A stretch of 63,887 nucleotides of DNA, the filler included, from Vicugna vicugna (lineage: Eukaryota), in assembly GCA_013265495.1 (NCBI GenBank). It is 79 parts of 74 records of this genome, joined end to end, with 100 filler letters (N's around TTAATTAATTAA, not from the genome) between each part and the next. Parts side by side here need not be neighbours in the genome. Positions count along the whole stretch, not along the records: positions 17,141 to 18,050 come from PNXW01014673.1; 78 more parts are not named here. One strand, 5' to 3'. The notes beneath the pieces are model-generated. The model ran no database searches, was not told the origin of the DNA, and saw nothing but the letters and a program-made list of their open reading frames with translations. Each line of letters starts with the position of its first letter. Position 1 is the stretch's first letter. This document shows, piece by piece, positions 1 to 63,887 of this stretch. The translations under genes and the position numbers were made by a program.

Positions 1-636
1 GGGACTGGTGTTGATTGAGTAGCAGCTCTAAGTACAGATCATGAAAACACATGACACGACTGGATCAGACAGAGAGCCACCTAGCTCAGCAGTCACAAAG
101 GCAACAGGGATTTGAAGGACTTATCTCAATAATCAAACAGAAAACACTGTAGTTTCCGTTCATTAAACATCATTTGATATTGGTACAACAAGTTCTTAAA
201 AGATGCTTGAAGTAGTTATACTAGAAATAGTTAAATTTCTAGAATCTTTAAACTTTAAATTCTTGTTAGTCCAATATGAGATCATATCAATTTATGTTTC
301 TAGGAATTCATGACAGATATCTTAAATTCATCAGATAAATAACTACATGCATATAAAATGTCAAATGAAAATGTACATTAGAAGTATATTTATATTTACA
401 TTGAGATAAAATATTCTTATCCCACAATATTAGACTTGTGTGTGTGTGTATTTTAAGTAATTAACTTTGAGTCCATTTTTAAAACTGGAAAACTTTCATT
501 AAACAAACATTTTTGTATTTTTATATTACATGAAATACTAAATATTATGTTAAAAATTTTGTGATAGAACAGAATCTAGACATGGAAAGCGTATTTCCTT
601 CATATTTAAAAATTCTGGTCTATTTTAGCAGTCTTA

Positions 637-736
637 NNNNNNNNNNNNNNNNNNNNNNNNNNNNNNNNNNNNNNNNNNNNTTAATTAATTAANNNNNNNN
701 NNNNNNNNNNNNNNNNNNNNNNNNNNNNNNNNNNNN
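637..736. other. Artificial scaffold-joining linker N44-TTAATTAATTAA-N44 (first of about 78 copies; the last has its core at 63362-63373)
   Basis: Identical palindromic 12-mer flanked by 44 N on each side, 100 bp in total. It puts TAA stops in all six frames and separates unrelated sequence classes. Confidence 0.98.
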
Positions 737-810
737 TAATATAATATAATATAATATAATATAATATAATATAATAATATAATAATATAATATTATAATA
801 TAATAATATA
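737..810 (+). repeat. (TAATA)n pentanucleotide microsatellite
   Basis: About 15 near-perfect TAATA units read directly, abutting an L1 fragment. Confidence 0.95.
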
Positions 811-1520
811 CTGGCAAGTGTGAACAATCTTGACTTCTTCCTGCTCTTACAGCAGATGCTTTCAGCTTTTAATCAGTGAGTGTCATGTTAGCTGAGTTCT
901 TGTCATATGCGACCTTAAATGTGTTGAGGTATGTTTCCTCATACCCATTTTGAGGAGAAATATAATCATAAATAGATACTGAGTTTGTCAAAACATTTTA
1001 TGACACTTTTGAGGTTACCATATGATTTTTATTTTTCAATTTGTTAGTTTGGTGTATCATATTGATTAATTTCTGGGTGATGAATCACATTTGCATACCT
1101 GGGATAAAAGGGACTTAATCATACTGTATAAAATCCTTTTAATGTTTTTTTTGCTTTGCTAATATTTATTGATGATTTTTGCATGTATGTTTATCAGTAG
1201 TATTTAAACTGTAATTTTATGAAATAATTGTTCCTGTTTTAGTAATAGTGTTATACAGAAAGGTGGGGTAGGAAGTCTTCTTTCCTTTGCAAATTTTTGG
1301 AATTCTCTGAGAAGTATAGGTGATAGCTCTCGTCTGTATGTTTGGCAGAAATCACCTGTGAAATTGTCAAGGTTTGGAATTTTGTTTCTTGGGAGATTTT
1401 GTTTAATTACTTATTTAATTTCATTAGTGCTAATCAGTTAATATTTTCTATTTCTCATTCCATTCTGGAGATTACGTCTTTCTAGGAAATTGTCCATTTC
1501 TTCCAGGGATTCCATTTTAA
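811..1520 (-). mobile_element. Decayed LINE-1 ORF2 (RT region) fragment
   Basis: Antisense L1-typical text such as gctttcagctttt, tgtgttgaggtatgtt, ggtgtatcatattgatt, ttgcatacctgggataaa and tctaggaaattgtccatttcttcc. No open frame. Confidence 0.85.
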
Positions 1521-1620
1521 NNNNNNNNNNNNNNNNNNNNNNNNNNNNNNNNNNNNNNNNNNNNTTAATTAATTAANNNNNNNNNNNNNNNNNNNNNNNN
1601 NNNNNNNNNNNNNNNNNNNN

Positions 1621-2100
1621 CACAGGTGTTCACCTTTAGGGAGAATTGACCTAAATACTTCCACATTCCATCGGGGGCACTCGCTTCTATATGGTCCCAA
1701 AGCCCAACCCCCAGCTTTCCCTCAGAGCCAGGCCTAGGGAAACACTCAGGGATTACAAGCTATCGGATATTATTAGAACCCAGGCGGTGCTGTCGCTTGA
1801 AATTGCCGGCCCAAACTNNNNNNNNNNNNNNNNNNNNNNNNNNNNNNNNNNNNNNNNNNNNNNNNNNNNNNNNNNNNNNNNNNNNNNNNNNNNNNNNNAG
1901 GTAGATGATTTAAAAACGTTCACTTCTCATAGAGAGGCACTAGCTATTACTTGGCTTTAGAGCCCATCCCCCACCATCGCTCACTGCTATGCCTATGAAA
2001 TCACTTAGGGATTTCAAGTTAAGGGATTCTATTAGAACCCAGGGGCTGCTGTCATTTTGGGGAGCCTCCCTACTCTCAGAATACCAGAACACTTCTTCGT
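1621..2100 (+). repeat. Satellite B (diverged ~260-bp relative of the 267-bp satellite)
   Basis: The motif ttagaacccagg.g.tgctgtc occurs twice about 260 bp apart (across a gap). Aligns by eye with 35271-35460. Confidence 0.85.
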
Positions 2101-2384
2101 NNNNNNNNNNNNNNNNNNNNNNNNNNNNNNNNNNNNNNNNNNNNTTAATTAATTAANNNNNNNNNNNNNNNNNNNNNNNNNNNNNNNNNNNNNNNNNNNN
2201 AAAAATATTTATTGACATGGAAGAAAAGGAATTTGAGTAGTAAAGTTGAAATTGAAAAAAAAATCCTGGAATGCGGATAATATGATTTCTTAATTAAAGG
2301 GTGATCCAAATAGTATATATGCAGATTTACAGATAATGACTACTCCTAATATTAATAATAATAAAACATCAACACCAGAAGTTT

Positions 2385-2590
2385 ACTGTTTAATTCCTCT
2401 GTTTTAAATCACTTTACATCTATTAGTTACTTTAATTTTCACCTAACTCTATGGGTTAAATAATATTGCCTCCTTTTTACAGATAAAATTTAAAGCATAG
2501 AAGGTTTTAATAGACTGTTCAAGACGACAGAGCTAGGAAGTGGTGCAGCTGAGATTTGAATTCAGGCATTCCTGGCTACAGAGCCTATAA
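2385..2590 (-). mobile_element. MIR SINE
   Basis: tttttacagataaa...gagctaggaagtggtgcagctgagatttgaattcaggc matches the antisense MIR core. Confidence 0.8.
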
Positions 2591-3201
2591 CTGAAATGAT
2601 TATTCCATACTACCATGAATGCATCTTATTCAAATACTTCTAGAATTAATTAATGGTATGGAAACACAAAACAGGGCAATATGTGCACAATAATAGAGAT
2701 CTGAATTTTAAGTGACTGAGTATATATGCTAGGATCCAGACCCTTTTAAAATTGAACCATACAGTTTCTTTTGTTCTAAAGACTTAGATGAATACATAAA
2801 ATGGGTGAAATCATGTATGCATGTTCAAAGGGCTTCTCTTTATCTGTTTTTGATAGCTGACAGAATAGTGAAAATCGTGCTTAAAATCATGCTTAAGTCT
2901 CTATGTAATGACTTAATCAAGTGAGATATCCCTTTACTGTGGTAATTATTATTATGGTACCTTGGAACTTACATAATTGGATTTTTTTTGGCTAATTTAT
3001 TAGCAGTCAGATAAAGTTCTCTATTGCTATGAATGGTAACACACTATGCTATTATGTTACAACTGAAAAGTAATTATCTTTATTGGACAATATCAAATAT
3101 ANNNNNNNNNNNNNNNNNNNNNNNNNNNNNNNNNNNNNNNNNNNNTTAATTAATTAANNNNNNNNNNNNNNNNNNNNNNNNNNNNNNNNNNNNNNNNNNN
3201 N

Positions 3202-3420
3202 AAGTTATAATTTACATACACTAAAAATCACAACATTTAGAAACACATTGTGAGTATTTATAAATGCACATAGAGATCTAAGCGTCCCGCCACCGCAGCA
3301 GCCAGCAGCTCAGTCATTCCCATAGCTGCCCCAGGTGCTTTTGGGGGTGGCCCTTCCTCCAGCTCCACCTCTGGGACTGCTGGTCTGATGTCTGTCCCTC
3401 CAGTTGGGTCTTCAGTGTGT
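3202..3420 (-). mobile_element. Old L1 (L1M-type) 3' end fragment
   Basis: aagttataatttacataca...aaatcac...tgagtatttataaatgcac...ctggtctgatgtctgtccct resembles the antisense 3' UTR of old L1M families. Confidence 0.5.
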
Positions 3421-4035
3421 CTGTGTGTGTGTGAGGGTTATCACCCTGACATAAAATCTTCCTCCTCCACTGTTACATTTAAGGTTGAAGTAAAATTATG
3501 GTTGCATGTCTCTCAGACCTGGTTCTGGTAGAATTTGCCTATATCTCTTGCCCGGTTCCCGGGACCTCATTCTCTCCAGCACCCCTTTCCTGCCAAGTCA
3601 CTGTCATTCTGAAATCTTTCTCAACACATAGGACTGTCCCTGGCCCAGAGCTGACTTGGGACACCAGGGTAGAGCNNNNNNNNNNNNNNNNNNNNNNNNN
3701 NNNNNNNNNNNNNNNNNNNTTAATTAATTAANNNNNNNNNNNNNNNNNNNNNNNNNNNNNNNNNNNNNNNNNNNNGCCTCAAGTTAGGGCTTTCTGGATT
3801 TAATTTGTGCGGGAGCCAATGAGGAGAATAAAAGACAGAATGTGCTAAGAATTTTAACAAAAGAGAGCAGGTTTTGAAACAAGTCTTCTCTCCAATAAAC
3901 TTTAAGGGTTTTGAGGAAAAGGACTCATGTATTAAATGGACTCAATGTATTATAATTCATTCATTCATGTGTTAACTTTTTGCATACTTCCAAGTCTGCA
4001 TTTATGGTTTTCTTGTTAAGAAAGAAATTTTTTTT

Positions 4036-4357
4036 TGTATCAGTGAGGGTCTTACCAGGAGACAGAAACCCCAGCAATTATATCGACAGAGAAAATTTAA
4101 GTGAAAAGAATTGCTATTTGAATGGCTGAAGCACTGAAAAGACCAAGAGGAAAACTTGAGTATGAAAGAAGTAGCAACTTTAGGAAGCAGCTACAGCATG
4201 TAGGGCTGGGGCAAAAAAAAGGGGGAAAAGAGTTGAGATTATTAAAACTTAAAAAATTTGAAGAGCCTGAAAAGCTAACACACCTACCTCAGAGAAATTG
4301 CAGCTCTTCAGGGAAGTTCAGGGGCCCTCCCCTCCTCACCTACCACATGATCTTGAG
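4036..4357. mobile_element. Ancient ERVL/MaLR-type LTR fragment
   Basis: Begins TGTATCAGTGAGGGTCTTACCAGGAGACAGAAACC, a terminus style typical of MLT/ERVL LTRs. Subfamily not determined. Confidence 0.45.
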
Positions 4358-4457
4358 NNNNNNNNNNNNNNNNNNNNNNNNNNNNNNNNNNNNNNNNNNN
4401 NTTAATTAATTAANNNNNNNNNNNNNNNNNNNNNNNNNNNNNNNNNNNNNNNNNNNN

Positions 4458-5667
4458 TTTTAAATTTGTGAAAGTTGAAAGAGATCTCATTATAAACAGC
4501 TGATTTATTGGTACCTATTGAAATCAAGTTTAAATGTAGAAAAATATATCTAATGATTAACCTACGAACTTAGTTAAAAAAGTAAAACTGGTTTGAAAAG
4601 CTACATTTGTGTTTTTCCTTTCCGATAAATGGTTCTAGAGATGCTAATAAAAACTTAGAATAATTAATGTTAATTAGTTTGAATAACTGGAAAAAGAATC
4701 GTAAAAATGTTGAAAAAAGAAAAGATCAGGGCTTATCCCAAATGCATAAATATTTTTATATGTTTATTTTGAATGAGGTAAATAAATTGGATATTTTTGG
4801 ATNNNNNNNNNNNNNNNNNNNNNNNNNNNNNNNNNNNNNNNNNNNNNNNNNNNNNNNNNNNNNNNNNNNNNNNNNNNNNNNNNNNNNNNNNNNNNNNNNN
4901 NNNNNNNNNNNNNNNNNNNNNNNNNNNNNNNNNNNNNNNNNNNNNNNNNNNNNNNNNNNNNNNNNNNNNNNNNNNNNNNNNNNNNNNNNNNNNNNNNNNN
5001 NNNNNNNNNNNNNNNNNNNNNNNNNNNNNNNNNNNNNNNNNNNNNNNNNNNNNNNNNNNNNNNNNNNNNNNNAAAAAAAAAAAAAAAGGCTTCTGGCACT
5101 CCTTCTAGAAATAATTATTGATTAAACCAAATAAATATAAAAATTAAAGGTATAAGATTTAATAAAATTGAGATAAAAGTTAGTAAAATTGGTATATTTA
5201 AATGGTCTTTATATAAACTTTTGCTTAATTATGTTGTGGGATAGATATGTTTCAATGGAAAAACGCTTCCCCTTCTTGGTATAATAAGGCTGGGCAAATA
5301 TCTGTCCCTCAGAAAATATTAATTGAACAAAGTAAAGGAAACCAGTAGAGTTACATGAGCCGTCCAATATAACGTAAAACTGAAAACTAATATTCAGTGG
5401 CTAATAAAAGAATACAGGTTACCCTGGGTTTAACTTACAACTCAAGGAAATGAGACCTTACTAAATGCCTAATGCAAGCTTTGGAAGACATGATAAAGTA
5501 AACCTTAAAGTTTTAAAACATGGAATTCTTTGTTTACAGCTCTTCTCTTTGATAAAAACATGCCAATTAAGGACATAAAATTGGGTCTGCGTGACAGAGC
5601 AGTTTTCTGGGGACCTGGAAGAGTGTGTCTTTGTCTTGCCGATCAGAAATGTAAATACAGCAAACAG
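4458..5667. mobile_element. Probable class I ERV internal non-coding sequence
   Basis: AT-rich composition and style resembling MER4-group ERV internal regions. No diagnostic protein motif seen. Confidence 0.3.
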
Positions 5668-5767
5668 NNNNNNNNNNNNNNNNNNNNNNNNNNNNNNNNN
5701 NNNNNNNNNNNTTAATTAATTAANNNNNNNNNNNNNNNNNNNNNNNNNNNNNNNNNNNNNNNNNNNN

Positions 5768-7049
5768 ATTCTATATTCAAAATTCTATGTTCCGCATTCC
5801 ATGTTCTAAATTCTGTGTTGCATATTCTCATTATATATTCTATAATTTGTATTCTTCATTCTATAGTCTACATCCTATATTCTGCATTCTTTATTCTTGA
5901 TTCTATATTCTGTGTTCTACATTCTATTTTCTAAATTCGATATTCTATATTTTTTAATTTCGTATTCTTTATTCTATATTCTGTGTTCTACATTCTATAT
6001 TCTTAATTCTATATTCAGTATTTTTTAATTGTTTATTAAGTATTCTTTATACTATATTCTAATTTCTGTGTTCTGCTTTCCATGTTCTAAATTCTGGTTT
6101 CTATATTCTGTTTTCCATATTTTATATTCTGTGTTCTAAATTCTATATTCTGTATTCTATATTCTGCATGCCGTATTCTACATTATATATTCTGTGTTCT
6201 ACTTTCTATATTCTAAATTCTATATTCAGTATTCTGTATTCTATATTCTAAATTCTGTGTTTTCAATTCCATGTTCTATATACTCTATTGTATATCCTAT
6301 ATTCTGTGATCTAATTTCTATATTCAAAATTCTATATTCAGTATTCTGTATTCTATATTCTAAATTCTGTGTTCTTCATTCCATGTTCTCCATTCTATAT
6401 TCAGTATTCTGTATTCCATATTCTAAATTCTGTGTTCTGCATTCTATGTTCTAAATTCTAATATCAGTATACTATATTATATATTCTAATTACTGTGTTT
6501 TGCATTCCATGTTCTATATTCTGGGTTCTATAATCTATATTCTATATTCTATATCTGTGTTCTANNNNNNNNNNNNNNNNNNNNNNNNNNNNNNNNNNNN
6601 NNNNNNNNNNNNNNNNNNNNNNNNNNNNNNNNNNNNNNNNNNNNNNNNNNNNNNNNNNNNNNNNNNNNNNNNNNNNNNNNNNNNNNNNNNNNNNNNNNNN
6701 NNNNNNNNNNNNNNNNNNNNNNNNNNNNNNNNNNNNNNNNNNNNNNNNNNNNNNNNNNNNNNNNNNNNNNNNNNNNNNNNNNNNNNNNNNNNNNNNNNNN
6801 NNNNNNNNNNNNNNNNNNNNNNNNNNNNNNNNNNNNNNNNNNNNNNNNNNNNNNNNNNNNNNNNNNNNNNNNNNNNNNNNNNNNNNNNNNNNNNNNNNNN
6901 NNNNNNNNNNNNNNNNNNNNNNNNNNNNNNNNNNNNNNNNNNNNNNNNNNNNNNNNNNNNNNNNNNNNNNNNNNNNNNNGTATTTTATATTCTATTTTCT
7001 GAGTTCTACATTCAATATTTTAATTGTTTATTAAGTATTCTGTATTCTA
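5768..7049 (+). repeat. Satellite E: TTCnnnn heptamer satellite (TTCTATA/TTCTAAA/TTCTGTG/TTCTGCA/TTCCATG/TTCAGTA)
   Basis: 7-bp periodic TTC. The cattc(c/t)atg landmark lies at 6377, 6440 and 6503, a 63-bp spacing. Confidence 0.95.
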
Positions 7050-7149
7050 NNNNNNNNNNNNNNNNNNNNNNNNNNNNNNNNNNNNNNNNNNNNTTAATTA
7101 ATTAANNNNNNNNNNNNNNNNNNNNNNNNNNNNNNNNNNNNNNNNNNNN

Positions 7150-7664
7150 AAACATCTCTCAACATACTAAAGGCCATTTATAACCATTTATAATTCTCAG
7201 GGAAAAGGCTGAAAGCCTTATGGGTAAATTCAGGAACAAAACAAGGATTCCTACTCTCACCACATCTGTTCAATAATAATAGAAGAAAGGAAAAAAAAAG
7301 AAATAAAAGAAATGCAAAATGGAAAGAAAGAGGTAAAATTGTTACTAGTACTAATGGCATAACAATCTACATAGAGAGTCCTAAGGGCTCCACACTGACT
7401 ATTAAAAATAATTTCATCAAGGGAGCAGGGTTCAAGATTAATGTGAAGAAGTCTCTTGCATTTCTACACATTAATGATGAGATACCATAAAATGGACATT
7501 GAAAGCAATAATATTTAAAACCCCATACCCCCGAATATCTTGGAATAAATGTAACCACATATGTGAAAGATCTAAACACTGAAAATAATAAAACATTGAC
7601 AAAGAAATTAAAAATGATCCAAACAAATGGAAAGATGTGGTCTTGGATTGAAAGAGTTCATATT
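7150..7664 (+). mobile_element. Decayed LINE-1 ORF2 (RT) fragment
   Basis: ctcaacatactaaaggcc, gctgaaagcc, tcaggaacaaaacaagga...actctcacca and aaacaaatggaaaga are L1 ORF2 landmarks. Internal deletions present. Confidence 0.85.
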
Positions 7665-8349
7665 NNNNNNNNNNNNNNNNNNNNNNNNNNNNNNNNNNNN
7701 NNNNNNNNTTAATTAATTAANNNNNNNNNNNNNNNNNNNNNNNNNNNNNNNNNNNNNNNNNNNNTTGAGAGACATTTCATGACGAATTTTGTCCCACGGT
7801 GCTAGGATGTCTCATTCCTACTACAGGTGAAGAATTTTCTGTGCTGCCATTCAAGGTGTTAGGTTTTTTATCAGGCCCTGTTGATACTAAAAGTTCTCTG
7901 GATCGCCTGTCTTACTAGTCTCTTCTGATCCAGGAAATGTTTACCCTTCGTTGCTAATTCCCATACCCAGAATCACACTATTACTGTTATTTTATGCAGG
8001 GTTATAAATTTTATCTATTTCTTCAAGATGTTTAGCCATCATCAATCTTGTAGGCCTTGTTACACATTGGGAAATGTAAGAGACAACAATTTTATAAAAT
8101 AGACAGTATAAAAGTAATACAGCTAAGTAATACAGAATGTTAATGAAGTCATGAGTAAGAATTTAATAGTCTAGAAGCTATATTTTGGGGTTAAAATTTT
8201 GCTTGTATTTCTGATTGAGTTTGAGTGCTCTTNNNNNNNNNNNNNNNNNNNNNNNNNNNNNNNNNNNNNNNNNNNNTTAATTAATTAANNNNNNNNNNNN
8301 NNNNNNNNNNNNNNNNNNNNNNNNNNNNNNNNGAGGACACTGAAAACAC

Positions 8350-8580
8350 AGAACAGTACATCCTAAAATTCATATGAAATCTTAAGATACACAGAATAGC
8401 CGCCCAAACAATCTTGTAAAAGGAAAACTTACTCTTTCTGATTCAAGGCTCACTACAAAACTACAGTACCAAAAACTGTGTAGCATTGGCATGAAGACAA
8501 ACATACAGGAACAAAACTAAGTAGTGATACCAGAAAAAAACAAAACCTTCACCTTTATGGTCAAATGATTTTTGACAAGT
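8350..8580 (+). mobile_element. Old LINE-1 ORF2 3' fragment
   Basis: tcctaaaattcatatg...cagaatagcc...aaacaatcttg...ctacaaaactacagtacc...atggtcaaatgatttttgacaag. Confidence 0.8.
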
Positions 8581-9819
8581 ATCTCCATTTTGTTTTAATC
8601 CAATGGAAGGACAATAAATAACCTGTCTCTCTACAAAACATATTCAGTCTTTTGTTTTCTTTTGTTTTTCAATCTCTTTGATTTTCAAAATTTCCCTTAA
8701 AAAAATTGCAATGTAGGCATCAACATTAAAGACATTATGCAGAGAAGGAAAGACCTAGCTGGGAAAAAAAAAACTCTGATGACGGTTATGCCATAAGGAG
8801 GAAAATCAGACTTTGGATCTGGGCTATGTCCTACCAGGAAGAGAAGATAAAGATTTCAACTTTTATTGACCTTCTTTACAGATTGCCACATAGCATATGT
8901 CAAGATCTATCCCAAAATGAAATTGTATATAATTCTGACCACTATCTCTTAATATTGATACCACCACTATAGATTACAAAAATGAGATTCAGAGATTTGA
9001 AGTGAATTTACCTTAAGATATATTTTTTTTGAGTTGGATTCCCAGACTGAGCTATCTTCCTGTCTGTCTATCTGACTATCTAAATGCATTCCCTGTCGGC
9101 CCTATCTTATCCCTCAAATAGTAAATACTTTGATGTAATAAANNNNNNNNNNNNNNNNNNNNNNNNNNNNNNNNNNNNNNNNNNNNTTAATTAATTAANN
9201 NNNNNNNNNNNNNNNNNNNNNNNNNNNNNNNNNNNNNNNNNNTGTTATCTGGGGAAGTAGCTGTTGTACATTGCCATGGTAAGTCCTGATAATAAAGTTA
9301 AAGTTTCACCAAAAACTATTTTCCAAATAGTTAATAAATGATAAAGAGTTCCTGATTTTTGTTTTAATGCTATGAAATGTAAGTCAAGTTTCTGCATATG
9401 CTAGTAAAATAAGACACTGTGGAGGAAAAGCAAAACAGAGATTGTAGAACAGAGACCCAAAGCATCCTCTTCTCCAAGGCACAGGAGGACAGCCGTGACT
9501 CTACGTGACAAGGCTGGAGTCACATGGGCTCCCTGTTTTCCTTGTCTTGGGTTGTGTTTTGTTCCCAGCCATGGGAAAAATGGATAAGGCTATTGGATAA
9601 GGCTGCTGGTCAAATTATTTCAGGAACAGCTTCCATCTTGTAGAACCCCTATCTCTTCCTTTCCTCTGCCTCTAGGAATGTTCTGACACAATTAATCAGT
9701 CCAGCCTTCTAAATTGAGCNNNNNNNNNNNNNNNNNNNNNNNNNNNNNNNNNNNNNNNNNNNNTTAATTAATTAANNNNNNNNNNNNNNNNNNNNNNNNN
9801 NNNNNNNNNNNNNNNNNNN

Positions 9820-10630
9820 CAAGTGTTCGTGTGTGTGCTGTAGGTGTGAAAACAGACTACACGGGTCTTTATGTGGGCACAGGTGTTCCCAGGTTAGGAT
9901 GTAGTTTAAATACCTCCACAAACCATAGAGAGGTCATCGCAAATACTTGGTTTCGGAGCCCAAACAACACTGTCCACCGCACCCCCGAATAGGGTTTCTT
10001 AAAGGAAAGACAAGCAAAGGGATTCAATTAGAACCCAGGCGCTGCTGTCAGTTGGAGGAACTTCCCTGCACTCAGAATTCCAGAACAGATTCAGTGGGAG
10101 AGATGTGCAGCCCCACTCCACCCAGATGAATGGAAGAAAAGGTGTTCCGTTTAGAGAGAAGTCCTCTAAGTACTTCCTCAATGTATCAGGGGGCCCTCAC
10201 TGCTACTTCGACTCCGCACAACCCCCAGCTTTCCCTCTTGGCCTGGCCTAAAGGAACCCTCAGGGAACAGAAGCTAAGGGATACTTATAGAACCCAGGTG
10301 CTGCTGTCAGTTTGAGGAACCTCCCCAAACTCATAATACCAGAACAATTCTTCGTGTGTGTGCTTGATGTAGCTAAACAGCCAAAGCATTATTCTGGGGG
10401 GACATTTTTTCCATGGTTGTGGGTTGTAGGTTAAAAACCCACATCCAATGGATAGGNNNNNNNNNNNNNNNNNNNNNNNNNNNNNNNNNNNNNNNNNNNN
10501 NNNNNNNNNNNNNNNNNNNNNNNNNNAGACAAGCTAAGGTATTCTATTAGAACCCAGGCGCTGCTGTCATTTGGAGGTGCCTCCTCACAATGAGGATACC
10601 TGAGCACGTCTCCGTGTGTGTGCTGGAGGT
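9820..10630 (+). repeat. Satellite B, about 3 diverged monomers
   Basis: tagaacccagg(c/t)gctgctgtca at 10029, 10288 and 10548 (259-260 bp spacing; the last interval spans a gap). Confidence 0.9.
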
Positions 10631-10730
10631 NNNNNNNNNNNNNNNNNNNNNNNNNNNNNNNNNNNNNNNNNNNNTTAATTAATTAANNNNNNNNNNNNNN
10701 NNNNNNNNNNNNNNNNNNNNNNNNNNNNNN

Positions 10731-11225
10731 TCTATATTCTAAATTCTGTGTTCTGCATTAAAAATTTTATATTCTATATTAAGTATCCTGTATTTTATAT
10801 TTTATATTCTGTGTTCTTCATTCTATATTCTAAATTCTGGATTCAGAATTCTTTATTCTAAATTCTAAATTCTGTGATCAGCATTCCATGTTCTAAATTC
10901 TGTGTTCTCTATTCTCTATTCTCTATTCTNNNNNNNNNNNNNNNNNNNNNNNNNNNNNNNNNNNNNNNNNNNNNNNNNNNNNNNNNNNNNNNNNNNNNNN
11001 NNNNNNNNNNNNNNNNNNNNNNNNNNNNNNNNNNNNNNNNNNNNNNNNNNNNNNNNNNNNNNNNNNNNNNNNNNNNNNNNNNNNNNNTGTTCTATATTGT
11101 ATTTTCAGTATTCTATATTCTATATTCTAAATTCTATGTTCTGCATTCCATTTTCTGAATTCTATATTTAGTCTTCTGAATTATACATTCTAAATTCTGT
11201 GTTTGCATTCCATGTTCTAAATTCT
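10731..11225 (+). repeat. Satellite E (heptamer)
   Basis: Same TTCnnnn units as 5768-7049. Confidence 0.95.
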
Positions 11226-11456
11226 NNNNNNNNNNNNNNNNNNNNNNNNNNNNNNNNNNNNNNNNNNNNTTAATTAATTAANNNNNNNNNNNNNNNNNNN
11301 NNNNNNNNNNNNNNNNNNNNNNNNNTCAATGAATACACATAGGAACCGGACACCCCCATGGGGATCAACAGGTGATAGGCTATTTTCACTGAGTTGATCT
11401 CAGTTTTAATCTCTCAAAGATTGTTTTATTCTCCAAGGTCACCCTAACCAAAATTG

Positions 11457-11722
11457 TTTTTTTAAATTTTATTTTATGATTTATAGTCAGTTTACAATGT
11501 TGTGTCAGTTTCCAGTGTAGAGCACAATTTTTCAGTTATACATGAACATATATATATATATATATTCATTGTCACATTTCTTTCGCTGTGAGCTACCACA
11601 AGATCTTGTATATATTTCCCTGTGCTATACAGTATAATCTTGGTTATCTATTCTACAAATGCCTGTCAGCATCTACAAATCTCGAACTCCCAGTCTGTCC
11701 CTTCCCACCCCACTCCCACTGG
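11457..11722 (-). mobile_element. 5'-truncated L1 insertion (3' UTR only) with target-site duplication
   Basis: Poly-T start followed by an artiodactyl-type L1 3' UTR (tttacaatgttgtgtc...ttccctgtgctatacagta). Flanked by CAAAATTG at 11449-11456 and 11723-11730. Confidence 0.88.
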
Positions 11723-12325
11723 CAAAATTGCTAATCCATTAAATCTATGTTACCCCTTAAAGTTTGGCTATTTCTTGTTTATTTTTTGATTCATTATTAA
11801 AGCTCCACAGGATTTTCTCACCTTACAGAAGGCCAGTTTCAGTGATGACAAGAGACCATAAAGTCTGTGGGCGGCCATTTTGGCCAGTCTTTAGAGAACA
11901 GTGGATTGCATCTCCTTTGCGGGGTCAGGATCCACCACCACTCGGCAGGTGTAACTGCTCAGGCAGTGCCCCTCATAACGGGATATGCTAGAGGGAAGCT
12001 TTTGGTAACCAGGAGGACTTGTGATTACCAAGTTCTGTGCACATTTTAAAATGTTTCCTTCAGTGCATACCTATGTTGGGTTAACAATTGTTTCAATAAT
12101 TAGGTGCTAGATTAGGTTTATTTAACCGTTAACACTCAGAGGGTTATCCATTCTGATATAAGCTATATGCAAGGAGATAGATTTCTTGTTACCCATCTGA
12201 ACAGTATTGTCTCTATTAGTAGACTNNNNNNNNNNNNNNNNNNNNNNNNNNNNNNNNNNNNNNNNNNNNTTAATTAATTAANNNNNNNNNNNNNNNNNNN
12301 NNNNNNNNNNNNNNNNNNNNNNNNN

Positions 12326-13881
12326 TTCACCTAGCTTAAAGGGAACACAAAGATTCTTTTCAGTTGCAAATTTCACTAAATACAAATATATGGGGAGGTA
12401 CAAGCTCCAACTCGGTTTTACAGTGAAAACTGCAAGAAGTTCAAAACGGCACTAGGAAACAGACTGAGAAATCAGAGTATGTGTTTCTCCTGCAACCCGA
12501 TCCCTTTGTGCTGTATGAACGAACGTCTCTCCACATGCTCAGTTCTGAGAGATAAGTGTGTGTGAAAGCCGTCCTTCACCTAGCTTGAAGGGAACACAAA
12601 GTTTCTTTTCAGTTGCCAACTCCACTCCATNNNNNNNNNNNNNNNNNNNNNNNNNNNNNNNNNNNNNNNNNNNNNNNNNNNNNNNNNNNNNNNNNNNNNN
12701 NNNNNNNNNNNNNNNNNNNNNNNNNNNNNNNNNNNNNNNNNNNNNNNNNNNNNNNNNNNNNNNNNNNNNNNNNNNNNNNNNNNNNNNNNNNNNNNNNNNN
12801 NNNNNNNNNNNNNNNNNNNNNNNNNNNNNNNNNNNNNNNNNNNNNNNNNNNNNNNNNNNNNNNNNNNNNNNNNNNNNNNNNNNNNNNNNNNNNNNNNNNN
12901 NNNNNNNNNNNNNNNNNNNNNNNNNNNNNNNNNNNNNNNNNNNNNNNNNNNNNNNNNNNNNNNNNNNNNNNNNNNNNNNNNNNNNNNNNNNNNNNNNNNN
13001 NNNNNNNNNNNNNNNNNNNNNNNNNNNNNNNNNNNNNNNNNNNNNNNNNNNNNNNNNNNNNNNNNNNNNNNNNNNNNNNNNNNNNNNNNNNNNNNNNNNN
13101 NNNNNNNNNNNNNNNNNNNNNNNNNNNNNNNNNNNNNNNNNNNNNNNNNNNNNNNNNNNNNNNNNNNNNNNNNNNNNNNNNNNNNNNNNNNNNNNNNNNN
13201 NNNNNNNNNNNNNNNNNNNNNNNNNNNNNNNNNNNNNNNNNNNNNNNNNNNNNNNNNNNNNNNNNNATAAGTGTGTGTGAAAGCCCTCCTCAACCTAGCT
13301 TAAAGGGAACACAAAGTTTCTTTTCAGTTGCAAACTCCACTCCATAAATATATATGGGGAGGTAAAATCTTCAACTCCATTTTACAGTGAAAAAGCAGGA
13401 AATTCAAACTGGCACTAGGAAACAGACTAAGAAACCAGAGTAAGTGTTTCTCCTGCTACCCGTTCCCTTGGTGCTGGATGAACGATCGTTTCTCCACATG
13501 CTCAGTTCTGAGAGATAAGTGTGTGTGAAAGCCCTCCTCAACCTAGCTTAAAGGGAACACAAAGTTTCTTTTCAGTTGCAAACTCCACTCCATAAATATA
13601 TATGGGGAGGTAAAATCTTCAACTCCATTTTACAGTGAAAAAGCAGGAAATTCAAACTGGCACTAGGAAACAGACTAAGAAACCAGAGTAAGTGTTTCTC
13701 CTGCTACCCGTTCCCTTGGTGCTGGATGAACGATCGTTTCTCCACATGCTCAGTTCTGAGAGATAAGTGTGTGTGAAAGCCCTCCTCCACGCAGCTGAAA
13801 GGGAACAGTATGTTTCTTTTCATTTGCGTACTCCAATACATACATATATATGGGAAGGTACAAGCTCCAACTCGGTTTTAC
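12326..13881 (+). repeat. Satellite C: 248-bp monomer tandem array
   Basis: ataagtgtgtgtgaaagcc at 13267, 13515 and 13763, an exact 248-bp period. Confidence 0.95.
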
Positions 13882-13981
13882 NNNNNNNNNNNNNNNNNNN
13901 NNNNNNNNNNNNNNNNNNNNNNNNNTTAATTAATTAANNNNNNNNNNNNNNNNNNNNNNNNNNNNNNNNNNNNNNNNNNNN

Positions 13982-15176
13982 GACATTAGGAAAATCCTCA
14001 GGGGAGAATAGCTTAGGCATTCCGTTTAAACGAACACGCTGCGAACCGTTGGTGGAATCTCCCCACGCTCAGGATTCCGGAACCATTCTCAGTGCGTGGG
14101 GAAGCTCGAGAGACAACTCCACGCAGCTCTCTTCAGTCACAGGTTTTCCCTGTNNNNNNNNNNNNNNNNNNNNNNNNNNNNNNNNNNNNNNNNNNNNNNN
14201 NNNNNNNNNNNNNNNNNNNNNNNNNNNNNNNNNNNNNNNNNNNNNNNNNNNNNNNNNNNNNNNNNNNNNNNNNNNNNNNNNNNNNNNNNNNNNNNNNNNN
14301 NNNNNNNNNNNNNNNNNNNNNNNNNNNNNNNNNNNNNNNNNNNNNNNNNNNNNNNNNNNNNNNNNNNNNNNNNNNNNNNNNNNNNNNNNNNNNNNNNNNN
14401 NNNNNNNNNNNNNNNNNNNNNNNNNNNNNNNNNNNNNNNNNNNNNNNNNNNNNNNNNNNNNNNNNNNNNNNNNNNNNNNNNNNNNNNNNNNNNNNNNNNN
14501 NNNNNNNNNNNNNNNNNNNNNNNNNNNNNNNNNNNNNNNNNNNNNNNNNNNNNNNNNNNNNNNNNNNNNNNNNNNNNNNNNNNNNNNNNNNNNNNNNNNN
14601 NNNNNNNNNNNNNNNNNNNNNNNNNNNNNNNNNNNNNNNNNNNNNNNNNNNNNNNNNNNNNNNNNNNNNNNNNNNNNNNNNNNNNNNNNNNNNNNNNNNN
14701 NNNNNNNNNNNNNNNNNNNNNNNNNNNNNNNNNNNNNNNNNNNNNNNNNNNNNNNNNNNNNNNNNNNNNNNNNNNNNNNNNNNNNNNNNNNNNNNNNNNN
14801 NNNNNNNNNNNNNNNNNNNNNNNNNNNNNNNNNNNNNNNNNNNNNNNNNNNNNNNNNNNNNNNNNNNNNNNNNNNNNNNNNNNNNNNNNNNNNNNNNNNN
14901 NNNNNNNNNNNNNNNNNNNNNNNNNNNNNNNNNNNNNNNNNNNNNNNNNNNNNNNNNNNNNNNNNNNNNNNNNNNNNNNNNNNNNNNNNNNNNNNNNNNN
15001 NNNNNNNNNNNNNNNNNNNNNNNNNNNNNNNNNNNNNNNNNNNNNNNNNNNNNNNNNNNNNNNNNNNNNNNNNNNNNNNNNNNNNNNNNNNNNNNNNNNN
15101 NNNNNNNNNNNNNNNNGTTGGTGGAACTTCACGACGCTCAGGATTCCGGAAACATTTTCAGTGCGTGGGGGAGCTC
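13982..15176 (+). repeat. Satellite A (267-bp) fragments flanking a gap
   Basis: Both ends match the monomer seen in 15277-16253. Confidence 0.92.
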
Positions 15177-15276
15177 NNNNNNNNNNNNNNNNNNNNNNNN
15201 NNNNNNNNNNNNNNNNNNNNTTAATTAATTAANNNNNNNNNNNNNNNNNNNNNNNNNNNNNNNNNNNNNNNNNNNN

Positions 15277-16253
15277 GAGACGAGCTTAGGCTTTCCGTTA
15301 GAACCCATGCGCTGCAGACCGGTGGTGGAAACTCTAAACGCTCAGGATTCCGGAACCATTGTCAGTGCGTGGGGGAGCTCGAGAGACAACTCCACGCAGC
15401 TCTCTTCAGTCACAGGTGTTCCCTGTTAGGGGAAGTCCGAGAAATACCTTCCCTGACAAGCCTCTGACACTGGGATATCTTGCAATCACCCTTAGCATTA
15501 CCTGGCACAGAGACATTAGGAAAACCCTCAGGGGAGAGCAGCTTAGGCATTCCGTTAGAACCCACGCGCTGCCGACCTTTGGTGCAACCTCCCCACACTC
15601 AGGATTCCGGAAACATTGTCAGTGCGTGGGGGAGCTCGAGAGACAACTCCACGGGACTCTCTTCAGTCACTGGTGTTCCCTGTTCGGGGAAGCCATAGAA
15701 ATATCTTCCCTGGCCTTGGGGAGGCAGCATCTGACACTGGGATATTCTGCAATCACCCCTAGCATTCCCTGGCACAGAGACATTAGGAAAACCCTCAGGG
15801 GAGACGAGCTTAGGCATTCCGTTAGAACCCACGCGCTGCCGACCGTTGGTGGAACCTCCCCACGCTCAGGATTTGGCAGCCGTTGTCAGTGCGTGGGGGA
15901 GCTCGAGAGGCAACTCCACGCTTCTCTTTTCAGTCCCTGGTCTTCCCCGTTCGGGGAAGTCCGAGAAATAACTTAACTGAATTTGGATAGGCAGCCTCTG
16001 TCACTGGGATATCCTGCAATCCCCCCTAGCTTTCCCTGGTACAGGGAAATAAGGAAAAGCCTCAGGGGAGACGAGCATAGGCATTCCATAAGAACCCTCA
16101 CGCTGCCGACCGTTTGTGGAACCTCCACACTCTCAGGATTCCGCAGACGTTGTCAGTGCATCGGGGACTTCGAGAGGCAAATCCACGCAGCTCCCTTCAG
16201 TCAAGGTTTTCCCTGTTCGGGGAAGTCCGCGAAATATCTTCCCTGACATTGGG
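15277..16253 (+). repeat. Satellite A: CpG-rich 267-bp monomer tandem array (candidate centromeric satellite)
   Basis: The gc(t/a)tagg landmark lies at 15284, 15541, 15808 and 16075. Spacings are 257 (10-bp deletion), 267 and 267. Confidence 0.96.
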
Positions 16254-16353
16254 NNNNNNNNNNNNNNNNNNNNNNNNNNNNNNNNNNNNNNNNNNNNTTA
16301 ATTAATTAANNNNNNNNNNNNNNNNNNNNNNNNNNNNNNNNNNNNNNNNNNNN

Positions 16354-16490
16354 TCTCCTCACCCATATAATGGGGGGATAATAATAGCAATTTATAGGGC
16401 TATTGTGATGAGTCAATTATTTACTAATTGTGAAAACATTTGGAACATTAACCGCAGGCATGTGAAAAACTCTACCTAAGTATAAGCTAT
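16354..16490 (+). mobile_element. MIR SINE fragment
   Basis: ctcctcacccatataatggggggataataatagc...atagggctattgtga matches the sense MIR core. Confidence 0.65.
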
Positions 16491-16819
16491 GAATATGGTG
16501 ACCAAAGTCTTAAAAAGGTGTTTTTCTTAGTTTTTAAGNNNNNNNNNNNNNNNNNNNNNNNNNNNNNNNNNNNNNNNNNNNNNNNNNNNNNNNNNNNNNN
16601 NNNNNNNNNNNNNNNNNNNNNNNNNNNNNNNNNNNNNNNNNNNNNNNNNNNNNNNNNNNNNNNNNNNNNNNNNNNNNNNNNNNNNNNNNNNNNNNNNNNN
16701 NNNNNNNNNNNNNNNNNNNNNNNNNNNNNNNNNNNNNNNNNNNNNNNNNNNNNNNNNNNNNNNNNNNNNNNNNNNNNNNNNNNNNNNNNNNNNNNNNNNN
16801 NNNNNNNNNAAGATTCCTT

Positions 16820-16975
16820 AAATGCTTACTATTGCTCCAGCACACATCTATTTTTCTAAATCCTCACAATCACCCTGTGGGGAAGGTAATATTATATCTC
16901 TTTTACAGATGAGGAAATAGAGCCACGTGGAGATGATGCAATTTGCCCCAAATGAAGCAACTATTAAGTGAAAGT
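16820..16975 (-). mobile_element. MIR SINE fragment
   Basis: aatcctcacaatcaccctgtg...ttttacagatgaggaaatagag...atttgcccca matches the antisense MIR core. Confidence 0.8.
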
Positions 16976-17140
16976 ACTGAAATACACAGAGACCAAAGAC
17001 ACACTAACTGTATAGCACTGTCTCCTTCATCGTCTGTGAANNNNNNNNNNNNNNNNNNNNNNNNNNNNNNNNNNNNNNNNNNNNTTAATTAATTAANNNN
17101 NNNNNNNNNNNNNNNNNNNNNNNNNNNNNNNNNNNNNNNN

Positions 17141-18050
17141 TTCATCCACCAAACAAGGCATATATACCCTTTGAAATATTTACTCAGACTTCATAAGTTT
17201 TTTGTATCACTAGATTCTAAAATCGGACATTTGGCACTAGAAAACACTGTTTGAGCGAATTCTCACCAATACACATGTAATTTACATTGTTTACATAACC
17301 ATGGCATTCCGTATTCCGAACATGATTCATGCATCACGAATTTCTCAAATTGTATTTCTGAGCAGCGAACATGCAAATGACAGATGTTTCAACCACCAAA
17401 AAGTTTACCCACGCACTTTGAAATATTTACTTAGACTTCATTGCTTCTTCCTTTCACCAGTTTCAAGAATCACACTTTGACCCAAGAAAAACCCTCTTGG
17501 AGCGATTTCTACCCTAGAGATATGTAATTTGAATAGATTCCTTCAATATTCTATTCCGTGTTCCGTACATGCTACATGCATGACAGATTCGACAAACATG
17601 CATTCCTGAGTTGAGAGCATGTGTATTAGTGATCTTTCATCCTCTATATAATAAACAATATTTTTATTAAGACTCGTGTACCCATTTTCACAATCTTTTC
17701 CTAACACCAGATTCGAACTCGTGCATTTTTCTCAGAAAAATACTTCTGGAGCGATTTCCAACAAACAGATATGTAATTTACATGAATTCCATCAACAGGG
17801 GATTCCGGATTCTGTAAATGCTACATGAATGACCGATTCGGCAAACATGCATTTCTGAGTTGTGAGCTTATGTATTAGTGAACTTTCACCCACCAAAGAA
17901 GGCTTATATACACTTTAAAATATTTAAACTGACTTCATAAGTTTTTTGTATCACCAGGTTGTAAAATCGGACATTTGGCAGTAGAAAACACTCTTTGATC
18001 GAATGCTCACCAATAGACATGTAATTTACATTGTTTACATAACCATGGCA
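17141..18050 (-). repeat. Satellite D: 744-bp unit made of 3 diverged ~248-bp subunits (strand given relative to satellite C)
   Basis: aatcggacatttggca at 17221 and 17965 (744 bp apart). Internal tgtaattt landmark at 17276, 17523, 17772 and 18020 (247/249/248). Confidence 0.93.
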
Positions 18051-18150
18051 NNNNNNNNNNNNNNNNNNNNNNNNNNNNNNNNNNNNNNNNNNNNTTAATT
18101 AATTAANNNNNNNNNNNNNNNNNNNNNNNNNNNNNNNNNNNNNNNNNNNN

Positions 18151-19459
18151 CATCACCTAGCTAGTTGGGAACACACACTTTCTTTTGAGTGGGAAAATAC
18201 ACAACAGACATAAACATGTGGAGACACTAGTTCCAACACGGTTTAACAGTGAGAACTGCAAGAACTTAAAACCGGCAATAAGAAACATACTTAGAAACGA
18301 GAGTAAGAGTTTCAACTTCAAACAATACCATTTATGTTAGATGAAGGAACGTCCCCCCACATNNNNNNNNNNNNNNNNNNNNNNNNNNNNNNNNNNNNNN
18401 NNNNNNNNNNNNNNNNNNNNNNNNNNNNNNNNNNNNNNNNNNNNNNNNNNNNNNNNNNNNNNNNNNNNNNNNNNNNNNNNNNNNNNNNNNNNNNNNNNNN
18501 NNNNNNNNNNNNNNNNNNNNNNNNNNNNNNNNNNNNNNNNNNNNNNNNNNNNNNNNNNNNNNNNNNNNNNNNNNNNNNNNNNNNNNNNNNNNNNNNNNNN
18601 NNNNNNNNNNNNNNNNNNNNNNNNNNNNNNNNNNNNNNNNNNNNNNNNNNNNNNNNNNNNNNNNNNNNNNNNNNNNNNNNNNNNNNNNNNNNNNNNNNNN
18701 NNNNNNNNNNNNNNNNNNNNNNNNNNNNCGGCTTTCACATTATCTCTCAGAACTGAGCAAGTGGAGAGACGTTCGTTCAACCAGCACAAAGGTAACGGGT
18801 TGTAGGAGAAACACTTAGACTGGGTTCTCAGTCTGTTTCCTAGTGCCGGGTTGAAGTTCCAGCAGTTTCCACTATAGAGTCGATTTGGAGCTAGTACCTA
18901 ACATATATATCTATTTAGATGAGTTTCCAACTGAAAAGAAACTTTCTATCCCCAACAAGCTAGGTTAAGTTCGTCTTTCACACACACTAAACTCTCAGAA
19001 TAGAGCAGGTAGAGACACGTTCGTTTATCTAGAAAAAAGGGAACCGGTGGCAGGAGAAAGACGTTCTCTGGTTTCGTAGTCTGTTTCCTAGTGGTGGTTT
19101 GAAGTTCCTGCAGTTTTCACTATAAAATAGCTTTGGAGCTTGTACCTCCCCATATATATGTATGTAGAAGAGTTTCCAACTGAAAAGGAACCTTACGTTC
19201 TCAACAAGCGATGAGAAGGAATGCTTTGACACACACTTTAATCTTATAACTAAGCAAGGGGAGAGACTTTCGTTCAGGTAGCACAAAGGAAACAGTTGGC
19301 AGTAGAAAACCTTACTCAGGTTTCTCAATCTGTTTCCTACTGCCGTTTGAATTTTCCTGCAGCATTCACTGAAAAACCGAGTTGGAACTTGTACCTCCAC
19401 AAATATATGCAGATAGAGGACATTGTAACTAAAAAGAAACTTGTTCTTCCATTGAAGCT
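18151..19459. repeat. Satellite C, diverged monomers, forward before the gap and reverse after it
   Basis: 18151-18362 is colinear with 12326 onward. 18729-19459 is reverse-complement, with tctgtttccta at 18832, 19080 and 19329. Confidence 0.9.
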
Positions 19460-19559
19460 NNNNNNNNNNNNNNNNNNNNNNNNNNNNNNNNNNNNNNNNN
19501 NNNTTAATTAATTAANNNNNNNNNNNNNNNNNNNNNNNNNNNNNNNNNNNNNNNNNNNN

Positions 19560-20322
19560 CGATGGCGGGATCGGCGCTGCCCCGTGCGACCGCGGGGATT
19601 TGCTCCCATTTCCCACTGCTGCTCCCGCTGCCCCCACACACTGACCGCACGGCGCCCGCCCCTCAGGAGCAGACTGATCAGTAACCTGAGTCCCACGAAC
19701 CTGGGGCATTAGAGGCCGCCCCTAGGCCAGGCCGCCGGGAGATGGGAGCAAATCAACAGGCTGGCAGGGGCAGACCCCTTTCCCGGCAGTGGAGGCACAG
19801 GCCGCCGCCCCCCCACCCCCGCAACCTGACAGCACCGCACCCGCCTCCCAGGAGAAGGCTGCCTGCCACACGTGCACCCCGCGAACATGGGGAAACACAG
19901 ACCGCCCGAACCCAGGCCGCGGGGGACTAGGGTACACATCCAGGGGCTCGCATGGGGCAGCCCCCATGCCCCCGCGGCCGCAGCCGCCTCGGCCCGAAGA
20001 CTGCACGCACCCGCCCCCTGGGAGCAGGCCACGGTCTGAGGGCAGGTCGCAGGTGCTCCGGGGCTGTCAGGCACCCTCCCACCTCCCGAAGCTGCACCCG
20101 CTTTCCCAAACACGGAGGGGTTCAGGGACTACCAAAGGGTGGGGGGCAACACGAACCAGTGACTGGCCCTGGACCCACCTGAAGATCCTAAGGAGCCGCG
20201 CAGCCAGGGCCGCACCCACGCACCCCTCTCTGTGCGCCTCCCGAAAGCATGGCAGGCCTCACCGGTGGCTCCCCGGCCCCCAGGCCGTGTTTCTCCTCGG
20301 GGAGCTGGTCCAGGAGAATCCA
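19560..20322. other. GC-rich, CpG-island-like fragment of unknown identity
   Basis: High GC and many CpGs. The overlapping ORFs are low-complexity and unrecognisable. Confidence 0.6.
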
Positions 20323-20422
20323 NNNNNNNNNNNNNNNNNNNNNNNNNNNNNNNNNNNNNNNNNNNNTTAATTAATTAANNNNNNNNNNNNNNNNNNNNNN
20401 NNNNNNNNNNNNNNNNNNNNNN

Positions 20423-20884
20423 GGAGGTTCCACCAACGGTTGGCAGCGCGTGGGTTCTATTGGAAAGCCTTAGCTCATCTCCCCTGAGTGTTTTCTAATG
20501 TCTCTGTGCCAGGGAATGCTAGGGGGGTTTGCAGGATATCCCAGTGACAGAGGCTGCCTCCCCAAGTTCAGGGAAGGTATTCCTCGGACTTCCCCTTACA
20601 GGGAACACCTGTGACTGAAGAGAGCTGCATGGAAGTGTCTCTCGAGTTCCCCCACGCACTGACAATTGTTCCGGAATCCTGAGCGTGGGGAGGTTCCACC
20701 AATGATCGGCAGCGCGTGGGTTCTAACGGAAAGCCTAAGCTCGCCTCCCCTGAGCGTTTTCCTAATATCTCTGTGCCAGGGAATGCTAGTGGGGTTTGCA
20801 GGATATCCCAGTGACAGAGGCTGCATTCGGACTTCCCCTAACAGGGAACACCTGTGATTGAAGAGAGCTGTGTGGATTTTTCTC
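20423..20884 (-). repeat. Satellite A (267-bp), reverse orientation
   Basis: Reverse complement of the monomer. The second unit has a ~25-bp deletion near 20825. Confidence 0.95.
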
Positions 20885-20984
20885 NNNNNNNNNNNNNNNN
20901 NNNNNNNNNNNNNNNNNNNNNNNNNNNNTTAATTAATTAANNNNNNNNNNNNNNNNNNNNNNNNNNNNNNNNNNNNNNNNNNNN

Positions 20985-21952
20985 GCATGATTCCCGAATC
21001 CGTCATGCATGTAGCATGCACGGAACCCGAAGCCATGTTGTTGGTATTCATGTAAATTTCATATCTGTTAGGTGGAAATCGCTCCAGAACTATGTTTCTG
21101 TGAAAAAAGCACGAATTCGAAATTGGTGTTAGGGAAAGCTTGTGAAAATGTGTACAAGTGTCTAGATGATAATATTACTTTTATAGAGGATGACAAATTA
21201 GTAATCTAGATGCCCTCAACTCAGGAATATATGTTTGTCGAATCCGATATATACGTAGCATGCACGGAACAAGGAATATCATGTAGATGGAATCTATTCA
21301 AATTACATATCTCTAGGGTAGAATTCGGTCCAAGAGGGTTTTTCGGATATCTAAGAGTGATTCTTAAAACTGGTGATAGGAAGAAGCTACGAAGTCAAAG
21401 TCAATATTTCAAAGTNNNNNNNNNNNNNNNNNNNNNNNNNNNNNNNNNNNNNNNNNNNNNNNNNNNNNNNNNNNNNNNNNNNNNNNNNNNNNNNNNNNNN
21501 NNNNNNNNNNNNNNNNNNNNNNNNNNNNNNNNNNNNNNNNNNNNNTAAACAATGGACATGTGTATCGGTGAGAATTCACTCAAACAGAGTTTTCTGGTGC
21601 CAAATGTCCGATTTTAGAACCTGGTGATAGAAAAAACCTATGAAGTCAGAGTAAATATTTCTAAGCTAAGTCTANNNNNNNNNNNNNNNNNNNNNNNNNN
21701 NNNNNNNNNNNNNNNNNNNNNNNNNNNNNNNNNNNNNNNNNNNNNNNNNNNNNNNNNNNNNNNNNNNNNNNNNNNNNNNNNNNNNNNNNNNNNNNNNNNN
21801 NNNNNNNNNNNNNNNNNNNNNNNNNNAAAAGCACGAAATCTGGTGTTAGGGAAAGCTTGTGAAAATGTGTACACGTGTCTAGATGAAAATATTCCTTTTA
21901 TAGAGGATGAAAGATTAGTAATCCACATGCTCTCAACTCAGGAATGGAATGC
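20985..21952 (+). repeat. Satellite D
   Basis: Reverse complement of the 17141-18050 unit, e.g. tggtgttagggaaagcttgtgaaaatgtgtac occurs twice. Confidence 0.92.
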
Positions 21953-22052
21953 NNNNNNNNNNNNNNNNNNNNNNNNNNNNNNNNNNNNNNNNNNNNTTAA
22001 TTAATTAANNNNNNNNNNNNNNNNNNNNNNNNNNNNNNNNNNNNNNNNNNNN

Positions 22053-22868
22053 CATGTACGGAACCCGGAATGCCATGTTGTTGGAATTCATGTAAATTAC
22101 ATATTTGTAAGTTGGAAAACGCTCCAGAATTATATTTCTGTGAAAAAAGCAAGAATTCGAATCAGGTGTTACGGAAATTTGTGAAAATGTGTACATGTGA
22201 CTAGAGGAAAATATTCCTTTTATAGAGGATGAAAGATTGGAAATCCAGATGTCCTCAACTCAGGAATGTATCTTTGTCGAATCGAATATATATGTAGCAT
22301 GCACGGAACAAGGAATATCATGTAGATGGAATCTATTCAAATTACATATCTCTAGGGTAGAATTCGGTCCAAGAGGGTTTTTCTGATATCTAAGTGTGAT
22401 TCATAAAACTGGTGATAGGAAGAAGCTATGAAGTCAAAGTCAATATTTCAAAGTGCATAGGTAACTTGTTTGGTGCTTGAAACATCAGTCATGCGCATGT
22501 TCACAACTCAGAAATTCATGTTTGAGGAATCTGTGATGCATTAAACATGTTCGTAATACGGAATTCCATGGTTATGTAAACAATGGAAATAACATGTGTA
22601 TTGGTGAGAATTNNNNNNNNNNNNNNNNNNNNNNNNNNNNNNNNNNNNNNNNNNNNNNNNNNNNNNNNNNNNNNNNNNNNNNNNNNNNNNNNNNNNNNNN
22701 NNNNNNNNNNNNNNNNNNNNNNNNNNNNNNNNNNNNNNNNTGATTGCCGATCCCACATGTAGCATGTACGGAACCTGGAAAGCCATGTTGTTGGAATTCA
22801 TGTAAATTACATATCTGTTAGGTGGAAATCGCTCCAGAACAATGTTTCTGTGAAAAAAGCAAAGCACA
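22053..22868 (+). repeat. Satellite D
   Basis: Same unit. The segment around 22200-22455 is nearly identical to 21160-21415. Confidence 0.92.
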
Positions 22869-22968
22869 NNNNNNNNNNNNNNNNNNNNNNNNNNNNNNNN
22901 NNNNNNNNNNNNTTAATTAATTAANNNNNNNNNNNNNNNNNNNNNNNNNNNNNNNNNNNNNNNNNNNN

Positions 22969-23220
22969 CACGGAATATCATAGATTGAATCTAATCAAAT
23001 TACAATTCTCTAGGGTAGAATTCTCTAAAAGAGGGTTTATCTGGGATCAAAGTTTGATGCTTGAACCTGGAGATAGGAAGAATCTACGAAGTAAAAGTCA
23101 ATATTTCTGAGTGCATAGGTAATTTGTTTGGTGCTTGAAACATCAGTCATTCGCATGTTCACAAATCAGAAATGTAAGTGTGAGGAATCCGTGATGCATG
23201 AAACATGTTCGTAATACGGA
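22969..23220 (+). repeat. Satellite D
   Basis: Matches 22310-22560. Confidence 0.9.
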
Positions 23221-24059
23221 NNNNNNNNNNNNNNNNNNNNNNNNNNNNNNNNNNNNNNNNNNNNTTAATTAATTAANNNNNNNNNNNNNNNNNNNNNNNN
23301 NNNNNNNNNNNNNNNNNNNNATTCCCAGTGCCTGGAGTAGTCCCAGGCATGTTGAAGAAAAAAAATTAAGGTGACTTGCAGCAGCCACATAGTGAAACAG
23401 AAGAAGTGAGGATTTGCCGCCAGGTGACTCTGAGCACTGAGCCCTGAAAGACCAACCAAGGAAACTGAAAAAGGAGAGGGGCTTGTGATGGGCGGGGCAG
23501 CATCTGAAAGCCCCGCCCACCGCTCTGGCTTTCCCTCTTAATTTCCCTTGAAAAACCAGCAGGGAGGAGGGGCTCTGAAGGTCTATAAGGCCTCTTCTAC
23601 CAGGTTAGAGTGACAGAGCCCTCTGGGGTCACCTGCAAGGTAGTGGCAGGAGGAGTCACAGGGCTAGGCACCGGGAGGTTTCCCAGGATCCCAGGCTCCT
23701 TCAACTTCCCCAGGCAAACCCTGGGGCCCAGGACACTGCAAAGAAGACTCCCTGGATGATGGAAAGAGCCATGGGGTAGGAACTGAGGGCCAGGGCAGAG
23801 CAACTTGCAGCATTTGAGATAAACCTGAAGAAGTCATCCAGGTAATGAGCTCAATGGGCTCCCAGCCTGGGGCTTTTGAAGGTGGGGCAGGGGGTGGTCC
23901 TTGGAAGAACAGACAGAGGCCAGAGTGGCTGGACTGAGGGCAGCNNNNNNNNNNNNNNNNNNNNNNNNNNNNNNNNNNNNNNNNNNNNTTAATTAATTAA
24001 NNNNNNNNNNNNNNNNNNNNNNNNNNNNNNNNNNNNNNNNNNNNACCAAGCCAGTAACT

Positions 24060-24240
24060 CAAGGACCATACATGAAGCCTGTAGATGTTGTTTGATTGGC
24101 AAGCCCATTATTTTAAAGATAAAGAAATTCTCCATTGAAATCCATATTTAAATCTTCTCTTGAAAACACTGAGAATCTGTTAGCCTTAGGCCCATATTCC
24201 ATCATGGTAAAATGAGCAATAGTGGAGTGGTGGCACTTGT
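24060..24240. mobile_element. Possible ancient hAT-type DNA transposon remnant (MER103-like)
   Basis: aaatccatattt...cttctcttgaaaa...gaatctg...ggcccatattcc...catgg resembles the MER103-type consensus as recalled. Not verified. Confidence 0.4.
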
Positions 24241-25838
24241 TTTAGATAGGACATATCCTCTTCAGGTAATCNNNNNNNNNNNNNNNNNNNNNNNNNNNNN
24301 NNNNNNNNNNNNNNNNNNNNNNNNNNNNNNNNNNNNNNNNNNNNNNNNNNNNNNNNNNNNNNNNNNNNNNNNNNNNNNNNNNNNNNNNNNNNNNNNNNNN
24401 NNNNNNNNNNNNNNNNNNNNNNNNNNNNNNNNNNNNNNNNNNNNNNNNNNNNNNNNNNNNNNNNNNNNNNNNNNNNNNNNNNNNNNNNNNNNNNNNNNNN
24501 NNNNNNNNNNNNNNNNNNNNNNNNNNNNNNNNNNNNNNNNNNNNNNNNNNNNNNNNNNNNNNNNNNNNNNNNNNNNNNNNNNNNNNNNNNNNNNNNNNNN
24601 AATCATCTCTCAATTAAACAAAATAAATAAGGAAAACATAAAAACATATTAGAATGCTAAAATTTCAAAAATCTCCTACCAATCTAACCTATTTTGAAGA
24701 ATTGCTCTCCATAATCATACCATACCTNNNNNNNNNNNNNNNNNNNNNNNNNNNNNNNNNNNNNNNNNNNNTTAATTAATTAANNNNNNNNNNNNNNNNN
24801 NNNNNNNNNNNNNNNNNNNNNNNNNNNGGTCAGAGAGAGCTGGGGGGTAATGCACCATCTCTGGCAGCATGGCTGGGGGTCAGGGCCTCAAAGCCACAGT
24901 GTGATGACCAGTTTCATGCACTGTCCCTGGTGAAAAATGTAGTCAGAATCTATGTGGGCACCACCTGTGGGCCCGTTCGCCTCAAGAGCTGTTTCGCATC
25001 TGCCCCACGCATCGCAGGCTTCGGGGGTCAGCCAGAGGTTTGGGCAGAATTCATGCCCATTATTTGGGTTGGGGCTCCCACTAGTCTGTCTGCTCCTTCC
25101 TGGGGTTCCCCCTTCACCCTCCAGCTGCTGTGGTCACCTCCATCTCCATTCTCTATAGTTTTTTCAAACCAGCAAGAGGATAGGTTTCTCTCCAAGTTTT
25201 AGTCACCCCTGCCAACCCGGGGTCCTACGCTCATGGAAGAAGCTGTAAAAGTGGGAAACTCACCCAGTGCCATGCCATTCCCTTCCTCCCAGGTGTCAAA
25301 CTGTTACCTCCACTCTGTGCCTTCCTTTGGTCACTCTTTAGTGTCTTCAGGTCGGCTCTTATATCTTTAAGTGTTGCCTGGAGTTTATAGCTGTTACCTG
25401 TGTGTATTTGTTTAGGCCAGGGGGTGTAGGTGGCAGAAAGGTCAAAAAGGACCCTAAAGAGCTGTCTTTTTAGGTATCAGATCCTGTGCAGATCCATCCA
25501 TTTTTGTCTTAAAATTAGATGCAGATGACATCAGAACTGTTTTAGAACTATGATCTCACAAAACCATGATTCACTGCTGACCTTTCTCCTGCCTGTTTTG
25601 TTCCTGCTGTCTTGTTTCACCTAAATGTCTGCTCAGTTCAATTACTGTTCGAGAATGATTTATTGATTACTCACTAGACATGAGGGATGATGCTGGATCC
25701 TCTACCTGTTGAAATCGTGTTGATTCCAAATTCACATCNNNNNNNNNNNNNNNNNNNNNNNNNNNNNNNNNNNNNNNNNNNNTTAATTAATTAANNNNNN
25801 NNNNNNNNNNNNNNNNNNNNNNNNNNNNNNNNNNNNNN

Positions 25839-26249
25839 TTTGATCCCAGAAAAACACTCTTGGAGCGAATTCTATCCTAGAGAGATTTAATTAGAATAGA
25901 TTCCATCTACATGATATTACATGTTCCTTACATGCTACATTCATGACGGATTTGACAAACATGCATTCCTGAGTTGAGAGCATGTGGATTACTAATCTTT
26001 CATCCTCTATAAAAGGAATATTTTCAGCTAGACTCGTGACACATTTTCACAAGCTTTCCCTAACACCAGTTTCGAATTCGTGGTTTTTTCACAGAAAAAT
26101 AGTTCTGGAGCGATTTCCACGTAATAGGTATGTAATTTACATGAATTCCATCAAATGAATTCCATCAACATGGCATTCCGGGTTCCTTACATGATACATA
26201 CATAACGTATTCGGCAATCATGCATTTCTGACTTGTGAGCATGTGGATT
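25839..26249 (-). repeat. Satellite D
   Basis: Colinear with 17477-17880. Contains a 14-bp tandem duplication at 26141-26168. Confidence 0.92.
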
Positions 26250-26819
26250 NNNNNNNNNNNNNNNNNNNNNNNNNNNNNNNNNNNNNNNNNNNNTTAATTA
26301 ATTAANNNNNNNNNNNNNNNNNNNNNNNNNNNNNNNNNNNNNNNNNNNNTTTAACCCAAAAATACAATTTCTCGACTATTAAATTCTTACTCGTTACTTT
26401 ATTAACATTACTAGCTGAATTATTTATATCCTTTCTATTTTATAAAACTGCTGTCTCTTACTTTTCCCAATGTGCAACTAGGCCTACAAGATTGATGATG
26501 GCTAAACATCATGAAGAAACAGATAAAATTTATAACCCTGAATAAAATACATATAATATTGTGATTCTAGGTATGGGAATGAGCAATGAAGGGTAAACAC
26601 TTCCTGGATCATAATAGACTAGTAAGACAGGTGATCCAGAGAACTTTTAGTATCAACAGGGCCTGATAAAAAAACTAACACCTTNNNNNNNNNNNNNNNN
26701 NNNNNNNNNNNNNNNNNNNNNNNNNNNNNNNNNNNNNNNNNNNNNNNNNNNATGAAATGTCTCTCAAAATATTGGTCGAATTTAGGAACAAGGGGGAGAA
26801 CTGTGAATGAAAATACTAC

Positions 26820-27086
26820 ACTGTGAATGAAAATTCTGCAACCATGTCAGTAAACAAAGAATGCTGAAACCAAGTCATCAGCAGCTGCCGCCATCCCCCA
26901 GCGAGGACAGGCCTGCAGCCCAGCCAAGGCAGCCACTCAGAATGGTGCCCTCTGAGCAGACACAAAGTAAGAAAAGACAAGATACTGGCCCTAGATAGCT
27001 AGGTGCTTGCCGAAGGAATGAATTCAATGACCGAAATGATACTTCCCACCATACATAGAAAAGAGCTAAATACTTGAACTTGAGAA
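26820..27086 (+). mobile_element. Probable ERV LTR 5' portion
   Basis: tgaatgaaaattctgcaaccatgtcagtaaacaaagaatgctg...gccctagatagct resembles laurasiatherian ERV1 LTRs. Confidence 0.45.
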
Positions 27087-27186
27087 NNNNNNNNNNNNNN
27101 NNNNNNNNNNNNNNNNNNNNNNNNNNNNNNTTAATTAATTAANNNNNNNNNNNNNNNNNNNNNNNNNNNNNNNNNNNNNNNNNNNN

Positions 27187-27690
27187 GATGGCCTTCCTAA
27201 AATTAAACCACGGCTGCCCAGAGCCCTCAGAACAGTGTTTGAATTTCTTATCATAACATCTGAGATGCCTCTTGAGGTGGCCCTGCCAACTTCTCCTGCC
27301 GCATTCTCCTCATGCTCATACATCTGGATTCTGAAGTCCCTCAAACATGCCACGTGCTCTCACTTGTTTTTTTTTTTCAAGAGCCCTTCCATCTTCTGGA
27401 AAGCCCTTACCTCCACTCCACCTGACTGGTTCTTTTCCTTTCAGGACACAGTTCAAATATTATCTCTACAGAAAGTCATTTCTAAATACCTTACACCTCT
27501 CACCACCACCCACCCTACTGAAGTGAGGTCACCCTCTCCCAGATTCTGCAAACATCTTAGCATATCCCTAACATGGCTGTGTTGTAATTGCAGGTTTACT
27601 TCTCTGCCCCCCACTCCTCCCCTCCCTGGGCAGTCTGAGGGCTGAGCAGGGTTTGTGGAGTCATGGCTTTCATCACACTAATCCCAGGGC
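27187..27690 (+). mobile_element. Decayed LINE-2 3' region
   Basis: Pyrimidine-rich L2-type text: ggccctgcc, ctcaaacatgcc, ttctggaaagccctt, tcctttcagg...cagttcaaat, tgtaattg...tttacttctctg. Confidence 0.65.
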
Positions 27691-28094
27691 CACCATCTCT
27701 AGCTATAGCATGCCCGAGAAATGCTTACCTCCTTCTCNNNNNNNNNNNNNNNNNNNNNNNNNNNNNNNNNNNNNNNNNNNNTTAATTAATTAANNNNNNN
27801 NNNNNNNNNNNNNNNNNNNNNNNNNNNNNNNNNNNNNCAGAGGTTAGAGGCCTCTAATTCTTTTTCTGGAGACTTGTCCATGTATCTGTAAATCTATAAT
27901 TAGTTTACAAAACTTGGTTTATTATAAAAATCAAAAGAATATCCTGCAATCCATCCAAAAAGAAATGCTCATGGACTTAAAATGTTTCTCCTTTAAGATG
28001 ATTTCTCCTTTTTGGTCTATCTTAATTTATTAACAGCTATTCTCATCATCATAATGACCAAACTCGCTCTGAGTGGACACCTTCCTAAGGCTAA

Positions 28095-28245
28095 AATGCT
28101 TTCCTCACATTTTACTTCATAGCAGGTGTTTGCGGGTTGGTATCATTGTCTCCTTTTTTGCAGCTGAGGGATTGTGAGATGGAGCAGCTTGTCCCAAATC
28201 ACACGGAGGAGCTGGCGTAGCTTAGTGCTGGAACCCAGGCTGCAC
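28095..28245 (-). mobile_element. MIR remnant inside a duplicated segment
   Basis: tatcattgtctccttttttgcagctgaggga...cttgtcccaaatcacacgg...tggaacccagg. Confidence 0.55.
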
Positions 28246-28520
28246 AGGATGCATTCTTAATTGCTCCTCTAATCAGCCTCCCGTTGAGTGGTTACCCGAA
28301 CACCTGTGACTCCATAAATGGCCTATTATAGTGATCTCAGCCAGATAAGGCCTTCAAAAGAGAGACACCATTGAGAAAGTGAGACAGAGTGGCATAAATT
28401 AAAATTGTACAGTTTCACAANNNNNNNNNNNNNNNNNNNNNNNNNNNNNNNNNNNNNNNNNNNNTTAATTAATTAANNNNNNNNNNNNNNNNNNNNNNNN
28501 NNNNNNNNNNNNNNNNNNNN

Positions 28521-29655
28521 ACAGGTGTTCCCTTTTCGGGAAAGTCCGAGAAATAACTTCCCTGAGCTTGGGGAGTCTGCCTCTTTCACTGGGATATCCT
28601 GCAAACCCCCCTAGCATTCCCTGGCACAGAGACATTAGGAAAACCCTCAGGGGAGACGAGCTTAGGCATTCCGTTAGAACCCACGCGCTGCCGNNNNNNN
28701 NNNNNNNNNNNNNNNNNNNNNNNNNNNNNNNNNNNNNNNNNNNNNNNNNNNNNNNNNNNNNNNNNNNNNNNNNNNNNNNNNNNNNNNNNNNNNNNNNNNN
28801 NNNNNNNNNNNNNNNNNNNNNNNNNNNNNNNNNNNNNNNNNNNNNNNNNNNNNNNNNNNNNNNNNNNNNNNNNNNNNNNNNNNNNNNNNNNNNNNNNNNN
28901 NNNNNNNNNNNNNNNNNNNNNNNNNNNNNNNNNNNNNNNNNNNNNNNNNNNNNNNNNNNNNNNNNNNNNNNNNNNNNNNNNNNNNNNNNNNNNNNNNNNN
29001 NNNNNNNNNNNNNNNNNNNNNNNNNNNNNNNNNNNNNNNNNNNNNNNNNNNNNNNNNNNNNNNNNNNNNNNNNNNNNNNNNNNNNNNNNNNNNNNNNNNN
29101 NNNNNNNNNNNNNNNNNNNNNNNNNNNNNNNNNCCCCTAGCATTCCCTGGCACAGAGACATTAGGAAAACCCTCAGGGGAGACGAGCTTAGGCATTCCGT
29201 TAGAACACACGCGCTGCATACCGTTGGTGGAAGCTCCCCACGCTCCGTATTCCGAAAGCACTGTCAGTGCGTGGGGGAGCTCGAAAGACAACTCCACGCA
29301 GATCTCTTCACTCACAGGTGTTCCCTGTTCGGGGAAGTCCGAGAAATACCTTCCCTGACCTTGGGGAGGCAGCCTCTGTCACTGGGATATAACACCCCTA
29401 GCATTCCCAGGCACAGAGACATTAGGAAAACACTCAGGGGAGACGAGCTTAGGCATTCCGTTAGAACCCACACGCTGCCGAAAATTGGTTGAACCTCCCC
29501 ACGCTCAGGATTCCGGAACTATTGTCAGTGCTTGGGGAGCTCGAGAGAAAACTCCACGCAGCTCTCCTCAGTCACAGGTGTTCCCTGTTCGGGGAAGGCA
29601 AAGAAATACCACCCTGAACTTGGGGAGGCAGCCTCTGTCACTGGGATATCCTGCA
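28521..29655 (+). repeat. Satellite A (267-bp)
   Basis: Same monomer on both sides of a gap. Confidence 0.95.
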
Positions 29656-29919
29656 NNNNNNNNNNNNNNNNNNNNNNNNNNNNNNNNNNNNNNNNNNNNT
29701 TAATTAATTAANNNNNNNNNNNNNNNNNNNNNNNNNNNNNNNNNNNNNNNNNNNNGATCGTTTTTAAACACATAAACAGATTCAGAAACGTATGTCCCTA
29801 TGACATTTATTCTTACTGAAATAGCATATATATTCAATTGTCTATGCAGAAAATAGGTCCCATGATTGTGTTTAAGAACTATTTTGTGTATTGAAATATT
29901 TATTATTAAGTGCAGACAA

Positions 29920-30010
29920 GGAGGGTGGGTATTACTCCGTTGTAGAGCACCTATTGAGCATGCACATGTTCCTAGCTTCAATCCCCAGTACCATCATGAA
30001 AATAAATAAA
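29920..30010 (+). mobile_element. tRNA-derived SINE, Vic-1-like (camelid)
   Basis: ggagggtgggtattactccgttgtagagcac...agcatgcac...cctagcttcaatccccagtacc plus an aaaataaataaa tail. Degenerate A and B boxes. Matches the recalled Vic-1 layout GGGGAGGGTATAGCTCAGTGGTAGAG...AGCATGCAC...TTCAATCCCCAGTACC. Confidence 0.78.
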
Positions 30011-31436
30011 CACAAGTGCTTATTTAAAAATAAGAATAANNNNNNNNNNNNNNNNNNNNNNNNNNNNNNNNNNNNNNNNNNNNNNNNNNNNNNNNNNNNN
30101 NNNNNNNNNNNNNNNNNNNNNNNNNNNNNNNNNNNNNNNNNNNNNNNNNNNNNNNNNNNNNNNNNNNNNNNNNNNNNNNNNNNNNNNNNNNNNNNNNNNN
30201 NNNNNNNNNNNNNNNNNNNNNNNNNNNNNNNNNNNNNNNNNNNNNNNNNNNNNNNNNNNNNNNNNNNNNNNNNNNNNNNNNNNNNNNNNNNNNNNNNNNN
30301 NNNNNNNNNNNNNNNNNNNNNNNNNNNNNNNNNNNNNNNNNNNNNNNNNNNNNNNNNNNNNNNNNNNNNNNNNNNNNNNNNNNNNNNNNNNNNNNNNNNN
30401 NNNNNNNNNNNNNNNNNNNNNNNNNNNNNNNNNNNNNNNNNNNNNNNNNNNNNNNNNNNNNNNNNNNNNNNNNNNNNNNNNNNNNNNNNNNNNNNNNNNN
30501 NNNNNNNNNNNNNNNNNNNNNNNNNNNNNNNNNNNNNNNNNNNNNNNNNNNNNNNNNNNNNNNNNNNNNNNNNNNNNNNNNNNNNNNNNNNNNNNNNNNN
30601 NNNNNNNNNNNNNNNNNCTGTGCAGATACCTGAAATCACTCCTTTCTACTTTTTAAAATCCCTTCATGTAATACAGACTTTTAAAAAGCAAAGAAGTAGC
30701 TCAACCACAGACAGTGGACAGCTTTTCACCAAATTGAATTGACTCGNNNNNNNNNNNNNNNNNNNNNNNNNNNNNNNNNNNNNNNNNNNNTTAATTAATT
30801 AANNNNNNNNNNNNNNNNNNNNNNNNNNNNNNNNNNNNNNNNNNNNACCACTAGAGAAAAACAAGCAACATCATTAGTAATGGTTGGACTTTCAAAGCCT
30901 ACTCCTATTTTGCACTATAATCATTTTTAATGTTTTGTTATTTGTGCTTTCATAACACTAAAATAAAAAAACATAAACTATTTAAGTCATTACCTGAGAA
31001 TGCAACATGTGTGAAAATATACAATTTTAATTTATGCCACTCTGTCTCACATTCTCACTGGTGTCTCTCCTTTGAAGGCCTCATCAAGCTAAGATCACTA
31101 TAATCGGCCATTTATGGGGTCACAGGAGTTCGGGAAATCACTCAACGGGAGGCTGATTGAGGAGCAATTGAGAATGCATTCTGTGCAGCCTGGGTTCCAG
31201 CCCTGAGCCTGCCACCGCCAGCTGCGTTTGATTTGGGACAAGCTGCCCACTTCTCAATCCCTCAGGTGCAAAAAAGGAGACACTGATACCAACCGTCAAA
31301 CACCTGCTTTGAAGCAAAACATGAGAAACGCATTTTNNNNNNNNNNNNNNNNNNNNNNNNNNNNNNNNNNNNNNNNNNNNTTAATTAATTAANNNNNNNN
31401 NNNNNNNNNNNNNNNNNNNNNNNNNNNNNNNNNNNN

Positions 31437-31919
31437 TTGGTGGAACCTCCCCACCCTCTGGATTCCGGAACCATTGTCAGTACGTGGGGGAGGTCGTGAG
31501 ACAACTCCACGGAGCTCTCTTCATTCACAGGTGCTCCCTGATCGGGGAAGTCCGAGAAATACCTTCCCTGACCTTGGGGAGGCAGCCTCTGTCACTGGGA
31601 TATCCTGCAAACCCCCCTAGCATTCCCTGGCACAGAGACATAAGGAAAACCCTCAGGGGAGATGAACCCACGGGCTGCCGACCGTTGGTGGAACTTTCCC
31701 ACGCTCAGGATTCCGGAACCATTTTCAGTGCGTGGGGGAGCTCGAGAGAAAACTGCTCGCAGCTCTCTTCAGTCACAGGTGTTCCCTGATCGGGGAAGTC
31801 CGAGAAATACCTTCCCTGACCTTGGGGAGGCAGCCTCTGTCACTGGGATACCTGCAAACTCCCCTAGCATTCCGTGGCACAGAGAAATTACGAAAAACCT
31901 CAGGGGAGACGAGCTTAGG
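31437..31919 (+). repeat. Satellite A (267-bp)
   Basis: Same monomer, with a ~20-bp deletion near 31663. Confidence 0.95.
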
Positions 31920-32567
31920 NNNNNNNNNNNNNNNNNNNNNNNNNNNNNNNNNNNNNNNNNNNNTTAATTAATTAANNNNNNNNNNNNNNNNNNNNNNNNN
32001 NNNNNNNNNNNNNNNNNNNTGTCATTACAATACCACTGCAAAGAATATTATGGTGTTTCTATTTGTAGTTACAAACTTGGACTAAAAATTAACAAGTTTG
32101 CTTTTCTTCATGTAAAACATTGGTTATTTTATGAATGAACTCTAAGGATTTTAAATAACTTTTCAGTAACTTCAAGAAAGAAATTATCTTTAAGGCAAAA
32201 ATGTGTGATGGTTTGCAAATCTATTTTTATTATATCTTCACTTTTACCAGTGTCATATGTGTGTGTGTTTGCACAAGTGCTTTAACTACCAGCAACAAAA
32301 ATAAGAAAAATCACTAAAAATGTGAAAATAGTTAGTTTCCTGGTTTGTGTTTTCATTCTCCCAATATAGGTTTTGGATGACAAACTTTTATTTGAGAAGT
32401 ACACACCCTGTTGGAGGTGCTTTGTACATATGCTGAGATACTGCACATAAAATTGCCTCTGAAGCCCNNNNNNNNNNNNNNNNNNNNNNNNNNNNNNNNN
32501 NNNNNNNNNNNTTAATTAATTAANNNNNNNNNNNNNNNNNNNNNNNNNNNNNNNNNNNNNNNNNNNN

Positions 32568-33171
32568 ACCCAAGCCCCAGCACTAGGCTTACCAGATGTA
32601 AGGCGAGAGTTTAACCTGTTTGTGCATGAAAGAGACCAAACTGCTCTTAGAGTCCTGACTCAGAATGTGGGGCCATGGCAGCACCCTGTGGCCTATTTGT
32701 CTAAAAGACTGGACCCTGTAGCATCAGGATGGCCACCCTGTATACGGGCCGTCACTGCCACAGCCCCCCTGCTCAACAAGGCAAACGCACCCTGGGACAG
32801 ACTTTAAATGTAAAAAGTGCCCCATTCTGTGGTGGCCCTGATGAACGGCCCAGGTTACAAATGGATAACTAACACAAGAATGACCCACTACCAGGGGCTT
32901 CTATGTGAAAANNNNNNNNNNTCTAGAGACTGTGTGAACCTTAAACCCAGCCACATATTTGCCTGAGAGGGAAGGGCGGCCTGACTACGACTGCAAAGAA
33001 ATCATTGAAGAAGTGTACGCGAGCAGGCCTGATCTAACCGACAAGCCCCTGCAAAACCCAGACCTGGAACTTTTCACAGACAGCAGCAGTTACATGCAGG
33101 ATGGACAACGGCGAGCAGGTTATGCTGTAACAACAACTGGAGAGGTAATAAAGGCAGAATCCCTTCCCCCA
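32568..33171 (+). pseudogene. pol: Class I (gammaretrovirus-like) ERV pol fragment: RT connection and RNase H start
   Basis: Translations [57 protein letters not shown] and LFTDSSSY...RRAGYAV. Frameshifts near 32790-32820 and an in-frame TGA near 32935. Confidence 0.93.
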
Positions 33172-33888
33172 NNNNNNNNNNNNNNNNNNNNNNNNNNNNN
33201 NNNNNNNNNNNNNNNTTAATTAATTAANNNNNNNNNNNNNNNNNNNNNNNNNNNNNNNNNNNNNNNNNNNNGTTTTAGTTGAAATATTCCAACTGGGATA
33301 AATTAATCAGTGCCTAAAAATGAACAAATAAGTTTGTATTTCTATGCAACATGAGAGCAGGCTTCATATGTTTCTATATAATATATATGATTGTGTGNNN
33401 NNNNNNNNNNNNNNNNNNNNNNNNNNNNNNNNNNNNNNNNNNNNNNNNNNNNNNNNNNNNNNNNNNNNNNNNNNNNNNNNNNNNNNNNNNNNNNNNNNNN
33501 NNNNNNNNNNNNNNNNNNNNNNNNNNNNNNNNNNNNNNNNNNNNNNNNNNNNNNNNNNNNNNNNNNNNNNNNNNNNNNNNNNNNNNNNNNNNNNNNNNNN
33601 NNNNNNNNNNNNNNNNNNNNNNNNNNNNNNNNNNNNNNNNNNNNNNNNNNNNNNNNNNNNNNNNGAATTTTTGAAAATAACTATTAGTATGTTTCACCGG
33701 TCTCCCTAGAAACTTGATATGTTTGTGCTTTTTAGTTTTCAGTTTATGAAAATTGTATATGCACACTAGTTTTTAAGTAGTCCTTTTTNNNNNNNNNNNN
33801 NNNNNNNNNNNNNNNNNNNNNNNNNNNNNNNNTTAATTAATTAANNNNNNNNNNNNNNNNNNNNNNNNNNNNNNNNNNNNNNNNNNNN

Positions 33889-34735
33889 CTGGTGATAGAA
33901 AGAAGCTACGAAGTTGAAGTAAATATTTCAAAGCGCATAGGTAACTAGTGTGGTGTTTGAAAAATGAGTCATTCGCATGTTCACAACTCAGAAATGCATG
34001 TTTGAAAAATCCGTGATGCATGAAACATGTTCGGAATACGGAATGCCAAGGTTATTTAAACAATGTAAATTACATGTGTATTGTTGAGAATTCGCTCAAA
34101 GAGTTTTTTCTGGTGCCTAATGTCCTATTTNNNNNNNNNNNNNNNNNNNNNNNNNNNNNNNNNNNNNNNNNNNNNNNNNNNNNNNNNNNNNNNNNNNNNN
34201 NNNNNNNNNNNNNNNNNNNNNNNNNNNNNNNNNNNNNNNNNNNNNNNNNNNNNNNNNNNNNNNNNNNNNNNNNNNNNNNNNNNNNNNNNNNNNNNNNNNN
34301 NNNNNNNNNNNNNNNNNNNNNNNNNNNNNNNNNNNNNNNNNNNNNNNNNNNNNNNNNNNNNNNNNNNNNNNNNNNNNNNNNNNNNNNNNNNNNNNNNNNN
34401 NNNNNNNNNNNNNNNNNNNNNNNNNNNNNNNNNNNNNNNNNNNNNNNNNNNNNNNNNNNNNNNNNNNNNNNNNNNNNNNNNNNNNNNNNNNNNNNNNNNN
34501 NNNNNNNNNNNNNNNNNNNNNNNNNNNNNNNNNNNNNNNNNNNNNNNNNNNNNNNNNNNNGTGGAATCTTATTATATCTCTCTAGGGTAGAATTCACTCC
34601 AAGAGTGTTTTTCTGGGATCAAAGTTTTATTCTTGAAACTGATGATAGGAAGAAGCAATGAAGTCAAATTAAATATTTCAATGTACATATGTAAATTGTT
34701 TGGTGGTTGAAACATCAGTTATGCGCATGTTCACA
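33889..34735 (+). repeat. Satellite D
   Basis: Same unit on both sides of a gap. Confidence 0.92.
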
Positions 34736-34835
34736 NNNNNNNNNNNNNNNNNNNNNNNNNNNNNNNNNNNNNNNNNNNNTTAATTAATTAANNNNNNNNN
34801 NNNNNNNNNNNNNNNNNNNNNNNNNNNNNNNNNNN

Positions 34836-35512
34836 TCTTCACTCCGCTCTTGGCAAACCATCAAGGAAGGCAAGCTAAGGTATTCTAGTAGAACCAAGGC
34901 ACTGCAGTCTTTTGGAGTAGTCTCTCCAAGCTCAGGATTCCAGAAAACTTATCCTTGTGTGTGCTGTTCGTGGAGAAACAGAGTCCACGCATATTCAATG
35001 GGGCACAGGTATTCCCTTGTTTGGTGTTGTTGGTTAAACACCTCCACTTCCCATGGAGAGACACTCACTTATACTTGAATTTAGAGCCCAAATCCCACTT
35101 TGAACCGCACTCCGGCTTATGCAATCCATCAGGGAAGAGAAGCTTAAGGATTCTACTAGAACAATATCACTGCTGTCAGTTGGAGGCAATTTCCCACTCT
35201 CAGGATTCTGGAAGCCAGAATTGTGGAGGGGGATTTGTGTATCCCCACTCAACTTAGTTGGATGTGGGCACAGGTGTTCCCCTTTAAGGAGAATTCATCT
35301 AAACTCTTCCTCAGTCCATCAGGGGGCAATCGCTACTATTTGGCCTCAAAACCCAAACCCCAGCTTTCCCTCAGAGCCAGGCCTTGGGAAACACTCAGGG
35401 ATACGGGGTTCTATTAGAACCCAAGCGCTGCTGTCACTTGAAAGTGTAGGCCCACACACAGGATACATGAAAAAGTCTTCGTGTGTGTGTTGGAAGTGGG
35501 GAAACAGAGTCC
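34836..35512 (+). repeat. Satellite B
   Basis: tagaac landmark at 34889, 35157 and 35415 (268 and 258 bp). Confidence 0.9.
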
Positions 35513-35612
35513 NNNNNNNNNNNNNNNNNNNNNNNNNNNNNNNNNNNNNNNNNNNNTTAATTAATTAANNNNNNNNNNNNNNNNNNNNNNNNNNNNNNNN
35601 NNNNNNNNNNNN

Positions 35613-36293
35613 ACCCTGAGACTCCTTATTTAAAGTTCCAACACAGCCAATTTAAAAGCCTATATGATCAAATAGTCAGAATTAACTTGTAAACAAATAA
35701 ATCTTTATTTGGCTATATTTGAGAAAAATGAGGGTAACTTTATAGAGAAAAAAGTTTATATTTTAGTGGATATTAAATTCTAGTTTTGTTAATTGAAGTC
35801 TTCATTTAGTAAGACACTTCCCAGATCATTCCTTTCTGTTATGTGACACTGCTGAAAAGTTTAATTGAATTATTAAAAGGATACCCTAGCTTTGTTTCTG
35901 AACCTCAGTAATCTAACTTTGGGTAAAGTTCCAATGCCCCATGACCTACAGCCAGGGGATTATACATCCTGGAACAGGCANNNNNNNNNNNNNNNNNNNN
36001 NNNNNNNNNNNNNNNNNNNNNNNNNNNNNNNNNNNNNNNNNNNNNNNNNNNNNNNNNNNNNNNNNNNNNNNNNNNNNNNNNNNNNNNNNNNNNNNNNNNN
36101 NNNNNNNNNNNNNNNNNNNNNNNNNNNNNNNNNNNNNNNNNNNNNNNNNNNNNNNNNNNNNNNNNNNNNNNNNNNNNNNNNNTAGACAGCTAACCCAAGA
36201 CATTGGACCAGGCCTGTATACTAATTACTTTGACAATTTTTTCTCCAGCCTTTGATTATGAACTACACCAATTGTTAAGTTTATGGTAAATTA
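35613..36293 (+). mobile_element. Class I ERV internal fragment with an integrase C-terminal remnant
   Basis: AT-rich internal-type sequence followed by HDLQPGDYTSWNR (35940-35980), which resembles the HxLQPGDxVxWKR motif at the end of class I pol. Confidence 0.55.
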
Positions 36294-36393
36294 NNNNNNN
36301 NNNNNNNNNNNNNNNNNNNNNNNNNNNNNNNNNNNNNTTAATTAATTAANNNNNNNNNNNNNNNNNNNNNNNNNNNNNNNNNNNNNNNNNNNN

Positions 36394-37030
36394 AAATATA
36401 CCAGTTCTTCATCCAGTCATCTGTTGATGGACATTTAGACTGTGACCATGTCTTGGGTTTTGTAAATAATTCTGCTATGAACATTGGGGTGCAGGTGTCA
36501 TCCTGTAGTAGGTTTCCTTCTGGATATATGCCCAGGAAAGGGGTTCCTGGGTCATACGGTAAGTCTATTCCTAGTCTTTTGAGGATTCTCCATACTATTT
36601 TCCACAGTGGTTGCACCAATATGCATTCCCACAACCAGTGTAGGAGGTTCCCTTTTCTCCACAGCCTCTCCAGCATTTGTCATTTGTGGACGTTTGAATG
36701 ATGGCCATTCTGCCTGATGTGAGGTGATACCTGATTGTAATTTTGATTCACATTTCTCTGNNNNNNNNNNNTCACATTTCTAATTCGTGATACTGAGTAT
36801 TTTTTCATAATCATTGATCATTTGTATGTCTTCCCCAGAGAATTGCTTGTTTAGGTCTTTTGCCCAGTTTTGGATTGATTTGCTTGTTTTTTTCTTCTTT
36901 ATTCATATGGATTGCTTCTATATTCAGGAGATCAAGCCTTTGTCAGTATCATTTGCAAAAATTTTCTCCCATTCTGTAGGGTGTTGTTTCGTTTTCCTTA
37001 TGATTTCCTTTGTTGTGCAGAAGCTTGTAA
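36394..37030 (-). mobile_element. LINE-1 ORF2 C-terminal fragment
   Basis: The minus-strand translation [24 protein letters not shown]...LGIYP...CTPMFIA..FT..KTW.Q.KCPS is the L1 ORF2p C-terminus. Confidence 0.95.
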
Positions 37031-37130
37031 NNNNNNNNNNNNNNNNNNNNNNNNNNNNNNNNNNNNNNNNNNNNTTAATTAATTAANNNNNNNNNNNNNN
37101 NNNNNNNNNNNNNNNNNNNNNNNNNNNNNN

Positions 37131-37245
37131 ATCTTCTGGGTCTGCCAGCTTTTCAAATAAAGTCACTATTCCTTGTTCCAACAGCTCATCTCCAGATTTA
37201 TTGGCCTGTCATGCAGTAAGCAGAACGAGATTGGACTTGATAACA
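37131..37245 (+). mobile_element. 3' end (R-U5) of an ERV1 LTR, MER41-like artiodactyl type
   Basis: AATAAA signal, then tattggcctgtcatgcagtaagcag...ttggacttgataACA ending in CA. Continues the text where the 41465 LTR stops. Confidence 0.65.
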
Positions 37246-37711
37246 AAATGACTGTATTGGAGGTAGTATGTCTCCACTGTTTCCTCATTTCCATTATGTC
37301 ACAACCTATCAATTTTATTTGCTGTTTAACAACACAACCAAAAAACCTATCTTGGGAATTGATTCCATGGAAATAAAATTATTTCTACTCTTTCAAAACT
37401 GTTTTTCTTTTCTATTTTTTTGTTTTGCTTATTGAAATATTGAAAAAAAATCATTTTATTTCACGTATTTTTGTTATAGCTACATATATTAAATACTACA
37501 AAGAGATTTAAATTGCAATAAAAATTGTTCATATATCAGTATAAAGATTTATAAACAATCAATGCGGATTAGGAAAGGAATAGATATTTACTAAAAATCC
37601 ACTGCACATCCNNNNNNNNNNNNNNNNNNNNNNNNNNNNNNNNNNNNNNNNNNNNTTAATTAATTAANNNNNNNNNNNNNNNNNNNNNNNNNNNNNNNNN
37701 NNNNNNNNNNN

Positions 37712-38216
37712 GAACCTCCCCACGCTCAGGATTCCGGAACGATTTTCAGTGCGTGGCTGAGCTCGAGAGACCAATCCACGCATTTCTTTTCAGTCACAGG
37801 TGTTCCCTGATCGGGAAAGCCCGATAAATACCTTCCCTGACCTTGGGGAGGCAGCTTCTGTCACTGGTATATCCTGCAAAACCCCGTAATTTCCCTGGCC
37901 CAGAGATATTAGGAAAACCCTCAGGGGAGACGAGCTTAGGCTTTCCGTTAGAACCCACGCTCTGCCTACAGTTGGTGGAACCTCCCCACGCTCAGGATTC
38001 CTTAACCATTGTAATTGCTTGGGGGATCTCGAGAGAAACTCCACGCAGCTCTCTTCAGTTACAGGTGTTCCCTGTTCGGGGAAGTCCGAGAAATACCTTC
38101 CCTGAACTTGGGGAGGCAGCCTCTGTCACTGGGATAGCCTTCTAACCCCCCTAGCAATCCCTGGCACAGACAAATTAGGAAAACACACAGGGGAGACGAG
38201 CTTAGGCTTTCCGTTA
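37712..38216 (+). repeat. Satellite A (267-bp)
   Basis: About two monomers. Confidence 0.95.
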
Positions 38217-38316
38217 NNNNNNNNNNNNNNNNNNNNNNNNNNNNNNNNNNNNNNNNNNNNTTAATTAATTAANNNNNNNNNNNNNNNNNNNNNNNNNNNN
38301 NNNNNNNNNNNNNNNN

Positions 38317-38812
38317 TGACAGCAGCGCCTGTGTTGTAACTGAATCCCTTTGCTTGTCTTCACTGATGGTATGCCTAGGTGGGAGTTCGGGGGAAAGTGT
38401 GGTTTGGGATCCAAACCAAGTATTTGCGAGTACCTCTCTATGGTTAGTGGAGGTTTTTAAACTACATCCCTAACCTGGGAACTCCTCTGCCCACATATAT
38501 ACACGTGGACTCTGTTTCCAGACCTCCAGCACACACACGAACACTTGCACAGTTATCCTGAGAGTGGGCAGCCTCCTCCAATTGACAGCAGGGCCTGGGT
38601 TCTAATAAAATCGCTTAACTTGTCTTCCCTGTTTGGTTGCCTGATACGGAGTGCGGGGGAAAGTGGGAAGTGGGGGTTCTAAATCCAAGTATTAGCGAGT
38701 GCTTCTTCATGGGAAGTGGAGGATATTAACCAAAAACCCACATCCTGGGAACACCTGTGCTCCTTGTAAAATGCGTGGAATTTTTCCCCACCTCCAGCAC
38801 ACACATGAAGAA
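38317..38812 (-). repeat. Satellite B, reverse orientation
   Basis: tgacagcag.gcctg at 38317 and 38583 (266 bp). The reverse complement matches 9820-10050. Confidence 0.9.
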
Positions 38813-39365
38813 NNNNNNNNNNNNNNNNNNNNNNNNNNNNNNNNNNNNNNNNNNNNTTAATTAATTAANNNNNNNNNNNNNNNNNNNNNNNNNNNNNNNN
38901 NNNNNNNNNNNNCCCCTGTGTCAGTTAGATTTGTTAGTAAAACAATTCTTTTTCTTAATTAGTGCATCAGTGATGATTTCAAGATGATAAAAAATTTGCC
39001 CATGGCATTTAAACAGTTGCTTGTTCTCGTAATTCATGGCTCACGGTCTCGTACTTGTCACAACTGGAGAACTGTTTTCTGTGTGCAAATTCTCATTGCT
39101 TTGGGGACACAGAGACATGTGTCCTTACTGGATGGAGTATGATAGTAGTTGTTTGCATTCTCTCCCTAAATCTGGAGTCCTGTGTTATGATTCCTGTTAA
39201 CTTACAAAATATGAATATTGTTATTTACCTAAATAGCTAACTTCGCACCAGTGATGCATATCAAATTGGTCCAACTAGGAATTCCAATATTAAGTGAGAT
39301 AGTAATTTCACAACCCACTCTTCCAAAAATTTGGATTGATGGTTCAATTATACCAGGGACATTAC

Positions 39366-39525
39366 CTGTTTTAATTGAATCAATCATTGCTTTCTTCAAT
39401 AAAAGTTTCCATTCCATCTGCTCTTTTGGTTTATTGTTCTTCAGTGTTTTGTTTGCTTTCTTTCCCAAATATATGTGATTTTGGCTTTTGTCATTGAAAA
39501 TCCTTGGTGGTTTTGCTACCTCATG
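39366..39525 (-). other. Candidate coding exon, unidentified
   Basis: Acceptor cttcctctccAG, open frame HEVAKPPRIFNDKSQNHIYLGKKANKTLKNNKPKEQMEWKLLLKKAMIDSIKT, donor CAG/GTAATG. The frame stays open to 39229. Not recognised. Confidence 0.3.
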
Positions 39526-39801
39526 CTGGAGAGGAAGTCTTGTGACTGTTTTATAGTAATTTCATAGTTGTATGAGTGCTTAATGTCACCTTGCAGGGGT
39601 GTACAGACATAATGAAGTGTGTACATAAAAGGCTTAGTCTACACTGTGTGCAGGGTTACTGTGAGCAGCTCATGTCATCAGTAACATAGTTAATCCATTA
39701 CNNNNNNNNNNNNNNNNNNNNNNNNNNNNNNNNNNNNNNNNNNNNTTAATTAATTAANNNNNNNNNNNNNNNNNNNNNNNNNNNNNNNNNNNNNNNNNNN
39801 N

Positions 39802-40707
39802 CTATATTCTAAATTCTATATCCAGTATTCTGTATTCTATATTCTGAATTCTGTGTTCTGCATTCCTTGTTCTAAATTATCAGTTGTGTATTCTGTTTTC
39901 CTTATTCTATGTTCTGTGTTCTACATTCTATATTCTGTATTCTATATTATGCATTCCTTATTCTTTATTCTCTATTCTCTCTTCTACATTCTATATTTCA
40001 AATTTTATACTCTGTGTTCCATATTATATATTCTATATTCTGTATTCTACATTCTATATTCTAAATTATATATTCTAAATATACAGTATTCTATATTATA
40101 TACTCTAAATTGTGTGTTCTGCATTCCATGTTCTAAATTCTGTGTTCTATTTTCTTTATTCTATATTCTATATTCTGTGTTTTTCATTGTATTTTCGAAA
40201 TTCTATTTTCTTTATTCTGTATTCTATATTCGAATTTCTGTGTTCTGCATTCCATGTTATAAATTATTTATGCATTATATTGTATTCTATATTCTAAATT
40301 CTGTGTTCTTCATTCCATGTTCTAAATCTATATTCAGTATTCTGTATTCTGTATTCTAAATTCTGTTTTCTGCATTCCATGTTCTAAATCTATATTGAGT
40401 ATTCTGTATTCTATATTCTTAATACTGTGTTCTGCATTCCATGTTCTAAATTCTGTTTTCTGTATTCTGTATTCCATATTGTATATTCTGTGTTCTAAAT
40501 TCTATATTCTAAATTGTATACTCAGTATTCCTTATTCTTTATTCTATATTCTGTGTTCTACAGTTATTTTCTAAATTCTTTATTCAGTATTCTGTATTCT
40601 TTATTCTAAATTCTGTGTTCTGCATCCCATGTCTTAATTCTGTGTTCTATATTCTCTATTCTATATTCTTTATTTTGTGTTCTTCATTTTATATTCTAAA
40701 TTCTATA
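39802..40707 (+). repeat. Satellite E (heptamer)
   Basis: cattccatg at 40311, 40373 and 40435 (62-bp spacing). Confidence 0.95.
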
Positions 40708-40807
40708 NNNNNNNNNNNNNNNNNNNNNNNNNNNNNNNNNNNNNNNNNNNNTTAATTAATTAANNNNNNNNNNNNNNNNNNNNNNNNNNNNNNNNNNNNN
40801 NNNNNNN

Positions 40808-41276
40808 GAAGCTACGAAGTCAAAATAAATATTTCAGAGTGCATAGCTAACTGTTTTCTTGGTAAAAACAGCAGTCATACTCATGTTCACAACTCAGAAA
40901 TGCATGTTTGAGGAATCCGTGATGCATGAATCATGTTCGGAATACGGAATGCCATGGTTATGTAAACAATGTAAATTAAATGTGTTTTGGTCAGAATTCA
41001 CTCAAAGAGTGTTTTCTGGTGCCAAATGACGGATTTTAGAACCTGGTGAAACCTGGTGTTAGAAAAAAACTATGAAGTCTGAGTAAATATTTCTAAGTCT
41101 ATATACACCTTCTTTTGTGGCAGAAAGGTCAGTAATACACATGCTCACAAGCCAGAAACACATGATTGCCGAATCCGTCATGCATGTAGCATGTATGGAA
41201 CCCTGAGTGCCATGTTGTTGGGATTCATGTCAATTACATATTTGTCAGGTGGAAATAGCTCCAGAATAATTTTTCT
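40808..41276 (+). repeat. Satellite D
   Basis: Same unit, with a 10-bp duplication at 41040-41059. Confidence 0.92.
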
Positions 41277-41464
41277 NNNNNNNNNNNNNNNNNNNNNNNN
41301 NNNNNNNNNNNNNNNNNNNNTTAATTAATTAANNNNNNNNNNNNNNNNNNNNNNNNNNNNNNNNNNNNNNNNNNNNAATCTGGCAGGGATCCTGCCTGAA
41401 TTCCAGCCTGGGACAGTGGAGAACCCACCCAGGAATCATCATCTTAGCTCTCACCAAAAGGCAC

Positions 41465-41895
41465 TGTAATAGAGAAGAACAAATCTGACTCCATATTGGA
41501 TCTGTTCATTTTCCTTTTACCCTCTGCCGTGTTTTCTAGGGTTAGTCTTGCTATCTCTGCACCTTTTGTAAAACAATGTTGCCTTTAGCCTGAAATAAAG
41601 AGGAGAGCCTATTCTCAAAACTCTGACCTTTAAGGATATTAACACTTTTGCACTCCTATAAAGATAACAAGTTGCATAATAGAAAAAGTTTGTTTTGTTG
41701 CATGTTTTACAGGAACACCATGATCTGACCCACGTGGAAAGCTGCAAAGGATTCCAAGAACAAAGAAATCCTACACCAAGAAGTTTGCAACAACCAACCA
41801 CAGCCCCTCCCGTATTTACTAGAAAAGGAGCCTGAAGTCTGACTTGGGGAAGATGGTTCTCCAAGATATTAGTCTGCCATTATCTTGGTCTGCAG
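41465..41895 (+). mobile_element. ERV1 LTR (MER41-like artiodactyl type), 3'-truncated
   Basis: Starts TGTAATAGAGAAGAACAAATCTGACTCCATATTGGATCTGTT. The family name is from recall. Confidence 0.7.
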
Positions 41896-41934
41896 CTGTC
41901 TACGTAGACCAGGTCATAGTGCCTCTGTAAAACC

Positions 41935-42064
41935 TCTAACAAAACAAAAGTTATTATATTCTGCAATTGTTGTCTTTATATAAGTGCAAAAGTGTTTGTA
42001 TCCTTAAAGATCAGAGCCCTGAAAATAGGCTCTCCTGTATATTTCAGGCTAAAGGCAACATTGT
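41935..42064 (-). mobile_element. Second copy of the same LTR family, inverted
   Basis: The reverse complement aligns to 41573-41700 (acaatgttgcctttagcctgaaata...ggagagcctatt...ctttaaggata...aacacttttgcact). Confidence 0.8.
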
Positions 42065-42164
42065 NNNNNNNNNNNNNNNNNNNNNNNNNNNNNNNNNNNN
42101 NNNNNNNNTTAATTAATTAANNNNNNNNNNNNNNNNNNNNNNNNNNNNNNNNNNNNNNNNNNNN

Positions 42165-42576
42165 TCAAAAGGACCATCGGTTGCATTTACTGCTGGAGGA
42201 ACCGAAGGAATTTCCTTAACATCTGGATGAGTAGGAGCAGAGGGCTCAATATTTTCTATTTTTACAGTATCAAATTTCTCTCCCTCAGTGGCTGGGTCAA
42301 GGCAATCTCTAATTTGTTGCCACAAAGGAAGAATAGTATCCGGCATTTTATTCGGACCATTAGCAGTATAATAGTCTCTCAAACGAACTCCAACAACCTT
42401 CCAAGTTTCTAAGTTAATAGTACCTTGCTCTGGAAACCAAGGACAAATTTCTTCTACAAAAACCAAGAATTGTTCTAAACGTTGTTTCGAGACCTGAATT
42501 CCTCTTTCTCTTAACATTACTCTAAGCATTTGTACAAACAATCCTTTGCTAATCCTTTGCTATGATTTTGCCCCAT
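42165..42576 (-). pseudogene. gag: Betaretroviral (class II ERV) gag: matrix domain and PSAP late-domain region, frameshifted after codon 8
   Basis: ATG GGG at 42576 (myristoylation Gly2). Removing one copy of an 11-bp duplication gives MGQNHSKGLFVQMLRVMLRERGIQVSKQRLEQFLVFVEEICPWFPEQGTINLETWKVVG...IRDCLD...EPSAP. CPWFPxxGT is the betaretroviral MA signature. Confidence 0.93.
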
Positions 42577-42680
42577 ACTCTCAAAATACTCTCCCCGCGA
42601 GAATTTACTTCTACCTTTCCAATATGGAGCTCCTAGTTCCTATCGCGGCGGTCACTGCAGCAGCCTTTTGCAGATTTCAG

Positions 42681-42698
42681 GTCCCTGTTCGGGCGCCA
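42681..42698 (-). promoter_or_regulatory. Retroviral primer-binding site for tRNA-Lys3
   Basis: The minus strand reads TGGCGCCCGAACAGGGAC (18/18 Lys3 PBS), 2 nt after an LTR end ...GGCACCGACA (CA terminus at 42701). Confidence 0.95.
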
Positions 42699-42811
42699 CT
42701 TGTCGGTGCCANNNNNNNNNNNNNNNNNNNNNNNNNNNNNNNNNNNNNNNNNNNNTTAATTAATTAANNNNNNNNNNNNNNNNNNNNNNNNNNNNNNNNN
42801 NNNNNNNNNNN

Positions 42812-43914
42812 GTTACAGTGCAAACCGAAGGAACTTCAAACCGGCACTAGGAAACACGTTGAGAAACCAGAGTATATGTTTATCCTGCAACCCGTTCCCT
42901 TTGTGCTGGATGAACGAACGTCTCTCCACATGCTCAGTTCGGAGAGAAAAGTGTGTGTGAAAGCCGTCCTTCACCTAGCTTGAAGGGAACACAAAGTTTC
43001 TTNNNNNNNNNNNNNNNNNNNNNNNNNNNNNNNNNNNNNNNNNNNNNNNNNNNNNNNNNNNNNNNNNNNNNNNNNNNNNNNNNNNNNNNNNNNNNNNNNN
43101 NNNNNNNNNNNNNNNNNNNNNNNNNNNNNNNNNNNNNNNNNNNNNNNNNNNNNNNNNNNNNNNNNNNNNNNNNNNNNNNNNNNNNNNNNNNNNNNNNNNN
43201 NNNNNNNNNNNNNNNNNNNNNNNNNNNNNNNNNNNNNNNNNNNNNNNNNNNNNNNNNNNNNNNNNNNNNNNNNNNNNNNNNNNNNNNNNNNNNNNNNNNN
43301 NNNNNNNNNNNNNNNNNNNNNNNNNNNNNNNNNNNNNNNNNNNNNNNNNNNNNNNNNNNNNNNNNNNNNNNNNNNNNNNNNNNNNNNNNNNNNNNNNNNN
43401 NNNNNNNNNNNNNNNNNNNNNNNNNNNNNNNNNNNNNNNNNNNNNNNNNNNNNNNNNNNNNNNNNNNNNNNNNNNNNNNNNNNNNNNNNNNNNNNNNNNN
43501 NNNNNNNNNNNNNNNNNNNNNNNNNNNNNNNNNNNNNNNNNNNNNNNNNNNNNNNNNNNNNNNNNNNNNNNNNNNNNNNNNNNNNNNNNNNNNNNNNNNN
43601 NNNNNNNNNNNNNNNNNNNNNNNNNNNNNNNNNNNNNNNNNNNNNNNNNNNNNNNNNNNNNNNNNNNNNNNNNNNNNNNNNNNNNNNNNNNNNNNNNNNN
43701 NNNNNNNNNNNNNNNNNNNNNNNNNNNNNNNNNACAAAGATTCTATTCAGTTGCAAACTCCAGTCATTACATATATATGAAGAGGAACAAACTTCAACAC
43801 GGTTTTACAGTGCAAACCGCAGGAACTTCCAACCGGCACTAGGAAACAGACTGAGAAACCAGAGGAAGAGTTTCTTCTGCAACCCGTTCCCTTAGTGCTG
43901 GATGAACGAACGTC
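42812..43914 (+). repeat. Satellite C (248-bp)
   Basis: Both ends match the monomer at 13267-13514. Confidence 0.93.
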
Positions 43915-44014
43915 NNNNNNNNNNNNNNNNNNNNNNNNNNNNNNNNNNNNNNNNNNNNTTAATTAATTAANNNNNNNNNNNNNNNNNNNNNNNNNNNNNN
44001 NNNNNNNNNNNNNN

Positions 44015-44917
44015 AACTCGGTTTTACAGAGCAAACTGCAGGAACTACAAACCGGCACTCGGAAACAGTTTGAGAAACCAGAGTAAGTGTTTCTCCGGCA
44101 ACCCGTTTTCTTTGTGCTGGATGAACGAACGTCTCTACACATGCTCAGTTCTGAGAGATAAGTGTGTGTTAAAGCCCTACGTCACCTAACTTGAAGGGAA
44201 CACAAAGTTTCTTTACAGTTGCAAACTCCACATCATACATATATATCGGGAGGTATAAGCTCCAACTCNNNNNNNNNNNNNNNNNNNNNNNNNNNNNNNN
44301 NNNNNNNNNNNNNNNNNNNNNNNNNNNNNNNNNNNNNNNNNNNNNNNNNNNNNNNNNNNNNNNNNNNNNNNNNNNNNNNNNNNNNNNNNNNNNNNNNNNN
44401 NNNNNNNNNNNNNNNNNNNNNNNNNNNNNNNNNNNNNNNNNNNNNNNNNNNNNNNNNNNNNNNNNNNNNNNNNNNNNNNNNNNNNNNNNNNNNNNNNNNN
44501 NNNNNNNNNNNNNNNNNNNNNNNNNNNNNNNNNNNNNNNNNNNNNNNNNNNNNNNNNNNNNNNNNNNNNNNNNNNNNNNNNNNNNNNNNNNNNNNNNNNN
44601 NNNNNNNNNNNNNNNNNNNNNNNNNNNNNNNNNNNNNNNNNNNNNNNNNNNNNNNNNNNNNNNNNNNNNNNNNNNNNNNNNNNNNNNNNNNNNNNNNNNN
44701 NNNNNNNNNNNNNNNNNNNNNNNNNNNNNNNNNNNNNNNNNNNNNNNNNNNNNNNNNNNNNNNNNNNNNNNNNNNNNNNNNNNNNNNNNNNNNNNNNNNN
44801 NNNNNNNNNNNNNNNNNNNNNNNNNNNNNNNNNNNNNNNNNNNNNNNNNNNNNNNCTTTGTGCTTGATGAAAGAAAGTTTCTCCACATGCTCAGTTCTGA
44901 GAGATATGTGTGTGTGA
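44015..44917 (+). repeat. Satellite C (248-bp)
   Basis: One full monomer plus a fragment after the gap. Confidence 0.93.
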
Positions 44918-45017
44918 NNNNNNNNNNNNNNNNNNNNNNNNNNNNNNNNNNNNNNNNNNNNTTAATTAATTAANNNNNNNNNNNNNNNNNNNNNNNNNNN
45001 NNNNNNNNNNNNNNNNN

Positions 45018-45207
45018 TTCTGTCTCAGGAAGAGTACTCGCTGGACCTTCCTGACATCTCCAACACAGGCAGCTCTGTGGATTTTTTTTAAGTCTCTCCT
45101 GCGGATGTGGTAGCCAGGCTGTGAATTCCTGTGGTCTCTCTGAGGGCTGATGGTACAGCCCACGGGTGACTCGCAGTTCGCATGGCAAAAGCAAAAAATC
45201 GGCTCAT
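45018..45207 (-). pseudogene. ANKRD26-like: ANKRD26-family first coding exon, apparently frameshifted
   Basis: ESPVG...SQPGYHIRRRDLKKIHRAACVGDVRKVQRVLFLRQ matches the ANKRD26 N-terminus (ESPLG...[34 protein letters not shown]). The ATG at 45207 (MSRFFAF) is out of frame with it. Confidence 0.85.
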
Positions 45208-45632
45208 TATCTCTACGAATAGGCTTTCCACCACCACTGGGGTCTGGCTGGGAAGCTGTGTCCGTTGGACTCTATCCGTACACAGTAACCGCAGCCTAGC
45301 AACGCCGATGCAGTGCCCATGAGCCTCGGAACCCCGAGCCCTTGCCCGTGTGCACAGAGGCCCTGAGGCCCAGCACGCCCCGCCCGCACGTGCCAGCCCC
45401 AGGCATCTCAGATCTCTGCTGCTACTTCTGGGCCACACTGCTTTCCTTTCAAATGTTGCTGCTACTTGGCTGGCTGGTTCAGGACATTTGCAGAATTTAG
45501 ACTCACCGGACAAAGACGTGTTGGCATGTGACTGGTCATGGAGTGGCGTGGAGCTTCAGGATGCTGAGGGCCTCGTCCCCCAGAGAGCTCCCCCTGAAAA
45601 CTCTTTCAACCTCCTTACCCTTCAGTTTATTC

Positions 45633-45932
45633 CTGTTGTCAACTGAAATAAAGTCACACAAAATAAAGTCACACAATAAAGTTCTGGGTTAAGTCATATT
45701 GGCGGCAAAATGAAAGCTCTGAGATATTCTTCCAAAGAAGCAAAGGGAAAACTCAGTGTCATACAGGATTTCAGTGAAGGGGGGCACATGCAGTCAAGCA
45801 CACACTCAGACAGAGGCTGTTGCTAGTCACGAGGAGCAGATGTCACAGTCAATGATTTTCGTACTTTTCTAGATATGAGGAGACGTGAGACTTTGGGCCA
45901 TAAAATCTTCTCCTGAAAATACCTAACTGTCT
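45633..45932 (-). mobile_element. ERV LTR fragment upstream of the ANKRD26-like exon
   Basis: cacgaggagcagatgtcac...cttttctagatatgaggaga...cataaaatc...cctgaaaata.ctaact resembles artiodactyl ERV1 LTRs. Orientation is tentative. Confidence 0.6.
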
Positions 45933-46032
45933 NNNNNNNNNNNNNNNNNNNNNNNNNNNNNNNNNNNNNNNNNNNNTTAATTAATTAANNNNNNNNNNNN
46001 NNNNNNNNNNNNNNNNNNNNNNNNNNNNNNNN

Positions 46033-47120
46033 TTGATCCCAGAAAAACCCTCTTGGAGCGAATTTTATCCTAGAGATCTGTAATTTGAATACATTCCATC
46101 TACATGGTATTCCCTGATCCGTACATGCTACATACATGACGGATTCGACAAATATACATTCCTGAGTTGAGGTCACCTGGATTACTAATCTTTCCTCCTC
46201 TGTAAAGTAATATTTTCATCTAGACACGTGTACACATTTTCACAAGCTTTCCCTAAAACCAGGTTCCAATTCGTGCATTTTTCACAAAAAAATATTTCTG
46301 GAGCGATTTCCACCTAATAGGTATGTAATATAAACAGATATGTAATTTACATGTATTCCAACAACATGGCATTCCGGGTTCCGTACATGCTACATGTATG
46401 ACGGATTTGGCAATCATGCATTTCTGACTTGTGAGCATGTGGATTACAGACCTTTCACCCTCCGAACAAGGCGTATATAGACTTAGAAATATTTACTCTG
46501 ACTTCATAGGTTTTTCCTATCACCAGGTTCTAAAATCGGACATTTGGCACCAGAAAACACTCTTTGAGCGAATTCTCACCAATACACATGTAATTTACAT
46601 TGTTTACATAACCATGGCATTCCGTATTACGAACATGTTTCATGCATCACGGATTCCTCAAACTTGAATTTCTGAGTTGTGAACATGCACATGACTGATG
46701 TTTCAACCACCAAAAAAGTTACCATTGCACTCTGAAATATTTACATTGACTTTGTACCTTCTTCCTATCACCAGTTTCAAGAATCAAAATTTGATCCCAG
46801 AAAAACCCTCTTGGAGTGAATTCTTCCTTAGACATATGTAATTTGAATAGATTCCATCTAAATGTTATTCCGTGTTCCTTACATGCTACATACATNNNNN
46901 NNNNNNNNNNNNNNNNNNNNNNNNNNNNNNNNNNNNNNNNNNNNNNNNNNNNNNNNNNNNNNNNNNNNNNNNNNNNNNNNNNNNNNNNNNNNNNNNNNNN
47001 NNNNNNNNNNNNNNNNNNNNNNNNNNNNNNNNNNTCGTGAATTTAGAAAAAGAGTTCTGGAACGATTTCCTCCTTACAGATATGTAATTTACATGAGTTC
47101 CATCAACATGGCATTCCGGG
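46033..47120 (-). repeat. Satellite D
   Basis: ttgatcccagaaaaaccctcttggag at 46033 and 46791 (758 bp, including a short duplication near 46322-46345). Confidence 0.93.
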
Positions 47121-47220
47121 NNNNNNNNNNNNNNNNNNNNNNNNNNNNNNNNNNNNNNNNNNNNTTAATTAATTAANNNNNNNNNNNNNNNNNNNNNNNN
47201 NNNNNNNNNNNNNNNNNNNN

Positions 47221-47719
47221 GTATCACACTACTACTAAAACTGGAACAAATACCTCAAAAAATTAAAGGTAAAATACTACCGATAAGCACTGATGTAAAA
47301 GCATCACTGAAATGTTAGCAAAGCAAAAAATACATTAACAGGATTATATATTATGATAAAGTCAATTTTAATCCAGGGATGCAAAATTGTTTCACTACCT
47401 ACAAATTAATCAGTATGATACACCACACTACAAATTAAAGTATAAAAATTATATAGTCACATTAATAGAGTCATAAAATTTTTTGACAATTCATCAACTA
47501 TTTAAGATTATATTTCTCCTCAAATTGGGCATGAGGAAACACACCTCAACACAGTTAATGTCATATATGACAAGAACTCAGCTAACTTGACCCTCACTGA
47601 TTAAAAGCTGAAAGCATCCCCTGTAAGAGCAGTAAGAAGACAAGAATGCTCACTCTTACAACTTTTATTCAGTATACTATTGGAAATTCTAGTCATAGCT
47701 ATCCAAAATAAATGGAAAT
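47221..47719 (+). mobile_element. Decayed LINE-1 ORF2 (RT) fragment, paralogous to 811-1250
   Basis: ccagggatgcaa, acctcaacac, aaaagctgaaagcat and agacaagaatgc.cactctt landmarks. Confidence 0.85.
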
Positions 47720-47819
47720 NNNNNNNNNNNNNNNNNNNNNNNNNNNNNNNNNNNNNNNNNNNNTTAATTAATTAANNNNNNNNNNNNNNNNNNNNNNNNN
47801 NNNNNNNNNNNNNNNNNNN

Positions 47820-48618
47820 TAGTCACAATGGCCATCATTCAAAATTTCACAAACAATAATTTCTAGGAAAGCTTTGGAGAAAGGGAAACCTCCTACACTG
47901 TTGGTAGTAATGTAGTTTGGTGCAGTGATTGTGGAAACCAGGATGGGGATTACTCTAAAGAATAAAAATAGAGTTAACATATGATCCAGCAATCCCACTT
48001 CTGGGTATATATCAAAAGGAACCCTATTTCAAAAAGTCACCTGCACCACAAAGTTCTTAGCAGTGCTATATACAAAACCCACGACATGGAAGCAACCTAA
48101 TTGTCCAACAACTGATGACAGTATTCAGAAGTCATGCCATATTTACACAATGGAATAATATTCTGCAACAAAAAATGACAAAACAATGACATTTTCAGCA
48201 ATATAGATCTCCCCAAAAAGTGTCATTCTAATTGAAGTAATCCAGAAAGAGAAAGAAAAATAATACATGACATGACATATGTGGACCCTTAAAAAAAATT
48301 TGGATGAGGAAACTATGATTTCATCTACAAAACTGAGACACACTCACAGATTTACTAAACAATTTTATGGTTACTGCGGAAAGAGTCTGGTAGAGGATAT
48401 ATTTGGGAACTGTTCATTTATAAATGTCATCCATTATATATAAAAATAGATGTTTTCAAAATTTCTTTTCTATGACACAAGGCAGTAAGTTAAATACTGT
48501 GAAGTAATATTTAATAGGCACACAAATATATGCATCTTCGGGGACATGCTCTACACCACAGATTGACACATTCTAAACGGCAGTACTTCAATGATAAATA
48601 AATGAATAAATATGTAAA
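47820..48618 (+). mobile_element. LINE-1 3' end (ORF2 C-terminus, 3' UTR and A-rich tail)
   Basis: ggagaaagggaaacctcctacactgttggt, catatgatccagcaatcccacttctgggtatat, acacaatggaata and a terminal aataaatgaataaa. Confidence 0.92.
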
Positions 48619-49479
48619 NNNNNNNNNNNNNNNNNNNNNNNNNNNNNNNNNNNNNNNNNNNNTTAATTAATTAANNNNNNNNNNNNNNNNNNNNNNNNNN
48701 NNNNNNNNNNNNNNNNNNCTGAGAAATATATTTTCAACCTCACAGCCTTTTGGTTAGGAAGTTTGAATAGAGGCTGAGCTGGCTCACCTAAATTGTCTCC
48801 CTTTGTGAGTAAAGAGGTCTGGAGTTTCAAGGCCCAATGAAATGTCTCAGCCCTTCAGTAGCAAACTTAAAGCAACCAAAATGCTCCCACCTGCCAGAGC
48901 ATGACTTGTCCTTAGACACTGATGGACATAACCACCAATGCTGTCTAAGGCATCGTCTTCATCTGATGCACACTTTCTTTAGATGTCTAATATCCTGATT
49001 AACAGGACAAGCTGGTTTGGATTCCCAAGGTCACAGGCATCCTTCTGCCTGACTTTGGTGTATATATGATCAATGAAGAGTCCTCTCTCAGATCAGCTGG
49101 AGCTGCCTGGTGTGTGTTTTGCCAGAGAATGTGGGTGCAGTGCTCCCCACCAGAGCCCTACCAGTTGTTTTATTGCAGGAAGAGAGAGAGCAAAAGAGAC
49201 AGAACAGGAAGTCCTTGTCACCTTGTCCAGCCTCAAAAACAGTCACCCCCTCCCAGGGCTCCTGCTCTGGGACACACAGCAGTTCAGGTCAGCAGCGACG
49301 TAGCCCCGGTGTACTCTGAAACATGGTGTNNNNNNNNNNNNNNNNNNNNNNNNNNNNNNNNNNNNNNNNNNNNTTAATTAATTAANNNNNNNNNNNNNNN
49401 NNNNNNNNNNNNNNNNNNNNNNNNNNNNNACTCTAAGGAATCCCAATAATGTACTGATCTGGTCAAGATCAGCAATGTC

Positions 49480-49571
49480 CATCTGTTCAAGGTCACTGCT
49501 GATCTTCATATGGCTAAATCCAATGGACAGTTCTCAGTCAATCTTTCTTAGCTTCTCAGAAGCATTTGATA
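49480..49571 (+). mobile_element. LINE-2 RT fragment
   Basis: aaggtcactgctgatcttcatatggctaaatccaatggacagttctcagtc...ctcagaagcatttga matches the L2 RT segment upstream of the DLSAAFD motif. Confidence 0.75.
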
Positions 49572-50525
49572 NNNNNNNNNNNNNNNNNNNNNNNNNNNNN
49601 NNNNNNNNNNNNNNNTTAATTAATTAANNNNNNNNNNNNNNNNNNNNNNNNNNNNNNNNNNNNNNNNNNNNACAGGATGTGCAACAGCTCTGTAGTTGCC
49701 TTCGTGCACCCGTGCCTCAAGGATGAGAGGACAAGGAATTGTGGTCCAAGATCACAGCGTGAGAAGAGGAAGGATTTGCTTCAGGTTATCTCTGAAAAGC
49801 CGATGCTACATTTTGGATGGCACCGGCACGGTTCGGCAGCGAGGACACCAAGTTCGGGCTGCGGGATCATTCCAGCAGGATCTGATGTGTGACATCCATA
49901 GATATGCTTCCACTGGTGTTTCTGCAGACAGAGAAGCTCTTGGAAGAACTGGTTTCAGTGGGACATTCCCGTGGCAATACAAAGCACAAGCGCACTCACA
50001 CTCTGCCCTTCTGAAAACACTCCAAAATAACATAGAGTAGAATGTAGAGCTGAGAACCTTTAGGAGCTCCATTTCCACCAGAGGAAGTGTCCTGTGCTCT
50101 TTCATATTTGTGAGATAAGCGTAATCAAAATGAGGTTATCCTAATCGAAATAGTATGGGGTGTTCATCACAACAAAGGCAACACAAGCAATTGGAGATAG
50201 ACCAGTCAACACACACAGGAACAGGACATGGCATCAATGTCTAGGAAAATTTGTCCTCACAGAAATCCCATGCAATTGTGTAGAGCCAAGAGTCTAAAGT
50301 TTTCACTTAACAAAGCCCTAGAAGTCTACATTAGATTCCTGAAATTACCTGACCATTAGAGATGAAGAAATACAGTAAAAGAAAAAGAAGTACCATTTTC
50401 AGTTCCAAAGAGATTGAAGGCCCTANNNNNNNNNNNNNNNNNNNNNNNNNNNNNNNNNNNNNNNNNNNNTTAATTAATTAANNNNNNNNNNNNNNNNNNN
50501 NNNNNNNNNNNNNNNNNNNNNNNNN

Positions 50526-51897
50526 CGCTCGAGAACAATTTTTCTGTGAAAAATGCATGAATTCGAACTTCGTGTTATGGAAAGCTTGTGAAAACGTGTA
50601 AACGTGTCCAGATGAAAATATTCCTTTTACAGAGGATGAAAGATTAGTAATCCACATGCTCTCAACTCAGGAATGCATGTTTGTCAAATCAGTAATGTAT
50701 GTAGCATATAATGAAAACGGATTATCATGTAGATGGAATGTATTCAAATTACATATCTCTAGGTTANNNNNNNNNNNNNNNNNNNNNNNNNNNNNNNNNN
50801 NNNNNNNNNNNNNNNNNNNNNNNNNNNNNNNNNNNNNNNNNNNNNNNNNNNNNNNNNNNNNNNNNNNNNNNNNNNNNNNNNNNNNNNNNNNNNNNNNNNN
50901 NNNNNNNNNNNNNNNNNNNNNNNNNNNNNNNNNNNNNNNNNNNNNNNNNNNNNNNNNNNNNNNNNNNNNNNNNNNNNNNNNNNNNNNNNNNNNNNNNNNN
51001 NNNNNNNNNNNNNNNNNNNNNNNNNNNNNNNNNNNNNNNNNNNNNNNNNNNNNNNNNNNNNNNNNNNNNNNNNNNNNNNNNNNNNNNNNNNNNNNNNNNN
51101 NNNNNNNNNNNNNNNNNNNNNNNNNNNNNNNNNNNNNNNNNNNNNNNNNNNNNNNNNNNNNNNNNNNNNNNNNNNNNNNNNNNNNNNNNNNNNNNNNNNN
51201 NNNNNNNNNNNNNNNNNNNNNNNNNNNNNNNNNNNNNNNNNNNNNNNNNNNNNNNNNNNNNNNNNNNNNNNNNNNNNNNNNNNNNNNNNNNNNNNNNNNN
51301 NNNNNNNNNNNNNNNNNNNNNNNNNNNNNNNNNNNNNNNNNNNNNNNNNNNNNNNNNNNNNNNNNNNNNNNNNNNNNNNNNNNNNNNNNNNNNNNNNNNN
51401 NNNNNNNNNNNNNNNNNNNNNNNNNNNNNNNNNNNNNNNNNNNNNNNNNNNNNNNNNNNNNNNNNNNNNNNNNNNNNNNNNNNNNNNNNNNNNNNNNNNN
51501 NNNNNNNNNNNNNNNNNNNNNNNNNNNNNNNNNNNNNNNNNNNNNNNNNNNNNNNNNNNNNNNNNNNNNNNNNNNNNNNNNNNNNNNNNNNNNNNNNNNN
51601 NNNNNNNNNNNNNNNNNNNNNNNNNNNNNNNNNNNNNNNNNNNNNNNNNNNNNNNNNNNNNNNNNNNNNNNNNNNNNNNNNNNNNNNNNNNNNNNNNNNN
51701 NNNNNNNNNNNNNNNNNNNNNNNNNNTTCGTAATACGGAATGCCATGGTTATGTAAACAATGCAAATTACATGTGTATTGGTGAGATTTAGCTCAAAGAG
51801 TGTTTTCTAGTGCCAAATGTCCGATTTTAGACCCTGGTGATAGAAAAAACAGTGAAGTGCGAGGAAATATTTCTAAGCCTATATACACCTTGTTTGG
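50526..51897 (+). repeat. Satellite D
   Basis: Both ends match the unit. Confidence 0.92.
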
Positions 51898-51997
51898 NNN
51901 NNNNNNNNNNNNNNNNNNNNNNNNNNNNNNNNNNNNNNNNNTTAATTAATTAANNNNNNNNNNNNNNNNNNNNNNNNNNNNNNNNNNNNNNNNNNNN

Positions 51998-52804
51998 GTA
52001 AGTCTGTTAACCAATTACTCTAACTGTGTGTACTAAACAGATGATAATGTAATCTCAAACCCATCCTACCGAGAACAAAAAATTTTAAAAAAAAGAAGAA
52101 GAAAGAAAAAATATTCTATATTTTCTTGCTTCCCACTCCAAATCAATGATTTAGATGTCTTCTTTTACAATTTCATCTTTATTCTATTTGTAATTCATGG
52201 TAGTTATCACCTTTCCAGTTAGAGTTCTCATTTCTGTAGCATCCTACTTCTTTTCTATTTACGGTAGACCTTTCAATATTTCTTTTAGCATGGGTTTAGT
52301 GTTGCTAAAGTCTTTTAGATTTTGCTTCTCTGTGAAAATCTATATCTCTCCTTCTATTCTAAAGGATAGCCTTGCTGCAGAAAGTATCCTAGGCTGCATC
52401 TGTTTTTTCATTCAGGACTTTGAATATATCTTGCCACTCCCTTCTGGCCTGTAGTGTTTCTGTAGAGAAATCAGCTGAGAGCCTTCTCTTGTAACTCACN
52501 NNNNNNNNNNNNNNNNNNNNNNNNNNNNNNNNNNNNNNNNNNNNNNNNNNNNNNNNNNNNNNNNNNNNNNNNNNNNNNNNNNNNNNNNNNNNNNNNNNNN
52601 NNNNNNNNNNNNNNNNNNNNNNNNNNNNNNNNNNNNNNNNNNNNNNNNNNNNNNNNNGGAAGTTTTCAGTCATGATTTCTTTAAATACCTTTTCCATCCC
52701 CTTTGTTCTTTCTTCCCACTCTAGAACCCCTATTTTGCATATATTGGCATGCTTTATAATATCCCATAGGTTCCTTATATTGTTTTCATTGTTTTATATT
52801 TGTT
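51998..52804 (-). mobile_element. LINE-1 ORF1 C-terminal part and inter-ORF region
   Basis: The minus translation EKVFKEIMTENF...RLSADFSTETLQARREWQDIFKVL is L1 ORF1p. Confidence 0.93.
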
Positions 52805-52904
52805 NNNNNNNNNNNNNNNNNNNNNNNNNNNNNNNNNNNNNNNNNNNNTTAATTAATTAANNNNNNNNNNNNNNNNNNNNNNNNNNNNNNNNNNNNNNNN
52901 NNNN

Positions 52905-53463
52905 CTTCTTTCTATATTCTAAATACAATATTCAGTATTCTGTATTCTACATACTAAATTCTGTGTTTATCACTCCATGTTCTCAATCCTATATTCAGTA
53001 TTCTGTATTCCATATTCTAAATTCTGTGTTCTGCATTCTATGTTCTATGATCATTATTCTGCATTATATATTCTAATTTCTGTGTTATGCATTCCATGTT
53101 CTAAATTCTGGGTTCTATTATCTATATTCTATATTCTATATCTGTGTCCTATATTCTATATTCTGAATACTATATTCAGCTTTCTGTATTCTACATTCTA
53201 TATTCTGTGTTCTACACTATATTCAAAATTCGATATTCAGTATTCTGTATTATATATTCTAAATTCTGGGTTCTACATTCTATATTCTAAATTGTATATT
53301 CAGTATTATGTATTCTATATTCTAAATACTGAATTCTGATTTCCATGTTCCAAAATCTTGCTTCAATATTCTCTAAGTTATATTTTTTATTCTGTATTGT
53401 ACATTTTATTTTCTAAATTATATATTCAGCTTTATGTGTATTTTATTCAATATTCTGTGCTCT
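52905..53463 (+). repeat. Satellite E (heptamer)
   Basis: Same units. Shares a variant string with 6380-6455. Confidence 0.95.
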
Positions 53464-54060
53464 NNNNNNNNNNNNNNNNNNNNNNNNNNNNNNNNNNNNN
53501 NNNNNNNTTAATTAATTAANNNNNNNNNNNNNNNNNNNNNNNNNNNNNNNNNNNNNNNNNNNNGTGAGGGAAACACTGAAGAACAACAGTGTCTCAGAAT
53601 CCCAAAAGCCAGAATACCAGAAAAGGGGAAGAGAAAGCCTAAAGGCGAACCAAATAATGTCAGAAAACTCAGTGGATGAGATAATATCAGGGCTAAAATT
53701 CAGTCCTAAGCAGACTAGATAATGCAGAGGGAAGCGTGAAAGTCTGTGAATTCAGAGGCACAGAAATCACTCGGTCAGGAGCAGACATAGGAAAGCAAGT
53801 GCAAAGCAAGGAAAACATTGCTGTTGAATCCTGACGACATAGACCTTGAATGGCAAAATGCTGCCATCTAGGGTAGCCTATGCCACATGACCGCCATTTC
53901 TAATAACAGCAGAGCTAGAGAATTCCACAGACCGGCCAATCTTAAAAGAATTCAATTCAGNNNNNNNNNNNNNNNNNNNNNNNNNNNNNNNNNNNNNNNN
54001 NNNNTTAATTAATTAANNNNNNNNNNNNNNNNNNNNNNNNNNNNNNNNNNNNNNNNNNNN

Positions 54061-54581
54061 CTGCTCCGACAGGCAGGAGGACCGACAGCCGTCAAGCCCG
54101 CCTCCTCAGAGAACAGAGGCAGGGAAGCTGGAGGCACCCCCTTCCCAGCCCAGAGCGTTAAACCCACCTTTCACACGCCCGTCCCTGCTCCGCTTTAGGA
54201 AGTGGAAACAGCACAAGAGAAAGCCCGGGCCGACCCCCAGCCGGAGGCGAAGGCTCCAGGGCCTCCTGGATGGTCTGAAGCAGGAGGCGTGGCAACCAGA
54301 ACAGAGTGACCGGGACACAAGACCTCCAGTCCGCGCGCGAGAAGGCAAACCTCCGCGCCGGGCCGGCCAAGGTGGCCACGTCCCTCCCCACACCTGCACC
54401 CCAGGCCACCCACCTGCCACGCATGCCGAGCCCAGGGGTCTCAGACGACAGGGAAGGCCGTCGAGGGGAGTTCACCCCCATGAAAGCAGCACAAGAACGG
54501 TCTGGGCGGAGCTGCCCCTGCGAGCCCACGCGAGATGGAGAGACGAGGGAAAAGCAGCTACACAAACCCACAACCAAAGCA
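54061..54581. other. GC/CpG-rich fragment of unknown identity
   Basis: CpG-dense, strongly strand-skewed, no recognisable ORF. Confidence 0.5.
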
Positions 54582-56243
54582 NNNNNNNNNNNNNNNNNNN
54601 NNNNNNNNNNNNNNNNNNNNNNNNNTTAATTAATTAANNNNNNNNNNNNNNNNNNNNNNNNNNNNNNNNNNNNNNNNNNNNCTGGAGAAATTCTGGAGCT
54701 TCCAGGCTCCGCTTCTGAATGCCGAGAACACGGACAGCTTGGAAGCATGCTTCTAACTCGGTCACCAGCATTCTTACACTGCAGGGGAAACGGAGGCCCC
54801 CAGTCAAGAGCAGAGATATTTCTATCGTGTATCACAGGCCGTGCCTCTGGGACTAAGTGCCCTGCAGCAGCCCGGCCTCAGGTGAGGACCCGCAGCATGG
54901 CCCACCCAAGCAGGAGGGGCACTGTGCTTGAGAAAGCCCATCCCCGATGGGGGCAAGAGGGGCTGGTGGGGTTCAGTGAACCTGTAATTGCCCACAGAAA
55001 TATGCCTGCATTCATTCAAGTGATACAAACAACAGTAGCAGTCATAACAAAATTTCAATTGACAATTGGCAAAATTTTGCCATTCCTTTCCTCTTGTCTC
55101 CTGCACTCTGAGACAGNNNNNNNNNNNNNNNNNNNNNNNNNNNNNNNNNNNNNNNNNNNNTTAATTAATTAANNNNNNNNNNNNNNNNNNNNNNNNNNNN
55201 NNNNNNNNNNNNNNNNAGAGGCAGGGGGAGCCTCAGGCAGTGGTACCTCTTCAGCATCATCATAACCCTCACCAGGGGCCTCGGTCCTCTGATCCGGGGG
55301 CTCTAAGGGCAGACAAGGGGGTCAAGGGAAGCCACCGTAAATGGGTTGTCCTGGGAAACACCTGAAATCTCTTTTTAACCAGAGTTTCTGAGCTGCCCCA
55401 TGGAGGCACAAATCACTCCTTGTCTCAGCAGGTTTTCTAAGGCCATATTTTATTTTGATGTGCCCATGAACCAAAAAATATACCATTAGCTCAATACTTC
55501 TTATTAAAACTACAGATCTCAAAGAAATTCTTATGCCAATGAGTACTACTAAAATCTTTTGATGAATTATGCTTTCATGATGTCATTTTTTAAAGGAACA
55601 TGTGCAGGCTGTGAGTAGTGAGTGTGATTCTGGACACAGAGAGCCCAATGTAAGGCATCAACAACAGCCACAGAAGGAGGGGAGCGTGGACCCCTCTGGA
55701 GACAAGAGTTCCCGCCAATCCCAGTCAGAGGAAGCCTGTTCCCACTGGGTCTCATCTCTGTGAGGGAACATCACCCGCCCCCTCTCCCCAGCCAAGGCAC
55801 GTCCACCTCTACTACCTGGAGTGGATTTATGGTCACTGTCCTCCTCAGCATCCCCGGTGTAATAGGGCAGTTGAGATACTGAGTCATCTGACAGGAACAC
55901 TAATGTGGAGATAAACATCACAAAGAACAGAACAATCCTTCCCACACCCACTGGACCACTGCTAAGGCTGAGAAGGCATGCTGGGGCCGTCATGGCGCCC
56001 ACAGGGTACAGAGTGCACAGGGGCTCTGGGAGGCCCATCCTGTGGCCTTTGGAGGGGCTGCCTCTGGTGAGCCTGGGGCAGATGTGGGGAATGCGTGCCT
56101 GGGAAGATGGCTCACAGCCAGTGGGTGGCTGACAACCAGGGGTNNNNNNNNNNNNNNNNNNNNNNNNNNNNNNNNNNNNNNNNNNNNTTAATTAATTAAN
56201 NNNNNNNNNNNNNNNNNNNNNNNNNNNNNNNNNNNNNNNNNNN

Positions 56244-56724
56244 AAAAGAATCTCTTAGCTTGTATTCCCTGATGGCATGCCTAGGCTGAAGTGTGGGGGA
56301 AAGTGGGGGTTGGGCACTAAACCAAGTATTAGAGAGAGCCTATCCATGGGATGTGGGATTTAACCTACAACCCACAACCATGGAATAAATGTGCAGCCTG
56401 AAATATGCTTTGACTGTTTCCCTACATCCAGCACACACACGAAGATGTTTTCTGGTATTCTGAGTGTGGGGAAGTTCCTCAAACTGACAGCAGCACCTGG
56501 GTTCTATTAGTATCCCTTAGCTTCTATTCCCTGAGTGTTCCTTTAGGCCAGGCCATGAGGGAAAGCTAGCCATGAGGGTGGGGGTTGGGCTTGGAGGCCA
56601 AGTAGCAAAAAGTGCCACCTGATCCATTGAGGAAGTACTTAGAAAACTTCACTCTAACTGTACACCTTTTCCTCCATTAATCTGGGTGGAGTGTGGCTGC
56701 ACATCTCTCCCACACCTAAGAATG
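56244..56724 (-). repeat. Satellite B, reverse orientation
   Basis: The reverse complement follows 10095-10456 at the level of monomer-specific variants. Confidence 0.9.
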
Positions 56725-56824
56725 NNNNNNNNNNNNNNNNNNNNNNNNNNNNNNNNNNNNNNNNNNNNTTAATTAATTAANNNNNNNNNNNNNNNNNNNN
56801 NNNNNNNNNNNNNNNNNNNNNNNN

Positions 56825-57517
56825 GTCATGAGCATGTTCACAACTCAGAAATTCAAGTTTGCGAAATCCATGATGTATGAATCATTTTCATAATACGGAA
56901 TGCCATGGTTATGTAAACAATGTAAATTACATGTGTATTTGTGAGAATTCGCTCAAAGAGAGTTTTCTGGGGCCAGATGTCCGATTTTAGAACCTGGTGA
57001 TAGAAAAATCTATGAATTCAGAGTAAATAATTCTAAGTGTATATACGCCTTGTTCGGAGGGTGAAAGTTCTGTAATATACATGCTCACAAGTCAGAAACG
57101 CATGATTGCCAAATCCGTCATACATGTAGTATGTACGGAACCCGGAATGCCATGTTATTAGAATACATGTAAATTACAATAGAAATCGTTAAAGATCTAT
57201 TTTTCTGTGAAAAATTCACGAATTCGAACCTGGTGTTAGGGAAAGCTTGTGAAAATGTGTACATGTGTCCAGATGAAAATATTCCTTTTATAGAGGATGA
57301 AAGATTAGTAATCCACATGCTCTCAACTCAGGAATGCATGTTTGTCAAATCCGTCATGTATGTAGCATGTAAGGAACACGGAATATCATGTAGATGGAAT
57401 CTATTCAAATTATATATCTCTAGGGTAGAATTCGCTCCAAGATTGTTTTTGTTGGATCAAACTGTGATTCTTAAACTGGTGATATTAAGAAACTACGAAG
57501 TCAAAGTAAATATTTCA
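56825..57517 (+). repeat. Satellite D, nearly one full trimer
   Basis: Subunit landmark catg(t/c)tc(a/t)caa(c/g)tcag at 56833, 57080 and 57316. Confidence 0.93.
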
Positions 57518-57617
57518 NNNNNNNNNNNNNNNNNNNNNNNNNNNNNNNNNNNNNNNNNNNNTTAATTAATTAANNNNNNNNNNNNNNNNNNNNNNNNNNN
57601 NNNNNNNNNNNNNNNNN

Positions 57618-57847
57618 CACCCGCGGAGCGGGTCCAGGGCGGAGTGTGACCAGGGCGGAGCGCCGGCGCGGAGCGCACAGCTGCACACAGCAGCGGAGCT
57701 ACCGGCGGCGCAGGCATGGGGAGAGCAGCCCCCCGCCTGTCGGGCAGGAACACAACCCCTGACCGAGGTGCTGGGAGGGGGCACGACCCGCCCTCCTGCC
57801 TGGCCAGTCTGCAACATCTGACTGCGGCATCCGGAGGGGCAGTGACC
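57618..57847 (+). promoter_or_regulatory. CpG-island-like fragment with repeated GCGGAG boxes
   Basis: Five GCGGAG motifs in 57623-57698, followed by GGCATGG. Function not established. Confidence 0.35.
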
Positions 57848-59098
57848 NNNNNNNNNNNNNNNNNNNNNNNNNNNNNNNNNNNNNNNNNNNNTTAATTAAT
57901 TAANNNNNNNNNNNNNNNNNNNNNNNNNNNNNNNNNNNNNNNNNNNNACTTGAGGAAGTTCCTCAATTCTCTTCTCCAAGAAAGGGTCCAAGTTCCCTGA
58001 CATCTGCAAGAGAAGAGATGGCAGATATGATCAAACGCTCCTGTTCTTGGAAGAGGTCGTGAGAATCCACAGGTCCCAAGGGGCATTCCCAAGCCTTTCA
58101 GACCAGAATTCACCAAGCCCAGGTAAGCCTTTTCCCAGGTTTGGGCCTAGCTAGCAAGCACTTGCCCTTCCCTCCCCTCCACTCAGGCATCCATTTTGAA
58201 ATGCAATGAAGCCATTACGAGAAGAGCAAGCCCCTCCTAGAATCAGAGTTCCTCCAGCTTCACACTCTGTGAACAACAGTGAACTCCTTAAAGGTCAAAT
58301 AGTCTCGGCTGAAATCGATAGGAATTGAATACTTAGCTCACACCTAGAAACGATGGCCTTCCGCTAGATTCAGCAAATGTTGTGTTTATGTCTTCCCTGG
58401 GGTGAAGGGAGTGTGGTAAGTGATGGGAATCTTTGATTGATCTTGAATCTGTATTAGGCCTCAGTTTTTCAAGACAGTATAGGTAAATAGTACATGTCAG
58501 AAAGTGAACTGTACTGTAAAACTCGCCAATGACATTAAAGACACAGCTTCTGTGGATCGTCTTTCAATTGAGTCAAGCCCCGGAGGCTCTATATCATGTG
58601 GGGGCAGACTTGGTTGTGTTAAATGTCTTTATCCAACATGATCGAATGATTAATCGTTCTCATCACTGATAGAATTACACCTGGTTCTCAATAGACTGGC
58701 ATAACTGCAGCAGGGTTGTCCNNNNNNNNNNNNNNNNNNNNNNNNNNNNNNNNNNNNNNNNNNNNTTAATTAATTAANNNNNNNNNNNNNNNNNNNNNNN
58801 NNNNNNNNNNNNNNNNNNNNNAGACCATTCACATACATCCCCGACAGTCCCCGTTAGGAAGCAGGACAATTATATTCGTTACAACTTATAGTAAGTGCAA
58901 GAGGTTCCAGGAAGCCTGTCTCCTAAAGACGCTCGTTACGGCTCCCCATGCAAGCCGCTTTGCAAATACCAGTATCCCGAATGTCGCAACACCTGCCTCG
59001 TGGAGGCTGAGTGTCCTGGTCCTAGGTGTGCCTGCCGGCAGGGCTACGCTTGGCGAAGTTACTTTGTGACAGCTCTAAAATGATTGCTTCTCTTCCAG

Positions 59099-59176
59099 CC
59101 AGGGGAGGACCCTCTTCCCAAAGATGAAAATGGAAAACTAATATTTGACACAGTGGATCTCTGTAGCACGTGGGAG
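59099..59176 (+). CDS. AKR1C: Internal 78-bp exon of an aldo-keto reductase 1C family gene
   Basis: Acceptor ttctcttccAG and donor GAG/GTGAGT. Encodes [26 protein letters not shown], compare AKR1C1 [26 protein letters not shown]. The paralog cannot be assigned. Confidence 0.92.
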
Positions 59177-59797
59177 GTGAGTCTGTGGAGGAGAGAGCAC
59201 AGGGGAGGAAGCCAGGAGAGGGGGCATCTCCCTCACGTCTTCCACCTGTGNNNNNNNNNNNNNNNNNNNNNNNNNNNNNNNNNNNNNNNNNNNNTTAATT
59301 AATTAANNNNNNNNNNNNNNNNNNNNNNNNNNNNNNNNNNNNNNNNNNNNTCCAGTACAGCCTGAAGCTTAAGAGTAAGAGTCTTCTTTGGAAAATGTAG
59401 GTGATAAAATTATAGAGTTATATATATATATAGTATCAATATTATCACTGTTAATATTTAATATGTGCTTAACATATACACAATAATAATATACACACAT
59501 GTATGTAATATTTTGTTGTGCTGGATCTCTTTGTGATTCATATGTCACCTTGAGTCTTGTTTCTCATCCTCTTTTAATGTGGAATGGTCACAAAAACTTA
59601 CCATGAAATTTAGGCAGGTTTTGAAAAATATAATGGGTTTATCAGATTATTCTTTGTGGTATTAAGTAATTTGTTTCTTGATTCCCAGCTCACGTATNNN
59701 NNNNNNNNNNNNNNNNNNNNNNNNNNNNNNNNNNNNNNNNNTTAATTAATTAANNNNNNNNNNNNNNNNNNNNNNNNNNNNNNNNNNNNNNNNNNNN

Positions 59798-60911
59798 GTG
59801 TTGCTAAACTCTTTTAGTTTTTGCTTGTCTGTGAAGTTCTCTCTCCTTCTAGTCTAAAGGATAGCCCTAATGGTTAGAGTATCCTAGGCTGCATCTTTTT
59901 ATCATTCAGGACTTTGACTATATCTTGCCACTCTCTTCTGGCCTGTAATGTTTGTGTAGAGAAATCCGCTGAGAGCCTTATGGGGGGTCCCTTGTAACTC
60001 ACTCTTTGTTTTTCTCTTGCTGCCTTTAGGATCATTTTTTCATCCGTGACTCTGGCATTCTTGATTATGATATGTCTTGGTGCGGGTCTGTTTGGGTTCT
60101 TCCTGTTTGGGATCCTCTGAGCCTCCTGTACTTGGATATCTGATTCCTTTAGGTTTGGGAAGTTTTCAGTCATGATTTCTTCCAATACCTTTTCAATCCC
60201 CTTTGTTCTTCTCCTTCTGGAACCCCTATTATGCATAGATTGGCATTCTTTATATTATCCCATAGGTCCCTTATATTGTTTTCATTGTATTTTACTTGCT
60301 TTTCTCTCAGCTGTTCTGATTGGGTGCTTTCTGTTGTCCTGTCTTCTANNNNNNNNNNNNNNNNNNNNNNNNNNNNNNNNNNNNNNNNNNNNNNNNNNNN
60401 NNNNNNNNNNNNNNNNNNNNNNNNNNNNNNNNNNNNNNNNNNNNNNNNNNNNNNNNNNNNNNNNNNNNNNNNNNNNNNNNNNNNNNNNNNNNNNNNNNNN
60501 NNNNNNNNNNNNNNNNNNNNNNNNNNNNNNNNNNNNNNNNNNNNNNNNNNNNNNNNNNNNNNNNNNNNNNNNNNNNNNNNNNNNNNNNNNNNNNNNNNNN
60601 NNNNNNNNNNNNNNNNNNNNNNNNNNNNNNNNNNNNNNNNNNNNNNNNNNNNNNNNNNNNNNNNNNNNNNNNNNNNNNNNNNNNNNNNNNNNNNNNNNNN
60701 NNNNNNNNNNNNNNNNNNNNNNNNNNNNNNNNNNNNNNNNNNNNNNNNNNNNNNNNNNNNNNNNNNNNNNNNNNNNNNNNTGCGAACTCAGCTTGTTGTT
60801 TCCAGAGGCCCTCTGTTGGCACCCTTGTCTGTGCTGCTCCCCGTGGCTGTTGGCTAGCGGATTGCTCCCCCTCCTAACACTGGGTCAGGAGCTGAGCTCT
60901 TACCCGGTGGG
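59798..60911 (-). mobile_element. LINE-1 ORF1 with probable 5' UTR beyond the gap
   Basis: Minus translation EEIMTENFPNLKE.DIQVQEAQRIP...PRHIIIK...ILKAAREK...PIRLSADFSTQTLQARREW. Confidence 0.94.
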
Positions 60912-61849
60912 NNNNNNNNNNNNNNNNNNNNNNNNNNNNNNNNNNNNNNNNNNNNTTAATTAATTAANNNNNNNNNNNNNNNNNNNNNNNNNNNNNNNNN
61001 NNNNNNNNNNNGATATTGTTGGTTTATTCATGAATTAAGGGAAAAGACTTCCTTGAGAAAACTGGAAAGTTGAAAATCAGAACTAAAAAAAATGCACTAA
61101 ACCCTGCACGAAGCATTTTCTGCAGGAGAGCCCTCCTGCATCCTGAGACGTCCCAGGTTTTGCCTAGGAGCAGCAGCAGCAGCAGTCACCTCCCCAGCCA
61201 CTAGGTGACAGCACTGCCAAGTCCTCACTGGTCCCCTCAGGGGCAGAGGTGACTCCTCTTCCAGCCCAGGTAAGTCTGGGTCCTATTCTCACTCTGCTCT
61301 GCAGGAGGGATGCTGGGAGACCAGGACAAACACCTCTGAGATAGAGGGCAGTTGCCCTGTGGATGGTAAGGATGCTCAGATGCCTGCATTGATTGCAGAG
61401 CTCAGAATTCTTTCCTGGATGGGTGACCCCTGCAGAGCTCAGGAAGCAGGCATCCTGGAGGGGATTTTTCCATAAGGTCTTCAAGGGCTGGAGCTGGGGA
61501 AGGAAGGGACCTGAAGAGAAAGAATATCTTCACTGGGCTGCCTAACTGAGAAATCACTGTCCAGGTGGAGGCATCATTGAAAGTCAACAGTGGACTTGGC
61601 TAATGGGGACAAGGACAGGCTGGACAGAGACACCAATAAGGCCAGGGTGTTTCTACAGTGTGAGGTCACCAATCACTCTGGGGATAGACCCAGAGGCAGC
61701 AGACGCTTCCTGTCCCAGTTCAGCCGGTTGCTACACAGCTGGGGACATANNNNNNNNNNNNNNNNNNNNNNNNNNNNNNNNNNNNNNNNNNNNTTAATTA
61801 ATTAANNNNNNNNNNNNNNNNNNNNNNNNNNNNNNNNNNNNNNNNNNNN

Positions 61850-62668
61850 CTATATTCTAAATTCTGTGTTCTGCCTTCTATGTTCAAATTTCTGGGTTCT
61901 GCATTCTGTATACTATATTCTATGTTCTGTGTTCTACATTCTGTATCCTACATTCTATATTTTGAATTCTGTATTCTATATTGTAAATTCTGTGTTCTTA
62001 ATTCCATGTTCTAAATTNNNNNNNNNNNNNNNNNNNNNNNNNNNNNNNNNNNNNNNNNNNNNNNNNNNNNNNNNNNNNNNNNNNNNNNNNNNNNNNNNNN
62101 NNNNNNNNNNNNNNNNNNNNNNNNNNNNNNNNNNNNNNNNNNNNNNNNNNNNNNNNNNNNNNNNNNNNNNNNNNNNNNNNNNNNNNNNNNNNNNNNNNNN
62201 NNNNNNNNNNNNNNNNNNNNNNNNNNNNNNNNNNNNNNNNNNNNNNNNNNNNNNNNNNNNNNNNNNNNNNNNNNNNNNNNNNNNNNNNNNNNNNNNNNNN
62301 NNNNNNNNNNNNNNNNNNNNNNNNNNNNNNNNNNNNNNNNNNNNNNNNNNNNNNNNNNNNNNNNNNNNNNNNNNNNNNNNNNNNNNNNNNNNNNNNNNNN
62401 NCTATATTCTGTGTATTCTGTATTGTGCATTCTATACTATGTATTCTGTATCCTATATTCTTTATTATGTGTTCGGATTTCCATGTTCTATATTCTCAGT
62501 TCTGTATTCTGCATTCTATATTATATATTCTGTGTTATACTTTGTATATTCTACATTCTATATTGTGTTCCCTGTCTTCTAAATTTTGTGTTCTGAATCC
62601 CATGTTCTAAATTCTGGTTTCTCTTTTCTGTATTCTATATAAAATATTCTGTGTTCTAAATTCTATAT
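61850..62668 (+). repeat. Satellite E (heptamer)
   Basis: Same TTCnnnn units. Confidence 0.95.
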
Positions 62669-62768
62669 NNNNNNNNNNNNNNNNNNNNNNNNNNNNNNNN
62701 NNNNNNNNNNNNTTAATTAATTAANNNNNNNNNNNNNNNNNNNNNNNNNNNNNNNNNNNNNNNNNNNN

Positions 62769-63317
62769 TTAGGCTTTCCATTAGAACCCAAGCGCTGCCG
62801 ACCGTTGGTGGAAGCTCCCTACGCTCAGGATTACGGAATCATTGTCAGTGCGTTGGGGAAGTCGAGAGACAACTCCACGCAGCTCTCTTCAGTCACAGTT
62901 GTTCCCTGTTCGGGGAAGTCCGAGAAATACCTTCCCTGACCTTGGGGAAGCAGCCTCTGTCACTGGGATATCCTGCAAACGCCCCTAGCATTCCCTACCA
63001 CAGAGATATTAGCAAAACCCTCAGGGGAGACGAGCTTATGCTTTCCGTTAGAACCCACGCGCTGCCGACCGTTGGTGGAACCTCCCCACGCTCAGGATTN
63101 NNNNNNNNNNNNNNNNNGGAGGTCGAGAGACAACTCCACGCAGCTCTCTTCAGTCACAGGTGTTCCCTGTTCGGGGAAGTCCGAGAAAAAACTTCCCTGA
63201 CCTTGGTTAGGCAGCCTCTTTCAGTGGGATATCCTGCAAACACCTCTAGCATTCCCTGGTATATAGATATTTGGAAAATCCTCAGGGGAGACGAGCTTAG
63301 GCTTTCTGTTAGAACCC
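62769..63317 (+). repeat. Satellite A (267-bp)
   Basis: About two monomers. Confidence 0.95.
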
Positions 63318-63417
63318 NNNNNNNNNNNNNNNNNNNNNNNNNNNNNNNNNNNNNNNNNNNNTTAATTAATTAANNNNNNNNNNNNNNNNNNNNNNNNNNN
63401 NNNNNNNNNNNNNNNNN

Positions 63418-63887
63418 ATTCTGTGTTTTATATTTTAAATTCTGTGTTCTTCAATCCATGTTTCAAATCCTATATTCACTATTCTGTATTCAATATTCTA
63501 AAATCTGTGTTCTGCATTCTATGTTCTAAATTCTATATTCAGTGTTCTGTATTCTATATTCTAAATTCTGTGTTCTGCATTCCGTGTTCTAACTTCTGGG
63601 TTCTATATTCACTATTCTATATTCTATATTTGTGATCTTCATTCTATATTCTACATACTATATTACTATATTGTGCATTCCCTATTCTATATTGTATATT
63701 CTGTGTTCTACATTCTATATTCTTAAATCTTTATTCAGTATTCTGTATTCTATATTCTAAATTCTCTGTTCTGAATTCAATTTCTATATTCTGGGGACTA
63801 TATTCTCTATTCTATATTCTATATTTTGTGTTCTACCGTCTGTATTCTACCTTCTATATTCTCCATTCCGTAGTCTATTTTCTATAT
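63418..63887 (+). repeat. Satellite E (heptamer)
   Basis: Same TTCnnnn units to the end of the window. Confidence 0.95.

Follow-up and report, generated by a model that had tools for sequence, protein, structure and literature searches.

Family D, a satellite of 741–744 bp in the genome of Vicugna vicugna, is built of three homologous subunits that follow one another in a fixed order, and these subunits are homologous to the 248-bp monomers of a second satellite, family C. We propose that D is very probably an old satellite frozen as a trimer, that it split from the monomeric lineage of C, and that it would now form an older layer of heterochromatin, not the active centromere. The families were delineated in a window (the whole stretch of DNA that was analysed, 63,887 nucleotides) of 79 scaffolds of 142–1556 bp each, many of them with internal gaps, which was split at 78 identical spacers. 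BLAST clustering of the 79 scaffolds assigns 10 to D, 7 to family A, 6 to a 7-bp repeat, 5 to family B and 4 to C, and the initial annotation had counted D and C correctly; at low stringency A and B merge, and C and D stay apart. The units are 267 bp (A), 248 bp (C) and, in the consensus, 741 bp (D) long, with GC contents of 58%, 45.6% and 38%, respectively. D accounts for 12.6% of the non-N bases of the window versus 5.5% for C, unplaced scaffolds being a biased sample of the satellite families. Table 1 gives the scaffolds of both families.

Table 1. Scaffolds of families C and D in the window, and the parts of D scaffold S20.
Feature	Position	Strand	Evidence
C scaffold S16, 248-bp monomers	12326..13881	- (relative to D and published llama unit)	
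C scaffold S21, diverged monomers, two contigs on opposite strands	18151..19459	.	
C scaffold S53	42812..43914	-	
C scaffold S54	44015..44917	-	
D scaffold S20, 1.2 trimer units	17141..18050	+	self-match, subunit assignment
S20 D3 subunit, 3' half	17141..17272	+	92% to D3 consensus
S20 D1 subunit, 247 bp	17273..17519	+	91%
S20 D2 subunit, 249 bp (consensus 246 bp); nearest to C	17520..17768	+	alignment, distances
S20 D3 subunit, 248 bp	17769..18016	+	90%
S20 start of next D1	18017..18050	+	subunit assignment
D scaffold S24	20985..21952	-	
D scaffold S25	22053..22868	-	
D scaffold S26	22969..23220	-	
D scaffold S30	25839..26249	+	
D scaffold S41	33889..34735	-	
D scaffold S50	40808..41276	-	
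D scaffold S56, exceeds one full unit	46033..47120	+	
D scaffold S62	50526..51897	-	
D scaffold S70; the alignment from 57312 in the initial annotation falls in its D2	56825..57517	-	

How is the D unit built? Compared with itself, S20 is 90.4% identical over 166 bp at an offset of 744, and S56 (46033–46895) is 87.6% identical over 105 bp at an offset of 758, owing to an insertion in D2. At shorter offsets the ungapped self-identity of S20 is 41.6% at 247, 39.6% at 249, 39.9% at 496 and 47.9% at 497, against a background of 27.3 ± 2.4% for offsets 20–699; the off-diagonals at 247/249 and 496/497 are thus present and stand above the background. The initial annotation had placed subunit landmarks at 17276, 17523, 17772 and 18020, and each of them does start with TGTAATTT, at spacings of 247, 249 and 248, so that the S20 unit can be written as 744 = 247+249+248. 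The D consensus, drawn from 10 scaffolds and 16 contigs, is 741 = 247+246+248 bp. The subunits, which we call D1, D2 and D3, are 246–249 bp long and share global identities of 67–76% (169/252, 190/249 and 185/250 for the three pairs; z 17–25). Since shuffled pairs are already 46–49% identical, and shuffled subunit pairs still reach 48–49% in global alignment, the scores are a better measure than the raw identities: they are 196–281 for the three pairs versus maxima of 44–51 in 500 dinucleotide shuffles per pair, with none of the 500 coming near.

The order of the subunits is equally regular. Every D segment of at least 60 bp (29 of 29) has its best match in the subunit expected from the order D1-D2-D3, and this order is found at all 14 junctions that could be scored, that is, those with both flanks of at least 60 bp, shorter D segments being left out of the counts. 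A midpoint-rooted tree without outgroup, built from the 21 monomers that reach 200 bp (four D1, seven D2, four D3 and six C), has one clade for each type, with bootstrap values of 100 (D1), 88 (D2), 96 (D3) and 100 (C). In the multiple alignment, copies of the same D subunit are 86% identical and different subunits 60–68%. D therefore has three properties of a higher-order repeat (HOR), namely homologous subunits, a unit identity above the monomer identity, and a fixed order, and the junctions, the segments and the three subunit clades together support the reading of D as a fixed trimer. The longest D stretches cover 1.2 units, in two of the 10 scaffolds, and so the word "fixed" rests on the 14 junctions and on short reads. 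D copies diverge from the D consensus by 7.6%, and private insertions of about 10–17 bp in the D2 or D3 of D copies (46076–46337, 26128–26249 and 40984–41241) make the length of the unit vary, as in the 758 bp of S56.

Several observations concern the fine structure of the monomers. No smaller sub-repeat was found within the 248-bp unit, shuffled sequences reaching the same score in 138 of 200 cases for C and in 137 of 200 for the D majority sequence. In the comparison of 17560–17635 with 17809–17884, D2 and D3 are 85–90% alike in their 5' halves and 61–67% in their 3' halves, which hints at conversion between subunits; D1 and D3 are about 80% alike in the 3' half. Windows along the alignment hint that D3 is a mosaic of D2 and D1, but a breakpoint test gives p=0.07 and we reject the mosaic. 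The C consensus (12326–13881) has weak self-complementarity (6 of 200 shuffles are as high), of which D and A have none. Finally, the monomers of S21 (18151–19459) are 72% alike and its contigs are opposed, either by an inversion in an old layer of C or by mis-scaffolding.

Family C leads to the centromere literature. The entry for Lama glama in Melters et al. 2013 (PMC4053949) gives a candidate centromere repeat of 248 nt with 45% GC that makes up 2.9% of the genome; for this entry, which lists the 248-bp unit only, HORs are "not found". It is the tandem repeat with the highest abundance reported for the llama, and this abundance, not CENP-A data, is the ground for its status as a candidate. 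C is like this repeat in length, in GC content and in two motifs of 19–22 nt which, with 0–2 mismatches, have seven matches each in the window, all of them in C scaffolds, and none in 100 shuffles. By these two motifs, with the remainder of the unit compared by eye, C matches the published llama repeat, an equivalence given in the supplements of PMC4053949 that the initial annotation had missed. D differs from the llama repeat in its 38% GC and in being 56–59% identical to C.

What, then, is the relationship of D to C? Aligned end to end, the C consensus matches D1, D2 and D3 at 144/256, 148/250 and 149/255 positions (z 9.0, 13.7 and 11.8), or 56–59% over the whole monomer where shuffles give 46%. 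A local test free of rotation gives 87.5, 132.5 and 107.5 for the same three comparisons and 33–42.5 on the wrong strand; the best of 300 shuffles reach 48, 51 and 57.5. Similarly, a profile made from C only finds 8 of the 10 D scaffolds at E<=1 (seven at E<0.01) and a profile made from D only finds all four C scaffolds, and neither finds any of the 65 other scaffolds. The alignment of D from 57312 with C from 12530 that had been offered for a common origin is genuine (64 of 104 columns); the three motifs quoted with it are present in D and C, and in D they follow in the same order. All three subunits lie above shuffled controls, with z of 9–14, and as far as sequence can tell the homology of C and D over the whole monomer is secure. 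The relative orientation of C and D carries no meaning, because they lie on separate unplaced scaffolds.

The distances set a limit on this kinship. Copies of one subunit type lie at a Jukes-Cantor (JC) distance of 0.16 and C monomers at 0.22; between subunit types the distance is 0.43–0.57, and from C to D 0.77–0.92. The distance from C to the D subunits is thus about double that from one subunit to another, and the D subunits lie neither within nor close to the diversity of C monomers. Judged by these distances, D is not a trimer of the C satellite but of an old relative of C, and C and D are sister families. Of the proposal that the 744-bp unit is a trimer of the 248-bp satellite, the shared ancestor of about 248 bp stands, and C as the building block does not. 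Among the subunits C is nearest to D2, both by identity (59% versus 56% and 58%; 47–52% for raw C and D copies in the multiple alignment) and by JC distance (0.77 versus 0.92 and 0.86 to the other two), and the monomer tree joins it to D2's branch with a bootstrap value of 99 (either alternative has AU p=0.03). With no outgroup, this position would be explained if D2 diverged before the other subunits or, with less probability, if C escaped from D2 and evolved fast. In the latter case C would be the younger family, a D2-like subunit that left the trimer, turned monomeric, changed rapidly and came to occupy the centromeres, a course of events that the attachment to D2 favours and that we nevertheless consider rather unlikely. 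The stem of C is 0.49 substitutions per site long and that of D2 0.08, so an escape needs a roughly six-fold difference in rate; moreover, at sites with one odd subunit C agrees with the pair 49 times, with the odd one 17 times and with neither 24 times, as an outgroup would, in a count that leaves alignment bias uncontrolled.

We propose instead that an ancestral camelid satellite of about 248 bp would have given rise to two lineages. One would have stayed monomeric and be represented by the present C, and the other would have come to amplify as a block of three adjacent, already diverged monomers, D1, D2 and D3. As established satellite theory would have it, unequal crossing-over and gene conversion would, after a divergence of 25–35%, pair like with like only, 741–744 bp apart, and this restriction on pairing would have locked in the trimer and let it spread to tens of thousands of copies.

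Sequencing reads bear on the abundance of D. It is present in 19 of 22 indexed sequencing runs, in an index that covers eight studies and four organism codes, and reads were mapped on D in four of the 22 runs, one for each organism code containing D. In the raw Hi-C run X22, 129,840 of 12,836,656 reads (1.0%) match one D copy at 80% likeness, and D makes up 0.71% of the bases read. For an assumed genome of 2.1–3.25 Gb this corresponds to about 20,000–49,000 units (15–37 Mb), a rough estimate from one restriction-digest Hi-C run that has many partial fits and no single-copy control. Joints going back by 745 bp occur in all four mapped runs. Run X22 also has a back-joint of 495 bp in 630 reads and a skip of 496 bp in 145 reads, and we considered a dimer variant of D. 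This candidate was rejected: the fit of ordinary D3 copies to the D2 stretch of S20 equals or exceeds their fit to its D3 stretch (66 versus 65 of 74 for the consensus, and likewise in the three window copies tested), and for this reason the 495-bp joint is discarded as evidence of a dimer.

Does D carry the active centromere? The rate of transitions in D copies is 0.090 at CpG (42 positions) versus 0.040 at other G/C, and in C it is 0.040 at CpG (12 positions) versus 0.060 at other G/C, with no excess. The excess in D, which is small, mildly suggests methylated heterochromatin. We suggest that D would belong to the methylated heterochromatin of pericentromeres or short arms and represent an older layer of the centromeric family, and that it probably does not carry the active centromere. 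It could be argued that D is an active centromeric HOR on some chromosomes and C on others, as in human alpha satellite, given that D is homologous to the candidate centromere repeat C and is abundant both in the reads and in the window, whose unplaced scaffolds are a biased sample in this regard. We find this quite unlikely. Active HOR arrays in humans show much greater uniformity than D, whose copies of one subunit are 86% identical and of whose 129,840 reads in X22 only 243 are at least 99% alike to the S20 copy. Furthermore, no full CENP-B box is found in the C, D or A consensus, the best site in D having one mismatch, and the centromeric role of C is itself a prediction from abundance only.

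The window contains further repeats. A is a monomeric 267-bp satellite, 90–95% identical to its consensus, on scaffolds at 13982–16253, 20423–20884, 28521–29655, 31437–31919, 37712–38216 and 62769–63317; it is possibly the NOR-associated SAC-SAT, a satellite with a 267-bp unit. A homology of A and B to C and D was also considered and is not convincing: 13 of 500 shuffles score as high as A versus C, and 288–409 of 500 as high as A versus D1–D3, the A scaffolds do not match the C or D profiles, and the likeness is thus marginal or absent in shuffle tests and absent in profile searches. The B scaffolds (1621–2100, 9820–10630, 34836–35512, 38317–38812 and 56244–56724) hold a diverged relative of the A unit. 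Degenerate 7-bp satellite of the ATTCTAT type lies at 5768–7049, 10731–11225, 39802–40707, 52905–53463, 61850–62668 and 63418–63887, with longer periods of 21–63 bp in some arrays. The minus strand of 42165–42711 resembles, by eye, the beginning of a gag (matrix) gene of betaretrovirus-like type from an endogenous retrovirus, and an Rfam scan of the window gave no matches.

B pieces are 60–71% identical to A, and among themselves they fall into two classes of identity, 81–85% for the same subunit and about 60–78%, as a multi-subunit repeat would, with off-register matches at 60–73%. B contains an exact 23-mer of the published VpaSat16, which is listed at 1863 bp, or about 7 × 266; VpaSat14 (1864 bp) and VpaSat15 (3718 bp) are listed at similar or doubled lengths, and the main text of that paper mentions no sub-structure of the VpaSat units (PMC13751797). 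The suggestion that A and B form a parallel system of monomer and higher-order repeat thus finds agreement in the identities, but the order of B is not readable in the window. It is tempting to connect the two systems through nucleosomes. A lattice might have favoured the trimer, 744 being 4 × 186 and three the smallest fitting multiple of 248, and the same rule would cover B and VpaSat16, whose 1863 bp is about 10 × 186; the arithmetic holds for any shared repeat length of 185.25–187.25 bp. We regard this as very unlikely to be the explanation. The idea is post hoc, and the seven-subunit order of B that it needs is the one that the window does not let us read. Among 20 harmonics of D, that at k=4 comes 16th for GC, 16th for WW and 19th for A-tracts; for copy divergence it comes third. 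Because 6 of 49 pairs of orders could be explained likewise, and D lacks a four-fold compositional signal, the lattice is a long shot. We would attach just as little weight to its widest form, in which camelids would keep two pairs of monomer and multimer, 248 with 3 × 248 and 267 with about 7 × 266, each multimer being the smallest fit to a lattice of about 186 bp and D a former centromere layer with four nucleosomes per unit; were it true, chromatin spacing would choose the order of an HOR.

The chance that composition, alignment or assembly has produced the sub-period of D, or its likeness to C, as an artefact is practically negligible, even if raw identities flatter, given alignment scores 9–25 SD above shuffles, rotation-free scores well beyond those of shuffles and of the wrong strand, C and D profiles that matched only each other, and the recovery of D in every mapped run.

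How does D compare with known systems? Primate alpha-satellite HORs are like D in their ordered monomer types and in a unit identity above that of the monomers; D is far less homogeneous than active human arrays and lacks a full CENP-B box, and we claim no sequence relationship between them. The closest precedent for D is the 343-bp alpha satellite of New World monkeys, in which, according to Melters et al. 2013, the 171-bp monomer is fixed as a dimer (PMC4053949). D differs in being a trimer of unrelated camelid sequence and in sharing its genome with a monomeric relative; the repeat that dominates in the monkeys is the dimer (PMC4053949). Within the camelids, the alpaca satellites VpaSat01–16 have listed units of 1.8–8.5 kb and come from a study that targeted non-centromeric loci (PMC13751797). 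The window has, besides the VpaSat16 motif in B, a published VpaSat08 primer, matched exactly at 58136–58155 (no match in 100 shuffles), inside a piece (57948–58721) of the VpaSat08/09 short-arm satellite family of about 5.3 kb. The figures "744" and "248" are absent from the text of that paper, and six D and C motifs have no match in the first 400 letters of each VpaSat consensus (PMC13751797). Two other reports describe extensive and variable centromeric heterochromatin in the alpaca (PMC9547437, PMC6598621).

The D consensus contains four EcoRI sites and C none. For this reason D could be the satellite named "EcoRI-Sat". It may have been detected long ago as restriction bands, abundant restriction-defined camelid satellites being attributed to Vidal-Rioja et al. 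1987/1994 where PMC13751797 cites them. In the literature searched, Repbase and Dfam lying outside the search, there is no description of a camelid satellite of 741–744 bp or of its link to the 248-bp repeat; D may already be recorded in the work on SAC-SAT/VicPac4 or that of Vidal-Rioja, in the 2025 cytogenetics review, in Repbase or in Dfam. We conclude that D is real and abundant, and probably an undescribed satellite derived from a trimer. The expectation of an undescribed structure holds at most for the family D, the kind being common, with HORs in 76 of 171 species as tallied in Melters et al. 2013 (PMC4053949).

D changes no principle, as multimers that turn into new units are well documented. 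The centromeric and heterochromatic satellites of camelids are nearly uncatalogued, the 2026 alpaca survey having set centromeric loci aside (PMC13751797), and D, at about 0.7–1% of the genome and kin to a candidate centromere repeat, offers a probe and an annotation entry for telomere-to-telomere camelid assemblies. Finally, D and C provide an example, outside the primates, of a monomer that coexists with its frozen trimer, and thereby make centromere succession testable.
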